Shown here in pieces: positions 1 to 64,000 of a stretch of DNA of 64,000 bases. Numbering within the stretch: the stretch's first letter is position 1; the number at the start of each line of letters is the position of its first letter. The stretch is from Methylophaga sp. (GTDB lineage: Bacteria; Pseudomonadota; Gammaproteobacteria; Nitrosococcales; Methylophagaceae). The translations under genes were made by a program, and so were the position numbers. Under the pieces are notes generated by a model. The model was given only the letters and a program-made list of their open reading frames with translations. It was not told where the DNA came from and ran no database searches. Location of the stretch: assembly GCA_002733105.1 (NCBI GenBank), contig NVUI01000008.1, positions 50,507 to 114,506 of the forward strand. Reading direction: 5' to 3'.

Positions 1-372
1 CATTTTATTATCGATTCAGCGGGCACTCATGCTTATCATATTGGTGAACAAGCTGATTCTCGAGCCCAACAGACAGCGCGATCTCGCGGTGTGAATCTCT
101 CCACTATTCGTGCTCGAAAAGTGGCATTAGAAGACTTTGAATATTTTGACCATATTCTTGCTATGGATCGTGAAAATTTAGATATTTTACTGTCAGAAAG
201 TCCTCAAGTTCACCAACACAAAATAAAGCTGTTTTTAGACTACGCACCTGGTGCTGATGAAAGTAATGTGCCTGATCCATACTATGGTGGTCAAAATGGA
301 TTTAACCATGTATTTGACTTGGTCGAAGACGCCTCAAAAGGCTTTTATCATTCAGTAATGAAACAAATCTAA
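1..372 (+). CDS. low-molecular-weight protein-tyrosine phosphatase, C-terminal part (5' end outside window)
   Basis: Frame 1 is open from base 1 (HFIIDSAGTHAYHIGEQADSRAQQTARSRGV...) and runs into tracked ORF 91..372. The DSAGT..H.G, ILAMD..N and DPYYGG motifs are typical of the LMW-PTP fold. Confidence 0.8.
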   Translation, partial: HFIIDSAGTHAYHIGEQADSRAQQTARSRGVNLSTIRARKVALEDFEYFDHILAMDRENLDILLSESPQVHQHKIKLFLDYAPGADESNVPDPYYGGQNGFNHVFDLVEDASKGFYHSVMKQI

Positions 373-445
373 CCATTGCTACTTTCACATAAAGCATGAG
401 AGGGGTATCATCTGTGTTTTATTTGCCAAAATGTAAGGGATTTCC

Positions 446-1945
446 ATGTTGAAAAATAACTCAATATTTACCACGCTTATTTTCAGCCTATTATTATTTT
501 CTTTCCCTCAAATCTCCTTTGCATCAAGTGATGTGCCGATGATCGACCTAACCTCTCATTGGGTAGGTTATGCTGCCTTAGCTGTTTTTGTTCTAGCCTA
601 TGTTTTGGTTATCGCTGAAGAAGAAATTCATATGCGAAAATCTAAACCAGTGATGATTGCAGCCGGTATTATTTGGGCCATGATCGCGCTTATTTATGCT
701 CAACAGCCTGATTCAGCTTATCACCACACTGCAGAAGTCATGATCCGTCATAACCTGCTTGAATACGCTGAGTTGTTCCTGTTTTTATTAGCAGCTATGA
801 CCTATATCAACACGATGGGCGAGCGCGGTGTATTTGATGCATTGCGTAGTTGGTTAATAAACCAAGGTTTCACTTTACGTACTATTTTCTGGCTAACAGG
901 TATTTTAGCTTTCTTCATCTCTCCTATTGCTGACAACCTAACGACTGCATTGCTAATGGCAACTGTGGCTATGGCTGTAGGTGGAGATAACCATAAGTTT
1001 GTTGCGGTGGCCTGTGTCAACATCGTGGTGGCCGCCAATGCTGGTGGTGCCTTTAGCCCATTTGGTGATATCACTACCTTGATGGTTTGGCAAAAAGGTC
1101 TGGTTGATTTTCAACAGTTCTTTTCATTGTTTGCTCCTTCTGTTGTTAACTGGATTGTTCCGGCTGTCATCATGTCATTTGCTGTGAGTAACCAACAGCC
1201 ATCAGCAGCTAATGAAACAGTTACAATGAAGGATGGCGCGCTAGTTGTCGTCTTCTTATTCCTAGTCACTATTACCATGGCTGTTTGTGCCCATAGCTTC
1301 CTTCATATCCCACCAGTTATGGGAATGATGACCGGCTTAGGTTTGTTAAAAGTTTATGGTTACGTCATCAAAATGCGCGACAAGAAAGCGGCTGAGGATA
1401 TCGCATTCAACGGTCAAACAGCTTTGACCGTTGAAGGTATTGAACAACACAAAACGCCTTTCAATATTTTCCAACAACTTGAACGTGCTGAGTGGGATAC
1501 CCTCATGTTCTTTTACGGCATTATTCTTTGTGTCGGTGGTCTAGGTACTATTGGCTACCTCACACTGGGATCTGAGTTGATGTATGGCATTGATGGTGTC
1601 GGGGGCTTAGAAATCGGCAGCCTTTCTGCGACAACAAATGCTAATATTCTAGTTGGGATCCTATCTGCTATTATCGACAATATCCCGGTCATGTTTGCTG
1701 TTCTTTCTATGTCACCAGATATGGACTTGGGACAATGGCTACTAGTCACTTTAACGGCTGGTGTCGGTGGCTCACTATTATCAATAGGGTCAGCTGCTGG
1801 TGTTGCTGTAATGGGTCAAGCTCGGGGGATTTACACCTTCTTTGCTCATCTAAAATGGATTTGGGCAATAGCTTTAGGTTATGCCGCCAGTATATGGGTA
1901 CATTTGTGGTTAAACGCTGACCTGTTCACTGGTATAGCTATTTGA
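446..1945 (+). CDS. nhaD: Na+/H+ antiporter NhaD
   Basis: 499-aa polytopic membrane protein with a signal-like N-terminus. It has long near-identical blocks to Vibrio NhaD as I remember it (HMRKSKPV, NLLEYAELFLFLL, FISPIADNLTTALLM, ANAGGAFSPFGDITTLMVWQ, VTLTAGVGGSLLSIGSAAGVA). Confidence 0.9.
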   Translation: MLKNNSIFTTLIFSLLLFSFPQISFASSDVPMIDLTSHWVGYAALAVFVLAYVLVIAEEEIHMRKSKPVMIAAGIIWAMIALIYAQQPDSAYHHTAEVMIRHNLLEYAELFLFLLAAMTYINTMGERGVFDALRSWLINQGFTLRTIFWLTGILAFFISPIADNLTTALLMATVAMAVGGDNHKFVAVACVNIVVAANAGGAFSPFGDITTLMVWQKGLVDFQQFFSLFAPSVVNWIVPAVIMSFAVSNQQPSAANETVTMKDGALVVVFLFLVTITMAVCAHSFLHIPPVMGMMTGLGLLKVYGYVIKMRDKKAAEDIAFNGQTALTVEGIEQHKTPFNIFQQLERAEWDTLMFFYGIILCVGGLGTIGYLTLGSELMYGIDGVGGLEIGSLSATTNANILVGILSAIIDNIPVMFAVLSMSPDMDLGQWLLVTLTAGVGGSLLSIGSAAGVAVMGQARGIYTFFAHLKWIWAIALGYAASIWVHLWLNADLFTGIAI

Positions 1946-1979
1946 TAACCGTACTTTAACCACTAAAGTAGACAATCTA

Positions 1980-2004
1980 AAACGAGCAGGTACACTGCTC
2001 GTTT
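1980..2004 (+). terminator. putative intrinsic terminator after nhaD
   Basis: 10-bp stem aaacgagcag / ctgctcgttt with a 5-nt loop, 35 nt after the nhaD stop. The T tail is weak. Confidence 0.45.
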
Positions 2005-2034
2005 CACTATCTCAATGTAAGAGTATTAAGATAC

Positions 2035-3090
2035 ATGCTTTACAGCACCGACGATTTACGTATTACCGGTATTCAGGAAGTTATTCCGCCGGCATTTTTG
2101 CACCAAAAATATCCTATGACAGATCTTGCATCTGCAACGGTTTTTAATGCACGTAGTGCTGCCCACAAAATTATTCAAGGTGAAGATGATCGGCTCATTA
2201 TCATTGTTGGGCCTTGTTCTATTCATGATCCTGATGCTGCTCGAGAATACGCTACGCGTTTAAAACCATTAATCGATGAATTAAAAGATGACTTGCATAT
2301 TATTATGCGTGTCTACTTTGAAAAGCCTCGTTCCGTCGTTGGCTGGAAAGGTTTGATTAATGATCCTTATCTTGATGGTAGTTTCAAAATTAATGATGGT
2401 CTCGGCTTTGCCCGTAAATTATTGTTAGATCTTGCAGAAATGGGGGTGCCCGCGGGCAGTGAATATTTAGACTTAATCAGTCCACAATATATTGCTGATC
2501 TTATTTCATGGGGTGCAATCGGTGCTCGCACAACGGAAAGTCAAGCACACCGTGAGTTAGCCTCGGGCTTGTCCTGCCCTGTTGGCTTTAAGAATGCGAC
2601 TGATGGTGGCTTACAAATTGCCATTGATGCCTGTTTGTCCGCATCAAAATCACATCACTTTATGTCACTCACTAAAGCGGGGCATTCCGCTATATTCTCA
2701 ACTACTGGCAATCCTGATTGTCATATTATTTTACGTGGTGGAAAAAGCCCCAATTATGATGCGGCCAATATTCAAGAAGCTGCAACACAAATTGGTCGTA
2801 CCGGCCAAAAATCACTCTTTATGGTTGATTGTAGTCATGCTAACAGTGGTAAAAGCCACGTTCAGCAAGAAGTTGTCTGTCGTGATGTTGCAGCCCAAAT
2901 TGCTAGTGGTGAAAAACGAATTATGGGGATGATGTTGGAGAGCAACCTTGTCGCTGGTAGACAAAATACTGAAAAAGACCACGAATTAGTCTATGGTCAA
3001 AGCATTACTGATGCTTGTATGGCCTGGGATAATAGTGAAGTATTGTTACATGAACTTGCCGAAGCGGTTCGTCAACGACGTCAAAGTTAA
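2035..3090 (+). CDS. 3-deoxy-7-phosphoheptulonate (DAHP) synthase, class I-alpha
   Basis: Motifs IVGPCSIHD, MRVYFEKPR..VGWKGLINDP, SWGAIGARTTESQ.HRE.ASGLSCPVGFKN and YGQSITDAC. The block pattern looks closest to the AroH-type isozyme, but feedback specificity cannot be read from sequence. Confidence 0.95.
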   Translation: MLYSTDDLRITGIQEVIPPAFLHQKYPMTDLASATVFNARSAAHKIIQGEDDRLIIIVGPCSIHDPDAAREYATRLKPLIDELKDDLHIIMRVYFEKPRSVVGWKGLINDPYLDGSFKINDGLGFARKLLLDLAEMGVPAGSEYLDLISPQYIADLISWGAIGARTTESQAHRELASGLSCPVGFKNATDGGLQIAIDACLSASKSHHFMSLTKAGHSAIFSTTGNPDCHIILRGGKSPNYDAANIQEAATQIGRTGQKSLFMVDCSHANSGKSHVQQEVVCRDVAAQIASGEKRIMGMMLESNLVAGRQNTEKDHELVYGQSITDACMAWDNSEVLLHELAEAVRQRRQS

Positions 3091-3213
3091 GACTGGATAG
3101 AAACTATCGCTGGAAAATATGATTTATCGTCATTCTTTGAGCTTTGTGGTTAAGCTTATCTACAAAATTTAAGGAATAGTCAATCTATATAATCCAAGTG
3201 ATATTAAGGTCAT

Positions 3214-4011
3214 TTACTGCAAAATAGTACGTGAGTTTATAGGCTGTAATGGCCTATTATTAGGTTCATGTAAAACTTCAACAAAAGGATCAATTTGTTG
3301 TTGCTGCACTGTCATCACTTTTTTCATCACTAACCATTGCACACCTTCTGAACATGGTGGTGTTGTTAGCGAGCCATTAAAGCGATAGTAATCTTGGTTT
3401 GTAGGTAAGATATCGGCGACATTCACCATGGTTAATAATTTCTGTGTTTCTCCAGCCTTTGAAGGCATAACTGACCAGATATTCTTGAGCCATTTATTTG
3501 CCGATGCTACTGCAATCACTTGGCGAGAACCGTATTTATCAGTCTGAACTTCAAGTCCTTTATTGGGGACACCTTGTTCAAACATGACAGCCACTACAGC
3601 TAAATTTCCTTGTTCATCCGCATGAACTAAATGTGCTTCAAGTGGATAAGACTGTCCATTAATATGATTTTCACTAGGTGCATGAAAATGAACCTGCAAT
3701 AAATTAAATGTTTTACCTGTTAAATTGATGGAACTACCTTTTTCATAATTTACCTGAATCGTATGGCCATTATTTATAACTTCATGTCCACCGGGCTGAT
3801 AATTAAACATGATTGGCTCGAGATCTGCTTCAATAAACCCTGTTAAATTTACCGGTGATTGATTTTTGCCTGAGCATGCAAAATTATCTGCCGTCAAACT
3901 TGCCCAGTTATCAGGACCTTGATGGCCTGAATAGCCCCAATGGCTATTTTCTGCTGCATACACACTGCCCGTAAAAGACAGTGTAGCAGCGAAAATGAGT
4001 AGTTTTTTCAT
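3214..4011 (-). CDS. periplasmic alpha-class carbonic anhydrase
   Basis: Sec signal peptide (..GSVYA/AE) followed by alpha-CA hallmarks: HWGY..GP..W, QSPVN, NNGHT, FHFH.PSEH, EAHLVH, GSLTTPPCSEGV.W. Confidence 0.92.
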   Translation of the reverse strand: MKKLLIFAATLSFTGSVYAAENSHWGYSGHQGPDNWASLTADNFACSGKNQSPVNLTGFIEADLEPIMFNYQPGGHEVINNGHTIQVNYEKGSSINLTGKTFNLLQVHFHAPSENHINGQSYPLEAHLVHADEQGNLAVVAVMFEQGVPNKGLEVQTDKYGSRQVIAVASANKWLKNIWSVMPSKAGETQKLLTMVNVADILPTNQDYYRFNGSLTTPPCSEGVQWLVMKKVMTVQQQQIDPFVEVLHEPNNRPLQPINSRTILQ

Positions 4012-4247
4012 ATTCTAATTCCTTGTATATTAATTTATTACTGTTTCTATTAATGCGTTTATTTGGTTAATTATCTCTTCCTGTTTTTGCCTAATATTTG
4101 AGGTTTTATCTTGTACATATATCATATATTTATTTGCTTTCCAGCAGATAATTACAACTCCACCACACATATAGTAGGCGAATTAAATAGTTAGTAAAAG
4201 TCGAATATTACTGCTAGACTTATCGTAAAATACGAAGAGTAAAGCTG

Positions 4248-5144
4248 ATGATTAACTATAAACATCTACACTATTTTTGGACAGTAGCAAAGCAAGGCGG
4301 CATCACTAGAGCAAGTGAACAGTTGCATATCACACCACAGACAATTAGTGGTCAATTGAGCCTATTGGAAGAAAATTTAGGTATAGACCTGTTTACTCGA
4401 GTTGGGCGTAATCTAGAGATTACTGATACAGGAAAATTAGTCCTTAGCTATGCTGAAGAAATATTTGCTTTAGGTAGCGAGCTTGAGCAAATGATGCATC
4501 ACCTTCCGGATGGTCGCCCGCAATTATTTAGAGTGGGTGTGGTGGATGTGGTACCAAAATCTATTGCCCACCAAATTTTATTACCTGCACTTCATATGCC
4601 GGATGCAACACGAATGGTATGCAAAGAGGCAGATCTTGATACTTTATTAGCAGAACTAGCTATTCATCGTCTGGATCTTGTTTTAGCAGATCGCCCTATT
4701 CCACCCACGGTTAGCACGCGATGTTTCAGCCATAAACTAGGTGAATGTGCCGTTAGCTTTTTTGCCACCAAAGAATTAGCAGCACAATTGTCAGGTGATT
4801 TCCCACAATGTCTAAATGGTGCACCTATACTCTTACCCAGTAGAGGTAACCAATTACGCACAAGTATCGATCAGTGGTTAAACAAACAACGTATTCATCC
4901 CCGTATAGTGGCCGAATTTGATGACAGTGCATTAATGAAAGCTTTTGGCCAAGAAGGTGTCGGCATTTTTATCGCCTCAACGGCAATTGCGAATGAAGTG
5001 ATGAAACAATATAGTGTGAGTGCTATTGGCCAAAGCAGTGAAATAAAAGAATCTTTTTATGCAATATCTGTTGAGCGTCGTATTTCGAATCCTATTGTTT
5101 CAGCAGTCATCGAATCAGGCCAACAATGCCTTACTTGCCCTTAA
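4248..5144 (+). CDS. nhaR: LysR-family transcriptional activator NhaR
   Basis: The N-terminal HTH (NYKHLHYFWTVAKQGGITRASEQLHITPQTISGQL..LEE) and later blocks (KLGECAVSFF, AEFDDSALMKAFG) align with E. coli NhaR as remembered. It lies directly upstream of nhaA. Confidence 0.88.
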   Translation: MINYKHLHYFWTVAKQGGITRASEQLHITPQTISGQLSLLEENLGIDLFTRVGRNLEITDTGKLVLSYAEEIFALGSELEQMMHHLPDGRPQLFRVGVVDVVPKSIAHQILLPALHMPDATRMVCKEADLDTLLAELAIHRLDLVLADRPIPPTVSTRCFSHKLGECAVSFFATKELAAQLSGDFPQCLNGAPILLPSRGNQLRTSIDQWLNKQRIHPRIVAEFDDSALMKAFGQEGVGIFIASTAIANEVMKQYSVSAIGQSSEIKESFYAISVERRISNPIVSAVIESGQQCLTCP

Positions 5145-5163
5145 ATTATAATGAGAAAATAAC

Positions 5164-6561
5164 ATGTCTATAAAAATGACTCCAAGAATAGGCATTTATA
5201 ATGCTCCTTGGGAAAAAAGTTTTGACAAACTGCTTAGCCCATTTGAAGAATTTATTCATCGTCAAACCACCAGTGGCTTACTGTTAATGGGCACTGCAAT
5301 ACTGGCATTAATGCTAGCAAATGGTCCCTTCGCAGCACAATATTTACATATTTTACATACACCGATCAGTATTGGTGTGGGTAGTTGGTCCGTGGACATG
5401 ACATTACACCACTGGATTAATGATGGTTTGATGGCATTATTTTTCTTTGTCGTTGGCTTAGAATTAAAACGCGAAATATTGGTGGGTGAGTTAGCAACAA
5501 TGCGTAACGCTGCTCTACCGATTGCCGCTGCAGTAGGTGGCATGGTCGTGCCGGCACTCATTTACTTTGCCATTAACCCAGAAGGTGATGCTGCCATCGG
5601 CTGGGGAATACCGATGGCTACAGATATTGCTTTTGCTATTGGCGCGTTAGCCTTGTTAGCAAGTCGAGTACCTAAAACATTAATTACCTTTTTGGTAGCG
5701 CTCGCTATTGTGGATGATTTAGGTGCAGTTATCGTAATTGCATTGTTCTATACTGAGACGATTGTGATGCAACCACTAGCAATCACCGCAGCTCTGTTTA
5801 TGTTGTTACTCGCATTCAATATGCTGGGTATCCGTAAAACAGCTCCCTATTTTATTGTGGCTGTATTGCTTTGGTATTCTCTACTATTATCAGGCATTCA
5901 TCCTACATTGGCCGGCATACTTGGTGCGATGTCTGTACCGGCGATACCTAAGTACGATCCAGAACGATTTAGTCTACACGTGAAGAAATTATTACACCGT
6001 TTTGATGCTAGTCATCAGTCAGGTAAAAGTATTATGACCAATGATGAGCTCAATGCCGTCGTGCATCGCTTGGAATATAGTGTTGAAAGTGTTGGTGTAC
6101 CATTACAACGGCTGGAACATGCTTGGCATATGCCTGTAGCCTACTTAATCATCCCTGTTTTTGCACTAGCTAATGCAGGTACTGTGATAGATTTTTCATC
6201 TTTAGGAGCGACAATACTGCACCCAGTTACATTAGGTATCACCCTAGGATTAATCCTAGGAAAATTTATTGGTATCGCTGGTGTGAGTTGGCTTATGCTG
6301 AAATTAGGTCTGGCTGAATTACCTAAAGACACTAAGTTCAGCCAAATTGCAGGGGTTTCATTATTAGCCGGGATTGGTTTCACGATGTCTATTTTTGTTG
6401 CTCAACTTGGTTTTAGTGATAATGAAGAGCTATTATTAATGGCTAAAACAGGCATTCTTATTGCTTCTTTTTTGGCAGGTGTCGCAGGCTTTATTTGGCT
6501 TTATTTAGTGAGCGAACCGATAGAAATCCAAAAAACATCAACAAATTCAAATTCTCATTAA
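5164..6561 (+). CDS. nhaA: Na+/H+ antiporter NhaA (long form)
   Basis: Signature blocks: WINDGLMALFFFVVGLELKRE, GWGIPMATDIAFA.G, AIVDDLGAV and PVFALANAG. Confidence 0.95.
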   Translation: MSIKMTPRIGIYNAPWEKSFDKLLSPFEEFIHRQTTSGLLLMGTAILALMLANGPFAAQYLHILHTPISIGVGSWSVDMTLHHWINDGLMALFFFVVGLELKREILVGELATMRNAALPIAAAVGGMVVPALIYFAINPEGDAAIGWGIPMATDIAFAIGALALLASRVPKTLITFLVALAIVDDLGAVIVIALFYTETIVMQPLAITAALFMLLLAFNMLGIRKTAPYFIVAVLLWYSLLLSGIHPTLAGILGAMSVPAIPKYDPERFSLHVKKLLHRFDASHQSGKSIMTNDELNAVVHRLEYSVESVGVPLQRLEHAWHMPVAYLIIPVFALANAGTVIDFSSLGATILHPVTLGITLGLILGKFIGIAGVSWLMLKLGLAELPKDTKFSQIAGVSLLAGIGFTMSIFVAQLGFSDNEELLLMAKTGILIASFLAGVAGFIWLYLVSEPIEIQKTSTNSNSH

Positions 6562-6756
6562 GGCAGTATAACTAAAATAGTATTTCATATATCTATATAC
6601 GATAAAGATATAAGTCATTAATAAAAAAGCATTAATTCGAATATAACACTACGAAATGAAGCTAAAATGAGCTATAATAATTGGCTATTAAAGTCAACTG
6701 TATCGCTAACATAGAGCTAATACAGTTAAATCCTGATTAAATCAGTAGGTTATTGC

Positions 6757-7335
6757 ATGGCAGACTATGCCCTCATCTTAATTAGCACCATTCTAGTCAA
6801 TAATATTGTCCTAGTTAAATTTCTAGGCTTGTGCCCGTTTATGGGTGTCTCTCGTAAACTAGAAACTGCAATGGGCATGGGCCTGGCAACCACTTTTGTT
6901 TTAACCTTGTCATCGATCACTAGTTATTTGATTAACGAATACCTGCTTGCACCTTTGGAGATAGAGTTTCTACGCACCATTAGTTTTATTTTTGTTATTG
7001 CTGTTGTGGTGCAATTTACTGAGCTCGTTGTGCACAAAACAAGCCCTTTACTTTATCAAGTATTAGGTATCTTTCTGCCCTTGATTACCACTAATTGTGC
7101 CGTACTAGGTGTGGCATTACTTAATGTTCAAGAACAACATGGTTTTCTTGAATCTGGCCTATACGGCTTTGGTGCTGCACTTGGTTTTTCTTTAGTTTTG
7201 GTTATTTTTGCCTCTATGCGAGAGCGTATTGATGCTGCCGATGTACCTGTCCCATTTCAGGGTGCAGCTATTGGTTTGATTACAGCTGGTTTGATGTCTA
7301 TGGCCTTTATGGGCTTTGCTAGTTTGGTTGATTAG
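6757..7335 (+). CDS. rnfA: Rnf electron-transport complex subunit A
   Basis: 192-aa integral membrane protein. The NN.VLV.FLGLCPF.GVS and [13 protein letters not shown] motifs identify it, and it is first in an rnfABCDGE-nth gene order. Confidence 0.95.
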
Positions 7336-7337
7336 TT

Positions 7338-7901
7338 ATGATTTCGGCTATTCTTGCCATTTCACTAATGGCGCTATTTTTTGGTCTATTATTAGGCTAC
7401 GCCTCAATTCGATTTAAAGTCGAAGGCGATCCTATTGCTGACCAAATTGATAAATTGCTACCTCAAACACAATGTGGCCAATGTTCATTTGCTGGTTGTC
7501 GGCCTTATGCCGAAGCAATCGCGGCAGGCGAAGCAGGCATCAACCGTTGTCCGCCTGGTGGTGAAACCACTATTCAAGCTTTAGCTGATTTACTTGAAAT
7601 GGATGTAGTACCCCTTGATGATGAGTGTGGCATCGAAAAGCCCAAAACCCTGGCAGTGATTGTTGAAGATCGGTGTATCGGCTGTACTTTATGCATTCAG
7701 GCTTGCCCTGTTGATGCCATTTTAGGTGCCGCTAAACAGATGCATACCGTTATTGCTGATGAATGTACTGGGTGTGAATTATGTGTACCCCCCTGTCCTG
7801 TTGATTGTATTGATATGGTAGAAACCAAACCCAACCCTAATACATGGCGTTGGCCTGATCCGGACCATATTGACTTAAAGCTAGGAGGAGATAATGACTG
7901 A
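7338..7901 (+). CDS. rnfB: Rnf complex subunit B (Fe-S)
   Basis: N-terminal TM helix, a CGQC..AGCRPYA cluster and two CxxCxxCxxxCP ferredoxin motifs. Confidence 0.95.
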
Positions 7902-9408
7902 TAATTTAGCCTCTTTTCCTGGTGGTTTAGTGCTTGATGGCCAAAAAAAGCGTTCAACGCAAACGCCTATTCGTCAAACGCCTTTAGCTAAGAAACTAAT
8001 ATTACCGCTACAACAACATATTGGTGAAGCTTCTGAGCCTATTGTAAAAGTTGGAGATAAAGTATTAAAGGGACAAAAAATTGCCCGTGCAGAAGGCCAC
8101 GTTTCGGTCTATCTGCATGCACCGAGTTCAGGCACGATTACTGCCATTGATGAACAGCCAATCCCACATCCATCAGGCTTGTCTGCATTATGTATTACTC
8201 TTGAAACAGATGGTGAAGATCGTTGGATTGAACGTCAACAAGTTGATGATTTTACTCGTTTATCTCAGCATGAAATTCGGCAGATCATTCGCGAAGCAGG
8301 CATCGTCGGACTGGGTGGCGCTGGTTTTCCAAGCTATATAAAACTTAATCCGGGCGTACATCATCACGTTGAAACATTGATTTTAAATGGTGTTGAATGT
8401 GAACCATATATTACCTGTGATGACATGCTGATGCGTGAACGTTCAGAAGGCATTCTTGATGGTATTGAGATCATGATCTATGCCTTACGGACTAAAAACT
8501 GCATCATAGCTATTGAAGATAATAAGCCTGAAGCCATTGCTGCTATTGAGCTCGAATTACCTAAGCGCCCAAAGCTAAAAAATACTAAAGTTGTCGCCAT
8601 TCCTACTCGTTACCCTGCTGGTAGTGAAAAGCAATTAATCGAAGTGCTTACAGGTAAACAAGTCCCCAGTGGTGGGTTAACTGTCGACTTGGGTATTGTG
8701 TGTCATAACATCGGTACTAGTTATGCTATTGGTCGTGCAATAAAACATGGTGAACCTCTTATTTCTCGTATTGTCACTGTGACAGGTACAGATGTAAAAC
8801 ACGCGGGTAATTTTGAGACTTTATTTGGCACACCCATGGATGAATTATTAGCCTTCTGTGAAACAAAGCGTCACCCAGGTGAACCCTTTATTTTAGGGGG
8901 GCCAATGATGGGCTATAACCTTTCGGGCGATCATTTGCCTGTTACCAAAACGGCAAACTGTATATTGGTCGGTGTTGATAATGCTGCGCCTATTACCAAA
9001 CCATTGCCCTGTATCCGCTGTGGCGATTGTGCATCGGTATGCCCTGTTGGCTTATTGCCTCAACAACTATATTGGCATGCGCGAGCAAAAGATTTAGAAA
9101 AAACCCAACAATATAATCTGTTTGATTGTATCGAATGTGGTTGTTGCAGCTATGTTTGTCCAAGTAAAATCCCCTTGGTGCATTATTTCCGTTTTGCTAA
9201 AACTGAAACCATGAATCAACAACAAGAAACATTAAAAGCTGATAATGCTCGTATTCGCCATGAGAATCGTCTGGAACGGCAAACATTAGAAAAGACAGAA
9301 AAAGAACAGCGTCAACGCCAGCGTAAAGCAGCATTGGCCGCAACAAAAGCAGCAAAAGAGAAAGAAAAAATGCTTGAACAACAACACACCGATAATCAGG
9401 AGAATTAA
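7894..9408 (+). CDS. rnfC: Rnf complex subunit C
   Basis: GLGGAGFP nucleotide-binding block and two 4Fe-4S motifs ([24 protein letters not shown]). A Lys/Glu/Gln-rich C-terminal tail follows. The gene overlaps rnfB by 8 nt. Confidence 0.95.
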
Positions 9409-9411
9409 CCG

Positions 9412-10440
9412 ATGCCTTTAAGTCGCTTATCATCACCCTTTTTATCAGGCACCAATCGTGTCACGCTACAGATGCTGCAATTATTACTAGCACTCGTGCC
9501 GGCGGTGATAGCTATTGTGTATTTCTTTGGTCCTAGTGTACTCATCACAATGAGTTTAGCTATCGTAGTTGCACTGCTCGCTGAAGCATTAATGCTCAAA
9601 TTGCGTGATCGCCCACTTAAGCCGTTCTTAACCGATGGGAGTGCGATTGTCACTGCTGCTTTACTGGCGATTGCCCTGCCACCTCTTGCGCCATGGTGGT
9701 TAGTCGTTATCGGTGTATTGTTTGCCATTATTTTTGCTAAACATCTTTATGGTGGATTAGGTTATAACCCATTCAATCCAGCGATGATTGCTTATGTGGT
9801 TCTGTTGATTTCCTTTCCATTAGAAATGACAACATGGTTGCCGGTCACCACCTTAAGTGAACATCCACTTGATTTTAGCTCAGCTTTTCAAGTTATATTT
9901 ACAGGTCAGCCTGGTGGTAGCCTTACTATAGATGCACTTTCAGGTGCAACACCACTTGATGCGATGAAAACACAAATAGGATTACTCCAAATACCCTCAG
10001 ATATTGTAAACCAACCCTTGTTTGGATTGTTTGGCGGTAAAGGCTGGGAATGGATCAATATTTTATTTGGGATTGGTGGCTTATACCTTATTTATCGACG
10101 GGTTATCAGTTGGCATATTCCTGTTGCCATGATGATTGGTTTAACAATTATTAGTAGTATCACCTGGATTCTCAGCCCTGAAACAACAGGCTCACCACTA
10201 TTCCACTTACTCAGTGGTGGCACAATGTTGGGGGCCTTTTTTATTGCCACTGATCCAATTACTGCTGCAACAACCATTAAAGGTCGGCTTGTATTTGGTG
10301 CTGGTGTAGGGTTATTAACCTATATTATTCGTATTTGGGGTGGGTATCCTGACGGTATTGCTTTCGCTGTTATCTTAATGAACATGCTAGTGCCACTGAT
10401 TGATTATTACACTCAGCCCAAAGTATATGGAGCCAAATAA
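9412..10440 (+). CDS. rnfD: Rnf complex subunit D
   Basis: Polytopic membrane protein with the NqrB/RnfD motifs (GYNPFNPAM, SGATPL flavinylation site, FIATDP). Confidence 0.95.
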   Translation: MPLSRLSSPFLSGTNRVTLQMLQLLLALVPAVIAIVYFFGPSVLITMSLAIVVALLAEALMLKLRDRPLKPFLTDGSAIVTAALLAIALPPLAPWWLVVIGVLFAIIFAKHLYGGLGYNPFNPAMIAYVVLLISFPLEMTTWLPVTTLSEHPLDFSSAFQVIFTGQPGGSLTIDALSGATPLDAMKTQIGLLQIPSDIVNQPLFGLFGGKGWEWINILFGIGGLYLIYRRVISWHIPVAMMIGLTIISSITWILSPETTGSPLFHLLSGGTMLGAFFIATDPITAATTIKGRLVFGAGVGLLTYIIRIWGGYPDGIAFAVILMNMLVPLIDYYTQPKVYGAK

Positions 10441-11066
10441 TGAATCAGATCCAACGCCATATCCTAAAAATTGGTTTTATGCTGGCCGTGTTTGCCATTG
10501 TAGCCACAAGCTTGGTCAGCTTAACTGAAATCAATACACGCGAACAAATTAGTGAAAATGAACGTTTAGCATTATTAGCAGCACTTAACGCACTAGTCGA
10601 TGCTGATAGATATGATAATGATATATTAACAGACACACTTTCTTTAACTGCAGTAACTGAGTTAAACACTAGCGATTCAAGCCAAGTCTACCGTGCTCGA
10701 AAAAATAACCAACCTGTTGCTGCTGTATTCACCAGCATTGCACCTAATGGCTATAACGGAAAGATCAAACTACTTGTTGGTGTTTATTATGATGGTAGTC
10801 TTGCCGGAGTACGTGTTATTCAACACAAAGAAACACCTGGTCTTGGTGATAAAATTGATAGTAAAAAGGCAGATTGGATTTTAAAGTTTGAAGGATTATC
10901 ATTACACAATCCTATTGAATCAAGATGGAAAGTGAAAAAAGATGGTGGTGATTTTGACCAGTTTACCGGTGCAACAATTACGCCTCGAGCTATTGTCACT
11001 GCCGTGAAAAATGCATTACTTTATTTCAAACTCAATCGTGAAACATTATTTGAGGTAACTAAATAA
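10440..11066 (+). CDS. rnfG: Rnf complex subunit G
   Basis: N-terminal anchor, ETPGLG and [13 protein letters not shown] (FMN-binding S/T) motifs. The start is coupled to the rnfD stop. Confidence 0.93.
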
Positions 11067-11752
11067 TGAACAGTATATATAGTCCCATTATTCGTGATGG
11101 TCTATGGAAGAACAACCCTGCCTTAGTTCAACTATTAGGTTTATGTCCCTTACTGGCTGTAAGCAATACGGTGATTAATGGTTTGGGATTAGGTCTGGCG
11201 ACTATTTTGACCTTAGTTGCATCTAATGGCTTAGTGTCGTTATTACGACAACATATTCCCGATGAAGCTCGTCTCCCTGTTTTTGTACTAATTATTGCCT
11301 CCATTGTCACCATTATTGAGTTATCAATGAATGCTTGGTTCCATGAACTCTATTTAATCCTTGGTATTTTTATCCCGCTCATTGTGACTAATTGTGCTAT
11401 CACAGGACGCGCCGAAGCTTTTGCTTCCCGTAATCCTGTTGGGCCAGCATTAGTTGATGGTTTTATGATGGGGTTGGGCTTTACTGCCGTGTTAGTTCTG
11501 CTAGGTGCTATGCGAGAATTGATCGGAATGGGTACATTATTCAGCGAAGCTCACTTAATGTTTGGTGCCGCAGCAAAAAACTTAACGATCGTCGTATTTG
11601 ATGACTATCGTGGTTTTCTGCTCGCATTACTACCACCAGGTGCCTTTATTGGTTTAGGCTTAATAGTGGCCCTAAAAAATGTGATTGATGCTCGCCAAAA
11701 AACGGCATCCGCTGAGACGGTTGTAGCCGTTGCTGATCCTGTTGCCAGTTAA
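11066..11752 (+). CDS. rnfE: Rnf complex subunit E
   Basis: [16 protein letters not shown] and [19 protein letters not shown] motifs (RnfE/NqrD family). Confidence 0.95.
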
Positions 11753-12406
11753 TTGATGAATCAATCACAAAGACAGGAATTTTTTGCTACGCTCAAAGCA
11801 CAGAATCCTGAGCCAACCACCGAGCTCAATTACAGCAGTACTTTTGAATTATTAATTGCCGTCATCCTATCAGCACAAGCAACTGATATCGGGGTAAATA
11901 AAGCAACAGATAAACTCTATCCTCTTGCCAATACACCACAGAGTATTATTGATTTAGGTCTTGATGGGCTTAAACAATATATTAAAACCATTGGTTTATA
12001 TAATGGAAAAGCAGCAAATATCATTAAAACTTGCCACCAACTGCTTGAGTTACATGAAGGTGAAGTACCCGAAAATCGTGAAGCGCTAGAGGCCTTACCT
12101 GGTGTCGGGCGTAAAACAGCCAATGTTATTCTTAATACGGTATTTAAACATCCCGTGATTGCTGTCGATACTCACTTATTTCGACTTTCAAACCGTACAG
12201 GTTTAGCTAAAGGCAAAACAGTACGAGCTGTTGAAGATAAACTAATGAAGGTTGTGCCTGCTGAATTTAAGCAAGATGCCCATCATTGGCTTATTTTACA
12301 TGGTCGTTACGTCTGTATCGCCAGAAAGCCGCAGTGTTCAACTTGTGTCGTATCCCATCTCTGTGATGACTTTCGTCGCCAACAAAAAAAGGTTATTAAA
12401 GCCTGA
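11753..12406 (+). CDS. nth: endonuclease III
   Basis: HhH-GPD block (LPGVGRKTANV.LN) and C-terminal Cx6Cx2Cx5C Fe-S cluster. The position after rnfE is conserved. An ATG at 11756 is the more likely start than the TTG at 11753. Confidence 0.95.
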   Translation: MMNQSQRQEFFATLKAQNPEPTTELNYSSTFELLIAVILSAQATDIGVNKATDKLYPLANTPQSIIDLGLDGLKQYIKTIGLYNGKAANIIKTCHQLLELHEGEVPENREALEALPGVGRKTANVILNTVFKHPVIAVDTHLFRLSNRTGLAKGKTVRAVEDKLMKVVPAEFKQDAHHWLILHGRYVCIARKPQCSTCVVSHLCDDFRRQQKKVIKA

Positions 12407-12828
12407 TGTTCGGTCAAAATAGACAACAGTTACGCCAAATGTACCACGATACATGGCAAAAAAAACAAGCTAATGAGTCATTGTCAGCACTAGAATCTAT
12501 GGTTACCCAAGTTATTATTGAACACCCTGAATATCATGCTATATTTAATAGTGAAGCCAGCTTAAGCCAAGAATATTTTGTTGAAAATGGTGAGACCAAT
12601 CCTTTTCTCCATATGGGATTACATATCTCCCTACACGAACAAATATCGACTGATCGCCCAAGCGGTATCCGGATCTTATATCAACAATTACAAACTAAAT
12701 TTGGCAATGCACATGATACCGAACATCATATGATGGAATGTCTAACGGAATCATTGTGGCTTGCCCAGCGTAACAATCAGGCACCTTCAGAATCTGATTA
12801 TCTAATAGCATTACAGAAGTTATTATGA
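12406..12828 (+). CDS. DUF1841-family protein
   Basis: 140-aa soluble protein. It resembles what I remember of DUF1841 proteins (QLRQ...W.K, HPEYH, NPFLHMGLH). The family assignment needs an HMM check. Confidence 0.55.
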   Translation: MFGQNRQQLRQMYHDTWQKKQANESLSALESMVTQVIIEHPEYHAIFNSEASLSQEYFVENGETNPFLHMGLHISLHEQISTDRPSGIRILYQQLQTKFGNAHDTEHHMMECLTESLWLAQRNNQAPSESDYLIALQKLL

Positions 12829-13222
12829 ACAAGCAAATTACAGCTTATATTGAATTTAGTTATAAAGGCAAAAACTTAGTACCTAGTGCTGTGTTGAATC
12901 TTGAACCCTGATGCAACAGCATGGGGCAATCCCTGCACTGCATCAATTATTGGCAAGATTGAATAACATTGATAATTATTCCTACGAATATGAAATGATG
13001 CTGGCTGAAGGCGTCATATTTAGTGATGCGCAAGGGTTAGCACAAAAATTTCTTACCAGTGCTGATTTTGATCAGCTGGGCTTTGGCACTGGCATGAGGA
13101 GGAGGCTTTAGCAAAGCTAGCGCCCATCATTAAACAGCATCTTGATATAACAGATATTGAACAACAGCCCGATCTGAAGACGGTGTTGATAGCCGCCTGG
13201 AAATTAGGTAAAGCGAAATAAT
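12825..13222 (+). pseudogene. small conserved-looking gene broken by two frameshifts
   Basis: Three consecutive coding-like segments lie in three frames. The first is ATG 12825 (ATGA-coupled to the upstream stop) to the stop at 12909-12911. The second is tracked ORF 12911..13111. The third is frame 3, open from 13072 to the stop at 13220-13222 (..WHEEEALAKLAPIIKQHLDITDIEQQPDLKTVLIAAWKLGKAK). Confidence 0.6.
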
Positions 13223-13225
13223 CGT

Positions 13226-14005
13226 TTAGTATTTGAAACCGACTAACATTTCCTCAGCAACCCATGATTGTAAGAAACTAATCGCTTTCATCGGCGTTTG
13301 TTCTTCACTAAAGAAATCCAGTAATTTTTCACATATCACGGCAAAGGTTTCACCCTTCATAGCCAAACTTAATATTGCAATTTCTGCTGTCGATAACACT
13401 CTGTAATGACTAACTAAATCTGATCGTCGCCACAATATCCAAGCCATAGAGGCTGTTTGTTCTATTTTGGGTGGCTCATTTTCTTCGGCCAGTGCTTTCC
13501 AGACAGGAAAGCTATTGTATTGTAACCATAATATTTGCACTGATTTTTGAAAGATGAACTGTAGTGAACCCCAGGCCTTTTCTGGCAATGCAGCCAGATC
13601 ATCTAATGTTGCAAATTGCAGATCTTTAGCATCAAAACTGTCAGCAAAAGCTCGCTCTATGCATGCCAACTCAAAAAGTTCAGCCAATTGATTAAAGGGT
13701 GCTTCATCCCGTACTAGTTCGGGTAGGTTAATACTAAAGTAACGTAAATTAGTCGTATGAGATGGATATTTTTCAATATATCGCTCCATCAATAGATCAA
13801 ATTGATCGTCGCCTAAATAACTTGCCAATTTGTCATAATCAGTCGTAATTGCTTCTTTTAATCTTAATTTATAAGCTGTCGCGTAGATATCAAGCCGACC
13901 CTTTGCTGATAACATGGGCGTTGATTCAATATCATCAATAATAACGGAGGATTCATCCAACAAATAATCCATAAAATGAGTTTGTAAATCCTGTAAAGTT
14001 GGCAT
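13226..14005 (-). CDS. DUF2063-family partner protein of the MNIO enzyme (BufC/HvfC-like)
   Basis: 259 aa, start coupled (shared ATGA at 14005) to the DUF692 gene. The N-terminal LQ..F...L and YR.N/YKLRL motifs are typical of DUF2063 proteins found next to DUF692. Confidence 0.8.
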   Translation of the reverse strand: MPTLQDLQTHFMDYLLDESSVIIDDIESTPMLSAKGRLDIYATAYKLRLKEAITTDYDKLASYLGDDQFDLLMERYIEKYPSHTTNLRYFSINLPELVRDEAPFNQLAELFELACIERAFADSFDAKDLQFATLDDLAALPEKAWGSLQFIFQKSVQILWLQYNSFPVWKALAEENEPPKIEQTASMAWILWRRSDLVSHYRVLSTAEIAILSLAMKGETFAVICEKLLDFFSEEQTPMKAISFLQSWVAEEMLVGFKY

Positions 14006-14874
14006 TACGCAGCCCCTACCAATATCTTATTTCCACTGATTTCTAACTGCTCAGTAGTGAGCACTCGATTGGCAATTTTTTCTGCAATAGCGAGTTCTTG
14101 ATGTAACTCAGAAAAGGGGGGGATATTATCATCTCGCTCAATCATTGTACTGACGGCACCAAAGCGCCCAAGTGCATATTCATATAAATCCCATACCGGA
14201 TCACAGACATCATGATCATGAGTATCAATAATCATCTCGCCATTATAGCTATGGCCAGCGAGGTGAAATTGCATCACACGATCACTGTCTATACCATTCA
14301 CATAGTGTTGTGGTTCAAAATGATGATTATTAGCACTGACAAAAATATTATTAATATCAAGCAAAATATAACAATCTGCCCTTTTTGCTATTTCGTTTAC
14401 AAATTCCCATTCAGCCATTTCAGAATTATTGTAAGTGACATAACTCGATAAGTTTTCAATCAACATTTGCTGACCTATGATGTCCTGAACTTGTTTGATT
14501 CGATCAGCAATATGATCAATCGTCGCTTCATTATAAGGTAGCGGCAGTAGATCATGACTATTAATATGATTCACTGTTGTCCAACACAAATGATCTGAAA
14601 TCCAGTGTGGCTCAATACGATCAATTAATTGTTTAAGTTTTTGTAGATAGGCAGTATTCAAGGGATCTGTACTACCAATAGACATGGAAACTCCATGCAT
14701 TACCATCGGGTAATCTTCGCGTATTTTATCTAGATTTGCCAACGGCTTGCCGCCAGGAATCATGTAATTCTCAGAAATAATTTCAAACCAATCTACCTGA
14801 GGTTTGTTATCAATAACATGTTGATAATGATCCGTACGTAAACCCAAGCCAAAACCTAAAAAAGGACGCGTCAT
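14005..14874 (-). CDS. DUF692-family multinuclear non-heme iron oxidase (MNIO; BufB/HvfB/MbnB-like)
   Basis: Family blocks GFGLGLR..H, VDWFEIISENYM, HGVSMSIGS, ISDHLCW, DLLPLPY, IENLSSY, EWEF, LLDINNIFVSANNH, HLAGH, IDTHDH and MIERDDNIP. An AGGAAA Shine-Dalgarno lies upstream. Confidence 0.92.
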   Translation of the reverse strand: MTRPFLGFGLGLRTDHYQHVIDNKPQVDWFEIISENYMIPGGKPLANLDKIREDYPMVMHGVSMSIGSTDPLNTAYLQKLKQLIDRIEPHWISDHLCWTTVNHINSHDLLPLPYNEATIDHIADRIKQVQDIIGQQMLIENLSSYVTYNNSEMAEWEFVNEIAKRADCYILLDINNIFVSANNHHFEPQHYVNGIDSDRVMQFHLAGHSYNGEMIIDTHDHDVCDPVWDLYEYALGRFGAVSTMIERDDNIPPFSELHQELAIAEKIANRVLTTEQLEISGNKILVGAA

Positions 14875-14890
14875 CGTTTAATTTCCTACT

Positions 14891-15063
14891 CTATTTATCT
14901 GCTTTACCACCTGCATCAGCACATGCTTTTGCCGTCTTACAATCATTATGACCTTTACAGTACACTACATTATAGGCAAAATATTAGCCGTTCTTACTAT
15001 ATTTGTCGCAGCAATCACAAGTGTCGAGCCCGTTAGCTTAGAAAGCTTTATGGCTTCTCTCAT
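14891..15063 (-). pseudogene. frameshifted short paralogue of the Cys-rich precursor (bufferin/DUF2282-like)
   Basis: ATG at 15063 gives MREAIKLSKLTGSTLVIAATNIVRTANILPIM* (stop at 14965-14967). A second frame, open only from 14983, reads [30 protein letters not shown] (stop at 14891-14893). Both halves parallel the intact precursor at 15168..15506, and the DNA block accacctgcatcagcacatgct is shared. Confidence 0.6.
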
Positions 15064-15088
15064 TAATTATCTAAAATCGAGCTTAATT

Positions 15089-15127
15089 AAAAAAACGCCG
15101 TGTCAGTCACAAAAGCACAAACACGGC
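15089..15127 (-). terminator. intrinsic terminator (second of two) after the precursor gene
   Basis: On the minus strand a gccgtgt / acacggc stem (7 bp, 17-nt loop) is followed by G plus U7. Confidence 0.55.
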
Positions 15128-15137
15128 ATTCCTCATC

Positions 15138-15162
15138 AAAAAAATAGCTCATAATGAGCTAT
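15138..15162 (-). terminator. intrinsic terminator immediately after the precursor gene
   Basis: On the minus strand an atagctca / tgagctat stem (8 bp, 3-nt loop) starts 6 nt after the TAA stop and is followed by U7. Confidence 0.6.
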
Positions 15163-15167
15163 CTAAT

Positions 15168-15506
15168 TTATTTACCTGCTGTACCACCTGCATCAGCACA
15201 TGCTTCAGCTGTCATTGCTGCAAAGCCTTGGCCTTTACATGATGCTTGTCCTTTACATGCATTACCGGCTGTTTTACAGTTTGCTTGGCCTTTACATGCG
15301 TTATCTGCTGTTTTGCAATCATTATGTCCTGCACAGGTATTACCAGCAACTTTACAATCATTATGTCCTTTACAAGCTGTCACACCATAACAATGTACAA
15401 GTTCTGCACTCGAAGTACTGGCTCCAGTTGTAGTGGTTGCACAGCCTACTAAACTTGCCGCAGCAATAGCTAGAGCTAGTCCTGTTGTTTTCTTAAGTAC
15501 GCTCAT
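15168..15506 (-). CDS. Cys-rich, internally repeated signal-peptide precursor (bufferin/DUF2282-like), predicted lipoprotein
   Basis: Best start is MSVLKK at 15506, with GGGAGA 7 nt upstream; the tracked ORF start at 15536 has no SD. The signal peptide ends in the lipobox LVG/C22, followed by a Thr/Ser linker and [14 protein letters not shown] (DUF2282-like CYG..K.G.NDC). Four tandem 13-aa C-x5-C modules follow. There are 10 Cys after the lipobox Cys. Confidence 0.8.
15219..15374 (-). repeat. four tandem 39-bp coding repeats inside the precursor gene
   Basis: The units are [13 protein letters not shown] / [13 protein letters not shown] / [13 protein letters not shown] / [13 protein letters not shown]. 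The repeat also creates three spurious plus-strand ORFs. Confidence 0.8.
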
Positions 15507-15723
15507 AAATATCTCCCTTAAAATATTAAATCTCAATTTTGAATCAAAACCCTATTCAATTATTTTTAAATGAATAATGACCAAAAAATGAGGAGGCATA
15601 TTTGCCTCTCCAAGCTAGACGCATGCTAAAAGATTTAGTTACAAAAATGGTCACATATTTCTTTGTTATTATTTCAATTAAGCCATATAGTATTGATATA
15701 TAAATTAATTCTATGGTTATATT

Positions 15724-16728
15724 ATGAAAGCGTATGGTTTTAGCAGCAGCAATTCTCAGCCAATATTGTTTGAGCAACCCACAGCTCAACCAATAGGCCA
15801 TGATCTGCTTATTGAGATTGAGGCTATTGCAATCAATCCTGTTGATATGAAAGTAAAAGCGGGGATTAGCAATACATTGCAGACACCTAAGATAATAGGT
15901 TGGGATGCCTGTGGTACGGTGACCGCTATTGGTGACAAAGTGGTGCTGTTTAAGGTTGGAGATAACGTTTTTTATGCGGGTGATGTCACACGGCCCGGAT
16001 GTTATGCCGACCATCAACTAGTGGATGAACGCATTGTCGGACTCGCACCTAAGTCACTCTCTGCTGCTGAAATTGCAGCAATGCCTTTAACAAGCATCAC
16101 CGCATGGGAAGCCTTATTTTCTCGACTCAAAATCACGCGGGAACACGATGCAGGGAAAACAATTCTGATTATTGGTGGTGCAGGTGGGGTTGGCTCTATT
16201 GCTATTCAGCTGGCTAAAGTTATTGCTGATCTTAATGTTATTACTACAGCGTCAAGGTCTGAAAGTGAAAAATGGTGTTTAAAAATGGGGGCTGATCAGG
16301 TGATTAACCATCATGGGGATTTAGTCCATCAATATCATGCTTTAGCACAACACGATCCTGACTATATTTTATGCCTTAATGATACTGATCGGCATTTTGC
16401 TGCCATGGCAGCGTTAATTGCACCTCAAGGAATGATTTGCAGCATCGTTGGCAGCCAAGAAAAACATGATTTAGACTGTCTTAAGTCTAAAAGTGCCGGT
16501 TTTGTTTGGGAATTTATGTTCACCCGTCCCATGTTTAACACCCATGACATGATTGCTCAACATCATTTACTTAACCAAGTTGCACAATTATTAGATGAAG
16601 GGAAGTTAGTCAGTACTTTAACTCAGATTATTGGCCCGATGACTGCCGACAATATTAATACTGCACATCAAAAAATTCAGACAGGTACAACAATGGGCAA
16701 GCTGGCATTAGCCCCTATATCAGTATGA
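15724..16728 (+). CDS. zinc-binding alcohol dehydrogenase / quinone oxidoreductase family protein (MDR superfamily)
   Basis: GWDA.G.V, GD.VFYAG...RPG..A, PLTSITAWEALF, GGAGGVGSIAIQLAK and TASR.ES..W blocks. Confidence 0.85.
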   Translation: MKAYGFSSSNSQPILFEQPTAQPIGHDLLIEIEAIAINPVDMKVKAGISNTLQTPKIIGWDACGTVTAIGDKVVLFKVGDNVFYAGDVTRPGCYADHQLVDERIVGLAPKSLSAAEIAAMPLTSITAWEALFSRLKITREHDAGKTILIIGGAGGVGSIAIQLAKVIADLNVITTASRSESEKWCLKMGADQVINHHGDLVHQYHALAQHDPDYILCLNDTDRHFAAMAALIAPQGMICSIVGSQEKHDLDCLKSKSAGFVWEFMFTRPMFNTHDMIAQHHLLNQVAQLLDEGKLVSTLTQIIGPMTADNINTAHQKIQTGTTMGKLALAPISV

Positions 16729-16820
16729 TCATAATAAGCAATAATCTCATACATGGCGATAACAACATTATCATCGTATAATTGATGATCTAAATTTAAT
16801 TCTTCAGCTAAGGTTTAATC

Positions 16821-17303
16821 ATGGATACACAAAAATCAAGCAAATTCTTTGTTGGCAGCATCGTTATTTTTCTTATTCTTTTTCTAGTAATTAAAATTAT
16901 TCTTGCCTCAATGCTAGATGTTGGAAAAAATGCTGTTACTCCTGAAAGCATGACAGATGAAGATGTTGTCGAACGAATTAAACCTATTGCTCAAGTTAAT
17001 GTCGGTGCCCCCCCTGTCGTTGAAGTAGCCGTCGTGGCTACGGCTGCCCCCGCGATCAGTTCAGCGGGTGGTGAAAAAACAGTCAAACAAGTCTGCGCTC
17101 TATGCCATCGCACAGGCATGATGAGCTCACCTAAATTAGGTGATGCAGATGGCTGGGCTCCTCGTATTGAGAAAGGTATTGATACACTTTATGCAAATGC
17201 TATAAACGGTTTTAATATGATGCCCGCTCGTGGTGGTAACGCAAGTTTAAGTGATGGTGATGTTAAAGCAGCAGTTGATCATATGCTTTCATTAGTGAAA
17301 TAA
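16821..17303 (+). CDS. membrane-anchored c-type cytochrome (cytochrome c5 family)
   Basis: N-terminal TM helix, a single CALCH heme site, and the downstream GFNMMPARGG block typical of c5. Confidence 0.85.
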   Translation: MDTQKSSKFFVGSIVIFLILFLVIKIILASMLDVGKNAVTPESMTDEDVVERIKPIAQVNVGAPPVVEVAVVATAAPAISSAGGEKTVKQVCALCHRTGMMSSPKLGDADGWAPRIEKGIDTLYANAINGFNMMPARGGNASLSDGDVKAAVDHMLSLVK

Positions 17304-17320
17304 CTCATCTATATAAGATC

Positions 17321-17346
17321 AGCCCGCTCATGTGGGCTTTTTTATT
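17321..17346 (+). terminator. intrinsic terminator after the cytochrome c5 gene
   Basis: Hairpin agcccgc-tcat-gtgggct followed by tttttt. Confidence 0.8.
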
Positions 17347-17381
17347 ATTTTTACTAGACCAGCTCAACTTAGGAAATTTTT

Positions 17382-17885
17382 GTGACTAATAATGATGTTT
17401 TGCGCCGACTCCGTTACACCTTTGATTATAACGATAAAACAATGATTGGGATCTTTGCTGCCGCAGATTCAATAGTGACACGTGAGCAGATCAGCAACTG
17501 GTTAAAAAAAGAAGAAGATCCAGACTATAAAAATTGTAACGATGTTCAGATGGCGACATTCTTAAATGGCTTAATTAATACTAATCGTGGTAAAAAAGAA
17601 GGCGAACAGCCTAAGCCTGAAAAAAAAATCAATAACAACATTATTTTTAGAAAATTAAAAATTGCCTTAAATCTAAGAGATGACAATATTCTAGAAATGC
17701 TTCTTCTGGCAGATTTACGTATCAGCAAGCATGAGCTAAGTGCTTTTTTTCGTAGAGCAGATCATAAACACTTTCGACCTTGTAAAGATCAAATTTTACG
17801 AAACTTTATTCGTGGTATCCAATTAAAATATCGCCCAGATGATGCTCAATCAGACACTGATAATGGCTTTCAGTGGAAAGAATAA
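17382..17885 (+). CDS. DUF1456-family protein (YehS-like)
   Basis: Two repeats of the DUF1456 pattern (NDVLRRLRY.F, NNIIFRKLKIAL) align with E. coli YehS as remembered. The start codon is GTG. Confidence 0.8.
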   Translation: MTNNDVLRRLRYTFDYNDKTMIGIFAAADSIVTREQISNWLKKEEDPDYKNCNDVQMATFLNGLINTNRGKKEGEQPKPEKKINNNIIFRKLKIALNLRDDNILEMLLLADLRISKHELSAFFRRADHKHFRPCKDQILRNFIRGIQLKYRPDDAQSDTDNGFQWKE

Positions 17886-18350
17886 ATGGAGTCGATGTCC
17901 AAAACTGAGTTAACTGCTTCAATCATCGGTGCTTTTGTTGCCATGATTATTGCCAGATTTTTTACCAGTACTATGATTGAAGCTGAATATGAACCGATGA
18001 TTATTGCCTCAACCGGTGCATCAGCAATGTTAATTTTTGGCCTCCCCCACAGCCCCGTTTCTCAACCTTGGAACCTTATAGGAGGTCATCTACTCTCAGC
18101 GCTGGTAGGTGTTACCTGTTATAAATTTATACCTAACGAGCTATTAGCTGCTTCACTTACTATTCCCATAGCAATGCTGCTGATGCATATATGCCGTTGT
18201 ATGCATCCACCTGGCGGTGCAACAGCCATCACTGCTGTTGTAGGTGGTTCAGCTGTTCATTCTCTAGGATTCGTATTCCTATTACTGCCTGTTTTTTTTC
18301 AATTCTATTATTCTTCTATCTATTGCTATGGCAGTAGGAACATTCCGTAA
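17886..18350 (+). CDS. HPP-family membrane protein (C-terminus probably frameshifted at a T8 tract)
   Basis: GASAMLIFG.P.SP.SQPWN..GGH and HPPGGATA motifs. After T8 (18292..18299) the tracked frame reads an implausible FQFYYSSIYCYGSRNIP. The -1 nt frame reads the TM-like FFNSIILLSIAMAVGTFRKDNPFTS and ends at 18372. Confidence 0.8.
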   Translation: MESMSKTELTASIIGAFVAMIIARFFTSTMIEAEYEPMIIASTGASAMLIFGLPHSPVSQPWNLIGGHLLSALVGVTCYKFIPNELLAASLTIPIAMLLMHICRCMHPPGGATAITAVVGGSAVHSLGFVFLLLPVFFQFYYSSIYCYGSRNIP

Positions 18351-18504
18351 AGATAATCCTTTTACCTCCTAAATTACGACCTTCTAAATAGCATTTACAC
18401 TCATCACTATTTAATTCACTTCTGCTTTGTAAAAATAATGTAAATCCTCCATAATCGTTACATCCTTAATCTAGCATTATTAGATTAAATATTTTTATGC
18501 ATAC

Positions 18505-19791
18505 ATGAGTGAAATTATGAAACTTGAATCCCTAGCGTTACATCATGGATATGAATCTGAAGCAACAACAAAAGCAGCTGCGGTGCCTATCTACCAAACC
18601 ACCTCATACACATTTGATAACACTCAACATGGTGCCGATTTATTTGATCTTAAAGTACCTGGAAACATATATACGCGGATCATGAATCCAACAACGGATG
18701 TATTGGAGCAACGCTTAGCGGCTATGGAAGGTGGTATTGCTGCTTTAGTCGTAGCATCAGGCATGTCAGCCATTACCTATGCTATCCAATGTATCTGTTC
18801 TGTTGGCGATAATATTGTTAGTACCAGCCAACTCTATGGTGGCACCTATAATCTATTTGCTCATTCGCTACCCAGACAAGGTATTGAAGCCCGCATGGTG
18901 TCTCATGATGATTTTGCTGGTTTTGAAAAAGCAATTGATGAAAATACTCGTGCTATTTTTTGTGAATCAATAGGTAACCCAGCAGGCAATATTGTTGATC
19001 TGAAAAAATTAGCGGCCATTGCTAAAAAGCATGGTGTACCGCTGATGGTTGATAATACTGTTGCTAGCCCATTTTTATGCCGCCCCATTGAATTAGGTGC
19101 TGATATTGTTATCCATTCATTAACTAAATATATTGGTGGTCATGGCACAACCATTGGTGGCGTTATCATTGATTCGGGTCAGTTTGATTGGGTGGCAAAT
19201 AAAGCACGTTTCCCAATGTTAAATGAGCCTGATCCATCCTATCACGGCGTGATTTATACTGAAGCACTTGGCCCAGCAGCTTATATAGGTCGTTGCAGGG
19301 TCGTTCCACTCAGGAACACGGGAGCAGCCATTTCACCTATGAGCTCATTCCAAATATTACAAGGTCTAGAAACATTAGGACTTCGTATGGAAAGACATTG
19401 TGAAAATGCTGAAAAACTAGCCAACTATCTTGTTAACCACGACAAAGTAGAGTGGGTTAATTATGCCGCATTAGCTGACAGCCCTGATTATCAGATGTGT
19501 CAGGAAATTACCGATGGAAAAGCCTCTGGTATCTTAAGTTTTGGTATAAAAGGTGGCGAAAAATCTGGAGCACAATTTATTGATGCCTTACAGATGATTC
19601 TTCGCTTAGTTAATATTGGTGATGCTAAGTCCTTAGCTTGTCACCCTGCATCGACCACTCACCGACAATTAAATGATGAAGAATTAGCTGCGGCAGGTGT
19701 GAGTTCAGATCTTGTTCGGATATCGGTAGGAATAGAACATATTAACGATATTATTGCCGATGTAAGCCAAGCACTTGATAGCGTCAATTAA
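18505..19791 (+). CDS. metY: O-acetylhomoserine aminocarboxypropyltransferase (sulfhydrylase), PLP-dependent
   Basis: PIYQTTSY.F, NIYTRIMNPT and HSLTKYIGGHGT (PLP lysine) blocks. The size is about 428 aa. Confidence 0.88.
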   Translation: MSEIMKLESLALHHGYESEATTKAAAVPIYQTTSYTFDNTQHGADLFDLKVPGNIYTRIMNPTTDVLEQRLAAMEGGIAALVVASGMSAITYAIQCICSVGDNIVSTSQLYGGTYNLFAHSLPRQGIEARMVSHDDFAGFEKAIDENTRAIFCESIGNPAGNIVDLKKLAAIAKKHGVPLMVDNTVASPFLCRPIELGADIVIHSLTKYIGGHGTTIGGVIIDSGQFDWVANKARFPMLNEPDPSYHGVIYTEALGPAAYIGRCRVVPLRNTGAAISPMSSFQILQGLETLGLRMERHCENAEKLANYLVNHDKVEWVNYAALADSPDYQMCQEITDGKASGILSFGIKGGEKSGAQFIDALQMILRLVNIGDAKSLACHPASTTHRQLNDEELAAAGVSSDLVRISVGIEHINDIIADVSQALDSVN

Positions 19792-19821
19792 CTCCTTTCT
19801 GACTATGCTCATCCCAAGTTT

Positions 19822-19855
19822 AGGCAAGTTAAATCAGCTTTGGTTTAACTTGCCT
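19822..19855. terminator. bidirectional hairpin between convergent metY and rhlE
   Basis: 12-bp perfect stem aggcaagttaaa / tttaacttgcct with a 10-nt loop. The 3' arm overlaps the rhlE stop codon. Confidence 0.55.
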
Positions 19856-21170
19856 ATCTATTACCTGAGCGAGGGTTATTACTGACACGCCTTCTATTGC
19901 TATTTCTAGTGCTTTGATTGTGGCTATGGCCTTGAGCATTCTCACCTGATCGCTGACCATCCCGGTGACCTACTTTTTGTTTCTTCGGTTTTTTGGCTCT
20001 AACAGGACGATGATTTAAATGAGATTCTGGAACATCATTCATCGGCTCAAAACCATCAATGATTTTACGGGGTAATAACTGCTTAATAAGTCGTTCAATA
20101 TCACTAAGTTGCTTAAATTCATCTGCAGTCACCAAAGAAACCGCTTGGCCTGTACGACCTGCTCTACCTGTACGACCAATTCGATGAACATAATCTTCGG
20201 GCACATTGGGCAAGTCAAAATTAACTACATAAGGTAGTTGATCGATATCTAGTCCTCTTGCAGCAATATCTGTTGCCACTAAAACTTGTATTTTGCCATC
20301 TTTAAAGTTGGCTAAAGCTCTTGTCCGAGCACCTTGACTCTTATTGCCATGAATGGCTGCCGCTTTAAGCCCTACTTTTTCCAATTGTGTGGTTAATTTA
20401 TTGGCACCATGCTTAGTTCGACTAAAAACAAGTACTTGATCCCATTGCTTGTCGTTAATAAGATGAATAAGTAATGCTGATTTTTGCTTTTTATCTACTG
20501 GATGAATCCATTGTTCTACTGATTCAACAGTGGTATTTCTAGGACTCACTGAAATTTCAATAGGATTATTGACCAAGCCTTTGGCAAGCTTACGTATATC
20601 ATCAGAAAATGTGGCTGAAAACATCAAATTCTGGCGTTGCTTTGGCAATAACGCTAAAATTTTCTTAATATCATTAATAAAGCCCATATCCAGCATACGA
20701 TCGGCTTCATCCAACACCAAGATTTCTAACTGTTTAAATCTCACTGCATTTTGATTATAGAGATCAAGCAACCGACCAGGTGTTGCCACTAAGATATCAA
20801 CGCCTTGACGCAGCTTCTTCATTTGTGGATTTATCTTTACGCCACCAAATACGACGGCTGATCGTAGTGGTAGAAATTTGCCATAATTAACAACACTCTC
20901 ACCAATCTGAGCAGCCAATTCCCGCGTAGGGGTAAGGATCAGGACACGAGCCTGATTGGCTTGAGCACGATTACCCTTTGATAATAGCTGCAATATAGGC
21001 AACGTAAAACCGGCAGTCTTTCCTGTGCCTGTTTGGGCAGCAGCCATGACATCCTTCCCTTCAAGTACAGCAGGAATAGCCTGGCTTTGAATAGGTGATG
21101 GTGTGTCGTATCCCTTCTCTGCAACAGCTTTAACAATAGCTGCAGATAAGCCTAAGGAGGCAAAACTCAT
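19854..21170 (-). CDS. rhlE: DEAD-box ATP-dependent RNA helicase RhlE
   Basis: Q-motif, [21 protein letters not shown] and [10 protein letters not shown] motifs, with a basic C-terminal tail. The N-terminus matches E. coli RhlE. Confidence 0.92.
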
Positions 21171-21264
21171 GAAATTATCTCTCGTTTATTATATGTGAGC
21201 CTGAATCGGCTCATTGAAGGGTGTGTAGCTTACAGTATCTCTATAGCCAACGCTATCAATATCC

Positions 21265-23277
21265 TTATTTCAACATTGCCCTAATATTCGACATATGGGC
21301 TTGTTTTCGTTGTTGTCGCTCTTGTGGATCAACTTCTGTTTTTTCGGTTAGCCAGACAAGATCATCTTCAGGAAGCTCGTCTAAAAATCGACTGTGTTTA
21401 CACTCAATTTTCTCACCATACCGCTTACGTGTTTTTGCCATGGTAAAGACCAAACTTCGCTGTGCTCGAGTGATGCCCACATAAGCCAAACGACGCTCTT
21501 CTTCAATATTATCTTCTTCAATACTGGTGCGGTGAGGGAGTATTTCTTCTTCCATCCCAATCATAAAGACATGAGGAAATTCTAGGCCTTTAGCGGCATG
21601 TAATGTCATCAAATGAACTGCATCGTCCTGATTTTCTTCTGCTTGTCGTTCCATAATATCCATTAATGTTAAACGTGCAGCAATATCACCAATATTATTG
21701 CCTTCAGGATCTTTTGCCATCATTTTCTCTATCCACGTTAACAACTCCTCAACATTCTCCATTCTTCTAGTGGCTTGACTAGGGTCTGCTGTCACTTCTT
21801 CTAACCATCCTTGATAATCAATTTCTTCAATCATATCTCGAATAGCTTCCATCAACTCGCCTCGACTAGCACGATCAGCGATATCCACCAGCCAACAACT
21901 AAAACGCTCAATACGTGCCATCGCTGTAGTTGATAATTGTTCTGCCAAGCCTAGTTCAAAGCATGCGCCAAACAGACTAGTCTCACGTTGTTGTGCATAA
22001 TTGCCTAAAACTTGTAATGTACTGGCACCAATGCCTCGTCGCGGTGTATTAATCACCCGTAAAAAAGCATTATCATCATCCTGATTGGCCAATAAACGTA
22101 AGTAACCCATAATATCTTTCACTTCTACCCGTGAAAAAAACGATGTTCCTCCGGTCAAAAAATAAGGCACATTGTGTTCACGTAGGATTTTTTCAATAGG
22201 TCTAGATTGATGATTGCTGCGGTATAAAATTGCATAATCTTTATAGTCTGTTTGGTGCTTCAGTTTATGATAGAGCAGCTCCGACACCACTTTTTCAGAT
22301 TCATGAAAGTCATCTCGACAACCTATGACTCTAATAGGGTCACCCTCTCCCATTGCACTCCATAATTTTTTATCAAAGATATGTGGGTTATGACTAATCA
22401 GCTGATTTGCAACCCTTAAAATTCGTCCCATAGAACGATAATTTTGTTCTAACTTAATGATTTTTAATCGTGGAAAATCCTGCTGTAACTGCTGTAAATT
22501 TTCAGGCTTAGCACCTCGCCACGAATAGACTGATTGATCATCATCACCCACCACCGTTAAAGCTTCACGAATACCAACAAGTTGTTTAACCAACTCATAC
22601 TGACAGCCATTAGTATCTTGATATTCATCTACTAATAAATAATGAATGCGGGCTTGCCATTTTTTAAGTACATCTGGGTACAGTCTAAATAACTGTACAG
22701 GCTTCAAAATTAAATCATCAAAATCAACCCCGTTATACGCCTGCAACGCTTCAACATACTGCTGATACACTTTTGCTGCCGCTAATTGCTGGCCATCTTC
22801 AGCTATTTGCATCGCCTGCTCAGGAAAAACAAGTTGATTTTTCCACTCAGATATTTGCCACTGACATTGTTCTGCATGTTCACTATCGGCAGCAAAATCA
22901 CGCCCCATCAAGTCTCGCAGTACACTCAAACTGTCATATGCATCAAAGATAGAGAATCCACTACGATAACCAAGAGATTTATACTCTTTCCTTAGAATAT
23001 TAAGCCCGAGATTATGAAAAGTTGACACCATCAAGCCACGAGCAGAAGCATCACGAGATGCCATTAACTCTGCAACACGGTTTTTCATTTCCCGAGCCGC
23101 TTTATTGGTAAATGTGAGTGCAGCAATATTACGTGCAGGAATACCACACTGTTCAATTAGATAAGCAATTTTACGAGTAATCACCCTCGTCTTGCCACTA
23201 CCTGCGCCAGCTAAAACTAACAATGGTCCATCAATATGACGTGCAGCCTCTCGCTGTTGCGGGTTTAAATCACGCAC
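21265..23277 (-). CDS. rep: ATP-dependent DNA helicase Rep
   Basis: UvrD/Rep motifs (AGAGSGKTRVIT.KIAYLI, TFTNKAAREM, VDEYQDTN, TLHAAKGLEF, YVGITRA). The 670-aa size and N-terminus match Rep. Confidence 0.92.
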   Translation of the reverse strand: MRDLNPQQREAARHIDGPLLVLAGAGSGKTRVITRKIAYLIEQCGIPARNIAALTFTNKAAREMKNRVAELMASRDASARGLMVSTFHNLGLNILRKEYKSLGYRSGFSIFDAYDSLSVLRDLMGRDFAADSEHAEQCQWQISEWKNQLVFPEQAMQIAEDGQQLAAAKVYQQYVEALQAYNGVDFDDLILKPVQLFRLYPDVLKKWQARIHYLLVDEYQDTNGCQYELVKQLVGIREALTVVGDDDQSVYSWRGAKPENLQQLQQDFPRLKIIKLEQNYRSMGRILRVANQLISHNPHIFDKKLWSAMGEGDPIRVIGCRDDFHESEKVVSELLYHKLKHQTDYKDYAILYRSNHQSRPIEKILREHNVPYFLTGGTSFFSRVEVKDIMGYLRLLANQDDDNAFLRVINTPRRGIGASTLQVLGNYAQQRETSLFGACFELGLAEQLSTTAMARIERFSCWLVDIADRASRGELMEAIRDMIEEIDYQGWLEEVTADPSQATRRMENVEELLTWIEKMMAKDPEGNNIGDIAARLTLMDIMERQAEENQDDAVHLMTLHAAKGLEFPHVFMIGMEEEILPHRTSIEEDNIEEERRLAYVGITRAQRSLVFTMAKTRKRYGEKIECKHSRFLDELPEDDLVWLTEKTEVDPQERQQRKQAHMSNIRAMLK

Positions 23278-24775
23278 GCACTATATCCAACCGACGGTAT
23301 GAAATTGCTTCACTCAAATGAGCTGTTTGAATTTGCTCTGAATCTGCCAAATCTGCAATGGTGCGAGCCACCTTCAAAATACGATGATAAGCTCGTGCAG
23401 ATAACCCCAAACGACTAATCGCCTGTTCTAACAATTGATAATCACTATCACTCAACTGACAAAAAACCTCTAATTCTTTATGTTCTAATAAATTATTCGC
23501 TTTACCCGCACGCACTAACTGCTTTTTTCTAGCAGTAACAACACGCTCGCGAACAATGGCACTACTTTCTTCTCTGTCACCTATCTGTGCGGGTCGTAAC
23601 ATTGATTTTGCTACGGGCGGCACTTCAATCAACATATCAATTCGGTCCATCAAGGGGCCTGATACTTTGGCACGATAACGTCGCACCTGCTCTTCAGTAC
23701 AATGGCACCTTGCATCACCAAGATAACCACAAGGACAAGGATTCATTGCTGCGACTAATTGAAATCGGGCTGGAAATTCAGACTGATGTGCTGCACGCGA
23801 GATAGTGATCTTGCCAGATTCTATCGGTTCACGCAGCACTTCTAATACTCGACGATCAAATTCTGGCAATTCATCCAGAAATAATACCCCATTATGAGCC
23901 AGTGAAATCTCACCAGGTTTAGGCTGTCCGCCACCACCCACCATAGCAACTGCTGATGCTGTGTGATGAGGAGATCTAAATGGACGTTGCCGCCATTGTT
24001 GAATATTAAAATTTTGTGCGGTAATAGAGTGCACTGTTGCGGTTTCAATGGCTTCTTGTTCTGTCATTTCTGCTAACAATCCGGGCAAACGACTCGCTAA
24101 CATTGTTTTTCCTGTTCCTGGCGGCCCAGTCAAAAGTAAACTATGGGATCCAGCTGCAGCAACTTCAATTGCTCGCCGAGCATTAGCCTGCCCCCTCACA
24201 TCTGCTAGGTCAGGATATTCAACCATCGCCGGTTTTGTTGAAGGTTCTGCCAAGGCTAACATTTGCTGCCCATGCAAATGTGCACACACAGCTAATAAAT
24301 GTTCAGCACCATAACTTTCACTCTCATCAACCAAAGCGGCCTCATCAGCATTAACGGCAGGTAATATAAGTTTCCGTCCTTGTTTAGTGGCAGCTAATGT
24401 CGTAGGTAATACCCCTCGCACCCCACGTAACTCCCCCGTTAAGCCCAATTCACCAATAAATTCTTTATCCGTTAAAGAATGAATAGGGATCTGTCCTGAT
24501 GCCGCCAAAATACCTAAAGCAATAGGCAAATCAAATCGTCCACCTTCTTTAGGTAAATCAGCCGGTGCTAAGTTAATGGTAATTCTTTGCTGAGGGAAAC
24601 TGAACTGCGAGTTGATCAAGGCTGAACGAACACGATCTTTGCTCTCTTTAACCGCTGTTTCAGCCATCCCAACAATGGATAAACTGGGCAGACCATTGGA
24701 CAAATGCACTTCAACTGTGACAACTTGTGCATCAATGCCTGTAATGGCACGACTATAAACGGTAGCAATACTCAT
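23270..24775 (-). CDS. yifB: YifB/ComM-family Mg-chelatase-like AAA+ ATPase
   Basis: N-terminal Lon-like domain (VEVH...GLP...IVG), GPPGTGKTM, GVLFLDELPEF, and a C-terminal ..ARAYHRILKVARTIADL block. Confidence 0.92.
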   Translation of the reverse strand: MSIATVYSRAITGIDAQVVTVEVHLSNGLPSLSIVGMAETAVKESKDRVRSALINSQFSFPQQRITINLAPADLPKEGGRFDLPIALGILAASGQIPIHSLTDKEFIGELGLTGELRGVRGVLPTTLAATKQGRKLILPAVNADEAALVDESESYGAEHLLAVCAHLHGQQMLALAEPSTKPAMVEYPDLADVRGQANARRAIEVAAAGSHSLLLTGPPGTGKTMLASRLPGLLAEMTEQEAIETATVHSITAQNFNIQQWRQRPFRSPHHTASAVAMVGGGGQPKPGEISLAHNGVLFLDELPEFDRRVLEVLREPIESGKITISRAAHQSEFPARFQLVAAMNPCPCGYLGDARCHCTEEQVRRYRAKVSGPLMDRIDMLIEVPPVAKSMLRPAQIGDREESSAIVRERVVTARKKQLVRAGKANNLLEHKELEVFCQLSDSDYQLLEQAISRLGLSARAYHRILKVARTIADLADSEQIQTAHLSEAISYRRLDIVRA

Positions 24776-24805
24776 GTTTCACCATCCTTGGTAGTTTAAA
24801 TTTTT

Positions 24806-25120
24806 CTAATCTAGATATGAACAGCAATAATCGGCTAACGCTGTGACTTTTAAGTCAAATGATGAATTTGCAGGCACGTTAAATGACTCTCCACCATTCA
24901 CCGCCAACCATTCATCTTCACCATCAAGTCGATAGGTTAACTGACCGGCTAATATTTCCATCAATTCAGCTTTAGCAGTACCGAAGGTATATTCTCCAGG
25001 CATCATAATGCCTAATGTTTTGCTTGTACCATCAGTAAACGTCACTGTTCGGCTGGTCACATTGCCATCGAAATATACGTTGGCTTCACGCGTTATCGTG
25101 ACATTATTAAATTCAGACAT
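24806..25120 (-). CDS. ppnP: pyrimidine/purine nucleoside phosphorylase PpnP (DUF1255)
   Basis: 104-aa cupin with ANVYFDG.V.SR and GEY.F.T...E.M blocks, like E. coli YaiE/PpnP. Confidence 0.88.
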   Translation of the reverse strand: MSEFNNVTITREANVYFDGNVTSRTVTFTDGTSKTLGIMMPGEYTFGTAKAELMEILAGQLTYRLDGEDEWLAVNGGESFNVPANSSFDLKVTALADYCCSYLD

Positions 25121-25129
25121 TTTATTCTC

Positions 25130-25375
25130 TTATTTTCCAGCTTCGAATTCAGCGACTCGTTTTTCTAATGCTGCTAGCTTTTCACGAGTACGATGTAAAA
25201 CTTGGGTTTGCACATCAAACTCTTCACTTGTCACCAGATCCAACTTGGCAAATGTTGCACTCATTACTGCACGTATATTTTTCTCAACATCGGCCTGCAT
25301 CGCAGTTAAACCTGGTGGTAAGGCATCGGTTATCGAATTAATTACTTCTTCAATTTTTTTTGCATCTAACATCAC
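25130..25375 (-). CDS. ubiK: ubiquinone biosynthesis accessory factor UbiK (YqiC/BMFP family)
   Basis: The LDLVTSEEFDVQTQVL.RTREKLA.LE block is nearly identical to E. coli YqiC. Confidence 0.88.
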   Translation of the reverse strand: MMLDAKKIEEVINSITDALPPGLTAMQADVEKNIRAVMSATFAKLDLVTSEEFDVQTQVLHRTREKLAALEKRVAEFEAGK

Positions 25376-25463
25376 TTTCCTCCACTACACAATACTGTTT
25401 ATTTTACGGCAATACTATTTAGACTCAAGCGTTAAAAACAGACTTTAATATTTTCACCCCACA

Positions 25464-28247
25464 TTAGGCTAATTGTTGCGCTTGTTCTGGTTTTGGTGGC
25501 AAAGGTGACAAATAACCGATCACCAACATTAGCCCACCCACCACTAAGAAGGTGATAATACGCGAAATTGAGCCACTATCAGCAAGGTCAATTAAAAACA
25601 ATTTAGCCACCACTAGGGCTAATAGTCCTGCGCCTATAAACCACAGTAGTCGATATGATTTTTTAGATCCAATACTCATTAATATTACCGCAATCAAACT
25701 CCACACTATCGATGTTGTTGATTGGTATACCGTTGAATGCATCAGGGAATAACGGCTATACGACACATCAGCAAAGAAATGAACTGAACGAGCAATAACG
25801 GTATTTAACCAAATGAAACTCATCACGCCTGCCACGCCATAAATGACCGTTGCTGGCATAACAACAATTTGTGTTTCTTCTGATTTGTTAATAAACCACA
25901 TCCAGCCAACAATCACAGAGAATGCAATGGCCTGTGCAATATCCAGTGGGTTAATAACAGGAATATAACTTAATGGCGAAGGTAAACCTGCACTATGAAT
26001 AGCCACTACCTGCCAACCTATTAGAAATAACATGATCGGCAATAAGCCCCAACAATAATATGCTCGTTTAAACTGATTCACTGGCCACATTATTTTTTCA
26101 CCACGACGCATTAGACTTTCAGCTAATGTCACCAATACAAATCCTACGGCACTCATTGTCCAAACACTGGCAAGATTTGTTATACCATCTAGCCAATCAG
26201 TTACCGCCCACGTCATAATGAAGGCAATCATTACTACACCACTTGCATGCCAAATGTTTAATACAGTCTCAGACCATAGCTGCTCTTTTCTACGTAATAC
26301 CAAAAAATGGGTAAATAAAGCCACTGGCCATGCAAGGTAACCCAAACTTTCAAAAGGCCCCATAGCTGAATTGTTAAATAGATAACCGGCAAAATCACCA
26401 AGTAATAACAACACCATCATCGGGGTAAACAAAATGAATGATAATGAAATTTTTGACCATGAAAGCTGGTAACTTAGTGTGGCTTGCACAAAGGTTGTTA
26501 GTGCAAAAAACAATATCATTGCTGGTAGCTCATAGTGGTTGGAAACATAACGTTCTATTTCTATAACACCTGCCATAAACCACCAAATCAAGCCCCAAAC
26601 AACCATTATCACGTTGAGTTGCCCCTCAAACTGATAGGTTTGTTGCTGATTTTTTTGGTATAAATAAGCAATCAAAAAAGCAGCTAAACTCACCAAAACC
26701 ATCCCCATAAAAGCACTATTAAGCAAGGCGATGCTATTAGGTAAATAATCCTGTGTTGATTCAATAAATATTAGGCCAGCACCTACTGAAAGTAATAAAC
26801 CAAAAACACGGGGTACTAAGTGTGACTGCCGTAGACCAATCCAAACTAATGCTGCACCTTCTAGTGACCACACAGCGGCAGTCCATCGGCCATCAAAATA
26901 TAAAGGAATGGCTAAACTGGCAAAGGTGACAGCTAGTGCAAGAAAAGACTGTGCCAATAACCTCATTCCATTTTTGTCAGCTTGCCACAATTGTCTGGCC
27001 AACCATAAATAAATGATCGCCATCACCACAGCCGTGATCGCCTGTCCATATTCAAACTGTTCAACTAAACGGCTTTGCAAAGCAAAAACAATCAGTGGCA
27101 AACCAAACACTAAAGTGCCATCAATATAGCCTTTCAGCTTGGGTGCTTGTCTAGAAGAAAACAGTATGGAGATCATTAAATAAAAGGCATAAAACAAAAT
27201 TAGAAATGATTCTGTTGAAACAAAATTTTCAGCTTGATACGCCTGATATCCCCATGCGGCACTAATTGCAAAAGTAAAAACAAAACCAACTAAATTCAAC
27301 ACTCGCCAAGATTTAAACCATGCAATGCCCAAAATACCTACATTCAGCAGCGTATAATAAGAAAACAGTGAAATATGACTACCCCCCCCTGTCGACATTA
27401 ATATTGGTGCTAAAAAACCGCCAACCGCACCAAATAAAGCTAAAGACTTAGCATTTTGCTGCACGGCCAAAACACCGGATAACACGACCAGCAAGAACAT
27501 CATCACAAAGGTAAAATTAGCAGGTAAAACTTGATAAAATTTACTGGCTGCAAATACTGTTAAATATAATAAGCCAATACCCACACCTTGTAATATCAAC
27601 CCATATTCCAACTTCTGTTCACGCAATCGCCAACCAACCATCAGCATGCCAATACCTGCAGCAATCACCCCTGCTAACCGTAGTTCTATTGGGAATAAAC
27701 TTCTCTCCGCAGCATATTTCAACAAAAAGGCAACACCAAAAAACAAAACAATCGCTCCAATTTTAACCACGACATTACCTGTGGTAAAAAAATCTCGTAT
27801 TTTTGAATACACTTTATCGGCAAGATCGTGACCTTTATCTGCAGCAGTTTGCTCATGCTCAGTTTGTTCAAACACAGCCCAGTCGGATTCTACTGCTGCA
27901 GGTTTCGGCTTATCATCAAACTTATTTATATGGGCAAACACATCATTTACTTCAGGTCGTATTAACGTTTTAGCCATATCCGATAAGTGACTTGAAAATA
28001 CTGTTGAATCAGCGTGGGGCTGACCCTCAGGATTCTGCTGTGAGTGAATTTCAGCATCACTGATTTCTGAATGGCTGGCAACGCCTGTAACCTTCTCAAG
28101 TTCCTGTTCTAATTTAGATATTCGACCCTTCATACTGGATATCATGCCAAAAGCTAAGCCAATAAAAAGCCCTAAAACAAGCCCCTCTTCCTCAGCAACA
28201 GCCGCACCGATAAACAGTCCAAGTAAAGTTAAAATAATGGTGATCAT
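25464..28247 (-). CDS. DUF2339-family large polytopic membrane protein
   Basis: 927 aa. A Gly-zipper TM and a coiled-coil/acidic N-terminal region are followed by more than 20 hydrophobic segments. The family call is from overall architecture only. Confidence 0.6.
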   Translation of the reverse strand: MITIILTLLGLFIGAAVAEEEGLVLGLFIGLAFGMISSMKGRISKLEQELEKVTGVASHSEISDAEIHSQQNPEGQPHADSTVFSSHLSDMAKTLIRPEVNDVFAHINKFDDKPKPAAVESDWAVFEQTEHEQTAADKGHDLADKVYSKIRDFFTTGNVVVKIGAIVLFFGVAFLLKYAAERSLFPIELRLAGVIAAGIGMLMVGWRLREQKLEYGLILQGVGIGLLYLTVFAASKFYQVLPANFTFVMMFLLVVLSGVLAVQQNAKSLALFGAVGGFLAPILMSTGGGSHISLFSYYTLLNVGILGIAWFKSWRVLNLVGFVFTFAISAAWGYQAYQAENFVSTESFLILFYAFYLMISILFSSRQAPKLKGYIDGTLVFGLPLIVFALQSRLVEQFEYGQAITAVVMAIIYLWLARQLWQADKNGMRLLAQSFLALAVTFASLAIPLYFDGRWTAAVWSLEGAALVWIGLRQSHLVPRVFGLLLSVGAGLIFIESTQDYLPNSIALLNSAFMGMVLVSLAAFLIAYLYQKNQQQTYQFEGQLNVIMVVWGLIWWFMAGVIEIERYVSNHYELPAMILFFALTTFVQATLSYQLSWSKISLSFILFTPMMVLLLLGDFAGYLFNNSAMGPFESLGYLAWPVALFTHFLVLRRKEQLWSETVLNIWHASGVVMIAFIMTWAVTDWLDGITNLASVWTMSAVGFVLVTLAESLMRRGEKIMWPVNQFKRAYYCWGLLPIMLFLIGWQVVAIHSAGLPSPLSYIPVINPLDIAQAIAFSVIVGWMWFINKSEETQIVVMPATVIYGVAGVMSFIWLNTVIARSVHFFADVSYSRYSLMHSTVYQSTTSIVWSLIAVILMSIGSKKSYRLLWFIGAGLLALVVAKLFLIDLADSGSISRIITFLVVGGLMLVIGYLSPLPPKPEQAQQLA

Positions 28248-28452
28248 TCATGTCGTCCCTATGGCGGATCTGTTAGTACTTTGCAGCAGCATAATATCAG
28301 TCACGACCCAATGTTGTAGTGATGTTGCCCACAAAAAAACCAATTAGAAATATTGAATTTTTATCTCTCCATCACTTTCCATAAAAGTGACAGTAAAATA
28401 AAGAATATGTAATAATCAATGATTCACTTTCAGTGTTAATACGGAATGAAAA

Positions 28453-29316
28453 ATGAGATGGCGTAACCGAAGAGTCAGTAGCAATATTGAAGATAAGCGT
28501 TCTCAATCAGTGAGACGACGTGGTGGCAAAAAAGGCGGTATCGGTATCATCGCCATTGCTCTAGTGGCTATGTACTTTGGTGTTGACCCACAAATCGTCA
28601 TGAGTCTAATGGGGGGTGGTTCTACTCAAACAACCACACAAACAGATCCCAATTATCGACCCAGCCCAGAACAGCAAAGATTGGCCCAATTTACTGGTGT
28701 TGTATTAGCAGATACAGAAGATACTTGGCACCCCATATTCCAGCAAATGGGCAAGCGTTACCAAGAACCTAAACTAGTCTTGTTTACCGATACAGTGCGT
28801 TCTGCTTGTGGTCATGCACAAGCAGCCATGGGCCCATTTTATTGCCCCGGAGATAACAAGGTTTATATTGATCTCGGTTTTTACCAGCAATTAAAAAACC
28901 GTCACGATGCACCCGGTGATTTTGCCCAAGCTTATGTCATTGCACATGAAGTTGGTCATCACGTTCAAAATCTACTCGGTACTTCTGGACAAGTTCATCG
29001 TGCCAAACAAAGTGTCAGTGAAACAAAAGGCAATGCCTTATCTGTGATGTTAGAACTGCAAGCCGATTGTTATGCAGGGCTTTGGGCTCACCACACTGAA
29101 AAAGCCAAACAAATATTAGAACAAGGTGATATTGAAGAGGCCCTCACTGCCGCCAGTGCTATTGGTGATGATCGATTACAAAAACAAGCAAGAGGTTATG
29201 CCTCACCAGAATCATTTACTCACGGCACCTCACAACAACGTGTACGTTGGTTTAAAATTGGCTTCAATACCGGTTCAGTACAAAGCTGTAATACATTTGA
29301 AGCGACAAGGTTATAG
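28453..29316 (+). CDS. ypfJ: neutral zinc metallopeptidase YpfJ
   Basis: Colinear with E. coli YpfJ as remembered: MRW..RR.S.N.ED.R, GPFYCP.D..VYIDL.FY, GDFAQ.YVIAHEVGHHVQ, ELQADC.AG.W and SFTHGTSQQR..WF. The size, 287 aa, is the same. Confidence 0.92.
   Translation: MRWRNRRVSSNIEDKRSQSVRRRGGKKGGIGIIAIALVAMYFGVDPQIVMSLMGGGSTQTTTQTDPNYRPSPEQQRLAQFTGVVLADTEDTWHPIFQQMGKRYQEPKLVLFTDTVRSACGHAQAAMGPFYCPGDNKVYIDLGFYQQLKNRHDAPGDFAQAYVIAHEVGHHVQNLLGTSGQVHRAKQSVSETKGNALSVMLELQADCYAGLWAHHTEKAKQILEQGDIEEALTAASAIGDDRLQKQARGYASPESFTHGTSQQRVRWFKIGFNTGSVQSCNTFEATRL
29185..29316 (+). repeat. left copy of a 132-bp direct repeat (functional 3' end of ypfJ)
   Basis: Aligns without gaps to 41052..41183, with about 119/132 identical by hand alignment. 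Confidence 0.85.
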
Positions 29317-29636
29317 GTATTCCTGTTTAAGTCTGGGCAAAATAAAATAACCACTAAGGTAAATTCACAAGCAGTGGCAAACTTTCCACAAAGTAATATC
29401 TGCTCACGCAGGAGTAAAGAGCCCTGATATACCCGGTTACCAATAAAAATACAGCGCTTACTTGCGTCATCTCAGCATCTTCAATGATAGTGCGATTATG
29501 TACAGAGAGCCCGAACTACTACTTAAGTTTCTTAAAGACTGGTGGGCCTCTCACTGCCATAAACACCGTAGAGAATACGCTTGATATTTAAAAGGCTAAA
29601 TTATTAAAGGCCTATCTGCCTGAATATAAGCTGATA

Positions 29637-30974
29637 TTAGGATCCTACTTTATTCAATATTCTAAGTTTTTTGAGATATTTTGATTTTTTTACTTGTTTA
29701 CCCCAAGCGTCATATAGCGTGACTAAATTTTCCAATGCAACTTTAAGTTCTGGTTTCAGTGCACTTGAGACTTCGAGCAATTCGAAGGCCTGTAAAAATA
29801 AAGGTTCTGCTTTCTTATATTGACGCTTGCTATAGAAAATAGCGGCAGCACGAGCCGCTATATTAGATGCTAGCTGTGGTGATTGCTGAAGTTTGTTATG
29901 AAGTTCAACACTTTGTAAATAAAGTTTGAGCGCTTCCTCTTTATTGCCTAGATCTTCTTCAAGACTGCCTAAATTACCCAGTATCAATGCCTGCTCAACA
30001 CTGTTGTCTTGTCCTAATTGATGCAATGTTGTTAACGCTTTTTGATAGAGAGGCTTAGCCTTATCGAATTGTTCTTTTTGTTGATGATCTAGTGCCAATT
30101 CATTAAGATTCATAACGTTTATCAGTGATGGTTTGTCTTGATGCTCCCGAGTCTTGGATGCTTGTACTCGTAGATGGATTGCTGCTGCTTGTTTGTTTTG
30201 TACATCAAGAATTACTGCCAATCGTTCTAGTGTTTCGGCGATACGAACATCATCCATTTTTAGTGTTTTCTGCTCATAACTAAGCTCTTGCTCTAATGCT
30301 TGTTGGGCTAATATTGCTTGTCCTCGTTTCATGTGAGCTTCGGCTAGTGCATAACTAATCTGGCGTATTTTTTCATTGAAAGATGAGGCTAGGTTTTCTT
30401 TTTGATATGTCTCCACAGTACTAGCCACGTCGATAGTAGCTTTGTAATATTGCAATTTATTATTGAGTCTGGTGAGTGCTTGTGCCGTTTTTAAAGCGGC
30501 ATCTCCATGTGTTTTTAGATTCTTACTTTGTATCAACCACGCTGATTGATAGGCTGTGATAGCTTGTCTTTCTTGACCTGATTGCTCCAGGAAATCACCT
30601 TTATTGAATAACATCATAGCTAATTTGGGGTGATCTTTTGCATATAACTGCTCGGCCAGTAGCAAGGCTTGATCAAGCGAGGTTAATGCTTTTTTTTTAT
30701 CACCTTTTGCCATCAGTACAAAGGCTAATAAATTAAGGCTACTGGCTTTAAATTTTAAGCCATTATCTGCTTTGTCAGCCCTAATAATAGCCTGATTAAG
30801 CAATGTTTCAGCATCGTTATAATTGCCCTGCTGATAAAATATTGTTGCTTGTTGCTGATAGTTTTGCCAACTGCTGTCTGCATGTAACAGTGGACTTAAT
30901 AACAGCATAACTAAGGCTGTAGATACCGATCCTAATACCAGTGAAACAGAGGCTGTAAAAAGTGAATGGAACAT
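29637..30974 (-). CDS. secreted/periplasmic tetratricopeptide-repeat protein
   Basis: Hydrophobic signal-like N-terminus (..LLLSPLLHA/DSS) followed by many 34-42-aa TPR-like units (..A..Y.QAL.L....G......A....NLA.....). The start lies 2 nt after the Slam stop. Confidence 0.7.
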   Translation of the reverse strand: MFHSLFTASVSLVLGSVSTALVMLLLSPLLHADSSWQNYQQQATIFYQQGNYNDAETLLNQAIIRADKADNGLKFKASSLNLLAFVLMAKGDKKKALTSLDQALLLAEQLYAKDHPKLAMMLFNKGDFLEQSGQERQAITAYQSAWLIQSKNLKTHGDAALKTAQALTRLNNKLQYYKATIDVASTVETYQKENLASSFNEKIRQISYALAEAHMKRGQAILAQQALEQELSYEQKTLKMDDVRIAETLERLAVILDVQNKQAAAIHLRVQASKTREHQDKPSLINVMNLNELALDHQQKEQFDKAKPLYQKALTTLHQLGQDNSVEQALILGNLGSLEEDLGNKEEALKLYLQSVELHNKLQQSPQLASNIAARAAAIFYSKRQYKKAEPLFLQAFELLEVSSALKPELKVALENLVTLYDAWGKQVKKSKYLKKLRILNKVGS

Positions 30975-30976
30975 GG

Positions 30977-32470
30977 TTAAAAGCTCCTTTCTAGTTTGAA
31001 ACTAATCTGATTACGCTGATGGCTGAATAGCCAATCCAGATTACTGTGAACAGTACGGTATCTTAAAGTAAGGTTAGGTGTGAAACCTGCAATCTTAAGT
31101 TTAGAAGCCTTTAAAACCACGGTATAGTTTTGCTCTATATCACTACGTTGCTCACCTAATATCTTACTAAATTCATGATTATCTCGTTTACGAACAGAGG
31201 CAAAAGCAACCGCATTAATACCATAAGAAAATTGTTTGGATACACCAAGTCTCAAACCCCATTGTGTATAAGCTAGCGTTTTCTCATTTGCCTTATTTTC
31301 TAACCAATCAATACCACCAAATACTATCCAGTTTTTAGGTAACATTTGCCATATTGTGGCATTAGCCGAATATGACTCCCCTTCAAAACGACTATGGCTT
31401 TCTTTTCGATAGTCTAGCTTTTTGTAATCTGCTTCTAATTTAAACATCCGTTTATTGGAGATATTTCGAGTCCATTCACTATGTAACCCCCATGCGCCAT
31501 AGCGTATTTCATTACCATAGGATAATAATTCAAAAGAAGGAGCGAACCGGATCTGATCATCTAAATCTTGATAACGATAACCGAATTGGCTAATGGATGT
31601 TGCTTCATTATAGTCACGATAATCTTCATAGCTTTGACCATAGAGCAAGGTGCGAAAGTACATGCCATGATGGCCACTGATAGGCAGCTGTTTATTGATA
31701 GTTAATTCGTAATCTACACCATGAGCCTCAAGGGCATCGGGAGTTTTTCGATCGTAGAGGCATTGACCTTGATAATATAAAAAACAAGTAAAACTCTCCG
31801 AAGATTGGTTGAGGTTATCATTCCATATTGCACCGACAGCAAATGAGCTAGTCCAACTATTTCTCTGTTCCAAGGCCTTAGTAAAACTCATAATGGTATT
31901 AATAACACCTTGTTGCTGACTATTTGTAGAGTCTAGTTTAAGATTAACTTTATCAAATTGTTGTTTAGCTTCTTTATCTTTATGGTCTTCAAATAATATT
32001 CGAGCAAGTTCAAGTTGCCCGGGTAAAAAGTCAGGGTTCAATGATAAAAGGTGGCGATATTCCGTCTCTGCTAGATCCATATCACCTTGAACTCTAGCCA
32101 GTGAGCCTCGAGCATAGGCTAATAATAAGGGATCAGCTTTAGCCAGACTTTGATATTCACTTAAAAAATAAAGCACTGCTTGCCACTGTCTTTGTTGAAT
32201 TGACACATAGATCGCACGACCCAAATCATTTGCATTATGTTTTACTGGATAAGACTTACCATTTAAGGTTATTTTTGGATGGTGTCCCTGCAGATAATCT
32301 TCATTTTTTAATAATTCCTGTTGCTCTTGATTTGTCTGCTGTTCAATAGATTGCTCTATCCGTAATCGCGTATCTAAATCATCAGCTACCGCGGTTAAGC
32401 TAATAAGTAGCGTGATAATTAAAGCAGTAATACGGTAATAATTAAACTGAGATTTTAATAACGGCGACAT
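30977..32470 (-). CDS. surface lipoprotein assembly modulator (Slam; DUF560 outer-membrane translocon, type XI secretion)
   Basis: Signal peptide, a periplasmic TPR segment (GDMDLAETEYRHLLSLNPDFLPGQLELARILFE), then a roughly 300-aa segment of alternating beta-strand pattern ending in a terminal F (..ISFKLERSF). It lies adjacent to a TbpB-like cargo and a TBDR. Confidence 0.8.
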   Translation of the reverse strand: MSPLLKSQFNYYRITALIITLLISLTAVADDLDTRLRIEQSIEQQTNQEQQELLKNEDYLQGHHPKITLNGKSYPVKHNANDLGRAIYVSIQQRQWQAVLYFLSEYQSLAKADPLLLAYARGSLARVQGDMDLAETEYRHLLSLNPDFLPGQLELARILFEDHKDKEAKQQFDKVNLKLDSTNSQQQGVINTIMSFTKALEQRNSWTSSFAVGAIWNDNLNQSSESFTCFLYYQGQCLYDRKTPDALEAHGVDYELTINKQLPISGHHGMYFRTLLYGQSYEDYRDYNEATSISQFGYRYQDLDDQIRFAPSFELLSYGNEIRYGAWGLHSEWTRNISNKRMFKLEADYKKLDYRKESHSRFEGESYSANATIWQMLPKNWIVFGGIDWLENKANEKTLAYTQWGLRLGVSKQFSYGINAVAFASVRKRDNHEFSKILGEQRSDIEQNYTVVLKASKLKIAGFTPNLTLRYRTVHSNLDWLFSHQRNQISFKLERSF

Positions 32471-32484
32471 AAAACAGGCTCATT

Positions 32485-32527
32485 AATAGAAAAAAGAAAA
32501 GCCGAGCATGACTTCCATGCTCGGCTT
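32485..32527 (-). terminator. strong intrinsic terminator between the cargo gene and the Slam gene
   Basis: On the minus strand a 12-bp perfect stem aagccgagcatg / catgctcggctt (5-nt loop) is followed by UUCUUUUUUCU. It ends 15 nt before the Slam ATG. Confidence 0.85.
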
Positions 32528-32549
32528 AACACAACACTGTTTTACAACA

Positions 32550-33311
32550 TTAATCCTTGGTACCACCAAATGAGGTATCAAAGATAGTTCCTGCAAAGTC
32601 AACCATACCCGCTAGGTCCGCTTGGCCATTGTAGAACTGACCAGAAACATCACCACCTGTAGCCGAGAAAATCGCAACTGTTGCGCTTGCTGTACCCGTA
32701 CCAGTAATAGACGCATCGGGATTAATGGTCACTGTACCGATATTGACAGAAGATAGTGCACTGGACATTGATCCTGTTAATGTTGAATTATCAAAATCAG
32801 CCGTAAAGGTTCCGCTTAGGGCACCATTTATTCCAGCATAGTAATTGTTAATACCTTTAACAGAATAAGTAGCAGTACCGGTTGTGGTGATTGATGTATC
32901 AGGATTATCACCTGCATAGTAGACTGTACGTGTTGCAGCAAAAGGTAATCCAGTATCAGACCATTCGCCAAACCAAATATCGCTAGTACCCACTTGGGCA
33001 AAATTAAAGACACCTAAATCATCATGGTCAACAGGTGCACCGCTATAAGGGAAGCTCAAGCTATAAACACCATTAACAGGGCTGGTGAAACCAGCCAAAC
33101 CTTGGAAATCAACCAATAAGCCGGAGAATACTGGAAAGGCGATACCTGTTCTACCAGCGGTATGAGGTGGCATATTGAAATTTGATACGCCCACTGTAAT
33201 ATTTGTAATATTAGATGATCCACCTACTACTGTGATTGCTTGAGCCTGACCTGCAAGAGCAAAGGTAGTTAATGCAAGTGCAATGCTACTGATTAATTGT
33301 AACTTTTTCAT
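32550..33311 (-). CDS. secreted TbpB-like/hemophilin-like beta-barrel protein (putative Slam cargo, non-lipidated)
   Basis: SPase-I signal (..AGQAQA/ITVV) and no Cys anywhere. The C-terminal half has the 8-strand barrel pattern of Slam substrates (ATYSVKG.., GTFTADFDNSTLTGS.., ITGTG.., VSGQFYNGQADLAGMVDF.., ending SFGGTKD). Confidence 0.72.
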   Translation of the reverse strand: MKKLQLISSIALALTTFALAGQAQAITVVGGSSNITNITVGVSNFNMPPHTAGRTGIAFPVFSGLLVDFQGLAGFTSPVNGVYSLSFPYSGAPVDHDDLGVFNFAQVGTSDIWFGEWSDTGLPFAATRTVYYAGDNPDTSITTTGTATYSVKGINNYYAGINGALSGTFTADFDNSTLTGSMSSALSSVNIGTVTINPDASITGTGTASATVAIFSATGGDVSGQFYNGQADLAGMVDFAGTIFDTSFGGTKD

Positions 33312-33405
33312 TTTATAACTCCTGATTGTGATTACTTATTTTCAAAGTGAAAATAAGGTGTAACTAACAAAGAGGCCTCTTTGTGTTTTCTGACCGAACG
33401 TTTTA

Positions 33406-36400
33406 TTAAAAACGGGCAGTCAAACTTAGTTTTAGGGTCCTACCCGGCGCCGCCATCGCAGAGCGGGTGGCCGGATCAACATAATATTGGTCGCTTAAAT
33501 TGCTGCCGCTTAACTCAACAATAAGCTCATCATTAATGTTGTAACGGGCATAGGCATCCATAATAATCACTTCATCCCAACTATAAGCCGTGTTAAAGGT
33601 ATATCTGTATCCAGGGTTACCGGTGGTGAAAATATGATCGAGGTACCAGTCTAGATCATCATTTTCATACTCTTTATAGTAGGTAAAGCGGCTACCAAGT
33701 TCTAATTTCCGTTTAAAAAATCGGCCGCCAACAGACCAATTGGCTGATAATTTTGGAGTGGCTTGTACCAACTGATAACCACTGGGAAATCCATATTCAA
33801 AACAGGTGGGTATAGGATTTTTAATGGAGTGAAGTAAGCCCGTAACAGAGAGTTGAGCGGCAGAGTCTTTATCACAAATTTCATTTTGCAAGGTGTAATT
33901 AACACCTAATTGAGTGAAAAATCGGCCACTATCATAGCGAAAGTCCAGTTCAATACCTTTTATTTTCTGCTCATCAATATTATTAAATGTAAAATTAGTA
34001 TCACGCTCAATCACATTTTTAGTGAGATTCTGATAATAGGTCAGTTTAATATCAGCATATTCAGCATCGGGTAACCACTGGGTTAAATCATGCACATAAC
34101 CTATTTCCCAGTTATAAGCATGTTCTGGTTTTAAACTAAAAGCTCTTGTGTTGGCAGAAAAGCCAATGGTGCTTTCAAACATACTGGGGTAACGTAAAGT
34201 TTCAGCATATTTAAAATAGCCGCGGCTATGCTCGGTAAATTCATAAGCCGCTGTTAAATGTGGCACCCAGCCATGGTCTTTCTGTTTTTTTGCTTTTTGA
34301 GGTTCGGATTTTGTTTGCGGAAGGCCAATACAACTAGATATATCTGGTACGTCTGATAAATCACCATTACTGCAAGGGTTGGTGCTTAGATCATAATTGC
34401 CATCGGCATCTGGATACCAATTGCCAGCACTATTATTATGTGTGCTACTGCCAAGGAGAATAGGATTACTTTTATAGGCCGCTAATAAAGTTTCATATAG
34501 ATTCTTAGTCGCAGCATCTGGAGCTAGTGCGATAAAAAGTTCAAGTTGTGCGATAAAATTATCACGTACTACCTGATTAGCTTGTAGCTCTGCGGTAGTA
34601 TAGGGCGTAAAGGTACTATAACTAAGCTGGTAATGAGTAAGATTAAATTGTGTAAAATCATTGTGTTTATCTAAAAAATCATCAAAAGCCCAATAAGATG
34701 AATAGGTCATACCACCATTTATTGTTAAACGATTGGTAGTTTGCCATGCTAGGTCAAAATTACCATCCCATTCTTGACGGCGGCCTGCTCGGGGGAAACT
34801 GTGGAAAGGAATTGTCTTGGTAAATTCATAATCATCAGCTGAAGACAGTTTTTCACGTTGAAAATGGCCACCAACAGTTAAATCTAATTTACTCGATAGA
34901 TTCATCTTATTGCTAATGGTTAAGCCAGCACGGGTATTAGTAGAATTAACGGCAGCACCATCAACCAACAGACCATCTATTGGGGTACCATTATCGATTC
35001 TCTGCTGATTAGGAAAGCCGCCCGAGGTATAAGTATCACTCTCGGTATCGGTATACCAAAGCGTGCTTTGTAAATCTAGCCATTTATTATCAACCGGCTT
35101 ATAACTATAGTCGATGTTATATGCCTTGGATGTGACCTCACTTAAAGGCCATTGCACCTCACCAGCAGCATCCGAACTCACTATTCTTGATGGCATGATT
35201 TCACCATAAGTGCTATCTGAATGGCGATAATTTAGGCTTAGTTTTTGATCATCCGTAATATGCCAACTACTTTTTAATAACCACGATGCCATCTTGCTGG
35301 AGGTATTATGTACTTCATCCCCCGGTTGCCACAAGCCGGCCAGTGCTCGAATTCGATCGCGAAATTCTTTTGCATCGGTAACACTACTAGAATAATAGTC
35401 AGAATTATTATTACCGGAAAAATAATTACCGCGTTCACGGTAGGCATAGGCTGCTAAAAAATCAAACTTATCTAATGTTTTGGCCGCCGCTAGACGATAG
35501 GAATAATCGTTACCATTAAGTGGATTAAGATCATTACCTGATTTTGATTTAGGTGTCACTCGCAGTGTTAAATCATTAAAAGGAGCAACAGCATTGGCAG
35601 GGTAGCCCGCTACATTGGTCGCCAACTCGCCAGTGTGTAAATCTGGCACCCGTTCATCAACGGCGTTACTACTGCCCTCGACTTTTAATTCAATACCAAA
35701 ATCTTCACCCTCTTCAATAATATCTGCAGGCTGCAAAGTCGTTACCACCATCGCACCACCGACACCACTATTTACATCACGTTCATTGGTGGCACCTTTG
35801 TGAATTTGGATAGAACCAATAAGATTAGGATCAATATAGTTACGATTGGTAGCACCGTTATAGCCCCGCCATACGGTCAGTGCTTGTTCGGTACCATCAA
35901 TAATCACTGGCACACGACCAGGCCCTTGAATACCACGAATATTGAGATCGAGGGCGCCACTATTACGCGCTTCACCACTGAATACTCCTGCGATCCCTTG
36001 CAGCAGATCTGATGGAGTGGTGCCTTTGTAACGCTCTATTTCCACTTTCCCCATATAAGTGGTAGAGGTATTTTTATCATAAACATCGTCATAGCCTATT
36101 TCATCTCGACCATAGCCAGACTGGCGAGAACTTTCGACTGTTATAGTCGGGATATTAGTCACATCACCAACTTGTTTGGCTTTGATGGTATAACTGCCAT
36201 TTTGAGCTTGTACGATCAGACCTGTTCCTGCCAAGATACGAGTTAATGCACTGTTTATTGAATAAGTGCCTTGAACACCGTTACTTCGTTTTCCTGCGGT
36301 CAAAGATGCATTAATTGAAAGATCAATCCCTGCTTTCAATGCAAAATCATTGAGCACTTTATCCAGTGAACCCTGGCTAATTGAATAGTGATGTGCACTA

Positions 36401-36519
36401 GCTTGACGAGTATTCTCTGCTGACCAAGCCAATGGGCTTAATCCTGCAAAAAGGGCCATACTGATTGCTAGTTGTATTAATGCAAATGGTGTTAACGGAC
36501 AGCGCTTTGTTGCTTTCAT
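33406..36519 (-). CDS. TonB-dependent receptor with N-terminal STN signalling domain (transducer type), 1037 aa
   Basis: Signal peptide, STN domain (YSISQGSLDKVLNDFALKAGIDLS...SYTIK), plug (..DLLQGIAGV..., IRGIQG.GRVPVIIDG), a long barrel and terminal ..LSLTARF. Confidence 0.92.
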   Translation of the reverse strand: MKATKRCPLTPFALIQLAISMALFAGLSPLAWSAENTRQASAHHYSISQGSLDKVLNDFALKAGIDLSINASLTAGKRSNGVQGTYSINSALTRILAGTGLIVQAQNGSYTIKAKQVGDVTNIPTITVESSRQSGYGRDEIGYDDVYDKNTSTTYMGKVEIERYKGTTPSDLLQGIAGVFSGEARNSGALDLNIRGIQGPGRVPVIIDGTEQALTVWRGYNGATNRNYIDPNLIGSIQIHKGATNERDVNSGVGGAMVVTTLQPADIIEEGEDFGIELKVEGSSNAVDERVPDLHTGELATNVAGYPANAVAPFNDLTLRVTPKSKSGNDLNPLNGNDYSYRLAAAKTLDKFDFLAAYAYRERGNYFSGNNNSDYYSSSVTDAKEFRDRIRALAGLWQPGDEVHNTSSKMASWLLKSSWHITDDQKLSLNYRHSDSTYGEIMPSRIVSSDAAGEVQWPLSEVTSKAYNIDYSYKPVDNKWLDLQSTLWYTDTESDTYTSGGFPNQQRIDNGTPIDGLLVDGAAVNSTNTRAGLTISNKMNLSSKLDLTVGGHFQREKLSSADDYEFTKTIPFHSFPRAGRRQEWDGNFDLAWQTTNRLTINGGMTYSSYWAFDDFLDKHNDFTQFNLTHYQLSYSTFTPYTTAELQANQVVRDNFIAQLELFIALAPDAATKNLYETLLAAYKSNPILLGSSTHNNSAGNWYPDADGNYDLSTNPCSNGDLSDVPDISSCIGLPQTKSEPQKAKKQKDHGWVPHLTAAYEFTEHSRGYFKYAETLRYPSMFESTIGFSANTRAFSLKPEHAYNWEIGYVHDLTQWLPDAEYADIKLTYYQNLTKNVIERDTNFTFNNIDEQKIKGIELDFRYDSGRFFTQLGVNYTLQNEICDKDSAAQLSVTGLLHSIKNPIPTCFEYGFPSGYQLVQATPKLSANWSVGGRFFKRKLELGSRFTYYKEYENDDLDWYLDHIFTTGNPGYRYTFNTAYSWDEVIIMDAYARYNINDELIVELSGSNLSDQYYVDPATRSAMAAPGRTLKLSLTARF

Positions 36520-36590
36520 TCTTTAGAAATTACTCTGCTAATGGTCTATACCTCTAAATACCGAATGAAAAGTTAAAACCCGCAACAAAT

Positions 36591-36609
36591 AGTAATAATT
36601 CTTATTATC
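36591..36609 (-). promoter_or_regulatory. possible Fur box upstream of the TBDR gene
   Basis: Minus-strand gataataagaattattact matches the 19-mer GATAATGATAATCATTATC at about 14/19 by hand. Confidence 0.35.
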
Positions 36610-36660
36610 AATTAGAGCAGAAAGAGTTAAGGATGAAATAAATCCTCTAAATGAAAGAGG

Positions 36661-37611
36661 CTAAACGGCAGAGATAGTGACCCAATAACGAGTAAGTCGA
36701 TTGAGTTTAATAGGTAGACTGGCACGCAGTTGTTGTAAAATACGATCAGTATCTTTAAGGGTAAATACACCTGTTACGGCTAAATGATTAAGTGCCGGTG
36801 ATACGCGTAATACACCTTTTCTATAACGGCTTAGTTCTTCAATAAAGTCAGTTAATGGCATTCTATTAACGACTAATTTACCTATTACCCAGCTAATCGC
36901 ATCAGGATTAACTTTTTGAATGGACTGGGTTTCACTAGTGTTAAACGCAAGACTGTTGCCAGGGTTTAATATGGTAGTTGCTTGCATATCATGCCCAGTC
37001 ACATGAGCCGGTTGTCCTCGATATAAACTTACACGGGTGTATTTACTAGTATGCCTAACGTGGAGTTGGCCTTTATCAAGCCTGATTAATCCATTTGGGG
37101 TTTTAACATGGTAGGGCTGCGAACCTGGTGAATCAAGCAAAAACTCTCCGTAATCGAGGGCGAGTGTATTTGCTGTTGGCATCGCCATAACCGTGGCAGT
37201 ATTGATGGTTAACTGACTACTATCAGCTAACACTACACTTTTTATTTCTCCCGTTGCCGTTGTGAACGCTGATGTGCCCATAAAATTAGCTAGTAATTGA
37301 TTATAATTCCCTTCGTTTTGATACATAGTTGATGCAAGAAATCCACCCGTTGCAAAACCCGTTAGACTGAGGAATCGTCGCCTCGACAATTGTCGACTAC
37401 GAGTAATAATACGAGATGCTTCTTTGGGTACTTCGCCAAAACGCTCTTGGGCATTCATTAAACATTGCCAAGCATGTTCATTTTTTGGATCTTCATCACG
37501 CCATGCTTTGCAGGCATCATGGTCTTGGTCTGATGGGATGTCGGACCAAAGTCTAGCCATCCAATGCGCTGCTGTTTGAATGCGTTCAACATCAGGGCTA
37601 TTTTGCATCAT
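36661..37611 (-). CDS. FecR-family anti-sigma factor / signal transducer
   Basis: N-terminal A.HW..RL......D....W...DP.N..AW motif, a single TM (FLSLTGFATGGFLAS) and a periplasmic FecR domain. It overlaps the sigma gene by 4 nt. Confidence 0.9.
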   Translation of the reverse strand: MMQNSPDVERIQTAAHWMARLWSDIPSDQDHDACKAWRDEDPKNEHAWQCLMNAQERFGEVPKEASRIITRSRQLSRRRFLSLTGFATGGFLASTMYQNEGNYNQLLANFMGTSAFTTATGEIKSVVLADSSQLTINTATVMAMPTANTLALDYGEFLLDSPGSQPYHVKTPNGLIRLDKGQLHVRHTSKYTRVSLYRGQPAHVTGHDMQATTILNPGNSLAFNTSETQSIQKVNPDAISWVIGKLVVNRMPLTDFIEELSRYRKGVLRVSPALNHLAVTGVFTLKDTDRILQQLRASLPIKLNRLTRYWVTISAV

Positions 37612-38126
37612 AGATTATGCTTTAGCATGGCTATAGTGCAGGCCGCTAATCCTCTAGCAATGTATTTTTCTACTGATGATACCGAGACTTTAAGTTGTTC
37701 AGCAATAGTACGGTAGCTAAGCCCTTCTATCCGTCGCAAAAGGAATGCTTGTCGAGCTTTTTCAGGCAGATTATGTAGTAATTCATCCACTTCAATTAAT
37801 GTTTCTATGGTCTGCAAACGATGTTCTGGTGATTCTTGATTCACCTCAGGTAGTTGGCGAATCGTATCTAAATAAGCTTGCTCTATTCTCCAACGTCGAG
37901 CTTGATCAACAAGTAGACCTTTTGCCACACGAGTTAGATATTGTCGGGCGTACTCCTCTGGAGGGATTTTTCCACTCACTAATATTTTTAAATATGTATC
38001 CTGTAGCAGATCTGCTGCTTGGTGTGAGCAATGGAGTCTTTTTCGTAGAAATATTGATAACCAAGCTTGATGTGCTTGATAAAGTTGAGTTAGATCAGTT
38101 TGCATTTTGTATGTTATTTTGTTCAT
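37608..38126 (-). CDS. FecI-type ECF sigma-70 factor
   Basis: Region 2 (..LQDTYLKIL..) and region 4 HTH (EGLSYRTIAEQLKVSVSSVEKYIARGL). I place the start at MNKITYK (38126); the tracked start at 38189 would bury the Fur box inside the ORF. Confidence 0.88.
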   Translation of the reverse strand: MNKITYKMQTDLTQLYQAHQAWLSIFLRKRLHCSHQAADLLQDTYLKILVSGKIPPEEYARQYLTRVAKGLLVDQARRWRIEQAYLDTIRQLPEVNQESPEHRLQTIETLIEVDELLHNLPEKARQAFLLRRIEGLSYRTIAEQLKVSVSSVEKYIARGLAACTIAMLKHNL

Positions 38127-38156
38127 ACCATTAAAATCTCTATACACAAATCCAAC

Positions 38157-38175
38157 CTTAATGATAATCATTCTC
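38157..38175. promoter_or_regulatory. Fur box upstream of the ECF sigma gene
   Basis: cttaatgataatcattctc matches GATAATGATAATCATTATC at about 16/19 by hand, 31 nt upstream of the proposed start. Confidence 0.7.
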
Positions 38176-38378
38176 ATTACTATTAACAAACAAAATGTAC
38201 ATTTTTTAATAAACGTTAATGCATGCTTAGGTAATTCATTGTATTTAGTAGAAAAATAAGTATGTAGAGATCATTTATTATTCTTACCTAGCGCAAATAA
38301 AATGATGAAATGTAGTCCTCTATAACAATCACATGAAAATTCTTGTTGTTTGGCCGTCATACAAACCTGTCAATTAGC

Positions 38379-39200
38379 TCACCTAATTTGAAACTGAACT
38401 GGGACGATTAACTCTAATACTTCTTTACCCATTTCTTTAGGAAAAGGTGGTAGTGGCTGTGCTCGCTTTATCATCGCTTCAACCTCATCATCAAGCTGCG
38501 AATATCCCGAGCTTTGTTTGATCGTATAACTAAGCACATTACCCTGGCGATCCATTTTGAAATAAAGAAGTACAACTCCTTCATGTCCTCTCCTACGTGC
38601 ACGGCGTGGGTATTTTTTATGCTTTTCTAACCAGCTTTGTAGCAGTGCCATATAATTAGTTGTTGTTCCTTTGATTCCACCACCCGAACTAGCATCACCA
38701 TCATCTCTATCTTGTTTATCTTTTGTGCCTGACACTGCCATTGTTCCTGATGAACTAGATTTGCTAGGGACTTGTTTAACTTTTTTTACTGGCTTAGCTT
38801 TTTTGACTAGCTGAGATTTAGCTGTCACTTTTTTAACAACTTTAGGAACTTTCTTTATAACAACTTCAGCTTCTTTTTTTACTTCCTCAGGTGCCTCTTC
38901 TGAAATAGCTTCTGGCTCAACGTGTTCTACAATCGGTTCTTCAACTTTTTCAGGTTCAGGCTCTTCTATTTCTTCAGTTTCAGTTGCTTCTTCATCAACC
39001 GAGGTTTCATTAGTTTCTTCAGTAGCAGGTGCAGGAATACCACCCGCTGGGCCTAAAGAAATATCAATACCCTGCAACCCAACCTCTTTAGCCGTTGCCT
39101 CTGATGCTTCTTCGTGAACAAAAGTGACAAACAAACCAATATGTAAAAAGAGTGCAAACAAACATGCATAAATCCATTGTCTGGTACTGAAAACTGTCAT
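38379..39200 (-). CDS. tonB: TonB energy transducer
   Basis: N-terminal anchor, a long Glu/Pro/Lys/Val-rich spacer, and a C-terminal TonB domain (YP..ARRRGHEGVVLLYF..D..G.V......SSGY..LD.E...I.RA.PLPP.P). Confidence 0.9.
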   Translation of the reverse strand: MTVFSTRQWIYACLFALFLHIGLFVTFVHEEASEATAKEVGLQGIDISLGPAGGIPAPATEETNETSVDEEATETEEIEEPEPEKVEEPIVEHVEPEAISEEAPEEVKKEAEVVIKKVPKVVKKVTAKSQLVKKAKPVKKVKQVPSKSSSSGTMAVSGTKDKQDRDDGDASSGGGIKGTTTNYMALLQSWLEKHKKYPRRARRRGHEGVVLLYFKMDRQGNVLSYTIKQSSGYSQLDDEVEAMIKRAQPLPPFPKEMGKEVLELIVPVQFQIR

Positions 39201-39604
39201 TCTTTTTTTACTAAGGTCAGCAGCTGTAGTTTTTTCACACCAGCAGTACGTAAAATCTCCATGATCTCCACCACATCAATCGCTTCTACTTGTGCATCTG
39301 CTTTTAGTTGCACTTGTATTTCACTTTTTGATTTCATCTGTTCTACGACTATTTGTTCAAGTTCATTCTTTTCAATTGATCCACCATCAAAAACTAATCT
39401 GCCATCCGCAGCAAGCAATATGACGGTATCTCCTATTTGGGTTTTACCATCACTGTCTGAAACGGGTGGATCAATACGGAATGGATCGGCTACTGATAAA
39501 TGTCCTGCAACCATAAAAAATATTAACAACAAAAAGACAATATTGATTAACGGTAAAATACTGTCTTCATTATTTTGAGGGCGTTGTCGTTGTGGAAATT
39601 GCAT
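39197..39604 (-). CDS. exbD: ExbD/TolR-family biopolymer transport protein
   Basis: LPLINIVFLLLIFFM TM block followed by a periplasmic domain. Its stop overlaps the tonB start (ATGA). Confidence 0.88.
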   Translation of the reverse strand: MQFPQRQRPQNNEDSILPLINIVFLLLIFFMVAGHLSVADPFRIDPPVSDSDGKTQIGDTVILLAADGRLVFDGGSIEKNELEQIVVEQMKSKSEIQVQLKADAQVEAIDVVEIMEILRTAGVKKLQLLTLVKKE

Positions 39605-39606
39605 AG

Positions 39607-40050
39607 TTATTGAGTCGCATCACGACTTAATGATAGATTTTTCCCACCGGCACTTTTAATGCTATCAATAACATTAACAACCGCTTGCAAAGGAACTCCA
39701 GCTATCGGTTTTACTAATATACGTTTATCAGGTTGTTGTGAAATCAGCTTTTGTACCTTATTCATTAAATTATCTTCAGAAACAGGCACGCCTCCAATCA
39801 ACATTTGATTTGGCTGTATTTCTATTAACAGTGCTTCATCATCACTATCGCCTGTAGCAGCATGTACTGGTGCATCAAGCCGTATTTCACGCCAATCAAA
39901 AAAGGAGGATGCCAGCATAAAAAATATCAACAAAATAAACACCACATCAATGAGCGGTGTCAAACTAATTAGTTGACGTTTTCTTGCAGGTTTAGTGGCT
40001 AACGCTAAGCTTTGCAGATCTGCTTGATACTGTTTCATGTGTTGTTTCAC
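39607..40050 (-). CDS. exbD: ExbD/TolR-family biopolymer transport protein (second copy)
   Basis: LTPLIDVVFILLIFFM block. Both candidate ATGs (40050, 40038) overlap the 3' end of exbB by 47-59 nt. Confidence 0.85.
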   Translation of the reverse strand: MKQHMKQYQADLQSLALATKPARKRQLISLTPLIDVVFILLIFFMLASSFFDWREIRLDAPVHAATGDSDDEALLIEIQPNQMLIGGVPVSEDNLMNKVQKLISQQPDKRILVKPIAGVPLQAVVNVIDSIKSAGGKNLSLSRDATQ

Positions 40051-40831
40051 TAGGAGAGGTCAAATCTATCGTAAATACTTGGGTTACTGCATTTTCCATT
40101 GCGTGAGCTGTTCTCTCAACAATTCGCTCTAACCAATTCAAAATCACTACAACCGGTATAGCAACCGCCAAACCTACAGCTGTTGTTAACAAGGCTACCC
40201 AGATACCGTCGGATAAAATTGATGGATCAACCTGATTCCCTGCCAAGGCAAGTTGACGAAATGCTGCAATCATCCCGATTACGGTGCCAAATAGCCCTAA
40301 TAATGGCGAAATTGATGCAATGACTTCCAGTGTTCGAAATTGCAGTCTTAGTTGTTCAATTTTTTCGGATCCAAATCGAACAACCTCTTCTCGTATCAAC
40401 GAGTCTGTCAATGTAGATGCTAATGTGCCATTAATGGCGACAGCAACAGTACTTGCAACAGGATGGTTTGAACCTTGAATTAATGCAAGTGCATCATGAC
40501 TGTGTGATGATCGATGCAAGCTAATCGCTTTATTTACAGCCTCGTCCCCTTTTCTCAAAACTCGGAACTGCCATATTTTCATGAAAGTAACTGTTAATGC
40601 AATTACGGAAAGAACAACAAGTATCACTACCACAGGCCCACCAATTTCAAAGAACTCTTGGACCATCATTATTGGACTAGGCTCCACTGCTGAAACTAAG
40701 TCGGATTCCATAATTGATGCTAGATCAGGATCCATAACTGACAATAGATTAGGATCTGCAGTTAGAACTGGCTTGGCATCCACAAGTAAAACTCCTTTAT
40801 ATTTGATAACAGAGTTGAAAAAGTGATGCAT
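39992..40831 (-). CDS. exbB: MotA/TolQ/ExbB proton-channel protein
   Basis: Conserved C-terminal block SPLLGLFGTVIGMI.AF......G..DP..L..GI..AL.TTA.GL.VAIP. The core begins at MMVQEFFEIGGPVVV, so an alternative start at 40669 (GGAG upstream) is at least as likely as 40831, which has no SD. Confidence 0.85.
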   Translation of the reverse strand: MHHFFNSVIKYKGVLLVDAKPVLTADPNLLSVMDPDLASIMESDLVSAVEPSPIMMVQEFFEIGGPVVVILVVLSVIALTVTFMKIWQFRVLRKGDEAVNKAISLHRSSHSHDALALIQGSNHPVASTVAVAINGTLASTLTDSLIREEVVRFGSEKIEQLRLQFRTLEVIASISPLLGLFGTVIGMIAAFRQLALAGNQVDPSILSDGIWVALLTTAVGLAVAIPVVVILNWLERIVERTAHAMENAVTQVFTIDLTSPSETTHETVSSRSAKLSVSH

Positions 40832-40890
40832 TAAAAGAAAATAAGCCGCACTTTTTAGACAATTACTTCACAAGTATACAATATCTAAAT

Positions 40891-40909
40891 GAGAATGAGA
40901 ATGACTTTC
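40891..40909. promoter_or_regulatory. Fur box upstream of the exbB operon
   Basis: gagaatgagaatgactttc matches the Fur 19-mer at about 14/19. It is part of a module duplicated at 49659..49745. Confidence 0.55.
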
Positions 40910-41051
40910 ATTAATATTCATACAATGTACAGTGTCACTCACTTTATAAAGCTTGAATAACATTATTTATCATCCGATAACCATTTCCCAACTTGTTCTA
41001 CAAATCGACTAAAATCAGCTACAATAAATCTGTCCTCTTTTTCTTCAAAAG

Positions 41052-41183
41052 CAAGCAAGAGGTTATGCCTCACCAGAATCATTTACACACGGTACGACAC
41101 AACAACGTGTACGTTGGTTTAAAATTGGCTTCGATACCGGTTCTGCACAAAGTTGTAATACATATGAAGCCATAACGTTATAA
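41052..41183 (+). repeat. right copy of the 132-bp direct repeat (orphan in-frame ypfJ 3' fragment)
   Basis: Translates in the ypfJ frame to [43 protein letters not shown], versus [43 protein letters not shown] for the real gene end. Confidence 0.85.
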
Positions 41184-41285
41184 TAAAATTAAGGTTGTCA
41201 AAAAGCCTTAAACTACGCTTACAAGCTCAGCTATTTTATAGCGTATAAATTTTAAATTGTGTCTAATCATCTTTTGGAAATATAA

Positions 41286-41777
41286 ATGATTGAATCATCC
41301 GTCACACAACTATTGGAACAAAATAACACGTCATTTGATGTCATTAAAATTCCACTATCTGAAGATAAAAAACCCATTCGAAACTTAGAAGAATTACTCC
41401 AAGCTGAAGGACGTGATCCTCATTCTGTAGTACGTAGTTTATTGTTTAAAACCAAGTCGGGGGACTTTGTACTACTTGCTGTTGCAGGTAGTGGTCGTGC
41501 TGATTGGGCTACATTACGAAAACATCTAAGTGAACGAAAACTGAGAATGGCTGAATTTGATGAGATTGAACACGTCACAGGATATGTTGTTGGATCTGTA
41601 CCTCCAATTGCTCTACCTGATAACGTTCGAGTGTTGGTTGATGACAGTGTCCATAGCTTTGAAAAGGTGATTATTGGCAGCGGTGTTTTAGGTTATGCCC
41701 TATCACTATCAAGCACTAATTTAATATCTCTATTAGCCGATGCCGACAAAGGCATGTTTGTTAAAATAGAGTCCTGA
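41286..41777 (+). CDS. YbaK/EbsC-family aminoacyl-tRNA deacylase domain protein
   Basis: 163 aa with ..VRSLLFK.....VLL.V.G....D...L...L........A....E..TGY..GSV.P... The pattern fits the YbaK/ProRS-associated editing domain. Confidence 0.7.
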   Translation: MIESSVTQLLEQNNTSFDVIKIPLSEDKKPIRNLEELLQAEGRDPHSVVRSLLFKTKSGDFVLLAVAGSGRADWATLRKHLSERKLRMAEFDEIEHVTGYVVGSVPPIALPDNVRVLVDDSVHSFEKVIIGSGVLGYALSLSSTNLISLLADADKGMFVKIES

Positions 41778-41828
41778 AAAAAGTAATTTATATCACACTC
41801 AAAAGTTATATTCCTCAGCGAAGCATCC

Positions 41829-42212
41829 CTATTTTTCTGCTGGTGTAACAGCCTCTTTGGTGGCATCCCAAGCATCGTTTGAGACTTCTTTTGTTTTATC
41901 CCAGGCATCTGAGCTACCTTCTTTGGTAGTATCCCAAGCATCATTTGAAACTTCTTTTGTTTTATCCCAAGCACCTGAGCTACTTTCTTTGGTGGCATCC
42001 CAAGCATCGTTTGAGACTTCTTTTGTTTTATCCCATGCGTCTGTACTACCTTCCTTAGTTCCGTCCCACAGACTACTAAAGGCAGCCTTTGTTTTATCCC
42101 AGAAGCTAGGCTCTTCCGCTGGCGTACCTTCTGCATATGCCACACTAAACATCAGACTTGAACAGCAGATGATAATGCCAACAAATTGCTTGAACATTAC
42201 TAATTGTCTCAT
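41829..42212 (-). CDS. secreted 11-mer-repeat protein (hypothetical)
   Basis: AGGGA SD and an SPase-I signal (..FSVAYA/EG), followed by about 7.5 copies of an 11-aa unit (W-D-x-T-K-E-x-S-x-D-A). It is the only one of three overlapping frames with both a signal peptide and an RBS. Confidence 0.65.
   Translation of the reverse strand: MRQLVMFKQFVGIIICCSSLMFSVAYAEGTPAEEPSFWDKTKAAFSSLWDGTKEGSTDAWDKTKEVSNDAWDATKESSSGAWDKTKEVSNDAWDTTKEGSSDAWDKTKEVSNDAWDATKEAVTPAEK
41853..42101. repeat. 33/66/132-bp nested tandem repeats (coding)
   Basis: ggtggcatcccaagcatcgtttgagacttcttttgttttatccca recurs exactly 132 bp apart (about 41858 and 41990), with diverged 33- and 66-bp sub-periods. Confidence 0.85.
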
Positions 42213-42328
42213 TTCAATTCCCTATCTTGGGTTGTATATAGTTCTGATAACAGATTGTAACAAACCTTAGGCTGAAAACTGTATTTGTTAAATTAAGTTA
42301 TGCTCAAGTGCATTTTAAATAGGCCACA

Positions 42329-45300
42329 CTATCGTTTAATGGCAAAAAATAATGAATATAGTGTGGGTACAAATACCAATGTCATTATAGAGCCTATCGC
42401 TAGGCCAAAGGCTATAGCACTAGCCATACCATAAAATAGAGCATCATTAGAAAGTATCAATGGCATCAAGCCCAACACAGTGGTTAGTGTAGTAATAAAA
42501 ATCGGCCGAAACCTTGAAAGGCAAGCATTGATTAAAGCTTGATAACGATCTGATGTTTTTTGTTCTTCAATACCAATTTGGTCTATCAACACAATACCAT
42601 TATTAATAATGATACCTGCTAGGCTGAAAAAACCCAATATGACCATAAAGCCAAATGAAGCTTGCATTACCACAAGCCCCAGTGTGGCTCCGACCACCAC
42701 TAAGGGGATCGTCAATAGTATAATTGCCGTTTTCCTGTACGAGTTAAATTGCCAAATTAATAGCAATATGATCAAACCAATAGCATAAGGGAAATTAGCA
42801 AATAGCTTTTCATTAGCTTCACTTTGTTGCTCTATCTCACCCCCTACTTCTATTTGAGCATGCTTGGTTACACTATCCAATGTTGGCTGAATTTTATCTA
42901 ATATTTGAGCTGCCGTAAGATCATCATGCTTAGCTGTAATAGTCAAAGTACGTTGTTGATTCTCACGTTTGATACGTCCGACTTGCCAACCACCTTCTAT
43001 ATCAACTACCTGTATTAAAGGGATCCACGTACTATGCGTAGCTGAATAAATCTGCAGGTTAGAGATTTCGGATAGTGAGTTTCGTGCATTTTCTGTTCCT
43101 CTTATCACAATAGGAATAACACTTTCCCCTTCACGGTAATCTGAAATAACAGTCCCGTTAAAATAAGCATCTAATACCTTAGATATTTGGTCAGACGTAA
43201 CACCTGCTGCTCTTGCCCTTGCTTGATCAACATTAGCCATTAATTTAATGATCTTATTTTCCCAATCCTGCTTAGCAATACTCATATTTGGAATAGCGTG
43301 AAGTGCTGCTAATATTTTTTCACTTTGGTCAAAAAGTATATCTTGATCTTCAGAAATGATTCTTAGCTCAAACAGCCCAGCTTCAGATGCACCCATCCAC
43401 ATTTTTTTCACTTCGGTACGTGCTTCAGGAAAGTTTGTTAATAGATATGTATTAACCCGTTCTATCATGGTATCAACCTGATCACTTGAGTGTGTATTCA
43501 CCACAGTAAAAGCGTGGTGAGGATCAGGATCAGGTGGTGACAATGATAAAAAGAATCTTGGACCGCCACTTGCTACGTAACTAACTGAGCTTGAAATCTC
43601 AGGATTAATTTCATTGTCAGATAACCAGTGCGCTAATCTTTGTATTGTTTTATCTGTTTCATTAAGAGAGCTTCCGGCTGGCAAATCAACATACACAAGA
43701 AATTGATTTCTTTCCCCTAAAGGAAAGAACTCTTTATCTACTTTACCCAGCACATATGCAGAACCAATAAGTATGACCAACATCATCACAACAAATTTTA
43801 TCCTATTTCTTAAAACCATATTAAGTAAAGAGGTATATATCTTCTGACTACAACTCTGTTCTATTTTTTTATTAAGTGCTACTTTTAAAAATTTAGCACT
43901 GACCATCGGTGTGAGATACAGTGAAAAGAACCAAGAAATAAGTAAAACAATCGTGATAACTTGAGCAAGCGAAAGCGTGTACTCGCCCACACCACCCTCT
44001 GCCATTGCAATCGGAACAAAAAATAAAATAGTGGTTAATGTAGATGTCAGTAATGGAATAGCTAAGGACTTACCGGCAAGAATCGCAGCAGAAACTTTGT
44101 CCTTACCTTCCGCGATTCTAACGCCAATATTTTCAGCAATAACGATACCATTATCCACTAACATCCCTAGCGATATAACCATCGCAGCAATAGACATACG
44201 CTGTAACTCAACATCTAACAAACGCATCACCACCACAGCCGCTAACATGGTGACAGGCACAAAAGCGCCAACAATAAGCCCGGCTCTAAATCCTAAAAAC
44301 GCAATCACCACAAACAATACTATTGCAATTGTTTGATACAAATTATTGATGGCACCTGATACCGCTTCTTTGACCAATGTCGGTTGATAAGTCGCATAAT
44401 CAAGCTCTAAACCCCACGGTAACTCTGCTTGAATTTTTTTCACTTTTTGAATCAATTTCTCACCATACTCGATACTGTTAATACCGTCTAACACTGAAAC
44501 ACTCAAAATAATGGCTGGCTTATCTTTAAAGTAAACAGGGGTGACGGGGGGATCAACATAATCTCGAGTGATGGTAGCGATATCATTAAGCCGAATTAAT
44601 TTATCGGTATTCGGCACACTAATTAAAATAGATGCAATTTCATCTATTGACTGGAAGTCACCCGATGACTCCAACATGATATCAAGCCCATTCGCAGTGA
44701 TTTTTCCACCGGGTGATAACACATTCTGCAATGCTAAAGTCTCAGCAATCACTCTTGGCTCAATACCTAATTGGGTGAGCTGGTTGACTGATAACTCGAT
44801 AAATATACGCTCATCTTGAATGCCGTAAATCTCAATTTTCTGTGTCCCATCTAATAAATACAGACTATCTTGAATATCTTCAGCGTAGTCCTTCATTTCT
44901 GCAAATGAAAACCCATCGGACCATAATGCAATTGAAGCAAGAGCTGATAATCCAACATCATCTTTAACGATAGGACCTACTGTTCCAGAAGGTAACTCTC
45001 GTTTAACATCATCCATTTTATTTCTAAGTTCTTGCCAAACAGCGTTGAGATCATCAACATCATCATGTACTTCAATTTTGATCAGTGAGATCCCTGTTTT
45101 TGAATCAGAAAAAATATTTTTTACTTCCGGGATCTCCCTGATCTTTCTTTCAACAGGCTTAGTGATAAGATCCTCTATTTTTTCAGGTGTCATACCCAAA
45201 AAAGAGACAGTAACTTGTGCCTGTCGTATCACAATAGAAGGATCTTCTTTACTGGGATATTGCATAAACACTAGAATTCCCAGCACGACTGTCATCAACA

Positions 45301-45355
45301 CCGTGAATAGTGTAAAACGGGAATTATTAATCGAAAATGCTGTGATATTAAGCAT
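42329..45355 (-). CDS. RND-family efflux transporter permease (AcrB/AcrD/AcrF superfamily)
   Basis: 1008 aa with a 12-TM, two-large-loop architecture. The N-terminus (AFSINNSRFTLFTVLMTVVLG) and the conserved TM4/TM10 blocks (SIAAMVISLGMLVDNGIVIAENI, GIIINNGIVLID) fit the family. Confidence 0.9.
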   Translation of the reverse strand: MLNITAFSINNSRFTLFTVLMTVVLGILVFMQYPSKEDPSIVIRQAQVTVSFLGMTPEKIEDLITKPVERKIREIPEVKNIFSDSKTGISLIKIEVHDDVDDLNAVWQELRNKMDDVKRELPSGTVGPIVKDDVGLSALASIALWSDGFSFAEMKDYAEDIQDSLYLLDGTQKIEIYGIQDERIFIELSVNQLTQLGIEPRVIAETLALQNVLSPGGKITANGLDIMLESSGDFQSIDEIASILISVPNTDKLIRLNDIATITRDYVDPPVTPVYFKDKPAIILSVSVLDGINSIEYGEKLIQKVKKIQAELPWGLELDYATYQPTLVKEAVSGAINNLYQTIAIVLFVVIAFLGFRAGLIVGAFVPVTMLAAVVVMRLLDVELQRMSIAAMVISLGMLVDNGIVIAENIGVRIAEGKDKVSAAILAGKSLAIPLLTSTLTTILFFVPIAMAEGGVGEYTLSLAQVITIVLLISWFFSLYLTPMVSAKFLKVALNKKIEQSCSQKIYTSLLNMVLRNRIKFVVMMLVILIGSAYVLGKVDKEFFPLGERNQFLVYVDLPAGSSLNETDKTIQRLAHWLSDNEINPEISSSVSYVASGGPRFFLSLSPPDPDPHHAFTVVNTHSSDQVDTMIERVNTYLLTNFPEARTEVKKMWMGASEAGLFELRIISEDQDILFDQSEKILAALHAIPNMSIAKQDWENKIIKLMANVDQARARAAGVTSDQISKVLDAYFNGTVISDYREGESVIPIVIRGTENARNSLSEISNLQIYSATHSTWIPLIQVVDIEGGWQVGRIKRENQQRTLTITAKHDDLTAAQILDKIQPTLDSVTKHAQIEVGGEIEQQSEANEKLFANFPYAIGLIILLLIWQFNSYRKTAIILLTIPLVVVGATLGLVVMQASFGFMVILGFFSLAGIIINNGIVLIDQIGIEEQKTSDRYQALINACLSRFRPIFITTLTTVLGLMPLILSNDALFYGMASAIAFGLAIGSIMTLVFVPTLYSLFFAIKR

Positions 45356-45368
45356 ACAAATAGTATTC

Positions 45369-46466
45369 CTATTGTGCCTGGTATGGTTTAACTTTTAATC
45401 CATCCGTTAGAAAAGAAACACCAGCAGAGACAATACTTTCTCCTGTATTAACACCACTTACTGCAATGAAATTACCAATAACTCTATCTACTGGTGCAAT
45501 AGCACGCTTTTCAAGAGATGAGCTTTCAGAATTATAAACATAGACGTATGCTTTTACTTCACCTTTTCCTGCCAACATACTTGTCAATGGGATCAAATAA
45601 CTTTTTTGTGTTGTGTGATGTTTGTTTACGTTTAGTGTCACTTCAGCAGATAGCCCACTTCTTAGTTCTTCATCAATATCTATTAGGCTCACTTTTACCT
45701 CAAATAAATTACCTGGACCCGCACTTGAGCCAATCTCTGTCACTTGTGCAACAAAGATCTTGTCGATCGCATTAAATTTAACTCGTGCAGGGATACCTAT
45801 TGTTATCATGGATAACTCTCTTTCAGGTACATCAATTTTTATCTCAATGCCCTTGGCGCCATCAATTGTTAATACTTTTTGTCCTGTAGATACCTCTTCA
45901 TATAACTCAACAACACGTTCGCCAATGGTGCCTGAAAAAGGTGCTTTCATCACGGTATCTGAGACTGTCTTCTTTGCAAGATTGACCTTTGTTAGCATTA
46001 CATTCATTTGTTGCTTGGCAGATTTCATTGAACCTTCAGACTTATCTAAATCAGTCCGTGTTATCCATCCTTTCTCAGCTAACAACATCTTCCTATTATA
46101 ATCACTGGCCTTTTCATCAAAATCAGCTTTCGCTTTCATAAATTCTGCTTGGGCAACCTGTTGCTCTAATACGACTGATGATTTATCTAACTTAGCGAGT
46201 GTTTGATCTTCAACCACTTTATCTCCAGCAGCAACTAGCATTTCTGCTATTTTTCCTGAAATAGGAAAGCTTAGATCTGAAACTTTAGATGATGATGATT
46301 GGCCGGGATAGACCCTATTTTCAACCGCATTACTATCTACGACGGTATATAGCTTAACGGCTCTTATGATGTCTTCAGATGCTTGTTCAGCTTCCTGCTG
46401 CTGACAGGCAAGTAGACTGAATATTATAAAAATGCCAACAATGTAGCGATGTGATTTCATATTCAA
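45369..46466 (-). CDS. RND efflux periplasmic adaptor (membrane-fusion protein), lipoprotein
   Basis: Lipobox LLA/C, a coiled-coil hairpin segment and beta-barrel domains. It lies immediately upstream of the RND permease. Confidence 0.85.
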   Translation of the reverse strand: MNMKSHRYIVGIFIIFSLLACQQQEAEQASEDIIRAVKLYTVVDSNAVENRVYPGQSSSSKVSDLSFPISGKIAEMLVAAGDKVVEDQTLAKLDKSSVVLEQQVAQAEFMKAKADFDEKASDYNRKMLLAEKGWITRTDLDKSEGSMKSAKQQMNVMLTKVNLAKKTVSDTVMKAPFSGTIGERVVELYEEVSTGQKVLTIDGAKGIEIKIDVPERELSMITIGIPARVKFNAIDKIFVAQVTEIGSSAGPGNLFEVKVSLIDIDEELRSGLSAEVTLNVNKHHTTQKSYLIPLTSMLAGKGEVKAYVYVYNSESSSLEKRAIAPVDRVIGNFIAVSGVNTGESIVSAGVSFLTDGLKVKPYQAQ

Positions 46467-46874
46467 CGAGCATCCTCTTTGTTATCAGATATAACGCCTC
46501 TCAAATAGTACTACTCAATAACACTTAAGTATATGTTTGAAGCGACTATAAGGTAGGCTACTAAACACCAATTTAACATGCTCATAATTACTGTCTTCTG
46601 AACAAGATACACTGGCATGGTCTCTGCTTTCTTGTTGAAAGGAAAGAATCCGACAAGATTTATTTTCTACTCAAGATTAGGGAAGCAAGCTATGGAAAGA
46701 AATAAGCCCATCATTGGTGGACATCAGCAATTAACATTAGAATGGACCGGCAATATAAAAGCGGCAAAAATAACCCTGTCAGTTGCAGGAAAAAATCAGA
46801 ATGTTAGTAATGACCGTTGGGTGAAAATCATTCGACAATATAAAGTTCACCTACTTTTACATTAAATTTTGACT

Positions 46875-47330
46875 CTATAGCCAACGATTGACACTATTTT
46901 TATAGTCTCTATATTGCTGACCAAATTTTGATTCTAATATTTTTTCTTCAGGAATAATTTGTTGTCTGGTCATCATGACCATAAAAATAGGTAACAGGAT
47001 AAAAGGTGAAAAACTTCTAAGTAGAAATGCCCAGCCAGTCAATAATAGTAATAATCCAACATACATCGGATTTCTTGAATACTGATACATACCCATTGTC
47101 ACTAATTTTTCTGTATTCTCAGGGTGAAGAGGATTGATGGTTGTGTGACTACGAAAAAATTGCAGCAATGACATTGCATCAATAATAACTGCTGCAACAA
47201 TAAATATGATCCCAAATTGATTCCAAGCATAAAAAGCCACCTCAATAATGGGCACAAATCTATCTACTAACCACATTAAACCGGCTGTTAGTACCATATA
47301 AATAGGCGGTGGTATTTTTAACTTAAACAT
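46875..47330 (-). CDS. isoprenylcysteine carboxyl methyltransferase (ICMT)/PEMT-family membrane methyltransferase
   Basis: Four TM helices and a YSRNPMYVGLLLLLTGWA block, plus a C-terminal E..L...FG..Y..Y. Confidence 0.75.
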   Translation of the reverse strand: MFKLKIPPPIYMVLTAGLMWLVDRFVPIIEVAFYAWNQFGIIFIVAAVIIDAMSLLQFFRSHTTINPLHPENTEKLVTMGMYQYSRNPMYVGLLLLLTGWAFLLRSFSPFILLPIFMVMMTRQQIIPEEKILESKFGQQYRDYKNSVNRWL

Positions 47331-47359
47331 ATTTAGTCTGGAAAATAATTCATTAGCTG

Positions 47360-48841
47360 TTATTTTCCACCCAATAATGAGCCTAAAATACCTCGGACCA
47401 ATTTACGTCCTACTTGTCCACCAATGGCTCGCATAGCACTTTTCATAAAGGCTTCCATCACGGATTGTCTTTGCCGACCACCAGTAGATTTTTTTGCTTT
47501 TTTACGTTCTTTTTCTTGGGCAACAGCCACCTCTTCAGCCTGCTGTTTTTTAGCTTGCTGTTCTGTACGTTTAGCTAAAATCTCAAAAGCTGACTCTCTA
47601 TCAACCATTTTTTCATAAACCCCTGCCACTAATGAATTCGACATTAATACTCTGCGTTGGCTGGCATCAATTGGCCCAATTTGGCTTTTTGGTGGTTTAA
47701 TTAATGTGCGTTCAACCACTTGTGGTCGGCCTTTTCGATCCAGCAATGAAACTAGTGCCTCCCCGACGCCCAACTCTGTAATCACATCTCGGGTATTGAG
47801 TCTTGGGTTATCACGAAAGGTTTCAGCTGCAGCCCTCACTGCTTTTTGATCTCGGGCTGTATACGCTCGTAAAGCATGCTGGATCCGATTACCTAACTGC
47901 CCTAATACACTATCTGGAATATCAGTTGGATTTTGAGTAACAAAATAGACTCCCACCCCTTTAGAGCGGATCAAACGTACCACTTGTTCCACTTTATCTA
48001 ACAATGCTTTGGGTGCATCTTTAAAAATCAAATGTGCTTCATCAAAGAACATAATTAATTTAGGTTTATCCTGGTCCCCCACTTCTGGAAGCTGTTCAAA
48101 TAATTCTGACATTAACCACAATAAAAAGGTGCTATAGAGCTGTGGTGAGTTCATTAGTTGATTCGCCACCAGCATATTAATAATACCTTTGCCATCTTCA
48201 TCAGTTTGCATTAAATCATCTAGATTCAATACAGGCTCAGCAAATAATTGGTCGCCACCTTGATCTTCCAGAGAGATCAATCGACGTTGAATAGCACCCA
48301 CACTGGCAGCAGAAACATTACCATATAGAGTACGAAATTCTTTTGCATTATCAGACACAAATTTAAGCATCGCTCTAAGATCTTTAAGATCAAGCAATAG
48401 CCAACCATTATCATCTGCCACTCGGAATACCAGTGATAACACTCCGCTTTGAGTATCATTGAGATTCAACAATCGAGACAATAATAAGGGGCCCATATCA
48501 GAAATAGTCGTTCTAACAGGATGACCTTGTTTACCAAATACATCCCAAAAAATTGCCGGGAAACCTTGAAAACTAAAATCATCTAAATGCATGATTTCAA
48601 CTCGCTCAGCCACTTTAGGATGCTCCCTACCCGGCTGCGTGACACCCGATACATCGCCTTTAATATCAGCTAAAAAGACTGGCACGCCCATTTCGCTAAA
48701 ACCTTCAGCAAGACCCTGCATGGTAATCGTTTTCCCCGTACCCGTTGCACCGGCAATTAAACCATGACGATTAGCCATACTAGACAACAAACCTATAGCT
48801 TGGCCCTCATCACTTTGCCCGATAAATATTGTTTCTTCCAC
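47360..48841 (-). CDS. HerA-like ATPase, DUF853 family (YjgR-like)
   Basis: MANRHGLIAGATGTGKT Walker A and MFFDEAH Walker B, with a basic C-terminal tail. It is colinear with E. coli YjgR as remembered. Confidence 0.85.
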   Translation of the reverse strand: MEETIFIGQSDEGQAIGLLSSMANRHGLIAGATGTGKTITMQGLAEGFSEMGVPVFLADIKGDVSGVTQPGREHPKVAERVEIMHLDDFSFQGFPAIFWDVFGKQGHPVRTTISDMGPLLLSRLLNLNDTQSGVLSLVFRVADDNGWLLLDLKDLRAMLKFVSDNAKEFRTLYGNVSAASVGAIQRRLISLEDQGGDQLFAEPVLNLDDLMQTDEDGKGIINMLVANQLMNSPQLYSTFLLWLMSELFEQLPEVGDQDKPKLIMFFDEAHLIFKDAPKALLDKVEQVVRLIRSKGVGVYFVTQNPTDIPDSVLGQLGNRIQHALRAYTARDQKAVRAAAETFRDNPRLNTRDVITELGVGEALVSLLDRKGRPQVVERTLIKPPKSQIGPIDASQRRVLMSNSLVAGVYEKMVDRESAFEILAKRTEQQAKKQQAEEVAVAQEKERKKAKKSTGGRQRQSVMEAFMKSAMRAIGGQVGRKLVRGILGSLLGGK

Positions 48842-49658
48842 ACCGACACCTTTTTAAATTTCGAGTTATGTAATACTAAGCCATTTTTTGAAAATGGTGA
48901 ATAAATTCAGCTTGTTTTTATTCTAAAGCTCTTGTTTTAAACAGATTTGGAGACTACTTTCAAAACCTCACCAACAAACTACAAACAACTTGACTATACA
49001 TGCTATGACAAATATCACGCACCCATTTATAATTTTCAGTTTATCAAAACTGATAAAAAACGATGAGTCTCATTTCTAGTTACAAATGTAAAGCCTGTGG
49101 GTAGGTATGGTGAACTTTATTATTAAGCAATTTTCCATTTTTATGTTTATTGCGTTTAACTCCATCAGCACTCCATGTGGCCCATTTTTTTTAAAAGAAA
49201 GTTATAACTTTGCTCTAAATATTTAATACCCATCACTCTTTCATAGGTCGAGCTTTACTGCCACCCTCGCCGCCCACAATTACACCCAACCAGACATGAC
49301 TAGGTACTTTTCTCTCATCAAAATACGAAAAAAGTCGATTTTCTCGTTTAGTTAATATTTGATGACAATGTCAGGGTGTTTGTTTGTCTAATAGCATCGA
49401 ATATCTTGTCAATCAATGAGAAATATACCTCTTCATGAAATATATCACTCATTCAATTCACATTAATTTTTTCTGTTTAATCGGCTCTTGTAGTGTAGTG
49501 CTGTAGTTTAAATGAAGCTATTTTTTGTACCTAATAAATATTAGGTTTTATTTTCTCAGCTAGTTATGAGCTGATTATTATTTTAATCCCAAAATTTTTT
49601 CATATCATCATATTAAAACTGCTTTAGACAATTCTTTCCAGTCACACATCACATGAAT

Positions 49659-49677
49659 GATAATAACAATGATTTGC
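49659..49677. promoter_or_regulatory. Fur box upstream of the second TBDR gene
   Basis: gataataacaatgatttgc matches the Fur 19-mer at about 14/19, 150 nt upstream of the ATG at 49829. Confidence 0.55.
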
Positions 49678-49828
49678 ATTAACATCCAAACAATGTACAG
49701 TGTCACTCACTTTATAACGTGTTTATAAAACTGGAATAACAATTAAATGAATACTGAGCCCTAAAATTTATAAGAAAAAATTTTAGCTTGTATGCATCAA
49801 AAATTAATAAGAGTCAGGGGAATTTGTC

Positions 49829-52270
49829 ATGCAAAAAATAAAAAACAGGTTAAAACAGTACTTTAATTGGGTAACGATAAAAAATAGTGTTTTGATGATA
49901 GTCGTTATCATTTTTAATATGACAGTTGTAAATGTTCAAGCCCAAGAAATCGTAACTTACAATATTCCCGCAGGTACTTTAGAAAAAGTACTGTCTCAAT
50001 TTACTGATGAATCTGGCGTTTCCTTTTCTACTGAATCTAAAGTAATTAAAAACAAATTAAGTCAGGGCTTACAAGGTCAATACACTGTTAAGCAAGGTTT
50101 AGGCATCTTGTTAAAAGAAAGCGGTATAGTTTGGCGACTAACAGCAGATAATGCACTGATATTAATATCAGAAAATAATAAGCCAAGTACCATGCGCCTC
50201 ACTCCTATTAAAGTTGTGGGTAACAGAATAGGACATTCAGCTGAAAGTGCAATTTTACGCAAACGAGATGCACCGAATGCTATAACGACGATAGAAGCTG
50301 GTCAACTGAATCAATTTGGTGATCAGCCTCTAGGTGATGCCTTACGTCGTTTACCAGGAGTGACATTTGGGGATGCAAATCGTGCACGTGAAGTTCAGCT
50401 AAGAGCAATCGGTAGTCAGTACACACAGGTTTTAGTAAATAACAGAGCATTAGCCGATGGTAGTTCTAGTCGTTCAGTTCAAGTAGACCGAATTCCGAGT
50501 TCACTCGTTAAACGTGTTGATATCATCCGTGCACCACTGGCAAGTCAAGATGGGCAAGGAGCCGCAGGTACATTAAATATTGTCTGGAAAAATACCGATT
50601 TTACGCCACGAACTGAATTTGGAGTAGGAGGTGGTTACTTGGAAGATACGGCAAGAGTTGGGGATATAACAATCTTACATGCAGGAGAGTCTGGAGCTTT
50701 TCGTTATGCTCTTTTGGGTGGGGTGCAACGCCAGCGTCGTAACGAAAATGAAGATGTCTATGAATTTAAAGGTGACGGTACAGCAGATGGTGGCTCTATC
50801 GAAATCAATGAACGTACTTTCAATCAGGTCAATCTAGTTCCGGCTTTCGAGTTACAACTAGGACAGCAGAATATGTTGCGCTTTGAGCCAAGCTACTTAT
50901 ATACCAAGGAAATTCGTTACAATCCTATTGAAAAGTTAAACGATGATCAGCTTTCCAGCTCTGAAATTAAGGTTAAATTACGAGAGCGTGTGCGTGAAAA
51001 CTTTGGCTTGCTTACATCGTGGCAGCATCAGTTATCATCAGAAAGTGATTTTACATTCAGTATTGACGCACAAAAAGGAAGCGAAAATACAGAACGTGAC
51101 GAAACCAAATTTAAACCAATTGGTGCATTTGATTCTCAAACGCTACGTAGCCAGAAAAAGGAATTTACTCGCTTGAGCCCAGCCATTCGGTTTAACCACT
51201 ATCTTGGTGACCATGATCTAAGTTGGGGTGGCGATTTTAGTCAATCAAAACGCAAAGAAAGTGATATTAAAAATGGTGTTTCTACTGATACCGATACTTT
51301 CAAGATACAAGAAGATCGTTGGAATGGTTTTGCACAAAACATCTGGCAAATAAATGACCAAATGATCTTGACCAGTGGCTTACGACTAGAACAATCATCC
51401 ACAAAAACAACCGACTTTGCTGGTAATAGCAAAACAAAATCAAGTGTGTTTGCATTACCCTCTCTACATATTGTGCATAATCTTGGCGAACAAACTGATG
51501 TACGTTTAGGCGTTGCTAGAACCTTACGCCGGGCAGGATTGGGCGATCTGTCGCCAACGATATCAAATGAAAGTGGCACGCTGGCAGATCCTGATACTGC
51601 CGGTAATTCAGGATTAAAGCCAGAATCTATTTGGGGCATAGATACCGGTATTGATCACTACTTTTATAATGGTGGCGGTATCGCCTCGGTTAATCTATTT
51701 GCACGTGAATTTACTGATAAAATTGAAAATATTAGTACGCTCGAAAATGCTCGTTATGTTTCTCGTCCACAGAATATAGGCGATGGGCGATTATTTGGTA
51801 TTGAGTTCGAGGGGCGTCTGCCTATGACAATGATCGATTTGCCTAACCTTACCTTATGGGGAAACGCTACTTATATAGATTCAGAAGTAGATACATCAAC
51901 AGGCGAAACCAGACGATTCTTAGAACAGCATGATGCCGTAGCCAATATAGGGCTGGATTGGTATGTGGCACCTTGGCATTCGACCTTTAGTATTAGTACA
52001 AATTGGGTCAGTGGTTATGACCAAACGGTTAAAAATAACGATGGCAGTTCAACAAATACAGTTTTATCTTCTTTGGCTAGACTGGATATGTCAGCGCGAA
52101 CAGAACTGAGTAAGGAGGTCTCTCTGAATTTATCTTTACTTAACCTTTTAGCACCTTCACAGACACAGACTGATAGAGTCTTCATGGCTAGTGGTACCTT
52201 GGATTCACGTAGTAAAGCGACTGAAGTAACTTATCGTTCGGTATATCTAAGATTGAATTGGAAGTTCTAA
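49829..52270 (+). CDS. TonB-dependent receptor with N-terminal STN signalling domain (no cognate sigma/anti-sigma nearby)
   Basis: Signal peptide, STN domain (YNIPAGTLEKVLSQFTDESGVSFS..), plug (LGDALRRLPGV, VLVNNR), barrel and terminal ..LRLNWKF. Confidence 0.9.
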   Translation: MQKIKNRLKQYFNWVTIKNSVLMIVVIIFNMTVVNVQAQEIVTYNIPAGTLEKVLSQFTDESGVSFSTESKVIKNKLSQGLQGQYTVKQGLGILLKESGIVWRLTADNALILISENNKPSTMRLTPIKVVGNRIGHSAESAILRKRDAPNAITTIEAGQLNQFGDQPLGDALRRLPGVTFGDANRAREVQLRAIGSQYTQVLVNNRALADGSSSRSVQVDRIPSSLVKRVDIIRAPLASQDGQGAAGTLNIVWKNTDFTPRTEFGVGGGYLEDTARVGDITILHAGESGAFRYALLGGVQRQRRNENEDVYEFKGDGTADGGSIEINERTFNQVNLVPAFELQLGQQNMLRFEPSYLYTKEIRYNPIEKLNDDQLSSSEIKVKLRERVRENFGLLTSWQHQLSSESDFTFSIDAQKGSENTERDETKFKPIGAFDSQTLRSQKKEFTRLSPAIRFNHYLGDHDLSWGGDFSQSKRKESDIKNGVSTDTDTFKIQEDRWNGFAQNIWQINDQMILTSGLRLEQSSTKTTDFAGNSKTKSSVFALPSLHIVHNLGEQTDVRLGVARTLRRAGLGDLSPTISNESGTLADPDTAGNSGLKPESIWGIDTGIDHYFYNGGGIASVNLFAREFTDKIENISTLENARYVSRPQNIGDGRLFGIEFEGRLPMTMIDLPNLTLWGNATYIDSEVDTSTGETRRFLEQHDAVANIGLDWYVAPWHSTFSISTNWVSGYDQTVKNNDGSSTNTVLSSLARLDMSARTELSKEVSLNLSLLNLLAPSQTQTDRVFMASGTLDSRSKATEVTYRSVYLRLNWKF

Positions 52271-52301
52271 AATCGATCTAAAAGCTTATAAGCATATTGC
52301 C

Positions 52302-52577
52302 ATGCCAAATAGGAAAGCTTGGATGTGGATACACCGATATCTAGGACTTGGCATGGCAGGATCCCTAATATTATCTGCAAGCACCGGCGTTTTTATTACC
52401 TTTGAACACAAAGTTGCACAGTACGGTTTTCTTCAAGGAAGCATTGCAGACAAGTTGTTGTTTTTACAGTTACCCTTACATTCTGGAAAAATTTTTGGCC
52501 CTATTGGACAAGGAATCATGATCTGGTGGAAAAAACATAAATACCGATTATCTTACAATACGGGAGGTCGATTCTGA
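52302..52577 (+). pseudogene. collapsed PepSY-associated TM (PiuB-like) gene remnant
   Basis: The 91-aa ORF keeps only the first TM motif (W.WIHRYLGLGMAG.L.....TG) and the last LH.G...G..G motif of a family that is normally several-fold longer. Confidence 0.5.
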
Positions 52578-52682
52578 TAAAATTCGTCATCTATTCTGGC
52601 AGTAATAACTGACGTAACTTCAATCTCCTTTAGTTCTCTAAGCAGCACTCTTTAATAAACATATAATGCTATGATTTTAAAG

Positions 52683-54428
52683 TTATTGATAGACTAACAA
52701 CTCTGCCAATCCTGTTTCTCGCTGATGTTGTGTGGTTACTGTTTTACTAAGAATTTCTTCACTACACAATAGCATTACTTGTTTCTTTGCTCTAGTAATG
52801 GCGGTGTACAATAGTTCTCGGGTCAATAACGGGCTTTCTTCTTCCGCTAACAACACAAGCACATTATCAAATTCAGAACCTTGGCTTTTATGAATGGTAA
52901 TCGCATAGGCCGTTTCATGCGCTGGCAAACGAGCTAGATCAAACCAATGCAATACATTATCAAATATAAAACAAGCTCGTAATTCACCTGATTCGTCACG
53001 CAGGATCACACCCGTATCACCATTAAACAAATGTTGGCGATGATCATTTTGTATTACCATAATTGGTCGACCATGATAAAAATCCTGCTTAGTTCGCCAA
53101 CCTTGTTTTTGAATCACTCTTTCAATTAACCCATTCACTGACTGAACAGATTGAGAGCCATTTTTTAATGCACACAACACACGCTGTTGTTCAAATAATT
53201 GTAGGCAAGTTAGTGCATCAGCACCACTGTTAACTGCATCAAAAAAGGGCTGATAAAGTGCTGTAACGCTAGCTAATATGCTGTTAGGATCACATTGTTG
53301 TTGCCACAGAGATGTTTGAGCTGTTGAAATCACCTCAAACACAGATTGAAGATTGCCTGACTGCACCGCTGTTGCTAATCGACCTATATCACTTTGTTGT
53401 TCAAAACGATAACTATGTTGCAGCTCAACTACGCCATCAATCAAAACCGTATTATGCTGGCTGGCATTGATTTTAATATCTGTCACTGCAGCCAAATCAC
53501 TACAAAACCCAGTTGAAAATGACATATGTTGTTGGCATAAGTTTGCCAACACGGCACCCGATTCCACCGAGGCTAATTGTTGACTATCACCCAGTAATAC
53601 AACACGTGCTTTTACTGGCAAAGATTTCATTAATATTGCCATTAAGCTGATATCAATCATTGAGGCTTCATCAATGATCACAATATCTACTGGTAAAGGT
53701 TGTTGTGCATTATATCGACCTTGTTGATTATCGATGGTAATACCTAATAGTCGATGCAATGTTTTAGCCTCAAGTGACTCAAAGCCACTGTTATTGATGG
53801 CTTGTTGTAATCTTGCTGCTGCCTTACCTGTCGGTGCAGTTAGTGCAACTTTAAATTGCTTGTTTTGGGTAAATAACATAGATAACAGTCGTAACACTAT
53901 CGTTGTTTTACCCGTACCCGGCCCACCAGAAATAACACTAAATTGACGTGTTAAAGCCATAAACACCGCCACTTTTTGCCAATCTATACCTTCAATATTA
54001 CTTGGCCAATTTGCAAATTCCTGTTGAATTTGTTGTTGATTAATCAGTGATATTGACTGACATCTGTGCCGAATAGCGTTGGCTACATTTTGCTCATCAA
54101 GCCAATAACGATATAAATAAAGCAAGCCTTGATCGGTCAAAATTAACGGGGTAAAGTCACCTGCTTCGCCCACAACATGGCTTTGCTTTAATCGCTGCAC
54201 CCATTCTGCTAGCTGTTCAGGTAAAGCTAATGAAACATAGGCTTCATTATCTATGACATGAGCTAGGTTTAAACACACATGGCCTTTGCTGTTAGCATCA
54301 CTCAATAACGCTGCTGTGATAGCAATTAATGGATCATCCGTTTTATCTAATCGAGCAATAAATTGAGCAAATTGACAAGCTAATTCGCCAAAGCCTAGTG
54401 GTCGAAGAGCAGCTATTAATTTTGTCAT
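52683..54428 (-). CDS. recD: exodeoxyribonuclease V subunit alpha RecD
   Basis: SGGPGTGKTT, VIIDEASMID, LGD..QL.SV and TIHKSQGSEF motifs. It overlaps the recB stop by 4 nt. Confidence 0.93.
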   Translation of the reverse strand: MTKLIAALRPLGFGELACQFAQFIARLDKTDDPLIAITAALLSDANSKGHVCLNLAHVIDNEAYVSLALPEQLAEWVQRLKQSHVVGEAGDFTPLILTDQGLLYLYRYWLDEQNVANAIRHRCQSISLINQQQIQQEFANWPSNIEGIDWQKVAVFMALTRQFSVISGGPGTGKTTIVLRLLSMLFTQNKQFKVALTAPTGKAAARLQQAINNSGFESLEAKTLHRLLGITIDNQQGRYNAQQPLPVDIVIIDEASMIDISLMAILMKSLPVKARVVLLGDSQQLASVESGAVLANLCQQHMSFSTGFCSDLAAVTDIKINASQHNTVLIDGVVELQHSYRFEQQSDIGRLATAVQSGNLQSVFEVISTAQTSLWQQQCDPNSILASVTALYQPFFDAVNSGADALTCLQLFEQQRVLCALKNGSQSVQSVNGLIERVIQKQGWRTKQDFYHGRPIMVIQNDHRQHLFNGDTGVILRDESGELRACFIFDNVLHWFDLARLPAHETAYAITIHKSQGSEFDNVLVLLAEEESPLLTRELLYTAITRAKKQVMLLCSEEILSKTVTTQHQRETGLAELLVYQ

Positions 54429-57400
54429 AGCTCAGCGCCATCGCTATCTTGCAGACAAGCATCAAACTTTTCTAGTAAGGCCATATCAAGCTTGTCATAA
54501 AAGATACCCGCTTGCCCCCACTCAGATTTCATCCCTCTAATAAATAAGTAATACACACCACCCAAATGTATTTCAGGATCATAATCAGCCAATCTTAATT
54601 TTAAGTAACGATGTAATGCCAGACTATAAATTAAATATTGTAATGGGTAATCATGTGCCACCATGGCATCATCTAACTGTTCGGCTTGATAATCAGTTTC
54701 AGTATTACCTAAGTGATTAGATTTGTAATCCACCACATAAAATTTACCTTCATGTTCAAATACTAGATCAATAAAACCTTTCATAAACCCAGTCAGAGAA
54801 GCAAAGCTCAAACGTTTAATCACTGTCGCTAAAGTCGAATCAACTGCTAATAGTGGCAATAGCGCTTTTTGTAAATTATTAACGGATAGAGTAGCCACCG
54901 GAAAATAAAATGCCAACTCATCCAGCCGTGTTGCGGGTGTTAAAATAGACAGTGCAACTCCAGAGTTATTTAATGGCGTAGCCACCACCTCTTCCACCCA
55001 TTGAACAACGACGGTCACCCATTGTTCATCAAAACCATATTGTAATAAAGTACGTGAAACCAAGCTTTGTAAAGCATCATCATCTTGGCTAGTGAAATCC
55101 CATAATTCATAGATAGCATGCAAACACGTACCGGCTTGTGCACCCCGTGGAAAACCAAACCGATCCATCTTACGTGTCTGGGCTATTGGCGCAATAACAA
55201 TAGCGTCGCCAGCATCATAATCTGGTAACTCAGCATCATGCCCTCTGGTTAATGCACTAAAGCTACCAATACGCCATGGTTGTTGAATTGTGCCCTTAAA
55301 GTCTTTGGCTACTAATGTTTTTGTTTGACCATCTGCGCCAAGATAATGTGTCATATCATCAATATGTAGTGGCTCAACTGAAATGGTATTGTTACTTGCT
55401 TGAGCTAATTGAGTTAAATCTTCAAGCATTAATGTATTATCTGCTTTATCCAAACCAGAATGCAGCAAACTGAATAACGCCGATTGACCAACATTTTTAA
55501 CATCAGCCCAAATCAGCACACAGCGTTCACGTGCTCGGGTTAATGCAACATATAACAAACGTAAATCCTCAGCTTGTTCTTCTATGGTGACAGATGTTGC
55601 TGCTTGGCTTAACGCTGGCTCTGAAAAAGCAACACTGGCAGTATTTTCCTGATCATCTTGATGAAAAGTAATCACTTTATTTTCAGCTGCACGCAAATTG
55701 GCATCCCACAAAAATGGGCAAAACACGATGGGATATTCCAATCCCTTACTTTTATGAATAGTAATTATTTTGACTAACTGCTCATCACTTTCAAGTCTTA
55801 ATTGAGCCGTATCATCATTATCATTAGTTGATTGTCTATGACTAGCTAACCAGTGCAACACGGTTTCAATCCCTTCGCCTTGTTGACTACAATGATCTTG
55901 GATCAATTCAGCTAAATGCAATAAGTTAGTTAACTGTCGCTCGCCATCAGGCAGGGACAACAACCGCTGCTGCACAGATTGTGATGTGGAAGCAGTCACT
56001 AATAAGTGCCTAAACAAACGCATAAAACCATGTTTCAGCCAAAGCTGATGCAAATCATAAAAGAAATTAAGTTGCTCAAGCCATAGCGTCTCATCTTGCT
56101 GAAGTTGGTATAAATCTGTTGCACTGAGCCCCCACAAACTAGTGGTGAGTGCTGCGCTTATTCTAGCCTCATTATTAGGTTCCTCAATGGCTAATAACAC
56201 ACGTTCCAACACCTGAGCTTCTGTAGAATTAAATACATTTTCTCTACCTTGTTGCACGCTGTTAATACCACGTGCTTGCAAGCAATGTTGAATCGCATGT
56301 GCTTGCCGATGATTGCGTACTAATACGGCGATATCACCACCGGTTAATGATTGCAATTGCTGAGATTGCTCATCTAATAAATTCGCCTGTCCCCCTTGGG
56401 CAAGGTTTAATAATTTGGCTATTTCATCAGCAGTCACATTAGCAGCAATGGTTGTTAAGTCTTTCTTGCTCATTGACTTGGCACTGTCTGCCCACAAAAT
56501 TTGTAACGGTGTACTGTCTCCATTAGCCAGCTGCAATACATCATGCGATTCACGTGCTGCATCTACAGTTTGAAAAGGAATATCTTTATATATAAATGGC
56601 TCCGAGTGGCGACTAAATATCTTGTTCACTGCTGACACCAAATGGGGGTGAGAACGCCAGTTTGTCGACAGAGTATGTTTTAATTTTGCTGCCGATTTTG
56701 CTTGCAAATAAGTGAAGATATCAGCGCCCCGAAAGCTATAAATAGCTTGCTTGGGATCACCCACCAGGAATGTAATCAAATCACTGTCTGAAAATAATCG
56801 GCTAAAACTGGCATATTGAATCGGATCAGTATCTTGAAATTCATCAATCAATGCTGCTTGATATTGTGCTTGTAACTGTTCCACCAGCCAATCACCTTGG
56901 CGACCTTTAAGTGCTTGTTCAAGGTTCAATAACAAGTCGTCATAGGACAAAATTTGTTGTTGCTGTTTTTGTTGTGGCACCACTTCACGACAGTATGCTA
57001 ATAATTTCAGTCGTAATGCCTGACGTTGTAACTCTCGTCCTTGTTGAAGCTGTTGGTGTTGTTCTAATAACAACTCACACGCTAACCAAAAATCAAGCAG
57101 TGGTAACACCTGATCTTTTTTAAGTGCGTCTGCTAATTTTGCTGGAGTGAAGCGTTCAAAGCCATCAAATAAGCCTTGTTTCATTTCAGGCTGTGAAAGT
57201 AAACTTTCTAAATTACCCAACCATTTTGCAACACTAGTAGTGCGATACTTATTACCGTTGAGTAATGCTTTATTGTGTAGTGCGGCAATGACATCATCTT
57301 GTTCTGTTTGCCACAACTTTTTAATACGCTCAAACTGTGTTTGTACTTGTTGAACCAATTGTTCTACATTCACTTCTACTACTGGCAAGCAATTCAAATA

Positions 57401-57940
57401 AGGTTTAGCAATAATACTGCGTACTGATTGCAGCAATGTTTCTGAGCTTTCTTTTTTAGATAGTAAATAAGCCACAAAATCTTTATCGGCGGTGGTCACT
57501 TCTTTACGCCAAAAATCATCGGCTACCGATTGCAATAACTCGCCATCATCACCTATCAAGTCCAAGTCAAAACGCAAACCACTTTCAAAAGCATAATCAC
57601 CTAACACGCGTTGGCAAAAACCATGAATAGTGAAAATAGCTGCTTCATCAAAGCTTTGAATAGCTAAATTAAGTTTTTTTAGCTCATGTTGTTTGGGTCC
57701 TATTTGGCTTAGTCGCTGATCGCGTGCATCCACTAATTTTTGGCGTAAGCGATCTCGTAACTCCTCTGTTGCAGCCCGAGTGTATGTCACCACTAAAATT
57801 TGATCGACGGTTAAGTCTTGCTCAAGTATTAAGCGTAAATATAATTCTGCCAGCGTATAAGTTTTGCCCGTTCCGGCACTGGCTTCAATTAAATTGAGGC
57901 CTTGTAAAGCAACTGTGTTGACATCAAAAATAGTAAACAT
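54425..57940 (-). CDS. recB: exodeoxyribonuclease V subunit beta RecB
   Basis: EASAGTGKTYT, IDEFQDTDP, TIHKSKGLEYP and a C-terminal nuclease block (GFIDLVFEHEGKFYVVDYKSN). The size is 1171 aa. Confidence 0.95.
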   Translation of the reverse strand: MFTIFDVNTVALQGLNLIEASAGTGKTYTLAELYLRLILEQDLTVDQILVVTYTRAATEELRDRLRQKLVDARDQRLSQIGPKQHELKKLNLAIQSFDEAAIFTIHGFCQRVLGDYAFESGLRFDLDLIGDDGELLQSVADDFWRKEVTTADKDFVAYLLSKKESSETLLQSVRSIIAKPYLNCLPVVEVNVEQLVQQVQTQFERIKKLWQTEQDDVIAALHNKALLNGNKYRTTSVAKWLGNLESLLSQPEMKQGLFDGFERFTPAKLADALKKDQVLPLLDFWLACELLLEQHQQLQQGRELQRQALRLKLLAYCREVVPQQKQQQQILSYDDLLLNLEQALKGRQGDWLVEQLQAQYQAALIDEFQDTDPIQYASFSRLFSDSDLITFLVGDPKQAIYSFRGADIFTYLQAKSAAKLKHTLSTNWRSHPHLVSAVNKIFSRHSEPFIYKDIPFQTVDAARESHDVLQLANGDSTPLQILWADSAKSMSKKDLTTIAANVTADEIAKLLNLAQGGQANLLDEQSQQLQSLTGGDIAVLVRNHRQAHAIQHCLQARGINSVQQGRENVFNSTEAQVLERVLLAIEEPNNEARISAALTTSLWGLSATDLYQLQQDETLWLEQLNFFYDLHQLWLKHGFMRLFRHLLVTASTSQSVQQRLLSLPDGERQLTNLLHLAELIQDHCSQQGEGIETVLHWLASHRQSTNDNDDTAQLRLESDEQLVKIITIHKSKGLEYPIVFCPFLWDANLRAAENKVITFHQDDQENTASVAFSEPALSQAATSVTIEEQAEDLRLLYVALTRARERCVLIWADVKNVGQSALFSLLHSGLDKADNTLMLEDLTQLAQASNNTISVEPLHIDDMTHYLGADGQTKTLVAKDFKGTIQQPWRIGSFSALTRGHDAELPDYDAGDAIVIAPIAQTRKMDRFGFPRGAQAGTCLHAIYELWDFTSQDDDALQSLVSRTLLQYGFDEQWVTVVVQWVEEVVATPLNNSGVALSILTPATRLDELAFYFPVATLSVNNLQKALLPLLAVDSTLATVIKRLSFASLTGFMKGFIDLVFEHEGKFYVVDYKSNHLGNTETDYQAEQLDDAMVAHDYPLQYLIYSLALHRYLKLRLADYDPEIHLGGVYYLFIRGMKSEWGQAGIFYDKLDMALLEKFDACLQDSDGAEL

Positions 57941-57951
57941 TGGTCAACATC

Positions 57952-58263
57952 TCAGTAATCAATACTTCGGTTTGCTAGGTGAATATTGGGCACCATATTT
58001 TTATGAAGAACAGCATAGAACAATACATATTGTTGTTGTATTAAGTAATAAATAACATGGCTTGCATGAGGGAAACTAAAGGTATCAACTGAAATATCAG
58101 CTCTTTTTATGCCCATTTTAGGTGCTTCTGCTAATAAAATGATTGTTTGTTGTAAATCTAACAGATATTTTTCAGACTGCTGAACACTCCAGTGTTTTAG
58201 GGTGTAATGCCGAATCTTAATAAGATCTGCTTGAGCATCGGTAGTAAATCGATACTTTGCCAT
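57952..58263 (-). CDS. parE: ParE/RelE-family type II toxin
   Basis: The 103-aa form starting at MAKYRF (ATG 58263, 4 nt after the antitoxin stop) has ..A..DL..I..Y......S...KY...L......LAE.P..G......S....SFP...HVIYY......V.FYAVLH..M. Confidence 0.8.
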   Translation of the reverse strand: MAKYRFTTDAQADLIKIRHYTLKHWSVQQSEKYLLDLQQTIILLAEAPKMGIKRADISVDTFSFPHASHVIYYLIQQQYVLFYAVLHKNMVPNIHLANRSIDY

Positions 58264-58267
58264 AAGC

Positions 58268-58519
58268 TTAATCGTGTTGACCTGAAACCAGTTGTTGGAA
58301 AAATGCTTCGCCATCTGCAGTATTTTTGTCTGTTTTTGCTGTTATAGCGCGATCTTGCAATAACCTTAGCTTCAATGATTCTATATCGTTATATTCATCA
58401 ATCGATATCATCACTGCAACAGGTTTACCATTTTTGTTGATTTGAACTGGCTCTCGTTGGGCATTTAGTAATAAATTACCAAACTGTGTTTTTGCTTCAT
58501 TTGCTGAAAGTGCTTTCAT
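58268..58519 (-). CDS. Phd/YefM-family type II antitoxin
   Basis: 83 aa with SANEAKTQFGNLL..AQREPV.I.KNGKPVAVMISIDEY, the classic Phd/YefM N-terminal fold. Confidence 0.85.
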   Translation of the reverse strand: MKALSANEAKTQFGNLLLNAQREPVQINKNGKPVAVMISIDEYNDIESLKLRLLQDRAITAKTDKNTADGEAFFQQLVSGQHD

Positions 58520-58560
58520 GTTTTCACCGCCTGTTTCGTTCGATTTGTCCGTTTTAATTC

Positions 58561-58589
58561 ATTTTAAGTCTATCGCTAATAAATTTCAA
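58561..58589 (-). promoter_or_regulatory. sigma-70-type promoter for phd-parE (and potentially recB-recD)
   Basis: The minus strand reads TTGAAA-17 nt-TAAAAT. The -10 element ends 41 nt upstream of the phd ATG. Confidence 0.5.
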
Positions 58590-58610
58590 CTCCATACCTG
58601 TCACCAGACC

Positions 58611-61600
58611 TTATAACTCACCCTCAAGCAAATGGGCTTGCAACGGCTCATAGACCGCTAAAGCTATTGTTTTAAACTGATCATCTAGTGGTGGATCAAT
58701 ATAAACTTGTTGATAATATAAATCGTCTTTTTCACCTGAGAAGTACATATTACCTTCCCATGCAGCTGTCATTGCCGAGTCAGTTTTATTCCCTTTCAAA
58801 CTTGCTTTAGCAAAGGCATAACTAGTGTTGGGCAACAAAGGCAAAGCTTGCTGTAAACCTTGCCAATACAATGCCAATAAATCAGTTAATATTGCTTCGG
58901 CATCTTTAACCGCTTTGAAATGATAGTCTTTATCTTCGGTTATCCAGTGACTTTCACCTTTTATGTTTTCTGGCTGCAAACAATTCAAAATAAGATGTCG
59001 GATCCAAACGGTTACTAACTCACTTCCTTTAGCTTTGCCCATGCGATAGCCAAATAAACCCTCACTCGTCATTCCTTCTAATTGACCTTGAAGTGTAAAG
59101 CCGTTTAGGGTTAATTCAAACGGTAGAGGAACTAGAAATTCTTCTGGATAATGGGGTAATAATTTATCCGCAAACACATCAACCTTGTCTGCCTGCTCAT
59201 TAAAAACATAATCACCCACACTACCTTGCGGTAAAACACCTGTTGCCTGAATTAAAGGCAACGCTTCTGCCAACTTATTATTTTGCAAACGTTGTTGCAA
59301 CAACTGTTGACGTAAAGACCAAGCTTGCAAGCCATCCAAATCAAAGGGTTCGCGCGTTTCTAATTGCTCATCATCCAATGCTAACCAAAGTCCAAGACGC
59401 TGCTGCAATAAAAACCGAGCAGGATGCCGATAAAATTTAACTAATGAGCCAAGACTAAGATGACGCCATGATTGATCAGGCTCAGGTAAGGCATGTTCAA
59501 ACCAGCCGATATTATTGGCATCGTCTTTATCATTTGGTGGGCAATGAGCGGTCACATAACTAAATAATTTTGGCGATGAATCATCAAAATAACGCTGGCT
59601 AAATGCCTGTAATGGATGTTGGGTAAAAAGTTGTTGCCAAATATCATCACCATCAGTTGTTTCAAAACTTAGCCGTAATACATCGCGTACATCACTCACT
59701 AATACTGAAGGTGGAATAGCTGAATTGTCATATATGCTCGCACCCACATAGCTGATATAAAAATGAGCTTGTGCCGACAATATTGCTTCTAAGAATAAAT
59801 AACGGTCTTCATCACGTTGTGAACGGTCTCCTTTTCGTGGCGGTGTTTGAGATAATAAATCAAAGCCGGGGGTAGTTTGTCTTCGTGGAAAACTGGCATC
59901 GTTCATGCCAATTAAACAAACAACATTAAAAGGGATACTCCGCATCGGTACCATGCCACAAAAAGTTACACCATGGCCCATAAAACGCATTTGAGTTTGG
60001 TTCAGATCTAAGTGGCTATCAAACCATTCTTTAACCAAATCTATGGTGATAGTTTGCTTAAAACTGGCCAATTCAGTTGTTTCTACCAAACTGTCTAACG
60101 TCTTTCTAATGAGTAGCAATTCAGCCTGTTCAGTCGAATTATCTGCTGAGGGTAAAAAGAAAGTATCTAACAGCGCCAATAACAGTTGCTGCCACTGCTG
60201 AGTGGTATGTTGGCCTGTTAACCGTTGCCGATAACGATCTAGACTATCTACAAAACTACATAATTGCGCCATAGTTTCGGCACGATCACCACTAATGTCA
60301 TCAAAACCTAATTTGCCCTCAAATAAAAGATCTGCAGATTCAGGCATGGCATAACCAAGCAATAAACGATCTAACCCTGCTCGCCAAGTATTAGCTTCAG
60401 TTGCAGGCAAACCTAAGGCTGTTTTGTCATCAGCTGACAGACCCCAACGTGTATGTGTATCTCTTAACCAACGCCGGATCAGTTCTAGTTGCTGTTGATC
60501 TAATAGAAAACGATGTTGAATGGACTCACATTCTAATAATGCAACAATACTTTCAATATCAAATCTTGATTGGGGTAAAGCTAATAAACCATTAAATGCG
60601 GTTAATAATTGGCTTTGGCTTTTTATTCCTCCATCGGCAATGCTATACGGAATAAAGTGTTCACTGGCAGCACAGCCAAATACCGCATCAATCCATGGTG
60701 AATAAATCTCAATATCTGATGTCATCACCACCACATCAGTCGGTGATAAATCAGCATGGCGTTCAAATAAGGCTAATAACTGATCATGTAACACTTCAAT
60801 TTCACGCATGGCACTATGGCATGAATGCACCATCATAGAGTCATCATCAATGGCTATTGGCTGTTTTTTATCGGTCGCATCAATGTCGGTTAAAGCATAA
60901 ATATCGTAGTGTAATTTTTCTAGTAATGTTCGCTGCTCAGGCACAGAAAAAAATGACTCTTCTGCTACGTTACATGTTTGTAATTGCTCAAAAAAATCTT
61001 GTCCTTGTTTACCTAAACTTGCTAATAAAGGATGACCCGTCGTCAAATACTGATCTTGCTGTTCGGACTGCAACTCTCTTTTAGATCGGCTTTTGGGGCT
61101 GACTAAATCGCCCCAATAATCATCACTGGGTGATAAGAAAAACAAGTCAATATCACAGTGACGTGACATCAATTCAAACAACTCCAGATAAACAGGTGGC
61201 AATGCCGACAAACCAAAAACAGCAATCCGTTCAGGCAAGCCTTCTGGTTTAGTTTGAACAGCTGTTAAATAGTCCTTTAACTGAAACAACAGATTGGCTC
61301 GATGTAATGGCTTGCTATCACCTTGTGTTAACAATTGCCATAATTTGGCTTGCCAATGTGGTTTATCACCTTGTTCCCATGCTTGGATCCAGTCTGGGCG
61401 ATACATTAAATATTGGTCAAAGCTATCAGCAATACGTTGTGCTAAATCATAACGTTTTATGGCATCATCTTGTTCTCCAAGATAGGCATTAACTGACTCA
61501 AATCCTGTTTGTTGACGACATTCTGGTAATAGCTCATAAAGTCGCCATGCCATTGCGTCTTTAGAAAAAGATGATTGTTGAGGAATATCAGGTAACATTC

Positions 61601-61820
61601 GTCTAAACAGTGACCAGATAAAAGCAGAGGGATAAGGGAAATCAATATGGCTGGCCACACCATGATGCTTGGCTAAAAATAATGATAACCAACGAGCAAG
61701 CTCATTACTCTGCACAATCACCGTTTCAGCTTCTAAGGGCGAGATAGGTTGAGACTGTTGTAATTCAGCAAGCCGTGTAGCTAATTGTGTCAGGTCATTA
61801 CTATATAACACTCTCAGCAT
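58611..61820 (-). CDS. recC: exodeoxyribonuclease V subunit gamma RecC
   Basis: 1069 aa. N-terminus MLRVLYSN.L..L, with colinear RecC blocks throughout (IVQS....RWL, PDWI..WE.G, ...). Confidence 0.93.
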   Translation of the reverse strand: MLRVLYSNDLTQLATRLAELQQSQPISPLEAETVIVQSNELARWLSLFLAKHHGVASHIDFPYPSAFIWSLFRRMLPDIPQQSSFSKDAMAWRLYELLPECRQQTGFESVNAYLGEQDDAIKRYDLAQRIADSFDQYLMYRPDWIQAWEQGDKPHWQAKLWQLLTQGDSKPLHRANLLFQLKDYLTAVQTKPEGLPERIAVFGLSALPPVYLELFELMSRHCDIDLFFLSPSDDYWGDLVSPKSRSKRELQSEQQDQYLTTGHPLLASLGKQGQDFFEQLQTCNVAEESFFSVPEQRTLLEKLHYDIYALTDIDATDKKQPIAIDDDSMMVHSCHSAMREIEVLHDQLLALFERHADLSPTDVVVMTSDIEIYSPWIDAVFGCAASEHFIPYSIADGGIKSQSQLLTAFNGLLALPQSRFDIESIVALLECESIQHRFLLDQQQLELIRRWLRDTHTRWGLSADDKTALGLPATEANTWRAGLDRLLLGYAMPESADLLFEGKLGFDDISGDRAETMAQLCSFVDSLDRYRQRLTGQHTTQQWQQLLLALLDTFFLPSADNSTEQAELLLIRKTLDSLVETTELASFKQTITIDLVKEWFDSHLDLNQTQMRFMGHGVTFCGMVPMRSIPFNVVCLIGMNDASFPRRQTTPGFDLLSQTPPRKGDRSQRDEDRYLFLEAILSAQAHFYISYVGASIYDNSAIPPSVLVSDVRDVLRLSFETTDGDDIWQQLFTQHPLQAFSQRYFDDSSPKLFSYVTAHCPPNDKDDANNIGWFEHALPEPDQSWRHLSLGSLVKFYRHPARFLLQQRLGLWLALDDEQLETREPFDLDGLQAWSLRQQLLQQRLQNNKLAEALPLIQATGVLPQGSVGDYVFNEQADKVDVFADKLLPHYPEEFLVPLPFELTLNGFTLQGQLEGMTSEGLFGYRMGKAKGSELVTVWIRHLILNCLQPENIKGESHWITEDKDYHFKAVKDAEAILTDLLALYWQGLQQALPLLPNTSYAFAKASLKGNKTDSAMTAAWEGNMYFSGEKDDLYYQQVYIDPPLDDQFKTIALAVYEPLQAHLLEGEL

Positions 61821-61929
61821 CGTGATATTCTACCCTTGTGTAATTTTTAGCGCTTAAATTAGTCTGTTACCAAACATCAGATACCATAACAAAAGTTTTG
61901 GGCTTTGTTTGTTTTTTAAATTATTAATA

Positions 61930-63378
61930 ATGGATTTTTCTATGATTCGATTCACCTACCGATCTATCAAATTACTGGTATTCAATAAATACGTATTGAC
62001 CTGCTTGATTTTAGCGGCTGTATTTATTGCTGGTATCTTTGCTAACAACAGAGTATTTGCTCCAGATCTACACCGTCTTTATATGGAAAGCATGATGGTA
62101 AATGATCAACCTCCTGTCATACTTATCCATGGTGTTTTAGGTAGCAAATTACGCGACAAAAATACTAATGAAGATCTGTGGCCTGGCTCAGCTAGTCGCC
62201 TATTTTTGCATGACTATTCTGATATCGCCTTTGATATCGACTCCGATACCTTAATCCCCATGTCTAGCAATATTGAGGCTTATGCCATATCAGAAGGTGC
62301 AGTAGGCAAAGACTTTTACGGAAAAATTGTGCGTACACTGGGTGACTCTGCTGGTTATAAATTAGCCAAAACAGGCGAAAAAATCGATCCAAAACAAAAA
62401 AATTACTATGTATTCCACTACGACTGGCGACAAGATAATGTTATCAGTGCAGGGCAACTAGCTGATTTTATCGACCAAATTCAACTTGATTATGATGATC
62501 CTGATTTAAAAGTCGATATTGTTGCCCACAGCATGGGCGGGCTCATTACCCGTTATTACATTCGATACGGCAAGCAAGATGTGATTGGAGATAATGAGTT
62601 TGATAAAAAAATCACCATGTATGGTGGTGACCATGTTCGACGAGTCATTCTGTTAGGCACACCTAACCTGGGTTCAGTTAAAACACTTAACTTATTTATT
62701 AATGGCGTTGATATTGGCTTCAAACAAATAGGTACTGAAACACTGGCAACGATGCCTAGCTTGTATCAATTATTCCCTCATCCACTCAATAATTGGATCG
62801 TTAATGGTAAAGGAGAACCCCTTGATCGTGACTTATTTGATATCGAGATTTGGCGACGATTCCAATGGTCTATCTTTGATCCAAAAGTCAGACAGCGCGT
62901 TCTTGCTAAATTTGAATCTAAAGATGAAGGCGACAAATATCTAGCGACCCTCGAACGCTACTTTGAACAACAACTTGAACGAGCACGACGATTTGTCTGG
63001 TCATTAACTATTCCCTTGCCAGAAAATCATCCTAAATTAACTATCTTTGGTGGTGGTTGCACACTGACATCTGCCAGAATTGTGGTTGAAGAAGTCGACG
63101 GTGAATCACTTATCCGTATGTATCCTAAAGAAATTACTCAAGCTGTAGCAGGTGTTGATTATGATGCTTTATTGTTAGAGCCAGGCGATGGATCAGTCAC
63201 TAAAGCCTCACTATTAGGCCGAAATATTTTGGATCCGAGTATCAAACGACACGAATATATTTTCTTACCGGTGAAACAATCGTTTTTCTTATGCGTCTCT
63301 CATAACAGTTTGACAGGTAATCTTAATTTCCAAGATAACTTGTTGAACACATTACTTTCTAGAGACGATGCTGAATAA
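61930..63378 (+). CDS. alpha/beta-hydrolase, LCAT/PGAP1-like lipase-acyltransferase family, membrane-anchored
   Basis: N-terminal TM and an AHSMGG nucleophile elbow preceded by PVILIHGVLGS. The first ATG is at 61930; the tracked ORF begins at a TTG at 61909. Confidence 0.65.
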   Translation: MDFSMIRFTYRSIKLLVFNKYVLTCLILAAVFIAGIFANNRVFAPDLHRLYMESMMVNDQPPVILIHGVLGSKLRDKNTNEDLWPGSASRLFLHDYSDIAFDIDSDTLIPMSSNIEAYAISEGAVGKDFYGKIVRTLGDSAGYKLAKTGEKIDPKQKNYYVFHYDWRQDNVISAGQLADFIDQIQLDYDDPDLKVDIVAHSMGGLITRYYIRYGKQDVIGDNEFDKKITMYGGDHVRRVILLGTPNLGSVKTLNLFINGVDIGFKQIGTETLATMPSLYQLFPHPLNNWIVNGKGEPLDRDLFDIEIWRRFQWSIFDPKVRQRVLAKFESKDEGDKYLATLERYFEQQLERARRFVWSLTIPLPENHPKLTIFGGGCTLTSARIVVEEVDGESLIRMYPKEITQAVAGVDYDALLLEPGDGSVTKASLLGRNILDPSIKRHEYIFLPVKQSFFLCVSHNSLTGNLNFQDNLLNTLLSRDDAE

Positions 63379-63388
63379 GGGGTAATAG

Positions 63389-64000
63389 ATGTCATTTTAC
63401 CAACAAATAATACTGAAATTTCTGCTCAGCAGCACATTGTTAGTGGTGTCATTTTCACTCACAGCTGCCAGCCAAGATGTCATCTATCTTGAACAGAACT
63501 GGTCAGATGAAGATCGACAATATTTTTATTTTGCTGATCAAGGTTCTCGCCTTATTCCTTATGATTATTTTCTGAACCTTGAACAAGCTGAAAATGAGAC
63601 CTTGCTACGCAGTGATGAAAATATGCTTCGTTTTGGTTTTATCCCTGCATCAAAAAGCAAAAACAATCCTGATAGTTTGCCTATAGGTTTGGCTCGAAAT
63701 GGTGATCATATGGGGCCGACTTGTGCAGCATGTCATACCCAGCAAATCACCTATCAAGATCATATTGTTCGCATTGATGGTGGCCAAGCTTTTATTGACC
63801 TTAACCTATTTCTTACGGAGATAGCGTCTTCATTAAAAATAACGTTAGAAGATCAACATAAATTTGTTCGCTTTCAGCAACGGCTGTTAGGTGATAACGC
63901 TTCTAGTGCCCAACAGGCAACGCTAAAACAATCATTAGAAACAGTCTATGAAAAACGTAAGAATCAGATTGTAGCTAACCATTCTGATGTTGTTTCTGGC
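63389..64000 (+). CDS. secreted heme-c (CxxCH) protein, di-heme peroxidase-like, N-terminal part (3' end outside window)
   Basis: This ORF is not in the supplied track because no stop falls in the window. From ATG 63389 the frame is open for 204 codons to the window edge. It has a signal peptide (..SLTAASQ/DV) and a CAACH heme-binding motif. Confidence 0.6.
   Translation, partial: MSFYQQIILKFLLSSTLLVVSFSLTAASQDVIYLEQNWSDEDRQYFYFADQGSRLIPYDYFLNLEQAENETLLRSDENMLRFGFIPASKSKNNPDSLPIGLARNGDHMGPTCAACHTQQITYQDHIVRIDGGQAFIDLNLFLTEIASSLKITLEDQHKFVRFQQRLLGDNASSAQQATLKQSLETVYEKRKNQIVANHSDVVSG

Follow-up and report, generated by a model that had tools for sequence, protein, structure and literature searches.

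Does a short, cysteine-rich lipoprotein gene lying beside MNIO (DUF692) and DUF2063 genes in a Methylophaga genome mark a new kind of peptide metallophore, or does it belong to a family that is already described? The locus lies within the 64,000-nucleotide stretch of DNA analysed here (the window). According to the original prediction, it departs from known bufferin systems in three respects: a core amplified into tandem two-cysteine modules, a lipid anchor, and the lack of a DoxX-like fourth gene. We found that only the architecture of the ten-cysteine core stands out, and that the other two features are normal for Buf2. The locus falls squarely within Buf2, a bufferin family of modified peptides that bind copper, and is truly peculiar in one respect only: its cysteine loop has grown from four central cysteines to eight. 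The family itself was known before (described 2024-2026 and covered by curated NCBI models); what is added here is the loop expansion, a modest architectural twist.

Family placement of the operon

The three genes bufA2-bufB-bufC (Table 1) very probably constitute a chromosomal buf2-type bufferin operon (captophorin, 'Cys-Lys' group) of a Methylophagaceae-like gammaproteobacterium. All three share one strand, as had been predicted, here the minus strand, and the order of precursor(s), bufB and bufC is common to every complete Methylophagaceae-type locus that we examined. In the related locus L003 the flanks also match: the genes rnf-nth-DUF1841 border one end and ADH-cytochrome c the other. 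Compared with locus L001, bufB is ~90% identical, bufC ~78% and bufA 86%, and there are no frameshifts.

The product of bufB scores 389.8 bits against the NCBIfam model NF050167 (MNIO_BufB; cutoff 310), and it stays under the cutoffs of the rival MNIO models HvfB, ApyH, MbnB and ChrH (HvfB, 276.6 bits against a cutoff of 360; ChrH, just 57 bits). It also aligns with the solved MNIO of PDB entry 3BWW at E 1.5e-48, and the HG.S, SDHL, EN, LD.NN, H.AGH, DTH and ERD blocks are conserved. The BufC protein gives a weak full-length match to HvfC (22.8 bits; cutoff 142), and a PDB sequence search with it returned no match at E<=0.01; bufC is 72-81% identical to the bufC genes that occupy the same position in close relatives. 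The partner protein of Buf2 systems has a DUF2063 domain followed by an RRE-like domain at the C-terminus, and the Pfam match here covers the first of these, the N-terminal one. The start of bufC overlaps the stop of bufB by 1 nt in a TAATG junction, which replaces the ATGA coupling proposed originally.

The precursor matches NCBIfam NF050166 (Cu_RiPP_BufA2) in two stretches with 101.1 bits (cutoff 60). Pfam PF10048 (DUF2282) gave no match to it at E<=1, although weak precomputed PF10048 matches exist for some relatives. Buf1 membership was considered and rejected, given this lack of a PF10048 match; a 12-bit match to DUF7640 was the only other one and is meaningless. The expectation of a bufferin-class MNIO/DUF2063 RiPP operon therefore holds, with profiles for BufA2, BufB and DUF2063 all passed, but a precursor of the DUF2282 type does not.

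Table 1. Features of the buf locus, with positions in the window
Feature	Position	Strand	Details and basis
ECF-sigma-type promoter candidate TGTAAC-N16-CGTCTA	15616..15643	-	~110 nt ahead of the bufA start codon (ATG)
Leader hairpin followed by T-run	15593..15608	-	Terminator-like scan; between promoter candidate and bufA start
bufA2-type precursor gene	15168..15506	-	112 aa; NF050166, lipobox rule, ten conserved Cys
Predicted signal peptide	residues 1-21
Predicted lipid-attachment Cys	residue 22
Thr/Ser tether	residues 23-36
Ten-Cys core	residues 37-112
Four tandem 13-aa C-x5-C modules	15219..15374	-	Module dissection, TRF
Module M1	15336..15374	-
Module M2	15297..15335	-
Module M3	15258..15296	-
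Module M4	15219..15257	-
First terminator-like hairpin + T7	15142..15164	-	Directly after the bufA stop
Second terminator-like hairpin + T7	15097..15127	-	GCCGTGT...ACACGGC; stem conserved in relatives
Decayed second precursor	14891..15063	-	Six-Cys, SPase-I type; DNA alignment with L001/L002
bufB, MNIO (DUF692) maturase	14005..14874	-	289 aa; PF05114, 374.5 bits
bufC, DUF2063 partner	13226..14005	-	259 aa; PF09836, 57.4 bits (cutoff 27.2), residues 7-96

The closest described counterpart is the Buf2 system of Caulobacter vibrioides (bufA2-bufB2-bufC2, CCNA_03001-02999; Buf_6/12Cys; NF050166/NF050167). Both have the same three-gene order without DoxX, a Sec-type signal peptide, an HCYG...C-x5-C-K loops...GF..M...AC..GG frame and a sigma-F-like promoter motif. 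They differ in that the window precursor has ten cysteines, not six, with the two canonical loops each present twice, and a lipoprotein signal peptide in place of one for SPase I; its spacer holds a pseudogenised second precursor, and its host is a marine gammaproteobacterium. Indeed, no DoxX gene turned up among the main ORFs of the window (Pfam scan, 110 aa or longer), but this is no departure, since the founding buf2 operon lacks one too (PMC11626156). Buf1/DUF2282 systems (bufA1BCD, the gig operon) resemble the locus in enzyme pair and presumed chemistry, in a small predicted fold of beta-sheet plus helix closed by a framing disulfide, and in their regulation in Caulobacter. In contrast, they have four cysteines and, as a rule, DoxX and sigF/nrsF genes in the neighbourhood, none of which applies to the window locus.

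The ten-cysteine core and the lipobox

The precursor starts at an ATG that lies 7 nt 3' of a GGGAG Shine-Dalgarno sequence; the TTG at 15536 is a mechanical open reading frame start only, and homologues begin at the ATG position. Ten cysteines follow the lipobox cysteine, as the original prediction had it, at residues 39, 45, 51, 58, 64, 71, 77, 84, 90 and 103. They are arranged as a framing cysteine (CysI), four C-x5-C modules and a last cysteine, with C39 and C103 as the framing pair. Module dissection bore out the predicted amplification into tandem two-cysteine modules and the count of four modules and ten cysteines; the 14-letter segment placed before them was an error, in which the first module had been counted twice. 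The modules run in the order a-L-a-L-b-L-b-T, compared with a-L-b-T in the canonical form: the loops of M1 and M2 resemble the first canonical loop (0.86-1.0 identity) and those of M3 and M4 the second (0.86). At 15234..15314, Tandem Repeats Finder reports a period of 39 bp. Each of the four loops retains C-[KA]-G-x3-C-K, the pattern of canonical modified loops, while loop and linker residues differ between M1/M2 and M3/M4. Buf2 precursors are defined by six (or 2 x 6) cysteines, each domain having a framing pair and four central cysteines in two C-x5-C loops. Judged by its sequence, ten cysteines and four loops in a single frame are a deviation from this in number, not in kind, and the family profile is still passed.

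We found 1076 homologues of the precursor. Across 19 ten-Cys homologues, 59-88% identical to the window protein, each of the ten cysteines is invariant or nearly so. We found close relatives with this form in no genomes other than those of Methylophaga, Methylophagaceae, Piscirickettsiaceae and Cycloclasticus symbionts. It is present in at least 12 species-level genomes, and in four of the best 150 family representatives. We reject an assembly artefact as the source of the repeat, for at least 12 independent assemblies share this architecture. The published descriptions of Buf2 precursors that we consulted give 6 or 12 cysteines and do not mention ten. The core expansion is real but rare, and is found in Methylophaga-like marine bacteria. 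Six-cysteine lipoproteins are present in L019, L022 and L024, and for these an origin by recombination between tandem precursors (identity 38/49) and one by deletion of modules 2-3 (identity 37/49) fit the sequences equally well.

The closest homologues without ten cysteines are 12-Cys Buf2 precursors (Cognaticolwellia aestuarii WP_077285100; Shewanella, Aliikangiella), at 38-49% identity. Like the window precursor, they have more metal-binding cysteines than the founding member and many are lipoproteins. However, they arose as duplications of a whole ~50-aa domain with both framing cysteines (~150 aa), whereas in the window protein the internal loops alone are multiplied inside one framing pair (112 aa). 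AlphaFold2 models of the precursor are of low confidence (mean pLDDT 44.8 with 19 ten-Cys sequences and 51.2 with 120 homologues), and only the framing strands 37-40, 96-98 and 109-111 and a helix at 100-105 recur in both; the four-module region has pLDDT <50 and is effectively unmodelled in both runs. As far as these models go, the cysteine expansion sits between the framing elements.

Tandem cysteine modules served by one MNIO/DUF2063 pair also occur in the 'Lys-Cys' repeat-type metallophores (oxazolin/HvfA, fontiphorin and MmrA, the precursor of bulbicupramide), with seven thiooxazole rings in fontiphorin and six in MmrA; some members of this group are lipoproteins. Their motif is EGKCG, with Lys before Cys, in contrast to the C-K of the C-x5-C loops here, and EGKCG is absent from the window precursor.

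The N-terminus has KK in its n-region, then a hydrophobic h-region and then a lipobox, as expected of a Sec-type signal peptide. The L-V-G-C sequence fits the [LVI][ASTVI][GAS]C pattern of SPase II substrates, and the PROSITE-style lipoprotein rule places the cut as LVG|C before Cys22, with Ala at +2. The precursor is therefore a predicted lipoprotein, in agreement with the original reading of the 112-aa frame and its anchor. As a departure from the family, however, the lipobox does not stand: lipoproteins account for a predicted ~16% of Buf2 precursors (PMC12452194), and 63 of the 101 closest 12-Cys relatives have a lipobox. Lipidated bufferins are also predicted elsewhere, and for DybA, an MNIO-modified RiPP, passage through the lipoprotein pathway was shown experimentally (PMC13056109). 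DybA-type RiPPs (ChrH subfamily) undergo cytoplasmic MNIO modification and then processing at a lipobox cysteine, resembling the route proposed below, but with another MNIO subfamily, macrocycle plus hydantoin chemistry and an unrelated core peptide. The window protein shares AAASLVGC with its closest relatives. Of the 19 ten-Cys homologues, 16 lack a lipobox and have A-x-A type sites. The type of signal peptide has clearly been swapped in the course of evolution.

Transcription and the spacer upstream of bufB

The promoter candidate TGTAAC-N16-CGTCTA is the only strongly conserved block in an upstream alignment of nine relatives. Its exact extended motif occurs in 9 loci, and a relaxed version precedes the first precursor in 20 of 83 loci, compared with a background of 1.2% in 300-nt windows. 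The short pattern is not significant when the window is taken by itself (2 matches against 0.56 expected). It resembles the Caulobacter sigma-F site GTAACC-N16-CGAA, which drives the buf1 and buf2 operons (PMC3511200). A scan for the sigma-70 promoter consensus was uninformative (18 matches, 11 expected). At the position of the leader hairpin, L008 and L011 have a hairpin-like sequence with a different stem, and L001, L007, L019 and L024 have none. An Rfam search of 12800..16000 gave just one sub-threshold chance match.

We scanned the principal ORFs of the window (at least 110 aa) with Pfam, except for a few overlapping ones (e.g. 15556..16017 and 41693..42145), and found no DoxX, NrsF, SigF or cop/cus genes. 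Published accounts regard the lack of DoxX and of neighbouring sigma/anti-sigma genes as usual for Buf2 (PMC11626156, PMC12452194). The sole ECF sigma/FecR pair in the window (36661..38189) is part of a haem-uptake locus. Because sigF/nrsF, DoxX and an obvious cop/cus gene were not found in the window, we infer both the regulator and the metal.

Two terminator-like hairpins and the remains of a second precursor gene lie in the 293-bp gap between the precursor and MNIO genes. The joint hairpin fold has an energy of -33.4 kcal/mol (z = -5.9). Where the first hairpin stands, relatives have one too, built on different stem sequences; the stem sequence of the second is conserved in L001, L008, L009, L011, L019, L022 and L024. 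The remnant consists of a signal-peptide part, MREAIKLSKLTGSTLVIAATNIV..., ending in a stop, and then an out-of-frame 3' end. Compared with the intact 90-aa gene of L001/L002 it has internal deletions of ~46 and ~53 bp and has lost its Shine-Dalgarno sequence, and tblastn with the 90-aa paralogue matches its 3' part only. Tandem precursor genes are known in Buf2 (PMC12452194). In the two-precursor loci that we examined, one of the pair always carries a lipobox while its partner lacks one, and which of them has it is swapped between two clades; L008 and L009 have operons with a single precursor. Given two hairpins and a pseudogene between bufA and bufBC, enzyme expression therefore depends on read-through or on an unseen promoter. 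The bufB gene has acquired its own AGGA Shine-Dalgarno sequence.

Maturation, rival readings and significance

In Buf2, the central cysteines become thiooxazoles and the first and last form a disulfide; BufB and BufC suffice for the modification, for which the signal peptide is dispensable (PMC11626156). By analogy with Caulobacter, a SigF-kind ECF sigma factor encoded outside the window would transcribe the operon from TGTAAC-N16-CGTCTA under metal stress, and two leaky terminators after bufA would yield more precursor mRNA than enzyme mRNA. The cytoplasmic iron enzyme BufB, together with BufC, would then turn the central C-x5-C cysteines into 5-thiooxazoles, with up to eight modifiable here compared with four in canonical Buf2, and Cys39 and Cys103 would form the framing disulfide. 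After Sec export, diacylglycerylation at Cys22 of the LVG|C lipobox, a signal peptidase II cut and N-acylation may follow, and the Ala at +2 suggests that the protein probably resides on the periplasmic face of the outer membrane, if the E. coli +2 rule applies. The ~14-residue Thr/Ser tether would hold it there while excess copper is sequestered. Chemistry, lipidation and metal role are thus all assigned to the window precursor by analogy. Display at the cell surface via the Slam protein of the window was considered and rejected, as this Slam adjoins its own HphA-type substrate, 15 kb away.

What the expansion achieves is less clear. We tentatively propose that the ten-cysteine core is an enlarged thiooxazole loop bearing up to eight heterocycles within one bufferin fold, which would make it a lipid-anchored metallophore with about twice the metal capacity of canonical Buf2 or provide a site for several copper ions. 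In Methylophagaceae-type bacteria a single BufBC would normally serve both an anchored and a soluble bufferin, and the anchored high-capacity form alone would have been kept here. It is also possible, if likewise doubtful, that family and export are as described and only a subset of the eight central cysteines (four, for example) becomes thiooxazole, the extra modules remaining thiols or disulfides that serve the fold or thiolate metal binding, so that the heterocycle count would not be doubled. This would suit the selectivity of MNIOs for the residues flanking a cysteine, the dissimilar loop and linker residues of M1/M2 and M3/M4, and the framing cysteines, which stay unmodified in Buf1 and Buf2 (PMC11626156, PMC12452194). 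Such selectivity is enzyme-specific, because FonBC, an MNIO of a different group, left HNDCK and NACKG motifs unprocessed. Set against a subset are the C-[KA]-G-x3-C-K pattern common to all four loops and the conservation of the eight central cysteines across the class, as would be the case if every one of them acts as substrate or ligand. The lipid anchor could be called into question by the A-x-A sites of most ten-Cys homologues and the evolutionary swap of signal peptides, with SPase I cutting the precursor or BufB modifying the lipobox cysteine to leave a soluble periplasmic bufferin comparable to its SPase-I-type ten-Cys homologues; this seems improbable, as AAASLVGC conforms to the lipoprotein rule, a Thr/Ser-rich tether typical of lipoproteins comes next, and lipoprotein signal peptides are common in the Buf2 family.

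The signal to which the operon responds might not be copper. A SigF/NrsF system has reportedly been linked to hypochlorite in another bacterium, in one study, and the cue here could be oxidative or hypochlorite stress acting through a system of this type, or another thiophilic metal. Caulobacter sigma-F regulons respond to chromium and cadmium (PMC3511200), MerC-Buf fusions suggest roles with other metals (PMC12452194), a related Microbulbifer operon is not copper-induced, and the window has no copper genes nearby. We nonetheless regard a non-copper cue as rather unlikely: the Buf1 and Buf2 operons studied experimentally are copper-induced and their products bind copper, Buf1 binding both Cu(I) and Cu(II) tightly (PMC11626156), and other thiooxazole peptides bind copper as well. 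Least probable of all, to our minds, is that the locus is decaying and its remaining genes are silent relics, as a dead second precursor, terminator-like hairpins upstream of bufB and the lack of detectable expression of Microbulbifer buf-like genes might suggest. Against this, bufA, bufB and bufC are full-length, free of frameshifts and highly identical to those of L001; bufB has gained a ribosome-binding site; relatives whose operons are wholly intact have these hairpins as well; and operons with a single precursor are also found in L008 and L009.

A locus that looked novel is thus a family member already covered by curated NCBI models, and it opens no long-standing question. The ten-Cys subclass could nevertheless provide a test, set up by nature, of the number of cysteines that one BufB/BufC pair can process per substrate, and could reveal whether the metal stoichiometry rises in step with the number of loops. 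The pairs of anchored and soluble precursors, together with their loss or fusion in close relatives, form a small evolutionary series on the tethering of bufferins.

The operon and its family

The three genes of the locus, the precursor gene bufA, the MNIO (DUF692) maturase gene bufB and the DUF2063 partner gene bufC, lie head-to-tail (coordinates in the table below), and the bufB/bufC junction is TAATG, not the ATGA originally reported. The bufB product matches Pfam PF05114 (MNIO) with 374.5 bits and passes the NCBI equivalog model for the maturase BufB (389.8 against a cutoff of 310), and it falls below the thresholds of the HvfB, ApyH, MbnB and ChrH models. Alignment with the solved MNIO 3BWW (E 1.5e-48) shows that HG.S, SDHL, EN, LD.NN, H.AGH, DTH and ERD are all kept; these are the blocks which we take, from MbnB structures, to hold the iron ligands. 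The DUF2063 N-domain of the bufC product scores 57.4 bits (cutoff 27.2). The precursor had been predicted to be of the DUF2282 type, but a Pfam search returned no DUF2282 match and the protein instead passes NF050166 ('BufA2 family periplasmic bufferin-type metallophore'; 101.1 bits, cutoff 60), which is the model for Buf2 precursors. Passage of the BufB and BufA2 models with no DUF2282 match assigns the locus, at the level of sequence, to the buf2 type rather than Buf1 (DUF2282); it adds a member to a family already described and covered by curated models.

The Caulobacter buf2 operon consists of bufA2-bufB2-bufC2 without a DoxX gene; its BufA2 is made with a Sec signal peptide and contains six Cys, the four in the centre each being changed by -4 Da (to 5-thiooxazoles) and the outermost two probably being disulfide-linked; modification requires BufB and BufC, which also suffice for it, and does not depend on the signal peptide (PMC11626156). 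Lipoprotein signal peptides occur in about 16% of Buf2 precursors (PMC12452194). Lipidated bufferins are also predicted in a study that demonstrated experimentally the passage of DybA, another MNIO product, through the lipoprotein pathway (PMC13056109). All of these systems have been grouped as captophorins, with BufA2 in the 'Cys-Lys' group (PMC13097082). The original prediction had listed three departures from known bufferins. Two of these, the missing DoxX gene and the lipobox, are typical of Buf2, because the buf2 operon lacks DoxX and a share of its precursors are lipoproteins; the expanded core, with four modules in one frame, stands.

Features of the locus and of other loci in the window
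Feature	Position	Strand	Remark
Alpha carbonic anhydrase (eukaryotic-type)	3214..4011	-	
Spacer between DUF1841 and bufC	12911..13222	+	66-aa ORF at 12911..13111
bufC ORF (DUF2063)	13226..14005	-	259 aa
bufB ORF (MNIO)	14005..14874	-	289 aa
Decayed second precursor gene	14891..15063	-	aligned with intact gene of relatives
Terminator-like hairpin 2 + T7	15097..15127	-	past bufA stop
Terminator-like hairpin 1 + T7	15142..15164	-	directly after bufA stop
bufA precursor ORF	15168..15506	-	112 aa
Leader hairpin + T-run	15593..15608	-	just past predicted ECF promoter
Promoter candidate	15616..15643	-	TTTTTGTAAC-N16-CGTCTA
Alcohol dehydrogenase and cytochrome c genes	15724..17303	+	divergent from buf operon
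DUF2339 membrane protein	25464..28247	-	927 aa
TPR protein	29637..30974		adjoins Slam locus
Slam-dependent haemophore locus	30977..40831	-	complete
Slam (SlipAM + TPR_Slam)	30977..32470	-	
HphA-type haemophilin	32550..33311	-	
TonB-dependent receptor	33406..36519	-	STN domain
FecR	36661..37611	-	
ECF sigma	37608..38189	-	
TonB, two ExbD, ExbB	38379..40831	-	
recB	54425..57940		recCBD cluster
ParE-family toxin ORF	57952..58314	-	between recC and recB
recC	58611..61820		recCBD cluster

Architecture and distribution of the ten-Cys precursor

The bufA ATG is preceded by AAGGGAG, and homologues begin at the position of this ATG, which rules out the TTG at 15536 as the start. The N-terminus conforms to a PROSITE-style lipoprotein rule (Cys22, with Ala at +2) and is followed by a Thr/Ser-rich stretch, HCYG and four consecutive 13-aa modules (M1-M4), with ten Cys beyond that of the lipobox. 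The lipobox, tether and Cys count had been described correctly from the outset, although the accompanying prose counted the first module twice. Dissection of the modules identifies M1 and M2 as the first canonical loop (CxGHNDC) and M3 and M4 as the second (CKGQxxC), with a KTAxNA-type linker trailing each of M1-M3; with loop types a and b, linker L and tail T, the core is laid out as a-L-a-L-b-L-b-T against the canonical a-L-b-T. Six Cys are found in 90% of Buf2 precursors, and the remainder have twelve, as duplicated domains (PMC12452194). Whereas the whole domain is duplicated in twelve-Cys proteins, the window protein has its internal loops multiplied within a single pair of framing Cys. 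Two AlphaFold runs gave poor models (pLDDT 44.8 and 51.2) with the modules unmodelled in both, but both place strands at 37-40, 96-98 and 109-111 and a helix at 100-105, which would fit the normal bufferin scaffold carrying a larger modification loop.

A protein search with the window precursor returned 1076 homologues, the top match being 86-88% identical (GC content of the window, 39.5%). Among the best 120, 19 are of about 110 aa and collinear with the window protein at 59-88% identity, with the ten Cys invariant or nearly so in their alignment, and about 100 are twelve-Cys proteins of about 150 aa. Within the best 80 loci, taken from species-level genomes, the ten-Cys form is confined to L006-L017, whose hosts are Methylophaga, Methylophagaceae, Piscirickettsiaceae, a Cycloclasticus symbiont and two MAGs labelled only 'Gammaproteobacteria'. 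An exhaustive profile search over 1.84 billion representatives recovered 991 family members, and the best 150 of these include 114 with six Cys, five with twelve and four with ten. The last four are two Methylophagaceae-type clusters and the library representatives P0142, a ten-Cys lipoprotein that is 54% identical to and collinear with the window protein, and P0162. The window precursor can thus be placed, by sequence comparison, in a rare ten-Cys sub-type of narrow known distribution. PMC12452194 makes no mention of 'ten Cys' or of Methylophaga, and we found no description of the sub-type in the cited bufferin literature. P0142 and P0162, the latter His-rich (CKGHGKCGQNGCKSHGKCGQNGCKGHHHCKTAHHACKGHHHC), are ten-Cys Buf2-like proteins from outside the Methylophagaceae cluster.

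Companion precursors and candidate transcriptional signals

Tandem Buf2 precursor genes are known (PMC12452194), and the 293-bp spacer between precursor and MNIO genes is not empty. In the closest relatives (L001/L002/L006, L007 and L010) the ten-Cys lipoprotein gene is separated from bufB by a second precursor gene, which is intact and encodes 90 aa with six Cys and a signal of the SPase-I type. Its counterpart in the window is a pseudogene, because it has suffered two internal deletions (about 46 and 53 bp), has lost its Shine-Dalgarno sequence and meets an early stop. A 15-nt insertion has given the window bufB an AGGA ribosome-binding site of its own; the bufB of L001 is coupled to the second precursor. 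The second gene is cleanly absent from L008 and L009, and L019, L022 and L024 encode a single six-Cys lipoprotein with an N-terminus like that of the ten-Cys protein. The order is reversed in a second clade (L003, L012-L017), where six-Cys lipoprotein(s) come first and an SPase-I ten-Cys protein follows. All two-precursor loci among L001-L017 encode at least one product with a lipobox and one without, the latter having an SPase-I type signal. The clades differ in which precursor carries the lipobox (ten-Cys lipoprotein and six-Cys soluble protein versus six-Cys lipoprotein and ten-Cys soluble protein), and L015 has three precursors.

The two hairpins beyond the bufA stop fold jointly at -33.4 kcal/mol (z = -5.9), and relatives have both at the equivalent place, with stem 2 conserved and stem 1 differing in sequence; we infer that they act as partial terminators raising the ratio of precursor to enzyme mRNA. 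The promoter candidate is the sole strongly conserved upstream block. Its extended motif is present in nine loci, and with relaxed matching it is found ahead of the first precursor in 20 of 83 loci, compared with 1.2% of background windows; taken by itself, the window shows no significant excess of the short pattern. The candidate is similar to GTAACC-N16-CGAA, the sigma-F site mapped by experiment in the Caulobacter buf operons (PMC3511200); these operons are copper-induced via SigF/NrsF (PMC11626156). No sigF or nrsF was found among the principal ORFs of at least 110 aa in the window; sigma/anti-sigma genes are present in Buf1 clusters and absent from Buf2 clusters (PMC12452194). The bufA leader contains a further hairpin, which could serve in attenuation or stabilise the 5' end. 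At this position L008 and L011 show a hairpin-like sequence built on another stem, and the segment is missing from L001, L007, L019 and L024.

Neighbouring loci and a proposed pathway

The buf operon is divergently adjoined by genes for a zinc-type alcohol dehydrogenase family protein (TIGR02817, 400 bits) and a class-I cytochrome c, an arrangement common to the window and L001 and L003 (69-86% precursor identity), which may reflect plain synteny or a functional link. Between DUF1841 and bufC, a short ORF without a family match in domain and family-model searches runs on in another frame (..EEEALAKLAPIIKQHLDITDIEQQPDLKTVLIAAWKLGKAK*), pointing to a frameshift in a small gene or to a sequencing error; this spacer is missing from the Methylophaga locus L003. 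Elsewhere in the window are a complete Slam-dependent haemophore locus, a ParE-family toxin ORF within the recCBD cluster, which may have a partner antitoxin encoded in the gap at 58315..58610, a carbonic anhydrase and a DUF2339 protein.

Family membership, precursor architecture, lipobox and conservation are shown here, and by analogy with the characterised systems they can be set in a pathway. Transcription of the operon would be ECF-dependent, and cytoplasmic BufB/BufC would then turn central Cys into 5-thiooxazoles, with chemistry and ring number as expected from the family. The modified product would be exported by Sec and, again on the family pattern, lipidated at Cys22, with the Ala at +2 probably directing Lol sorting to the outer membrane. 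There it would sequester periplasmic copper, if its metal is that of the family.

Follow-up and report, generated by a model that had tools for sequence, protein, structure and literature searches.

A Slam-linked HphA-type hemophore locus of Methylophaga sp. with a conserved periplasmic TPR gene at its operon end

HphA (hemophilin) is a heme-scavenging hemophore secreted by Slam proteins. For the Acinetobacter baumannii homologs, experiments have demonstrated that secretion depends on Slam and heme uptake on HphR (PMC8560813). Slam-dependent secretion has also been shown for the HphA homologs of Stenotrophomonas maltophilia, Vibrio harveyi and H. haemolyticus, and the S. maltophilia HphA co-purifies with heme (10.1101/2023.03.29.534853). 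In the same study, HphA loci were catalogued from Vibrionales, Alteromonadales and Oceanospirillales, the V. harveyi HphA structure was solved, and a size range of 112–120 kDa was given for the HphR receptors.

We have analysed a 64-kb stretch of DNA from Methylophaga sp. (hereafter the window), in which ten co-oriented ORFs, all on the minus strand, occupy positions 29637–40831. The genes are exbB-exbD-exbD-tonB, an ECF sigma/FecR pair and those for an STN receptor (1037 aa), a secreted protein lacking Cys (253 aa), a Slam and a TPR protein, and their coordinates agree with those of the first-pass annotation. All ten were assigned by Pfam profile matches, as follows.

39992..40831, minus strand, exbB (MotA_ExbB, 1.4e-27)
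39607..40050, minus strand, exbD, copy 1 (ExbD, 1.3e-24)
39197..39604, minus strand, exbD, copy 2 (ExbD, 2.9e-23)
38379..39200, minus strand, tonB (TonB_C, 6.4e-18; TIGR01352, 5.7e-20, above cutoff)
37608..38189, minus strand, FecI-type ECF sigma factor (Sigma70_r2, r4_2)
36661..37611, minus strand, FecR-type anti-sigma factor (DUF4880, FecR)
33406..36519, minus strand, hphR, TonB-dependent hemophore receptor with STN signalling domain (STN, Plug, TonB-dependent receptor barrel)
32550..33311, minus strand, hphA, secreted non-lipidated hemophilin-type hemophore (HphA_N, 1.3e-32; HphA_C, 3.4e-38)
30977..32470, minus strand, hsmA, Slam, type XI secretion outer-membrane protein (SlipAM/DUF560, 1.7e-52; TPR_Slam, 1.4e-25)
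29637..30974, minus strand, periplasmic TPR protein, 445 aa (TPR_12, 3.7e-32)

Two of these genes probably start further downstream. For exbB the likely true start is a GTG at 40783, with an AAGGAG ribosome-binding site ahead of it (gene callers give 263 aa on identical contigs); for the ECF sigma gene it is an ATG at 38126, giving 172 aa, while its orthologs have 168–172 aa. The fecR start overlaps the sigma-gene stop by 4 nt. Against the NCBIfam models, the sigma factor matches FecI at 2e-44, below the equivalog cutoff, and the anti-sigma factor matches FecR at 3.6e-48, also below cutoff.

Overall, the locus is an ordinary, intact and iron-regulated member of the known Slam-secreted HphA heme-scavenging system. 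We consider it very probable that it encodes all parts of an HphA-type hemophore system that acquires heme, under Fur repression and probably with induction by its own substrate. The HphA and DUF560 matches and the lack of Cys bear out the earlier description of a Slam locus with a non-lipidated hemophilin-type cargo, and the Pfam matches and motif scan did the same for the STN receptor, the FecI/FecR pair, the TonB-ExbB-ExbD set and the Fur boxes. The same architecture in a marine-type genome, on the other hand, is not supported as a novelty, given the orders already catalogued and the V. harveyi structure. The novelty is modest and lies in gene content, that is, in a conserved periplasmic TPR gene at the operon end that a set of marine bacteria share.

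The cargo is a genuine HphA/hemophilin and not just a TbpB-like protein, as seen from both HphA-specific Pfam domains, which match well above their cutoffs, and from the predicted fold; the TbpB_B_D match stays below its cutoff (20.1 vs 26 bits). The protein has 253 aa, no Cys and a signal peptide at residues 1–25 ending in AQA, and by sequence it matches the solved structures 8gmm (1e-34) and 7re4 (4e-29). Its AF2 model (pLDDT 87.3) shows a handle and an 8-strand barrel, as the first-pass annotation had predicted. This fold agrees with the five HphA hemophore structures that have been solved; HphA or hemophilin entries fill the first 8 places of the Foldseek ranking (target-normalised TM-score 0.69–0.87), and lipoproteins of the TbpB, LbpB, HpuA and fHbp type come next, at ranks 9 to about 50. 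The protein contains just two histidines, His50 and His96. In the alignment with S. maltophilia HphA they fall on His29 and His80, the axial heme ligands there, and they are predicted to be the bis-His heme ligands of the window protein; across 35 homologs His96 never varies, and conservation of His50 is 90% or more.

For the Slam protein, the proposed DUF560 domain is present at full length, with the SlipAM match spanning model positions 1–288 of 288, and the C-terminus (...ERSF) ends in F. The receptor HphR (115.4 kDa) had been called giant, but it falls inside the published size range. It is 41–61% identical to HphA-adjacent receptors of Acinetobacter, Stenotrophomonas, Marinomonas and others. 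The best solved relative is the hemophore receptor HasR (6e-27), and the match to the TonB-hemin model TIGR01785 (4.4e-65) is below the model cutoff. The plug motif DGTEQA.TVWRGYNG is kept in all 16 aligned receptors with scattered substitutions only, and Tyr220 is invariant.

The regulatory elements of the locus are given below; the Fur boxes are scored against a 19-bp consensus.

40888..40915, minus strand, Fur-box-like site upstream of exbB, two overlapping 14/19 matches
38157..38184, minus strand, Fur box upstream of the ECF sigma gene, overlapping 16/19 and 15/19 matches, the best in the window
36591..36609, minus strand, AT-rich Fur-like box directly ahead of the receptor promoter motif, 14/19 match
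36558..36581, minus strand, bipartite motif GGGTTTT-N10-TCGGTAT, ~40 nt 5' of hphR, conserved blocks
33367..33384, minus strand, perfect 8-bp hairpin, ACAAAGAG-GC-CTCTTTGT, directly 3' of the hphR stop codon, found by sequence inspection
32489..32527, minus strand, intrinsic terminator or attenuator between hphA and the Slam gene, 13-bp stem with 7 G-C pairs, then a T-run

At no more than 3 mismatches the consensus matches once in 64 kb (38157–38175), against 0.07 matches expected, and the sigma-gene box is found at the same position in 8 related loci (15–18/19). The exbB site, whose two matches span 40891–40915, overlaps a sigma-70-like promoter at 40901..40873. The receptor element scores 15–16/19 in two related loci (L004 and L015), and its columns are conserved in the alignment of related loci. 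All the sites suspected earlier, before exbB, fecI and possibly the receptor gene, were found; they exceed chance, and those of the sigma and receptor genes are conserved in position. Nine loci from 5 or more genera share the conserved GG.TTTT and TCG.T blocks of the bipartite motif, and we take this motif to be a probable ECF-sigma-dependent promoter. Iron control of the locus is supported by the conserved sigma-gene Fur box and by the ECF-type motif with its adjoining Fur-like box before the receptor gene. In addition, a hairpin comparable to that after hphA (−18 to −34 kcal/mol) occurs in 19 of the 20 loci examined, the exception (L025) being one whose intergenic region was mis-delimited.

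What these comparisons show directly is the family to which each protein belongs, the fold, the order of the genes, and the conservation of the ligand residues, of the Fur and promoter motifs and of the terminator. We infer that heme is bound, that secretion needs Slam and that the receptor signals, and this holds most of all for the part assigned to the TPR protein. In low iron, Fur would release the exbB-exbD-exbD-tonB operon and the ECF sigma/anti-sigma operon. HphA would be exported by Sec and cleaved by signal peptidase I, and would therefore not be lipidated, and HsmA would move it across the outer membrane, with the strong hairpin 3' of hphA presumably keeping the hemophore far more abundant than Slam and the TPR protein. 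Outside the cell, HphA may capture heme between His50 and His96 and dock on the 115-kDa HphR, where the adjacent TonB-ExbB-ExbD complex could power heme import. Occupancy of HphR would be relayed via the STN domain to FecR, and the freed ECF sigma factor would drive the conserved promoter before hphR-hphA-hsmA-TPR. By analogy with HasA/HasR/HasI/HasS, the holo-hemophore is a plausible inducer. Inner-membrane heme transport and heme degradation would be encoded elsewhere in the genome.

It is quite possible, though not the reading we favour, that exbB-exbD-exbD-tonB is general Fur-regulated TonB machinery that merely adjoins the locus, and that the functional unit consists of six genes. The operon adjoins the sigma gene only in this genome, and no ExbB or TonB lies within 10 kb in any of the 14 TPR-type genome loci; therefore it may be the general TonB system of the cell. 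A Fur box and a promoter belong to the operon itself, a TonB system is also needed by a second STN receptor (49829–52270), and the closest relative carries another sigma/FecR/TBDR triplet as its upstream neighbour. However, the operon is co-oriented and only ~190 nt away with no predicted terminator on that strand, and a TonB of their own, in some cases together with ExbB and ExbD, is found in other HphA clades and in the A. baumannii hemO cluster.

The TPR protein has a cleavable signal peptide (...LHA|DSSWQ), and its AF2 model (pLDDT 90.5) is a superhelix of 19 helices, a generic peptide-binding fold like those of KLC, LGN and OGT. Its homologs (35–58% identity) form a small family found only directly 3' of Slam in HphA loci of marine Gammaproteobacteria, and we found no description of this gene in the surveyed literature. 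The gene is translationally coupled to Slam. Its start codon lies 2 nt past the Slam stop (TAA-CC-ATG), and it directly follows Slam wherever the context is visible (14/14 genome loci and 7/7 look-ups, with gaps of 0–43 nt). Two Nitrincola loci (L018 and L020) have Slam without it, so the protein is not essential to the system. It is most likely a lineage-specific accessory that acts as a peptide-binding adaptor or holdase, and it may help pass unfolded HphA to Slam or may stabilise Slam.

TPR adaptors working with a periplasmic protease are known, as in NlpI-Prc. Together with the generic peptide-binding superhelix and the sigma/anti-sigma pair in 11 of the 14 TPR-positive genome loci, this could place the protein in signalling or proteolysis instead of secretion, either as an NlpI-like adaptor giving the FecR-type anti-sigma factor to a protease or as a periplasmic scaffold between HphR/TonB and a heme-binding protein. 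We regard this as unlikely, since in the MAG OZ255726 the gene accompanies Slam in at least 3 loci without sigma/anti-sigma genes and is missing from both HphR-HphA loci without Slam, its start is close to the Slam stop in every locus with gene coordinates read, and the family has no conserved His or Cys suggestive of heme binding.

The first-pass annotation had seen no heme oxygenase or heme transporter in the island, and indeed the scanned ORFs of the window (most ORFs of at least 110 aa) yielded neither a heme oxygenase nor a HutZ/ChuS-type enzyme or heme ABC transporter. Its conclusion that the ligand is open is not supported: heme oxygenase lies within 10 kb in 28 of 79 HphA loci of other genomes and is absent in 51, including S. 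maltophilia, and it was found in only 19 of 72 loci of the Plant/Environmental subcluster (10.1101/2023.03.15.532718). Methylophaga and Marinobacterium have sister loci of this gene order, TPR gene included, in which hemO and DUF454 come directly after the TPR gene. That the barrel protein carries another metal, another tetrapyrrole or a macromolecule in a non-heme nutrient system is very improbable. In favour of it, besides the heme genes missing from the window, HphR lacks the classical FRAP/NPNL box, ligands are diverse among T11SS cargo that have this barrel, and the closest relative (HphA 89% identical) is a MAG whose source was a cold, oxic subseafloor aquifer and no animal host. Against it stand the conserved pair of sole histidines, the two HphA domains, the hemO distribution above and a plug motif shared with HphRs adjoining heme oxygenase genes.

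Among known systems, the Slam-dependent surface lipoproteins TbpB, LbpB, HpuA and fHbp share the handle, the C-terminal 8-strand barrel and Slam export with the window HphA, but they are lipidated and surface-anchored and bind host proteins. The Serratia marcescens HasA-HasR-HasI-HasS system has the same course from a secreted hemophore to an STN-domain receptor and an anti-sigma/ECF sigma pair, and HasR His189 aligns with the invariant Tyr220 of HphR; HasA, however, has an unrelated fold and uses type I secretion instead of Slam.

The A. baumannii hemO cluster (Bateman et al. 2021, PMC8560813) also has an ECF sigma/anti-sigma pair, HphR, HphA, HsmA and a TonB-related protein, and it is likewise an iron-controlled, two-component hemophore/receptor system; it has hemO, which the window lacks, and no TPR gene. 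In the Acinetobacter species fetched, HphA is 43–44% and HphR 41–43% identical to the window proteins. In the HsmA-HphA-HphR systems of S. maltophilia and V. harveyi (Shin et al. 2023, 10.1101/2023.03.29.534853; 8gmm, 8gm3), a Slam, a non-lipidated HphA and a ~115 kDa receptor stand side by side as in the window, heme is bis-His ligated at equivalent positions, and the core clusters also have no heme oxygenase. The window HphA is 40% identical to 8gmm (target-normalised TM-score 0.78) and 37% identical to 8gm3 (0.87). In V. harveyi, unlike in the window, two lipoprotein genes of unknown function separate Slam from the receptor, while the window has, beyond both systems, the periplasmic TPR gene after Slam, the sigma/anti-sigma pair and the adjacent TonB-ExbB-ExbD2 operon.

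All ten open reading frames proposed in the first-pass annotation as a co-oriented Slam locus are found one after another on the minus strand at 29637-40831. Pfam identifies them as follows, and the NCBIfam assignments agree for the locus genes.

39992-40831, minus strand, ExbB
39607-40050 and 39197-39604, minus strand, two ExbD proteins
38379-39200, minus strand, TonB
37608-38189, minus strand, ECF sigma factor with sigma regions 2 and 4
36661-37611, minus strand, DUF4880/FecR anti-sigma factor
33406-36519, minus strand, STN-Plug-barrel TonB-dependent receptor (HphR), 1037 aa
32550-33311, minus strand, HphA, 253 aa, HphA_N (1.3e-32) and HphA_C (3.4e-38)
30977-32470, minus strand, Slam, TPR_Slam (1.4e-25) and SlipAM/DUF560 (1.7e-52, full-length barrel)
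29637-30974, minus strand, TPR_12-type protein, 445 aa

The ten genes recur at 100% identity on three independent metagenome contigs, which excludes an assembly artefact confined to a single sample. The genes hphR, hphA and hsmA (the Slam gene) adjoin one another in this order and are co-oriented, and hphA thus has neighbouring genes for a Slam and a TonB-dependent receptor. By every defining feature testable from sequence, the locus belongs to the published HsmA-HphA-HphR family.

The cargo had been predicted to be of hemophilin type, with a handle and an eight-strand barrel, and both its domains and its modelled fold bear this out. It scores 112.9 bits for HphA_N (cutoff 22) and 130.9 bits for HphA_C (cutoff 31), i.e., PF22828 and PF22829 in Pfam, and its sequence matches in the PDB are HphA of S. 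maltophilia (8gmm, 1e-34) and the A. baumannii protein (7re4, 4e-29), with 8gm3, 8glo and 6om5 as further solved hemophilins. The AlphaFold2 model, built with 35 homologs (pLDDT 87.3, pTM 0.83), shows a handle and then, within residues 146–252, eight strands. In a Foldseek comparison of this model with the PDB, the best eight hits are all to five solved HphA/hemophilin proteins (target-normalised TM-score 0.69–0.87), while HpuA, TbpB and fHbp rank far lower. Motif-1 QVGTQDVYFGEWS, which defines the HphA family in Shin et al. (10.1101/2023.03.29.534853), reads QVGTSDIWFGEWS in the window protein, an identity of 10/13. The signal peptide is of the signal peptidase I type, ending ...AGQAQA/ITVV, and has no lipobox cysteine; the mature protein comprises residues 26–253. 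The whole precursor contains zero Cys and exactly two histidines, His50 and His96, whose counterparts in the alignment are the axial heme ligands His29 and His80 of the S. maltophilia protein (10.1101/2023.03.29.534853). Across 35 homologs His96 never varies, and the conservation of His50 is 90% or more. Overall, sequence and model point to a true HphA hemophore, and heme is its best-supported ligand, with His50 and His96 as the predicted ligating residues.

The absence of a heme oxygenase had been the reason for calling this ligand open. There is indeed no heme oxygenase or heme ABC transporter among the scanned ORFs of the 64-kb window; those in the flanks of the locus encode Rnf, RecBCD, Rep, RhlE, an RND efflux pump and similar functions. 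PF01126 is likewise missing among the window ORFs scanned with Pfam, some flanking ORFs being covered by NCBIfam only, and tblastn with the Methylophaga HemO finds no match in the 20.8-kb locus around hphA (window ~22.5–43.3 kb; L001/L002, the same locus on metagenome contigs). The locus thus lacks the internal heme oxygenase gene that marks the A. baumannii-type hemO cluster. We took 79 HphA loci, each species being represented by a single genome and the flanks extending as far as 10 kb either way where the contig allowed, and searched them with the window proteins and the Methylophaga heme oxygenase. A heme oxygenase is nearby in 28 of the 79, a Slam in 74/79 and an HphR in 73/79. In S. maltophilia, V. 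harveyi and Haemophilus the core cluster consists of Slam-HphA-TBDR alone (10.1101/2023.03.29.534853), and a heme oxygenase accompanies 19 of 72 'Plant/Environmental' hemophilin loci (10.1101/2023.03.15.532718). In addition, hemO and a DUF454 gene directly follow the TPR gene in Methylophaga and both Marinobacterium species, which have the window-type gene order. Since HphA loci are commonly without a heme oxygenase and clade members of the same gene order do have hemO, the argument that the ligand is open fails: a locus lacking the oxygenase is normal for the family. The heme steps after uptake are presumably encoded elsewhere in the genome.

The Methylophaga-type loci L005 and L089 show a further variation: downstream of TPR-hemO-DUF454 they have a PNPOx-like (PF01243) gene and an ECF sigma gene in divergent orientation, so that the position of the sigma factor is not that of the window. 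In L005, moreover, two FecR genes stand in tandem upstream of the receptor.

Elsewhere in the window, a ParE-family toxin gene (1e-15; 57952-58314, minus strand) lies between recC (58611-61820) and recB (54425-57940), inside what is normally the recCBD operon. A bufferin-like RiPP cluster occupies 13226-15536 on the minus strand and looks like a copper-binding peptide system:

15168-15536, minus strand, signal-peptide protein of 122 aa with repeated C..GxNxCK motifs
14005-14874, minus strand, MbnB/TglH/ChrH-family enzyme (3e-112)
13226-14005, minus strand, DUF2063 protein

The Slam identity of the 30977-32470 product, which had been read from an N-terminal TPR segment and a C-terminal barrel ending in F, is upheld by a DUF560 search: SlipAM (PF04575) covers model positions 1–288 of 288 at 1.7e-52, preceded by an N-terminal TPR_Slam domain, and the C-terminal residue is F. 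The receptor had been called giant, a description that does not hold, as its mass of 115.4 kDa is inside the range of 112–120 kDa reported for HphRs (10.1101/2023.03.29.534853). Full-length orthologs from other genomes have 984–1105 aa (n=14, leaving out a 15th that was truncated in extraction). Across 96% or more of its length, the window receptor shares 41–61% identity with the receptors adjoining HphA in Marinomonas, Halopseudomonas, Stenotrophomonas, Acinetobacter, sphingomonads and Caulobacter, and the plug-apex motif DGTEQA.TVWRGYNG is highly conserved in all aligned receptors, including the heme-oxygenase-linked ones. The nearest solved structure is the hemophore receptor HasR (6e-27), whose plug heme ligand His189 aligns with an invariant Tyr220 of HphR. 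By sequence, this is a typical HphR.

A classical heme TonB-dependent receptor was also considered and rejected on both of its marks, and the protein was classified as HphR instead: the FRAP/NPNL box is absent from the HphR sequence, and TIGR01785 gives 220 bits, below its cutoff of 317. The absence of the box says little on heme, because the HphR orthologs as a family are not classical by that criterion. Directly 3' of the hphR stop and 5' of hphA there is a perfect 8-bp hairpin (33367-33384, minus strand), which could be a processing or attenuation site uncoupling receptor and hemophore levels.

The signalling triad is complete, with sigma regions 2 and 4, DUF4880 plus FecR, and an STN domain ahead of the plug. 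As the NCBIfam FecI and FecR equivalog cutoffs are unreached, these proteins should be regarded as FecI/FecR-like and not as the ferric-citrate proteins themselves. The best 19-bp Fur-box match of the whole window is found at the sigma gene (38157-38184, 16/19 with an overlapping 15/19), 31–58 nt 5' of the probable start ATG 38126, which gives a product of 172 aa like the orthologs; 0.07 sites with three or fewer mismatches to the Fur consensus are expected by chance in the window, so the match exceeds chance. A Fur-like box of 15–18/19 occupies the equivalent position at the sigma gene in eight related loci. Upstream of exbB, two overlapping 14/19 Fur matches (40891-40915) overlap a sigma-70-like promoter.

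In the fecR-hphR spacer, nine aligned loci from at least five genera share a conserved bipartite element, GGGTTTT-N10-TCGGTAT (window 36581..36558), and just before it stands an AT-rich Fur-like box (36609..36591) that matches 14/19 here and 15–16/19 in the HphA loci L004 and L015. From this conservation we infer a promoter dependent on the ECF sigma factor, with a Fur site next to it. A predicted terminator, made up of a G+C-rich hairpin of 13 bp and a subsequent T-run (32527..32489), separates hphA from the Slam gene, and 19 of the 20 HphA loci examined across clades have a comparable hairpin at this position. Such an element would agree with abundant hemophore production and little read-through into the Slam and TPR genes. 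As for the inducer, the precedent of HasA/HasR/HasI/HasS gives the idea that it would be holo-HphA bound to HphR. Together, the conserved Fur-box match, the putative ECF promoter motif and the predicted post-hphA terminator offer a ready regulatory model for the family.

A second STN TonB-dependent receptor of 813 aa is encoded on the plus strand at 49829-52270, with two overlapping 14/19 Fur-box matches ~150 nt upstream (49659-49683). It is an 'orphan' signalling receptor, since no sigma/anti-sigma pair adjoins it, and the ~1 kb upstream of it contains no ORF of 60 aa or more.

The exbB-exbD-exbD-tonB operon stands beside the sigma gene in the window's genome only. In the nearest relative, whose HphA is 89% identical, a further sigma/FecR/receptor triplet lies upstream instead, and no ExbB or TonB is encoded within 10 kb among the TPR-type genome loci. 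The operon may be dedicated to the hemophore system, in the manner of the A. baumannii cluster and of several loci in xanthomonads, or it may form the general TonB system of the cell under Fur control. In L086, the locus of the closest relative (TULL18-1 scaffold_18, 163.5–184.3 kb), the HphA genes are located within four consecutive sigma/FecR/STN-receptor triplets on one strand.

The TPR protein is the sole part of the locus unaccounted for by the HphA/T11SS literature examined, and the variant gene content is new. Neither 'TPR' nor 'tetratricopeptide' is mentioned in the HphA/T11SS literature searched for both words, apart from the first T11SS paper, whose TPR discussion is limited to the N-terminal domain of Slam itself. 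Because it has a cleavable signal peptide (...LHA/DSSWQ) and no cysteine, the protein should be soluble and periplasmic. Its AF2 model is a 19-helix TPR superhelix (pLDDT 90.5), and its PDB neighbours by sequence and fold are generic peptide-binding TPRs, i.e., kinesin light chain (KLC), OGT, LGN and designed CTPR; these searches gave no specific functional homolog.

The gene starts with an ATG 2 nt after the Slam stop, with AAAGGAG inside the end of the Slam gene. Homologs of 35–58% identity occur in Marinomonas, Marinobacterium, a Nitrincola or Osedax-symbiont relative, an Oceanospirillales MAG, Methylophaga and unclassified MAGs, and wherever the context is visible they directly follow Slam in an hphR-hphA-slam-TPR array (14/14 genome loci and 7/7 look-ups). 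The TPR gene is missing in the HphA loci of Stenotrophomonas, Halopseudomonas, Acinetobacter, sphingomonads, Caulobacter, Xenorhabdus, Photorhabdus and Alcanivorax, and several TPR-less loci have hemO or a TonB-like gene in its position. It is not indispensable, being absent from two Nitrincola loci that do have Slam. When 1.84 billion representatives (50%-identity clusters) were searched with a profile, giant multi-TPR proteins swamped the output, and ~17–20 full-length representatives (~430 aa) look like true family members. In the MAG OZ255726, the TPR gene is present in the HphR-HphA loci with Slam and missing from the two without it. As it tracks Slam where sigma/anti-sigma genes are absent, the protein is apparently tied to Slam and not to signalling.

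This MAG (OZ255726.1, 2.17 Mb, a small gammaproteobacterial genome) carries at least five HphR-HphA loci (L019, L021, L024, L025 and L090), some of them tandem and IS-flanked, none with sigma/anti-sigma genes and only some with Slam and the TPR gene; such multiplication of hemophore loci is unusual. In L004/L008 (Osedax symbiont Rs1 / uncultured Nitrincola, 5.06-Mb chromosome), the hphR and Slam reading frames are both broken in two, and the TPR gene has an IS66 transposase after it, which indicates either a decaying locus or long-read assembly frameshift errors.

For the delivery of unfolded cargo to Slam in the periplasm, the literature names just unnamed 'periplasmic chaperones'. We tentatively suggest, as a possible reading and not yet a probable one, that the TPR protein is an unrecognised dedicated component of the T11SS/hemophore system, a holdase or adaptor that would bind either unfolded HphA or Slam's periplasmic domain. 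Its users would be a marine clade made up of Marinomonas, Marinobacterium, Nitrincola or Osedax-symbiont relatives, Methylophaga and subseafloor MAGs. A replacement for a lost Slam TPR domain was rejected, as this Slam retains its own TPR_Slam domain, and so was a T11SS cargo, as the protein is all-alpha without a C-terminal barrel. Being a small family, exclusive to and tightly coupled downstream of Slam, the TPR protein is a concrete and testable candidate for cargo hand-off. If the dedicated role is true, Slam/T11SS would gain its first described dedicated accessory factor. The Marinomonas species bearing the gene, such as M. polaris and M. posidonica, are culturable.

The marine setting had been presented as a novelty, which it is not: 21–31 Oceanospirillales, 8–9 Alteromonadales and 54–58 Vibrionales sequences have been catalogued (10.1101/2023.03.29.534853), and one marine HphA structure is already solved. 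The nearest named relative is the MAG NORP60 from the North Pond subseafloor aquifer, and for this reason the clade seems to use the hemophore outside an animal host. This extends the HphA hemophore range to free-living marine and subseafloor Gammaproteobacteria and fits heme as a recycled iron source in the ocean. The core system itself is already understood, and the locus as such adds little to it. The locus would work like the A. baumannii hemO cluster (PMC8560813), of which it is a version minus the oxygenase, and its signalling follows a logic similar to that of the Has system.
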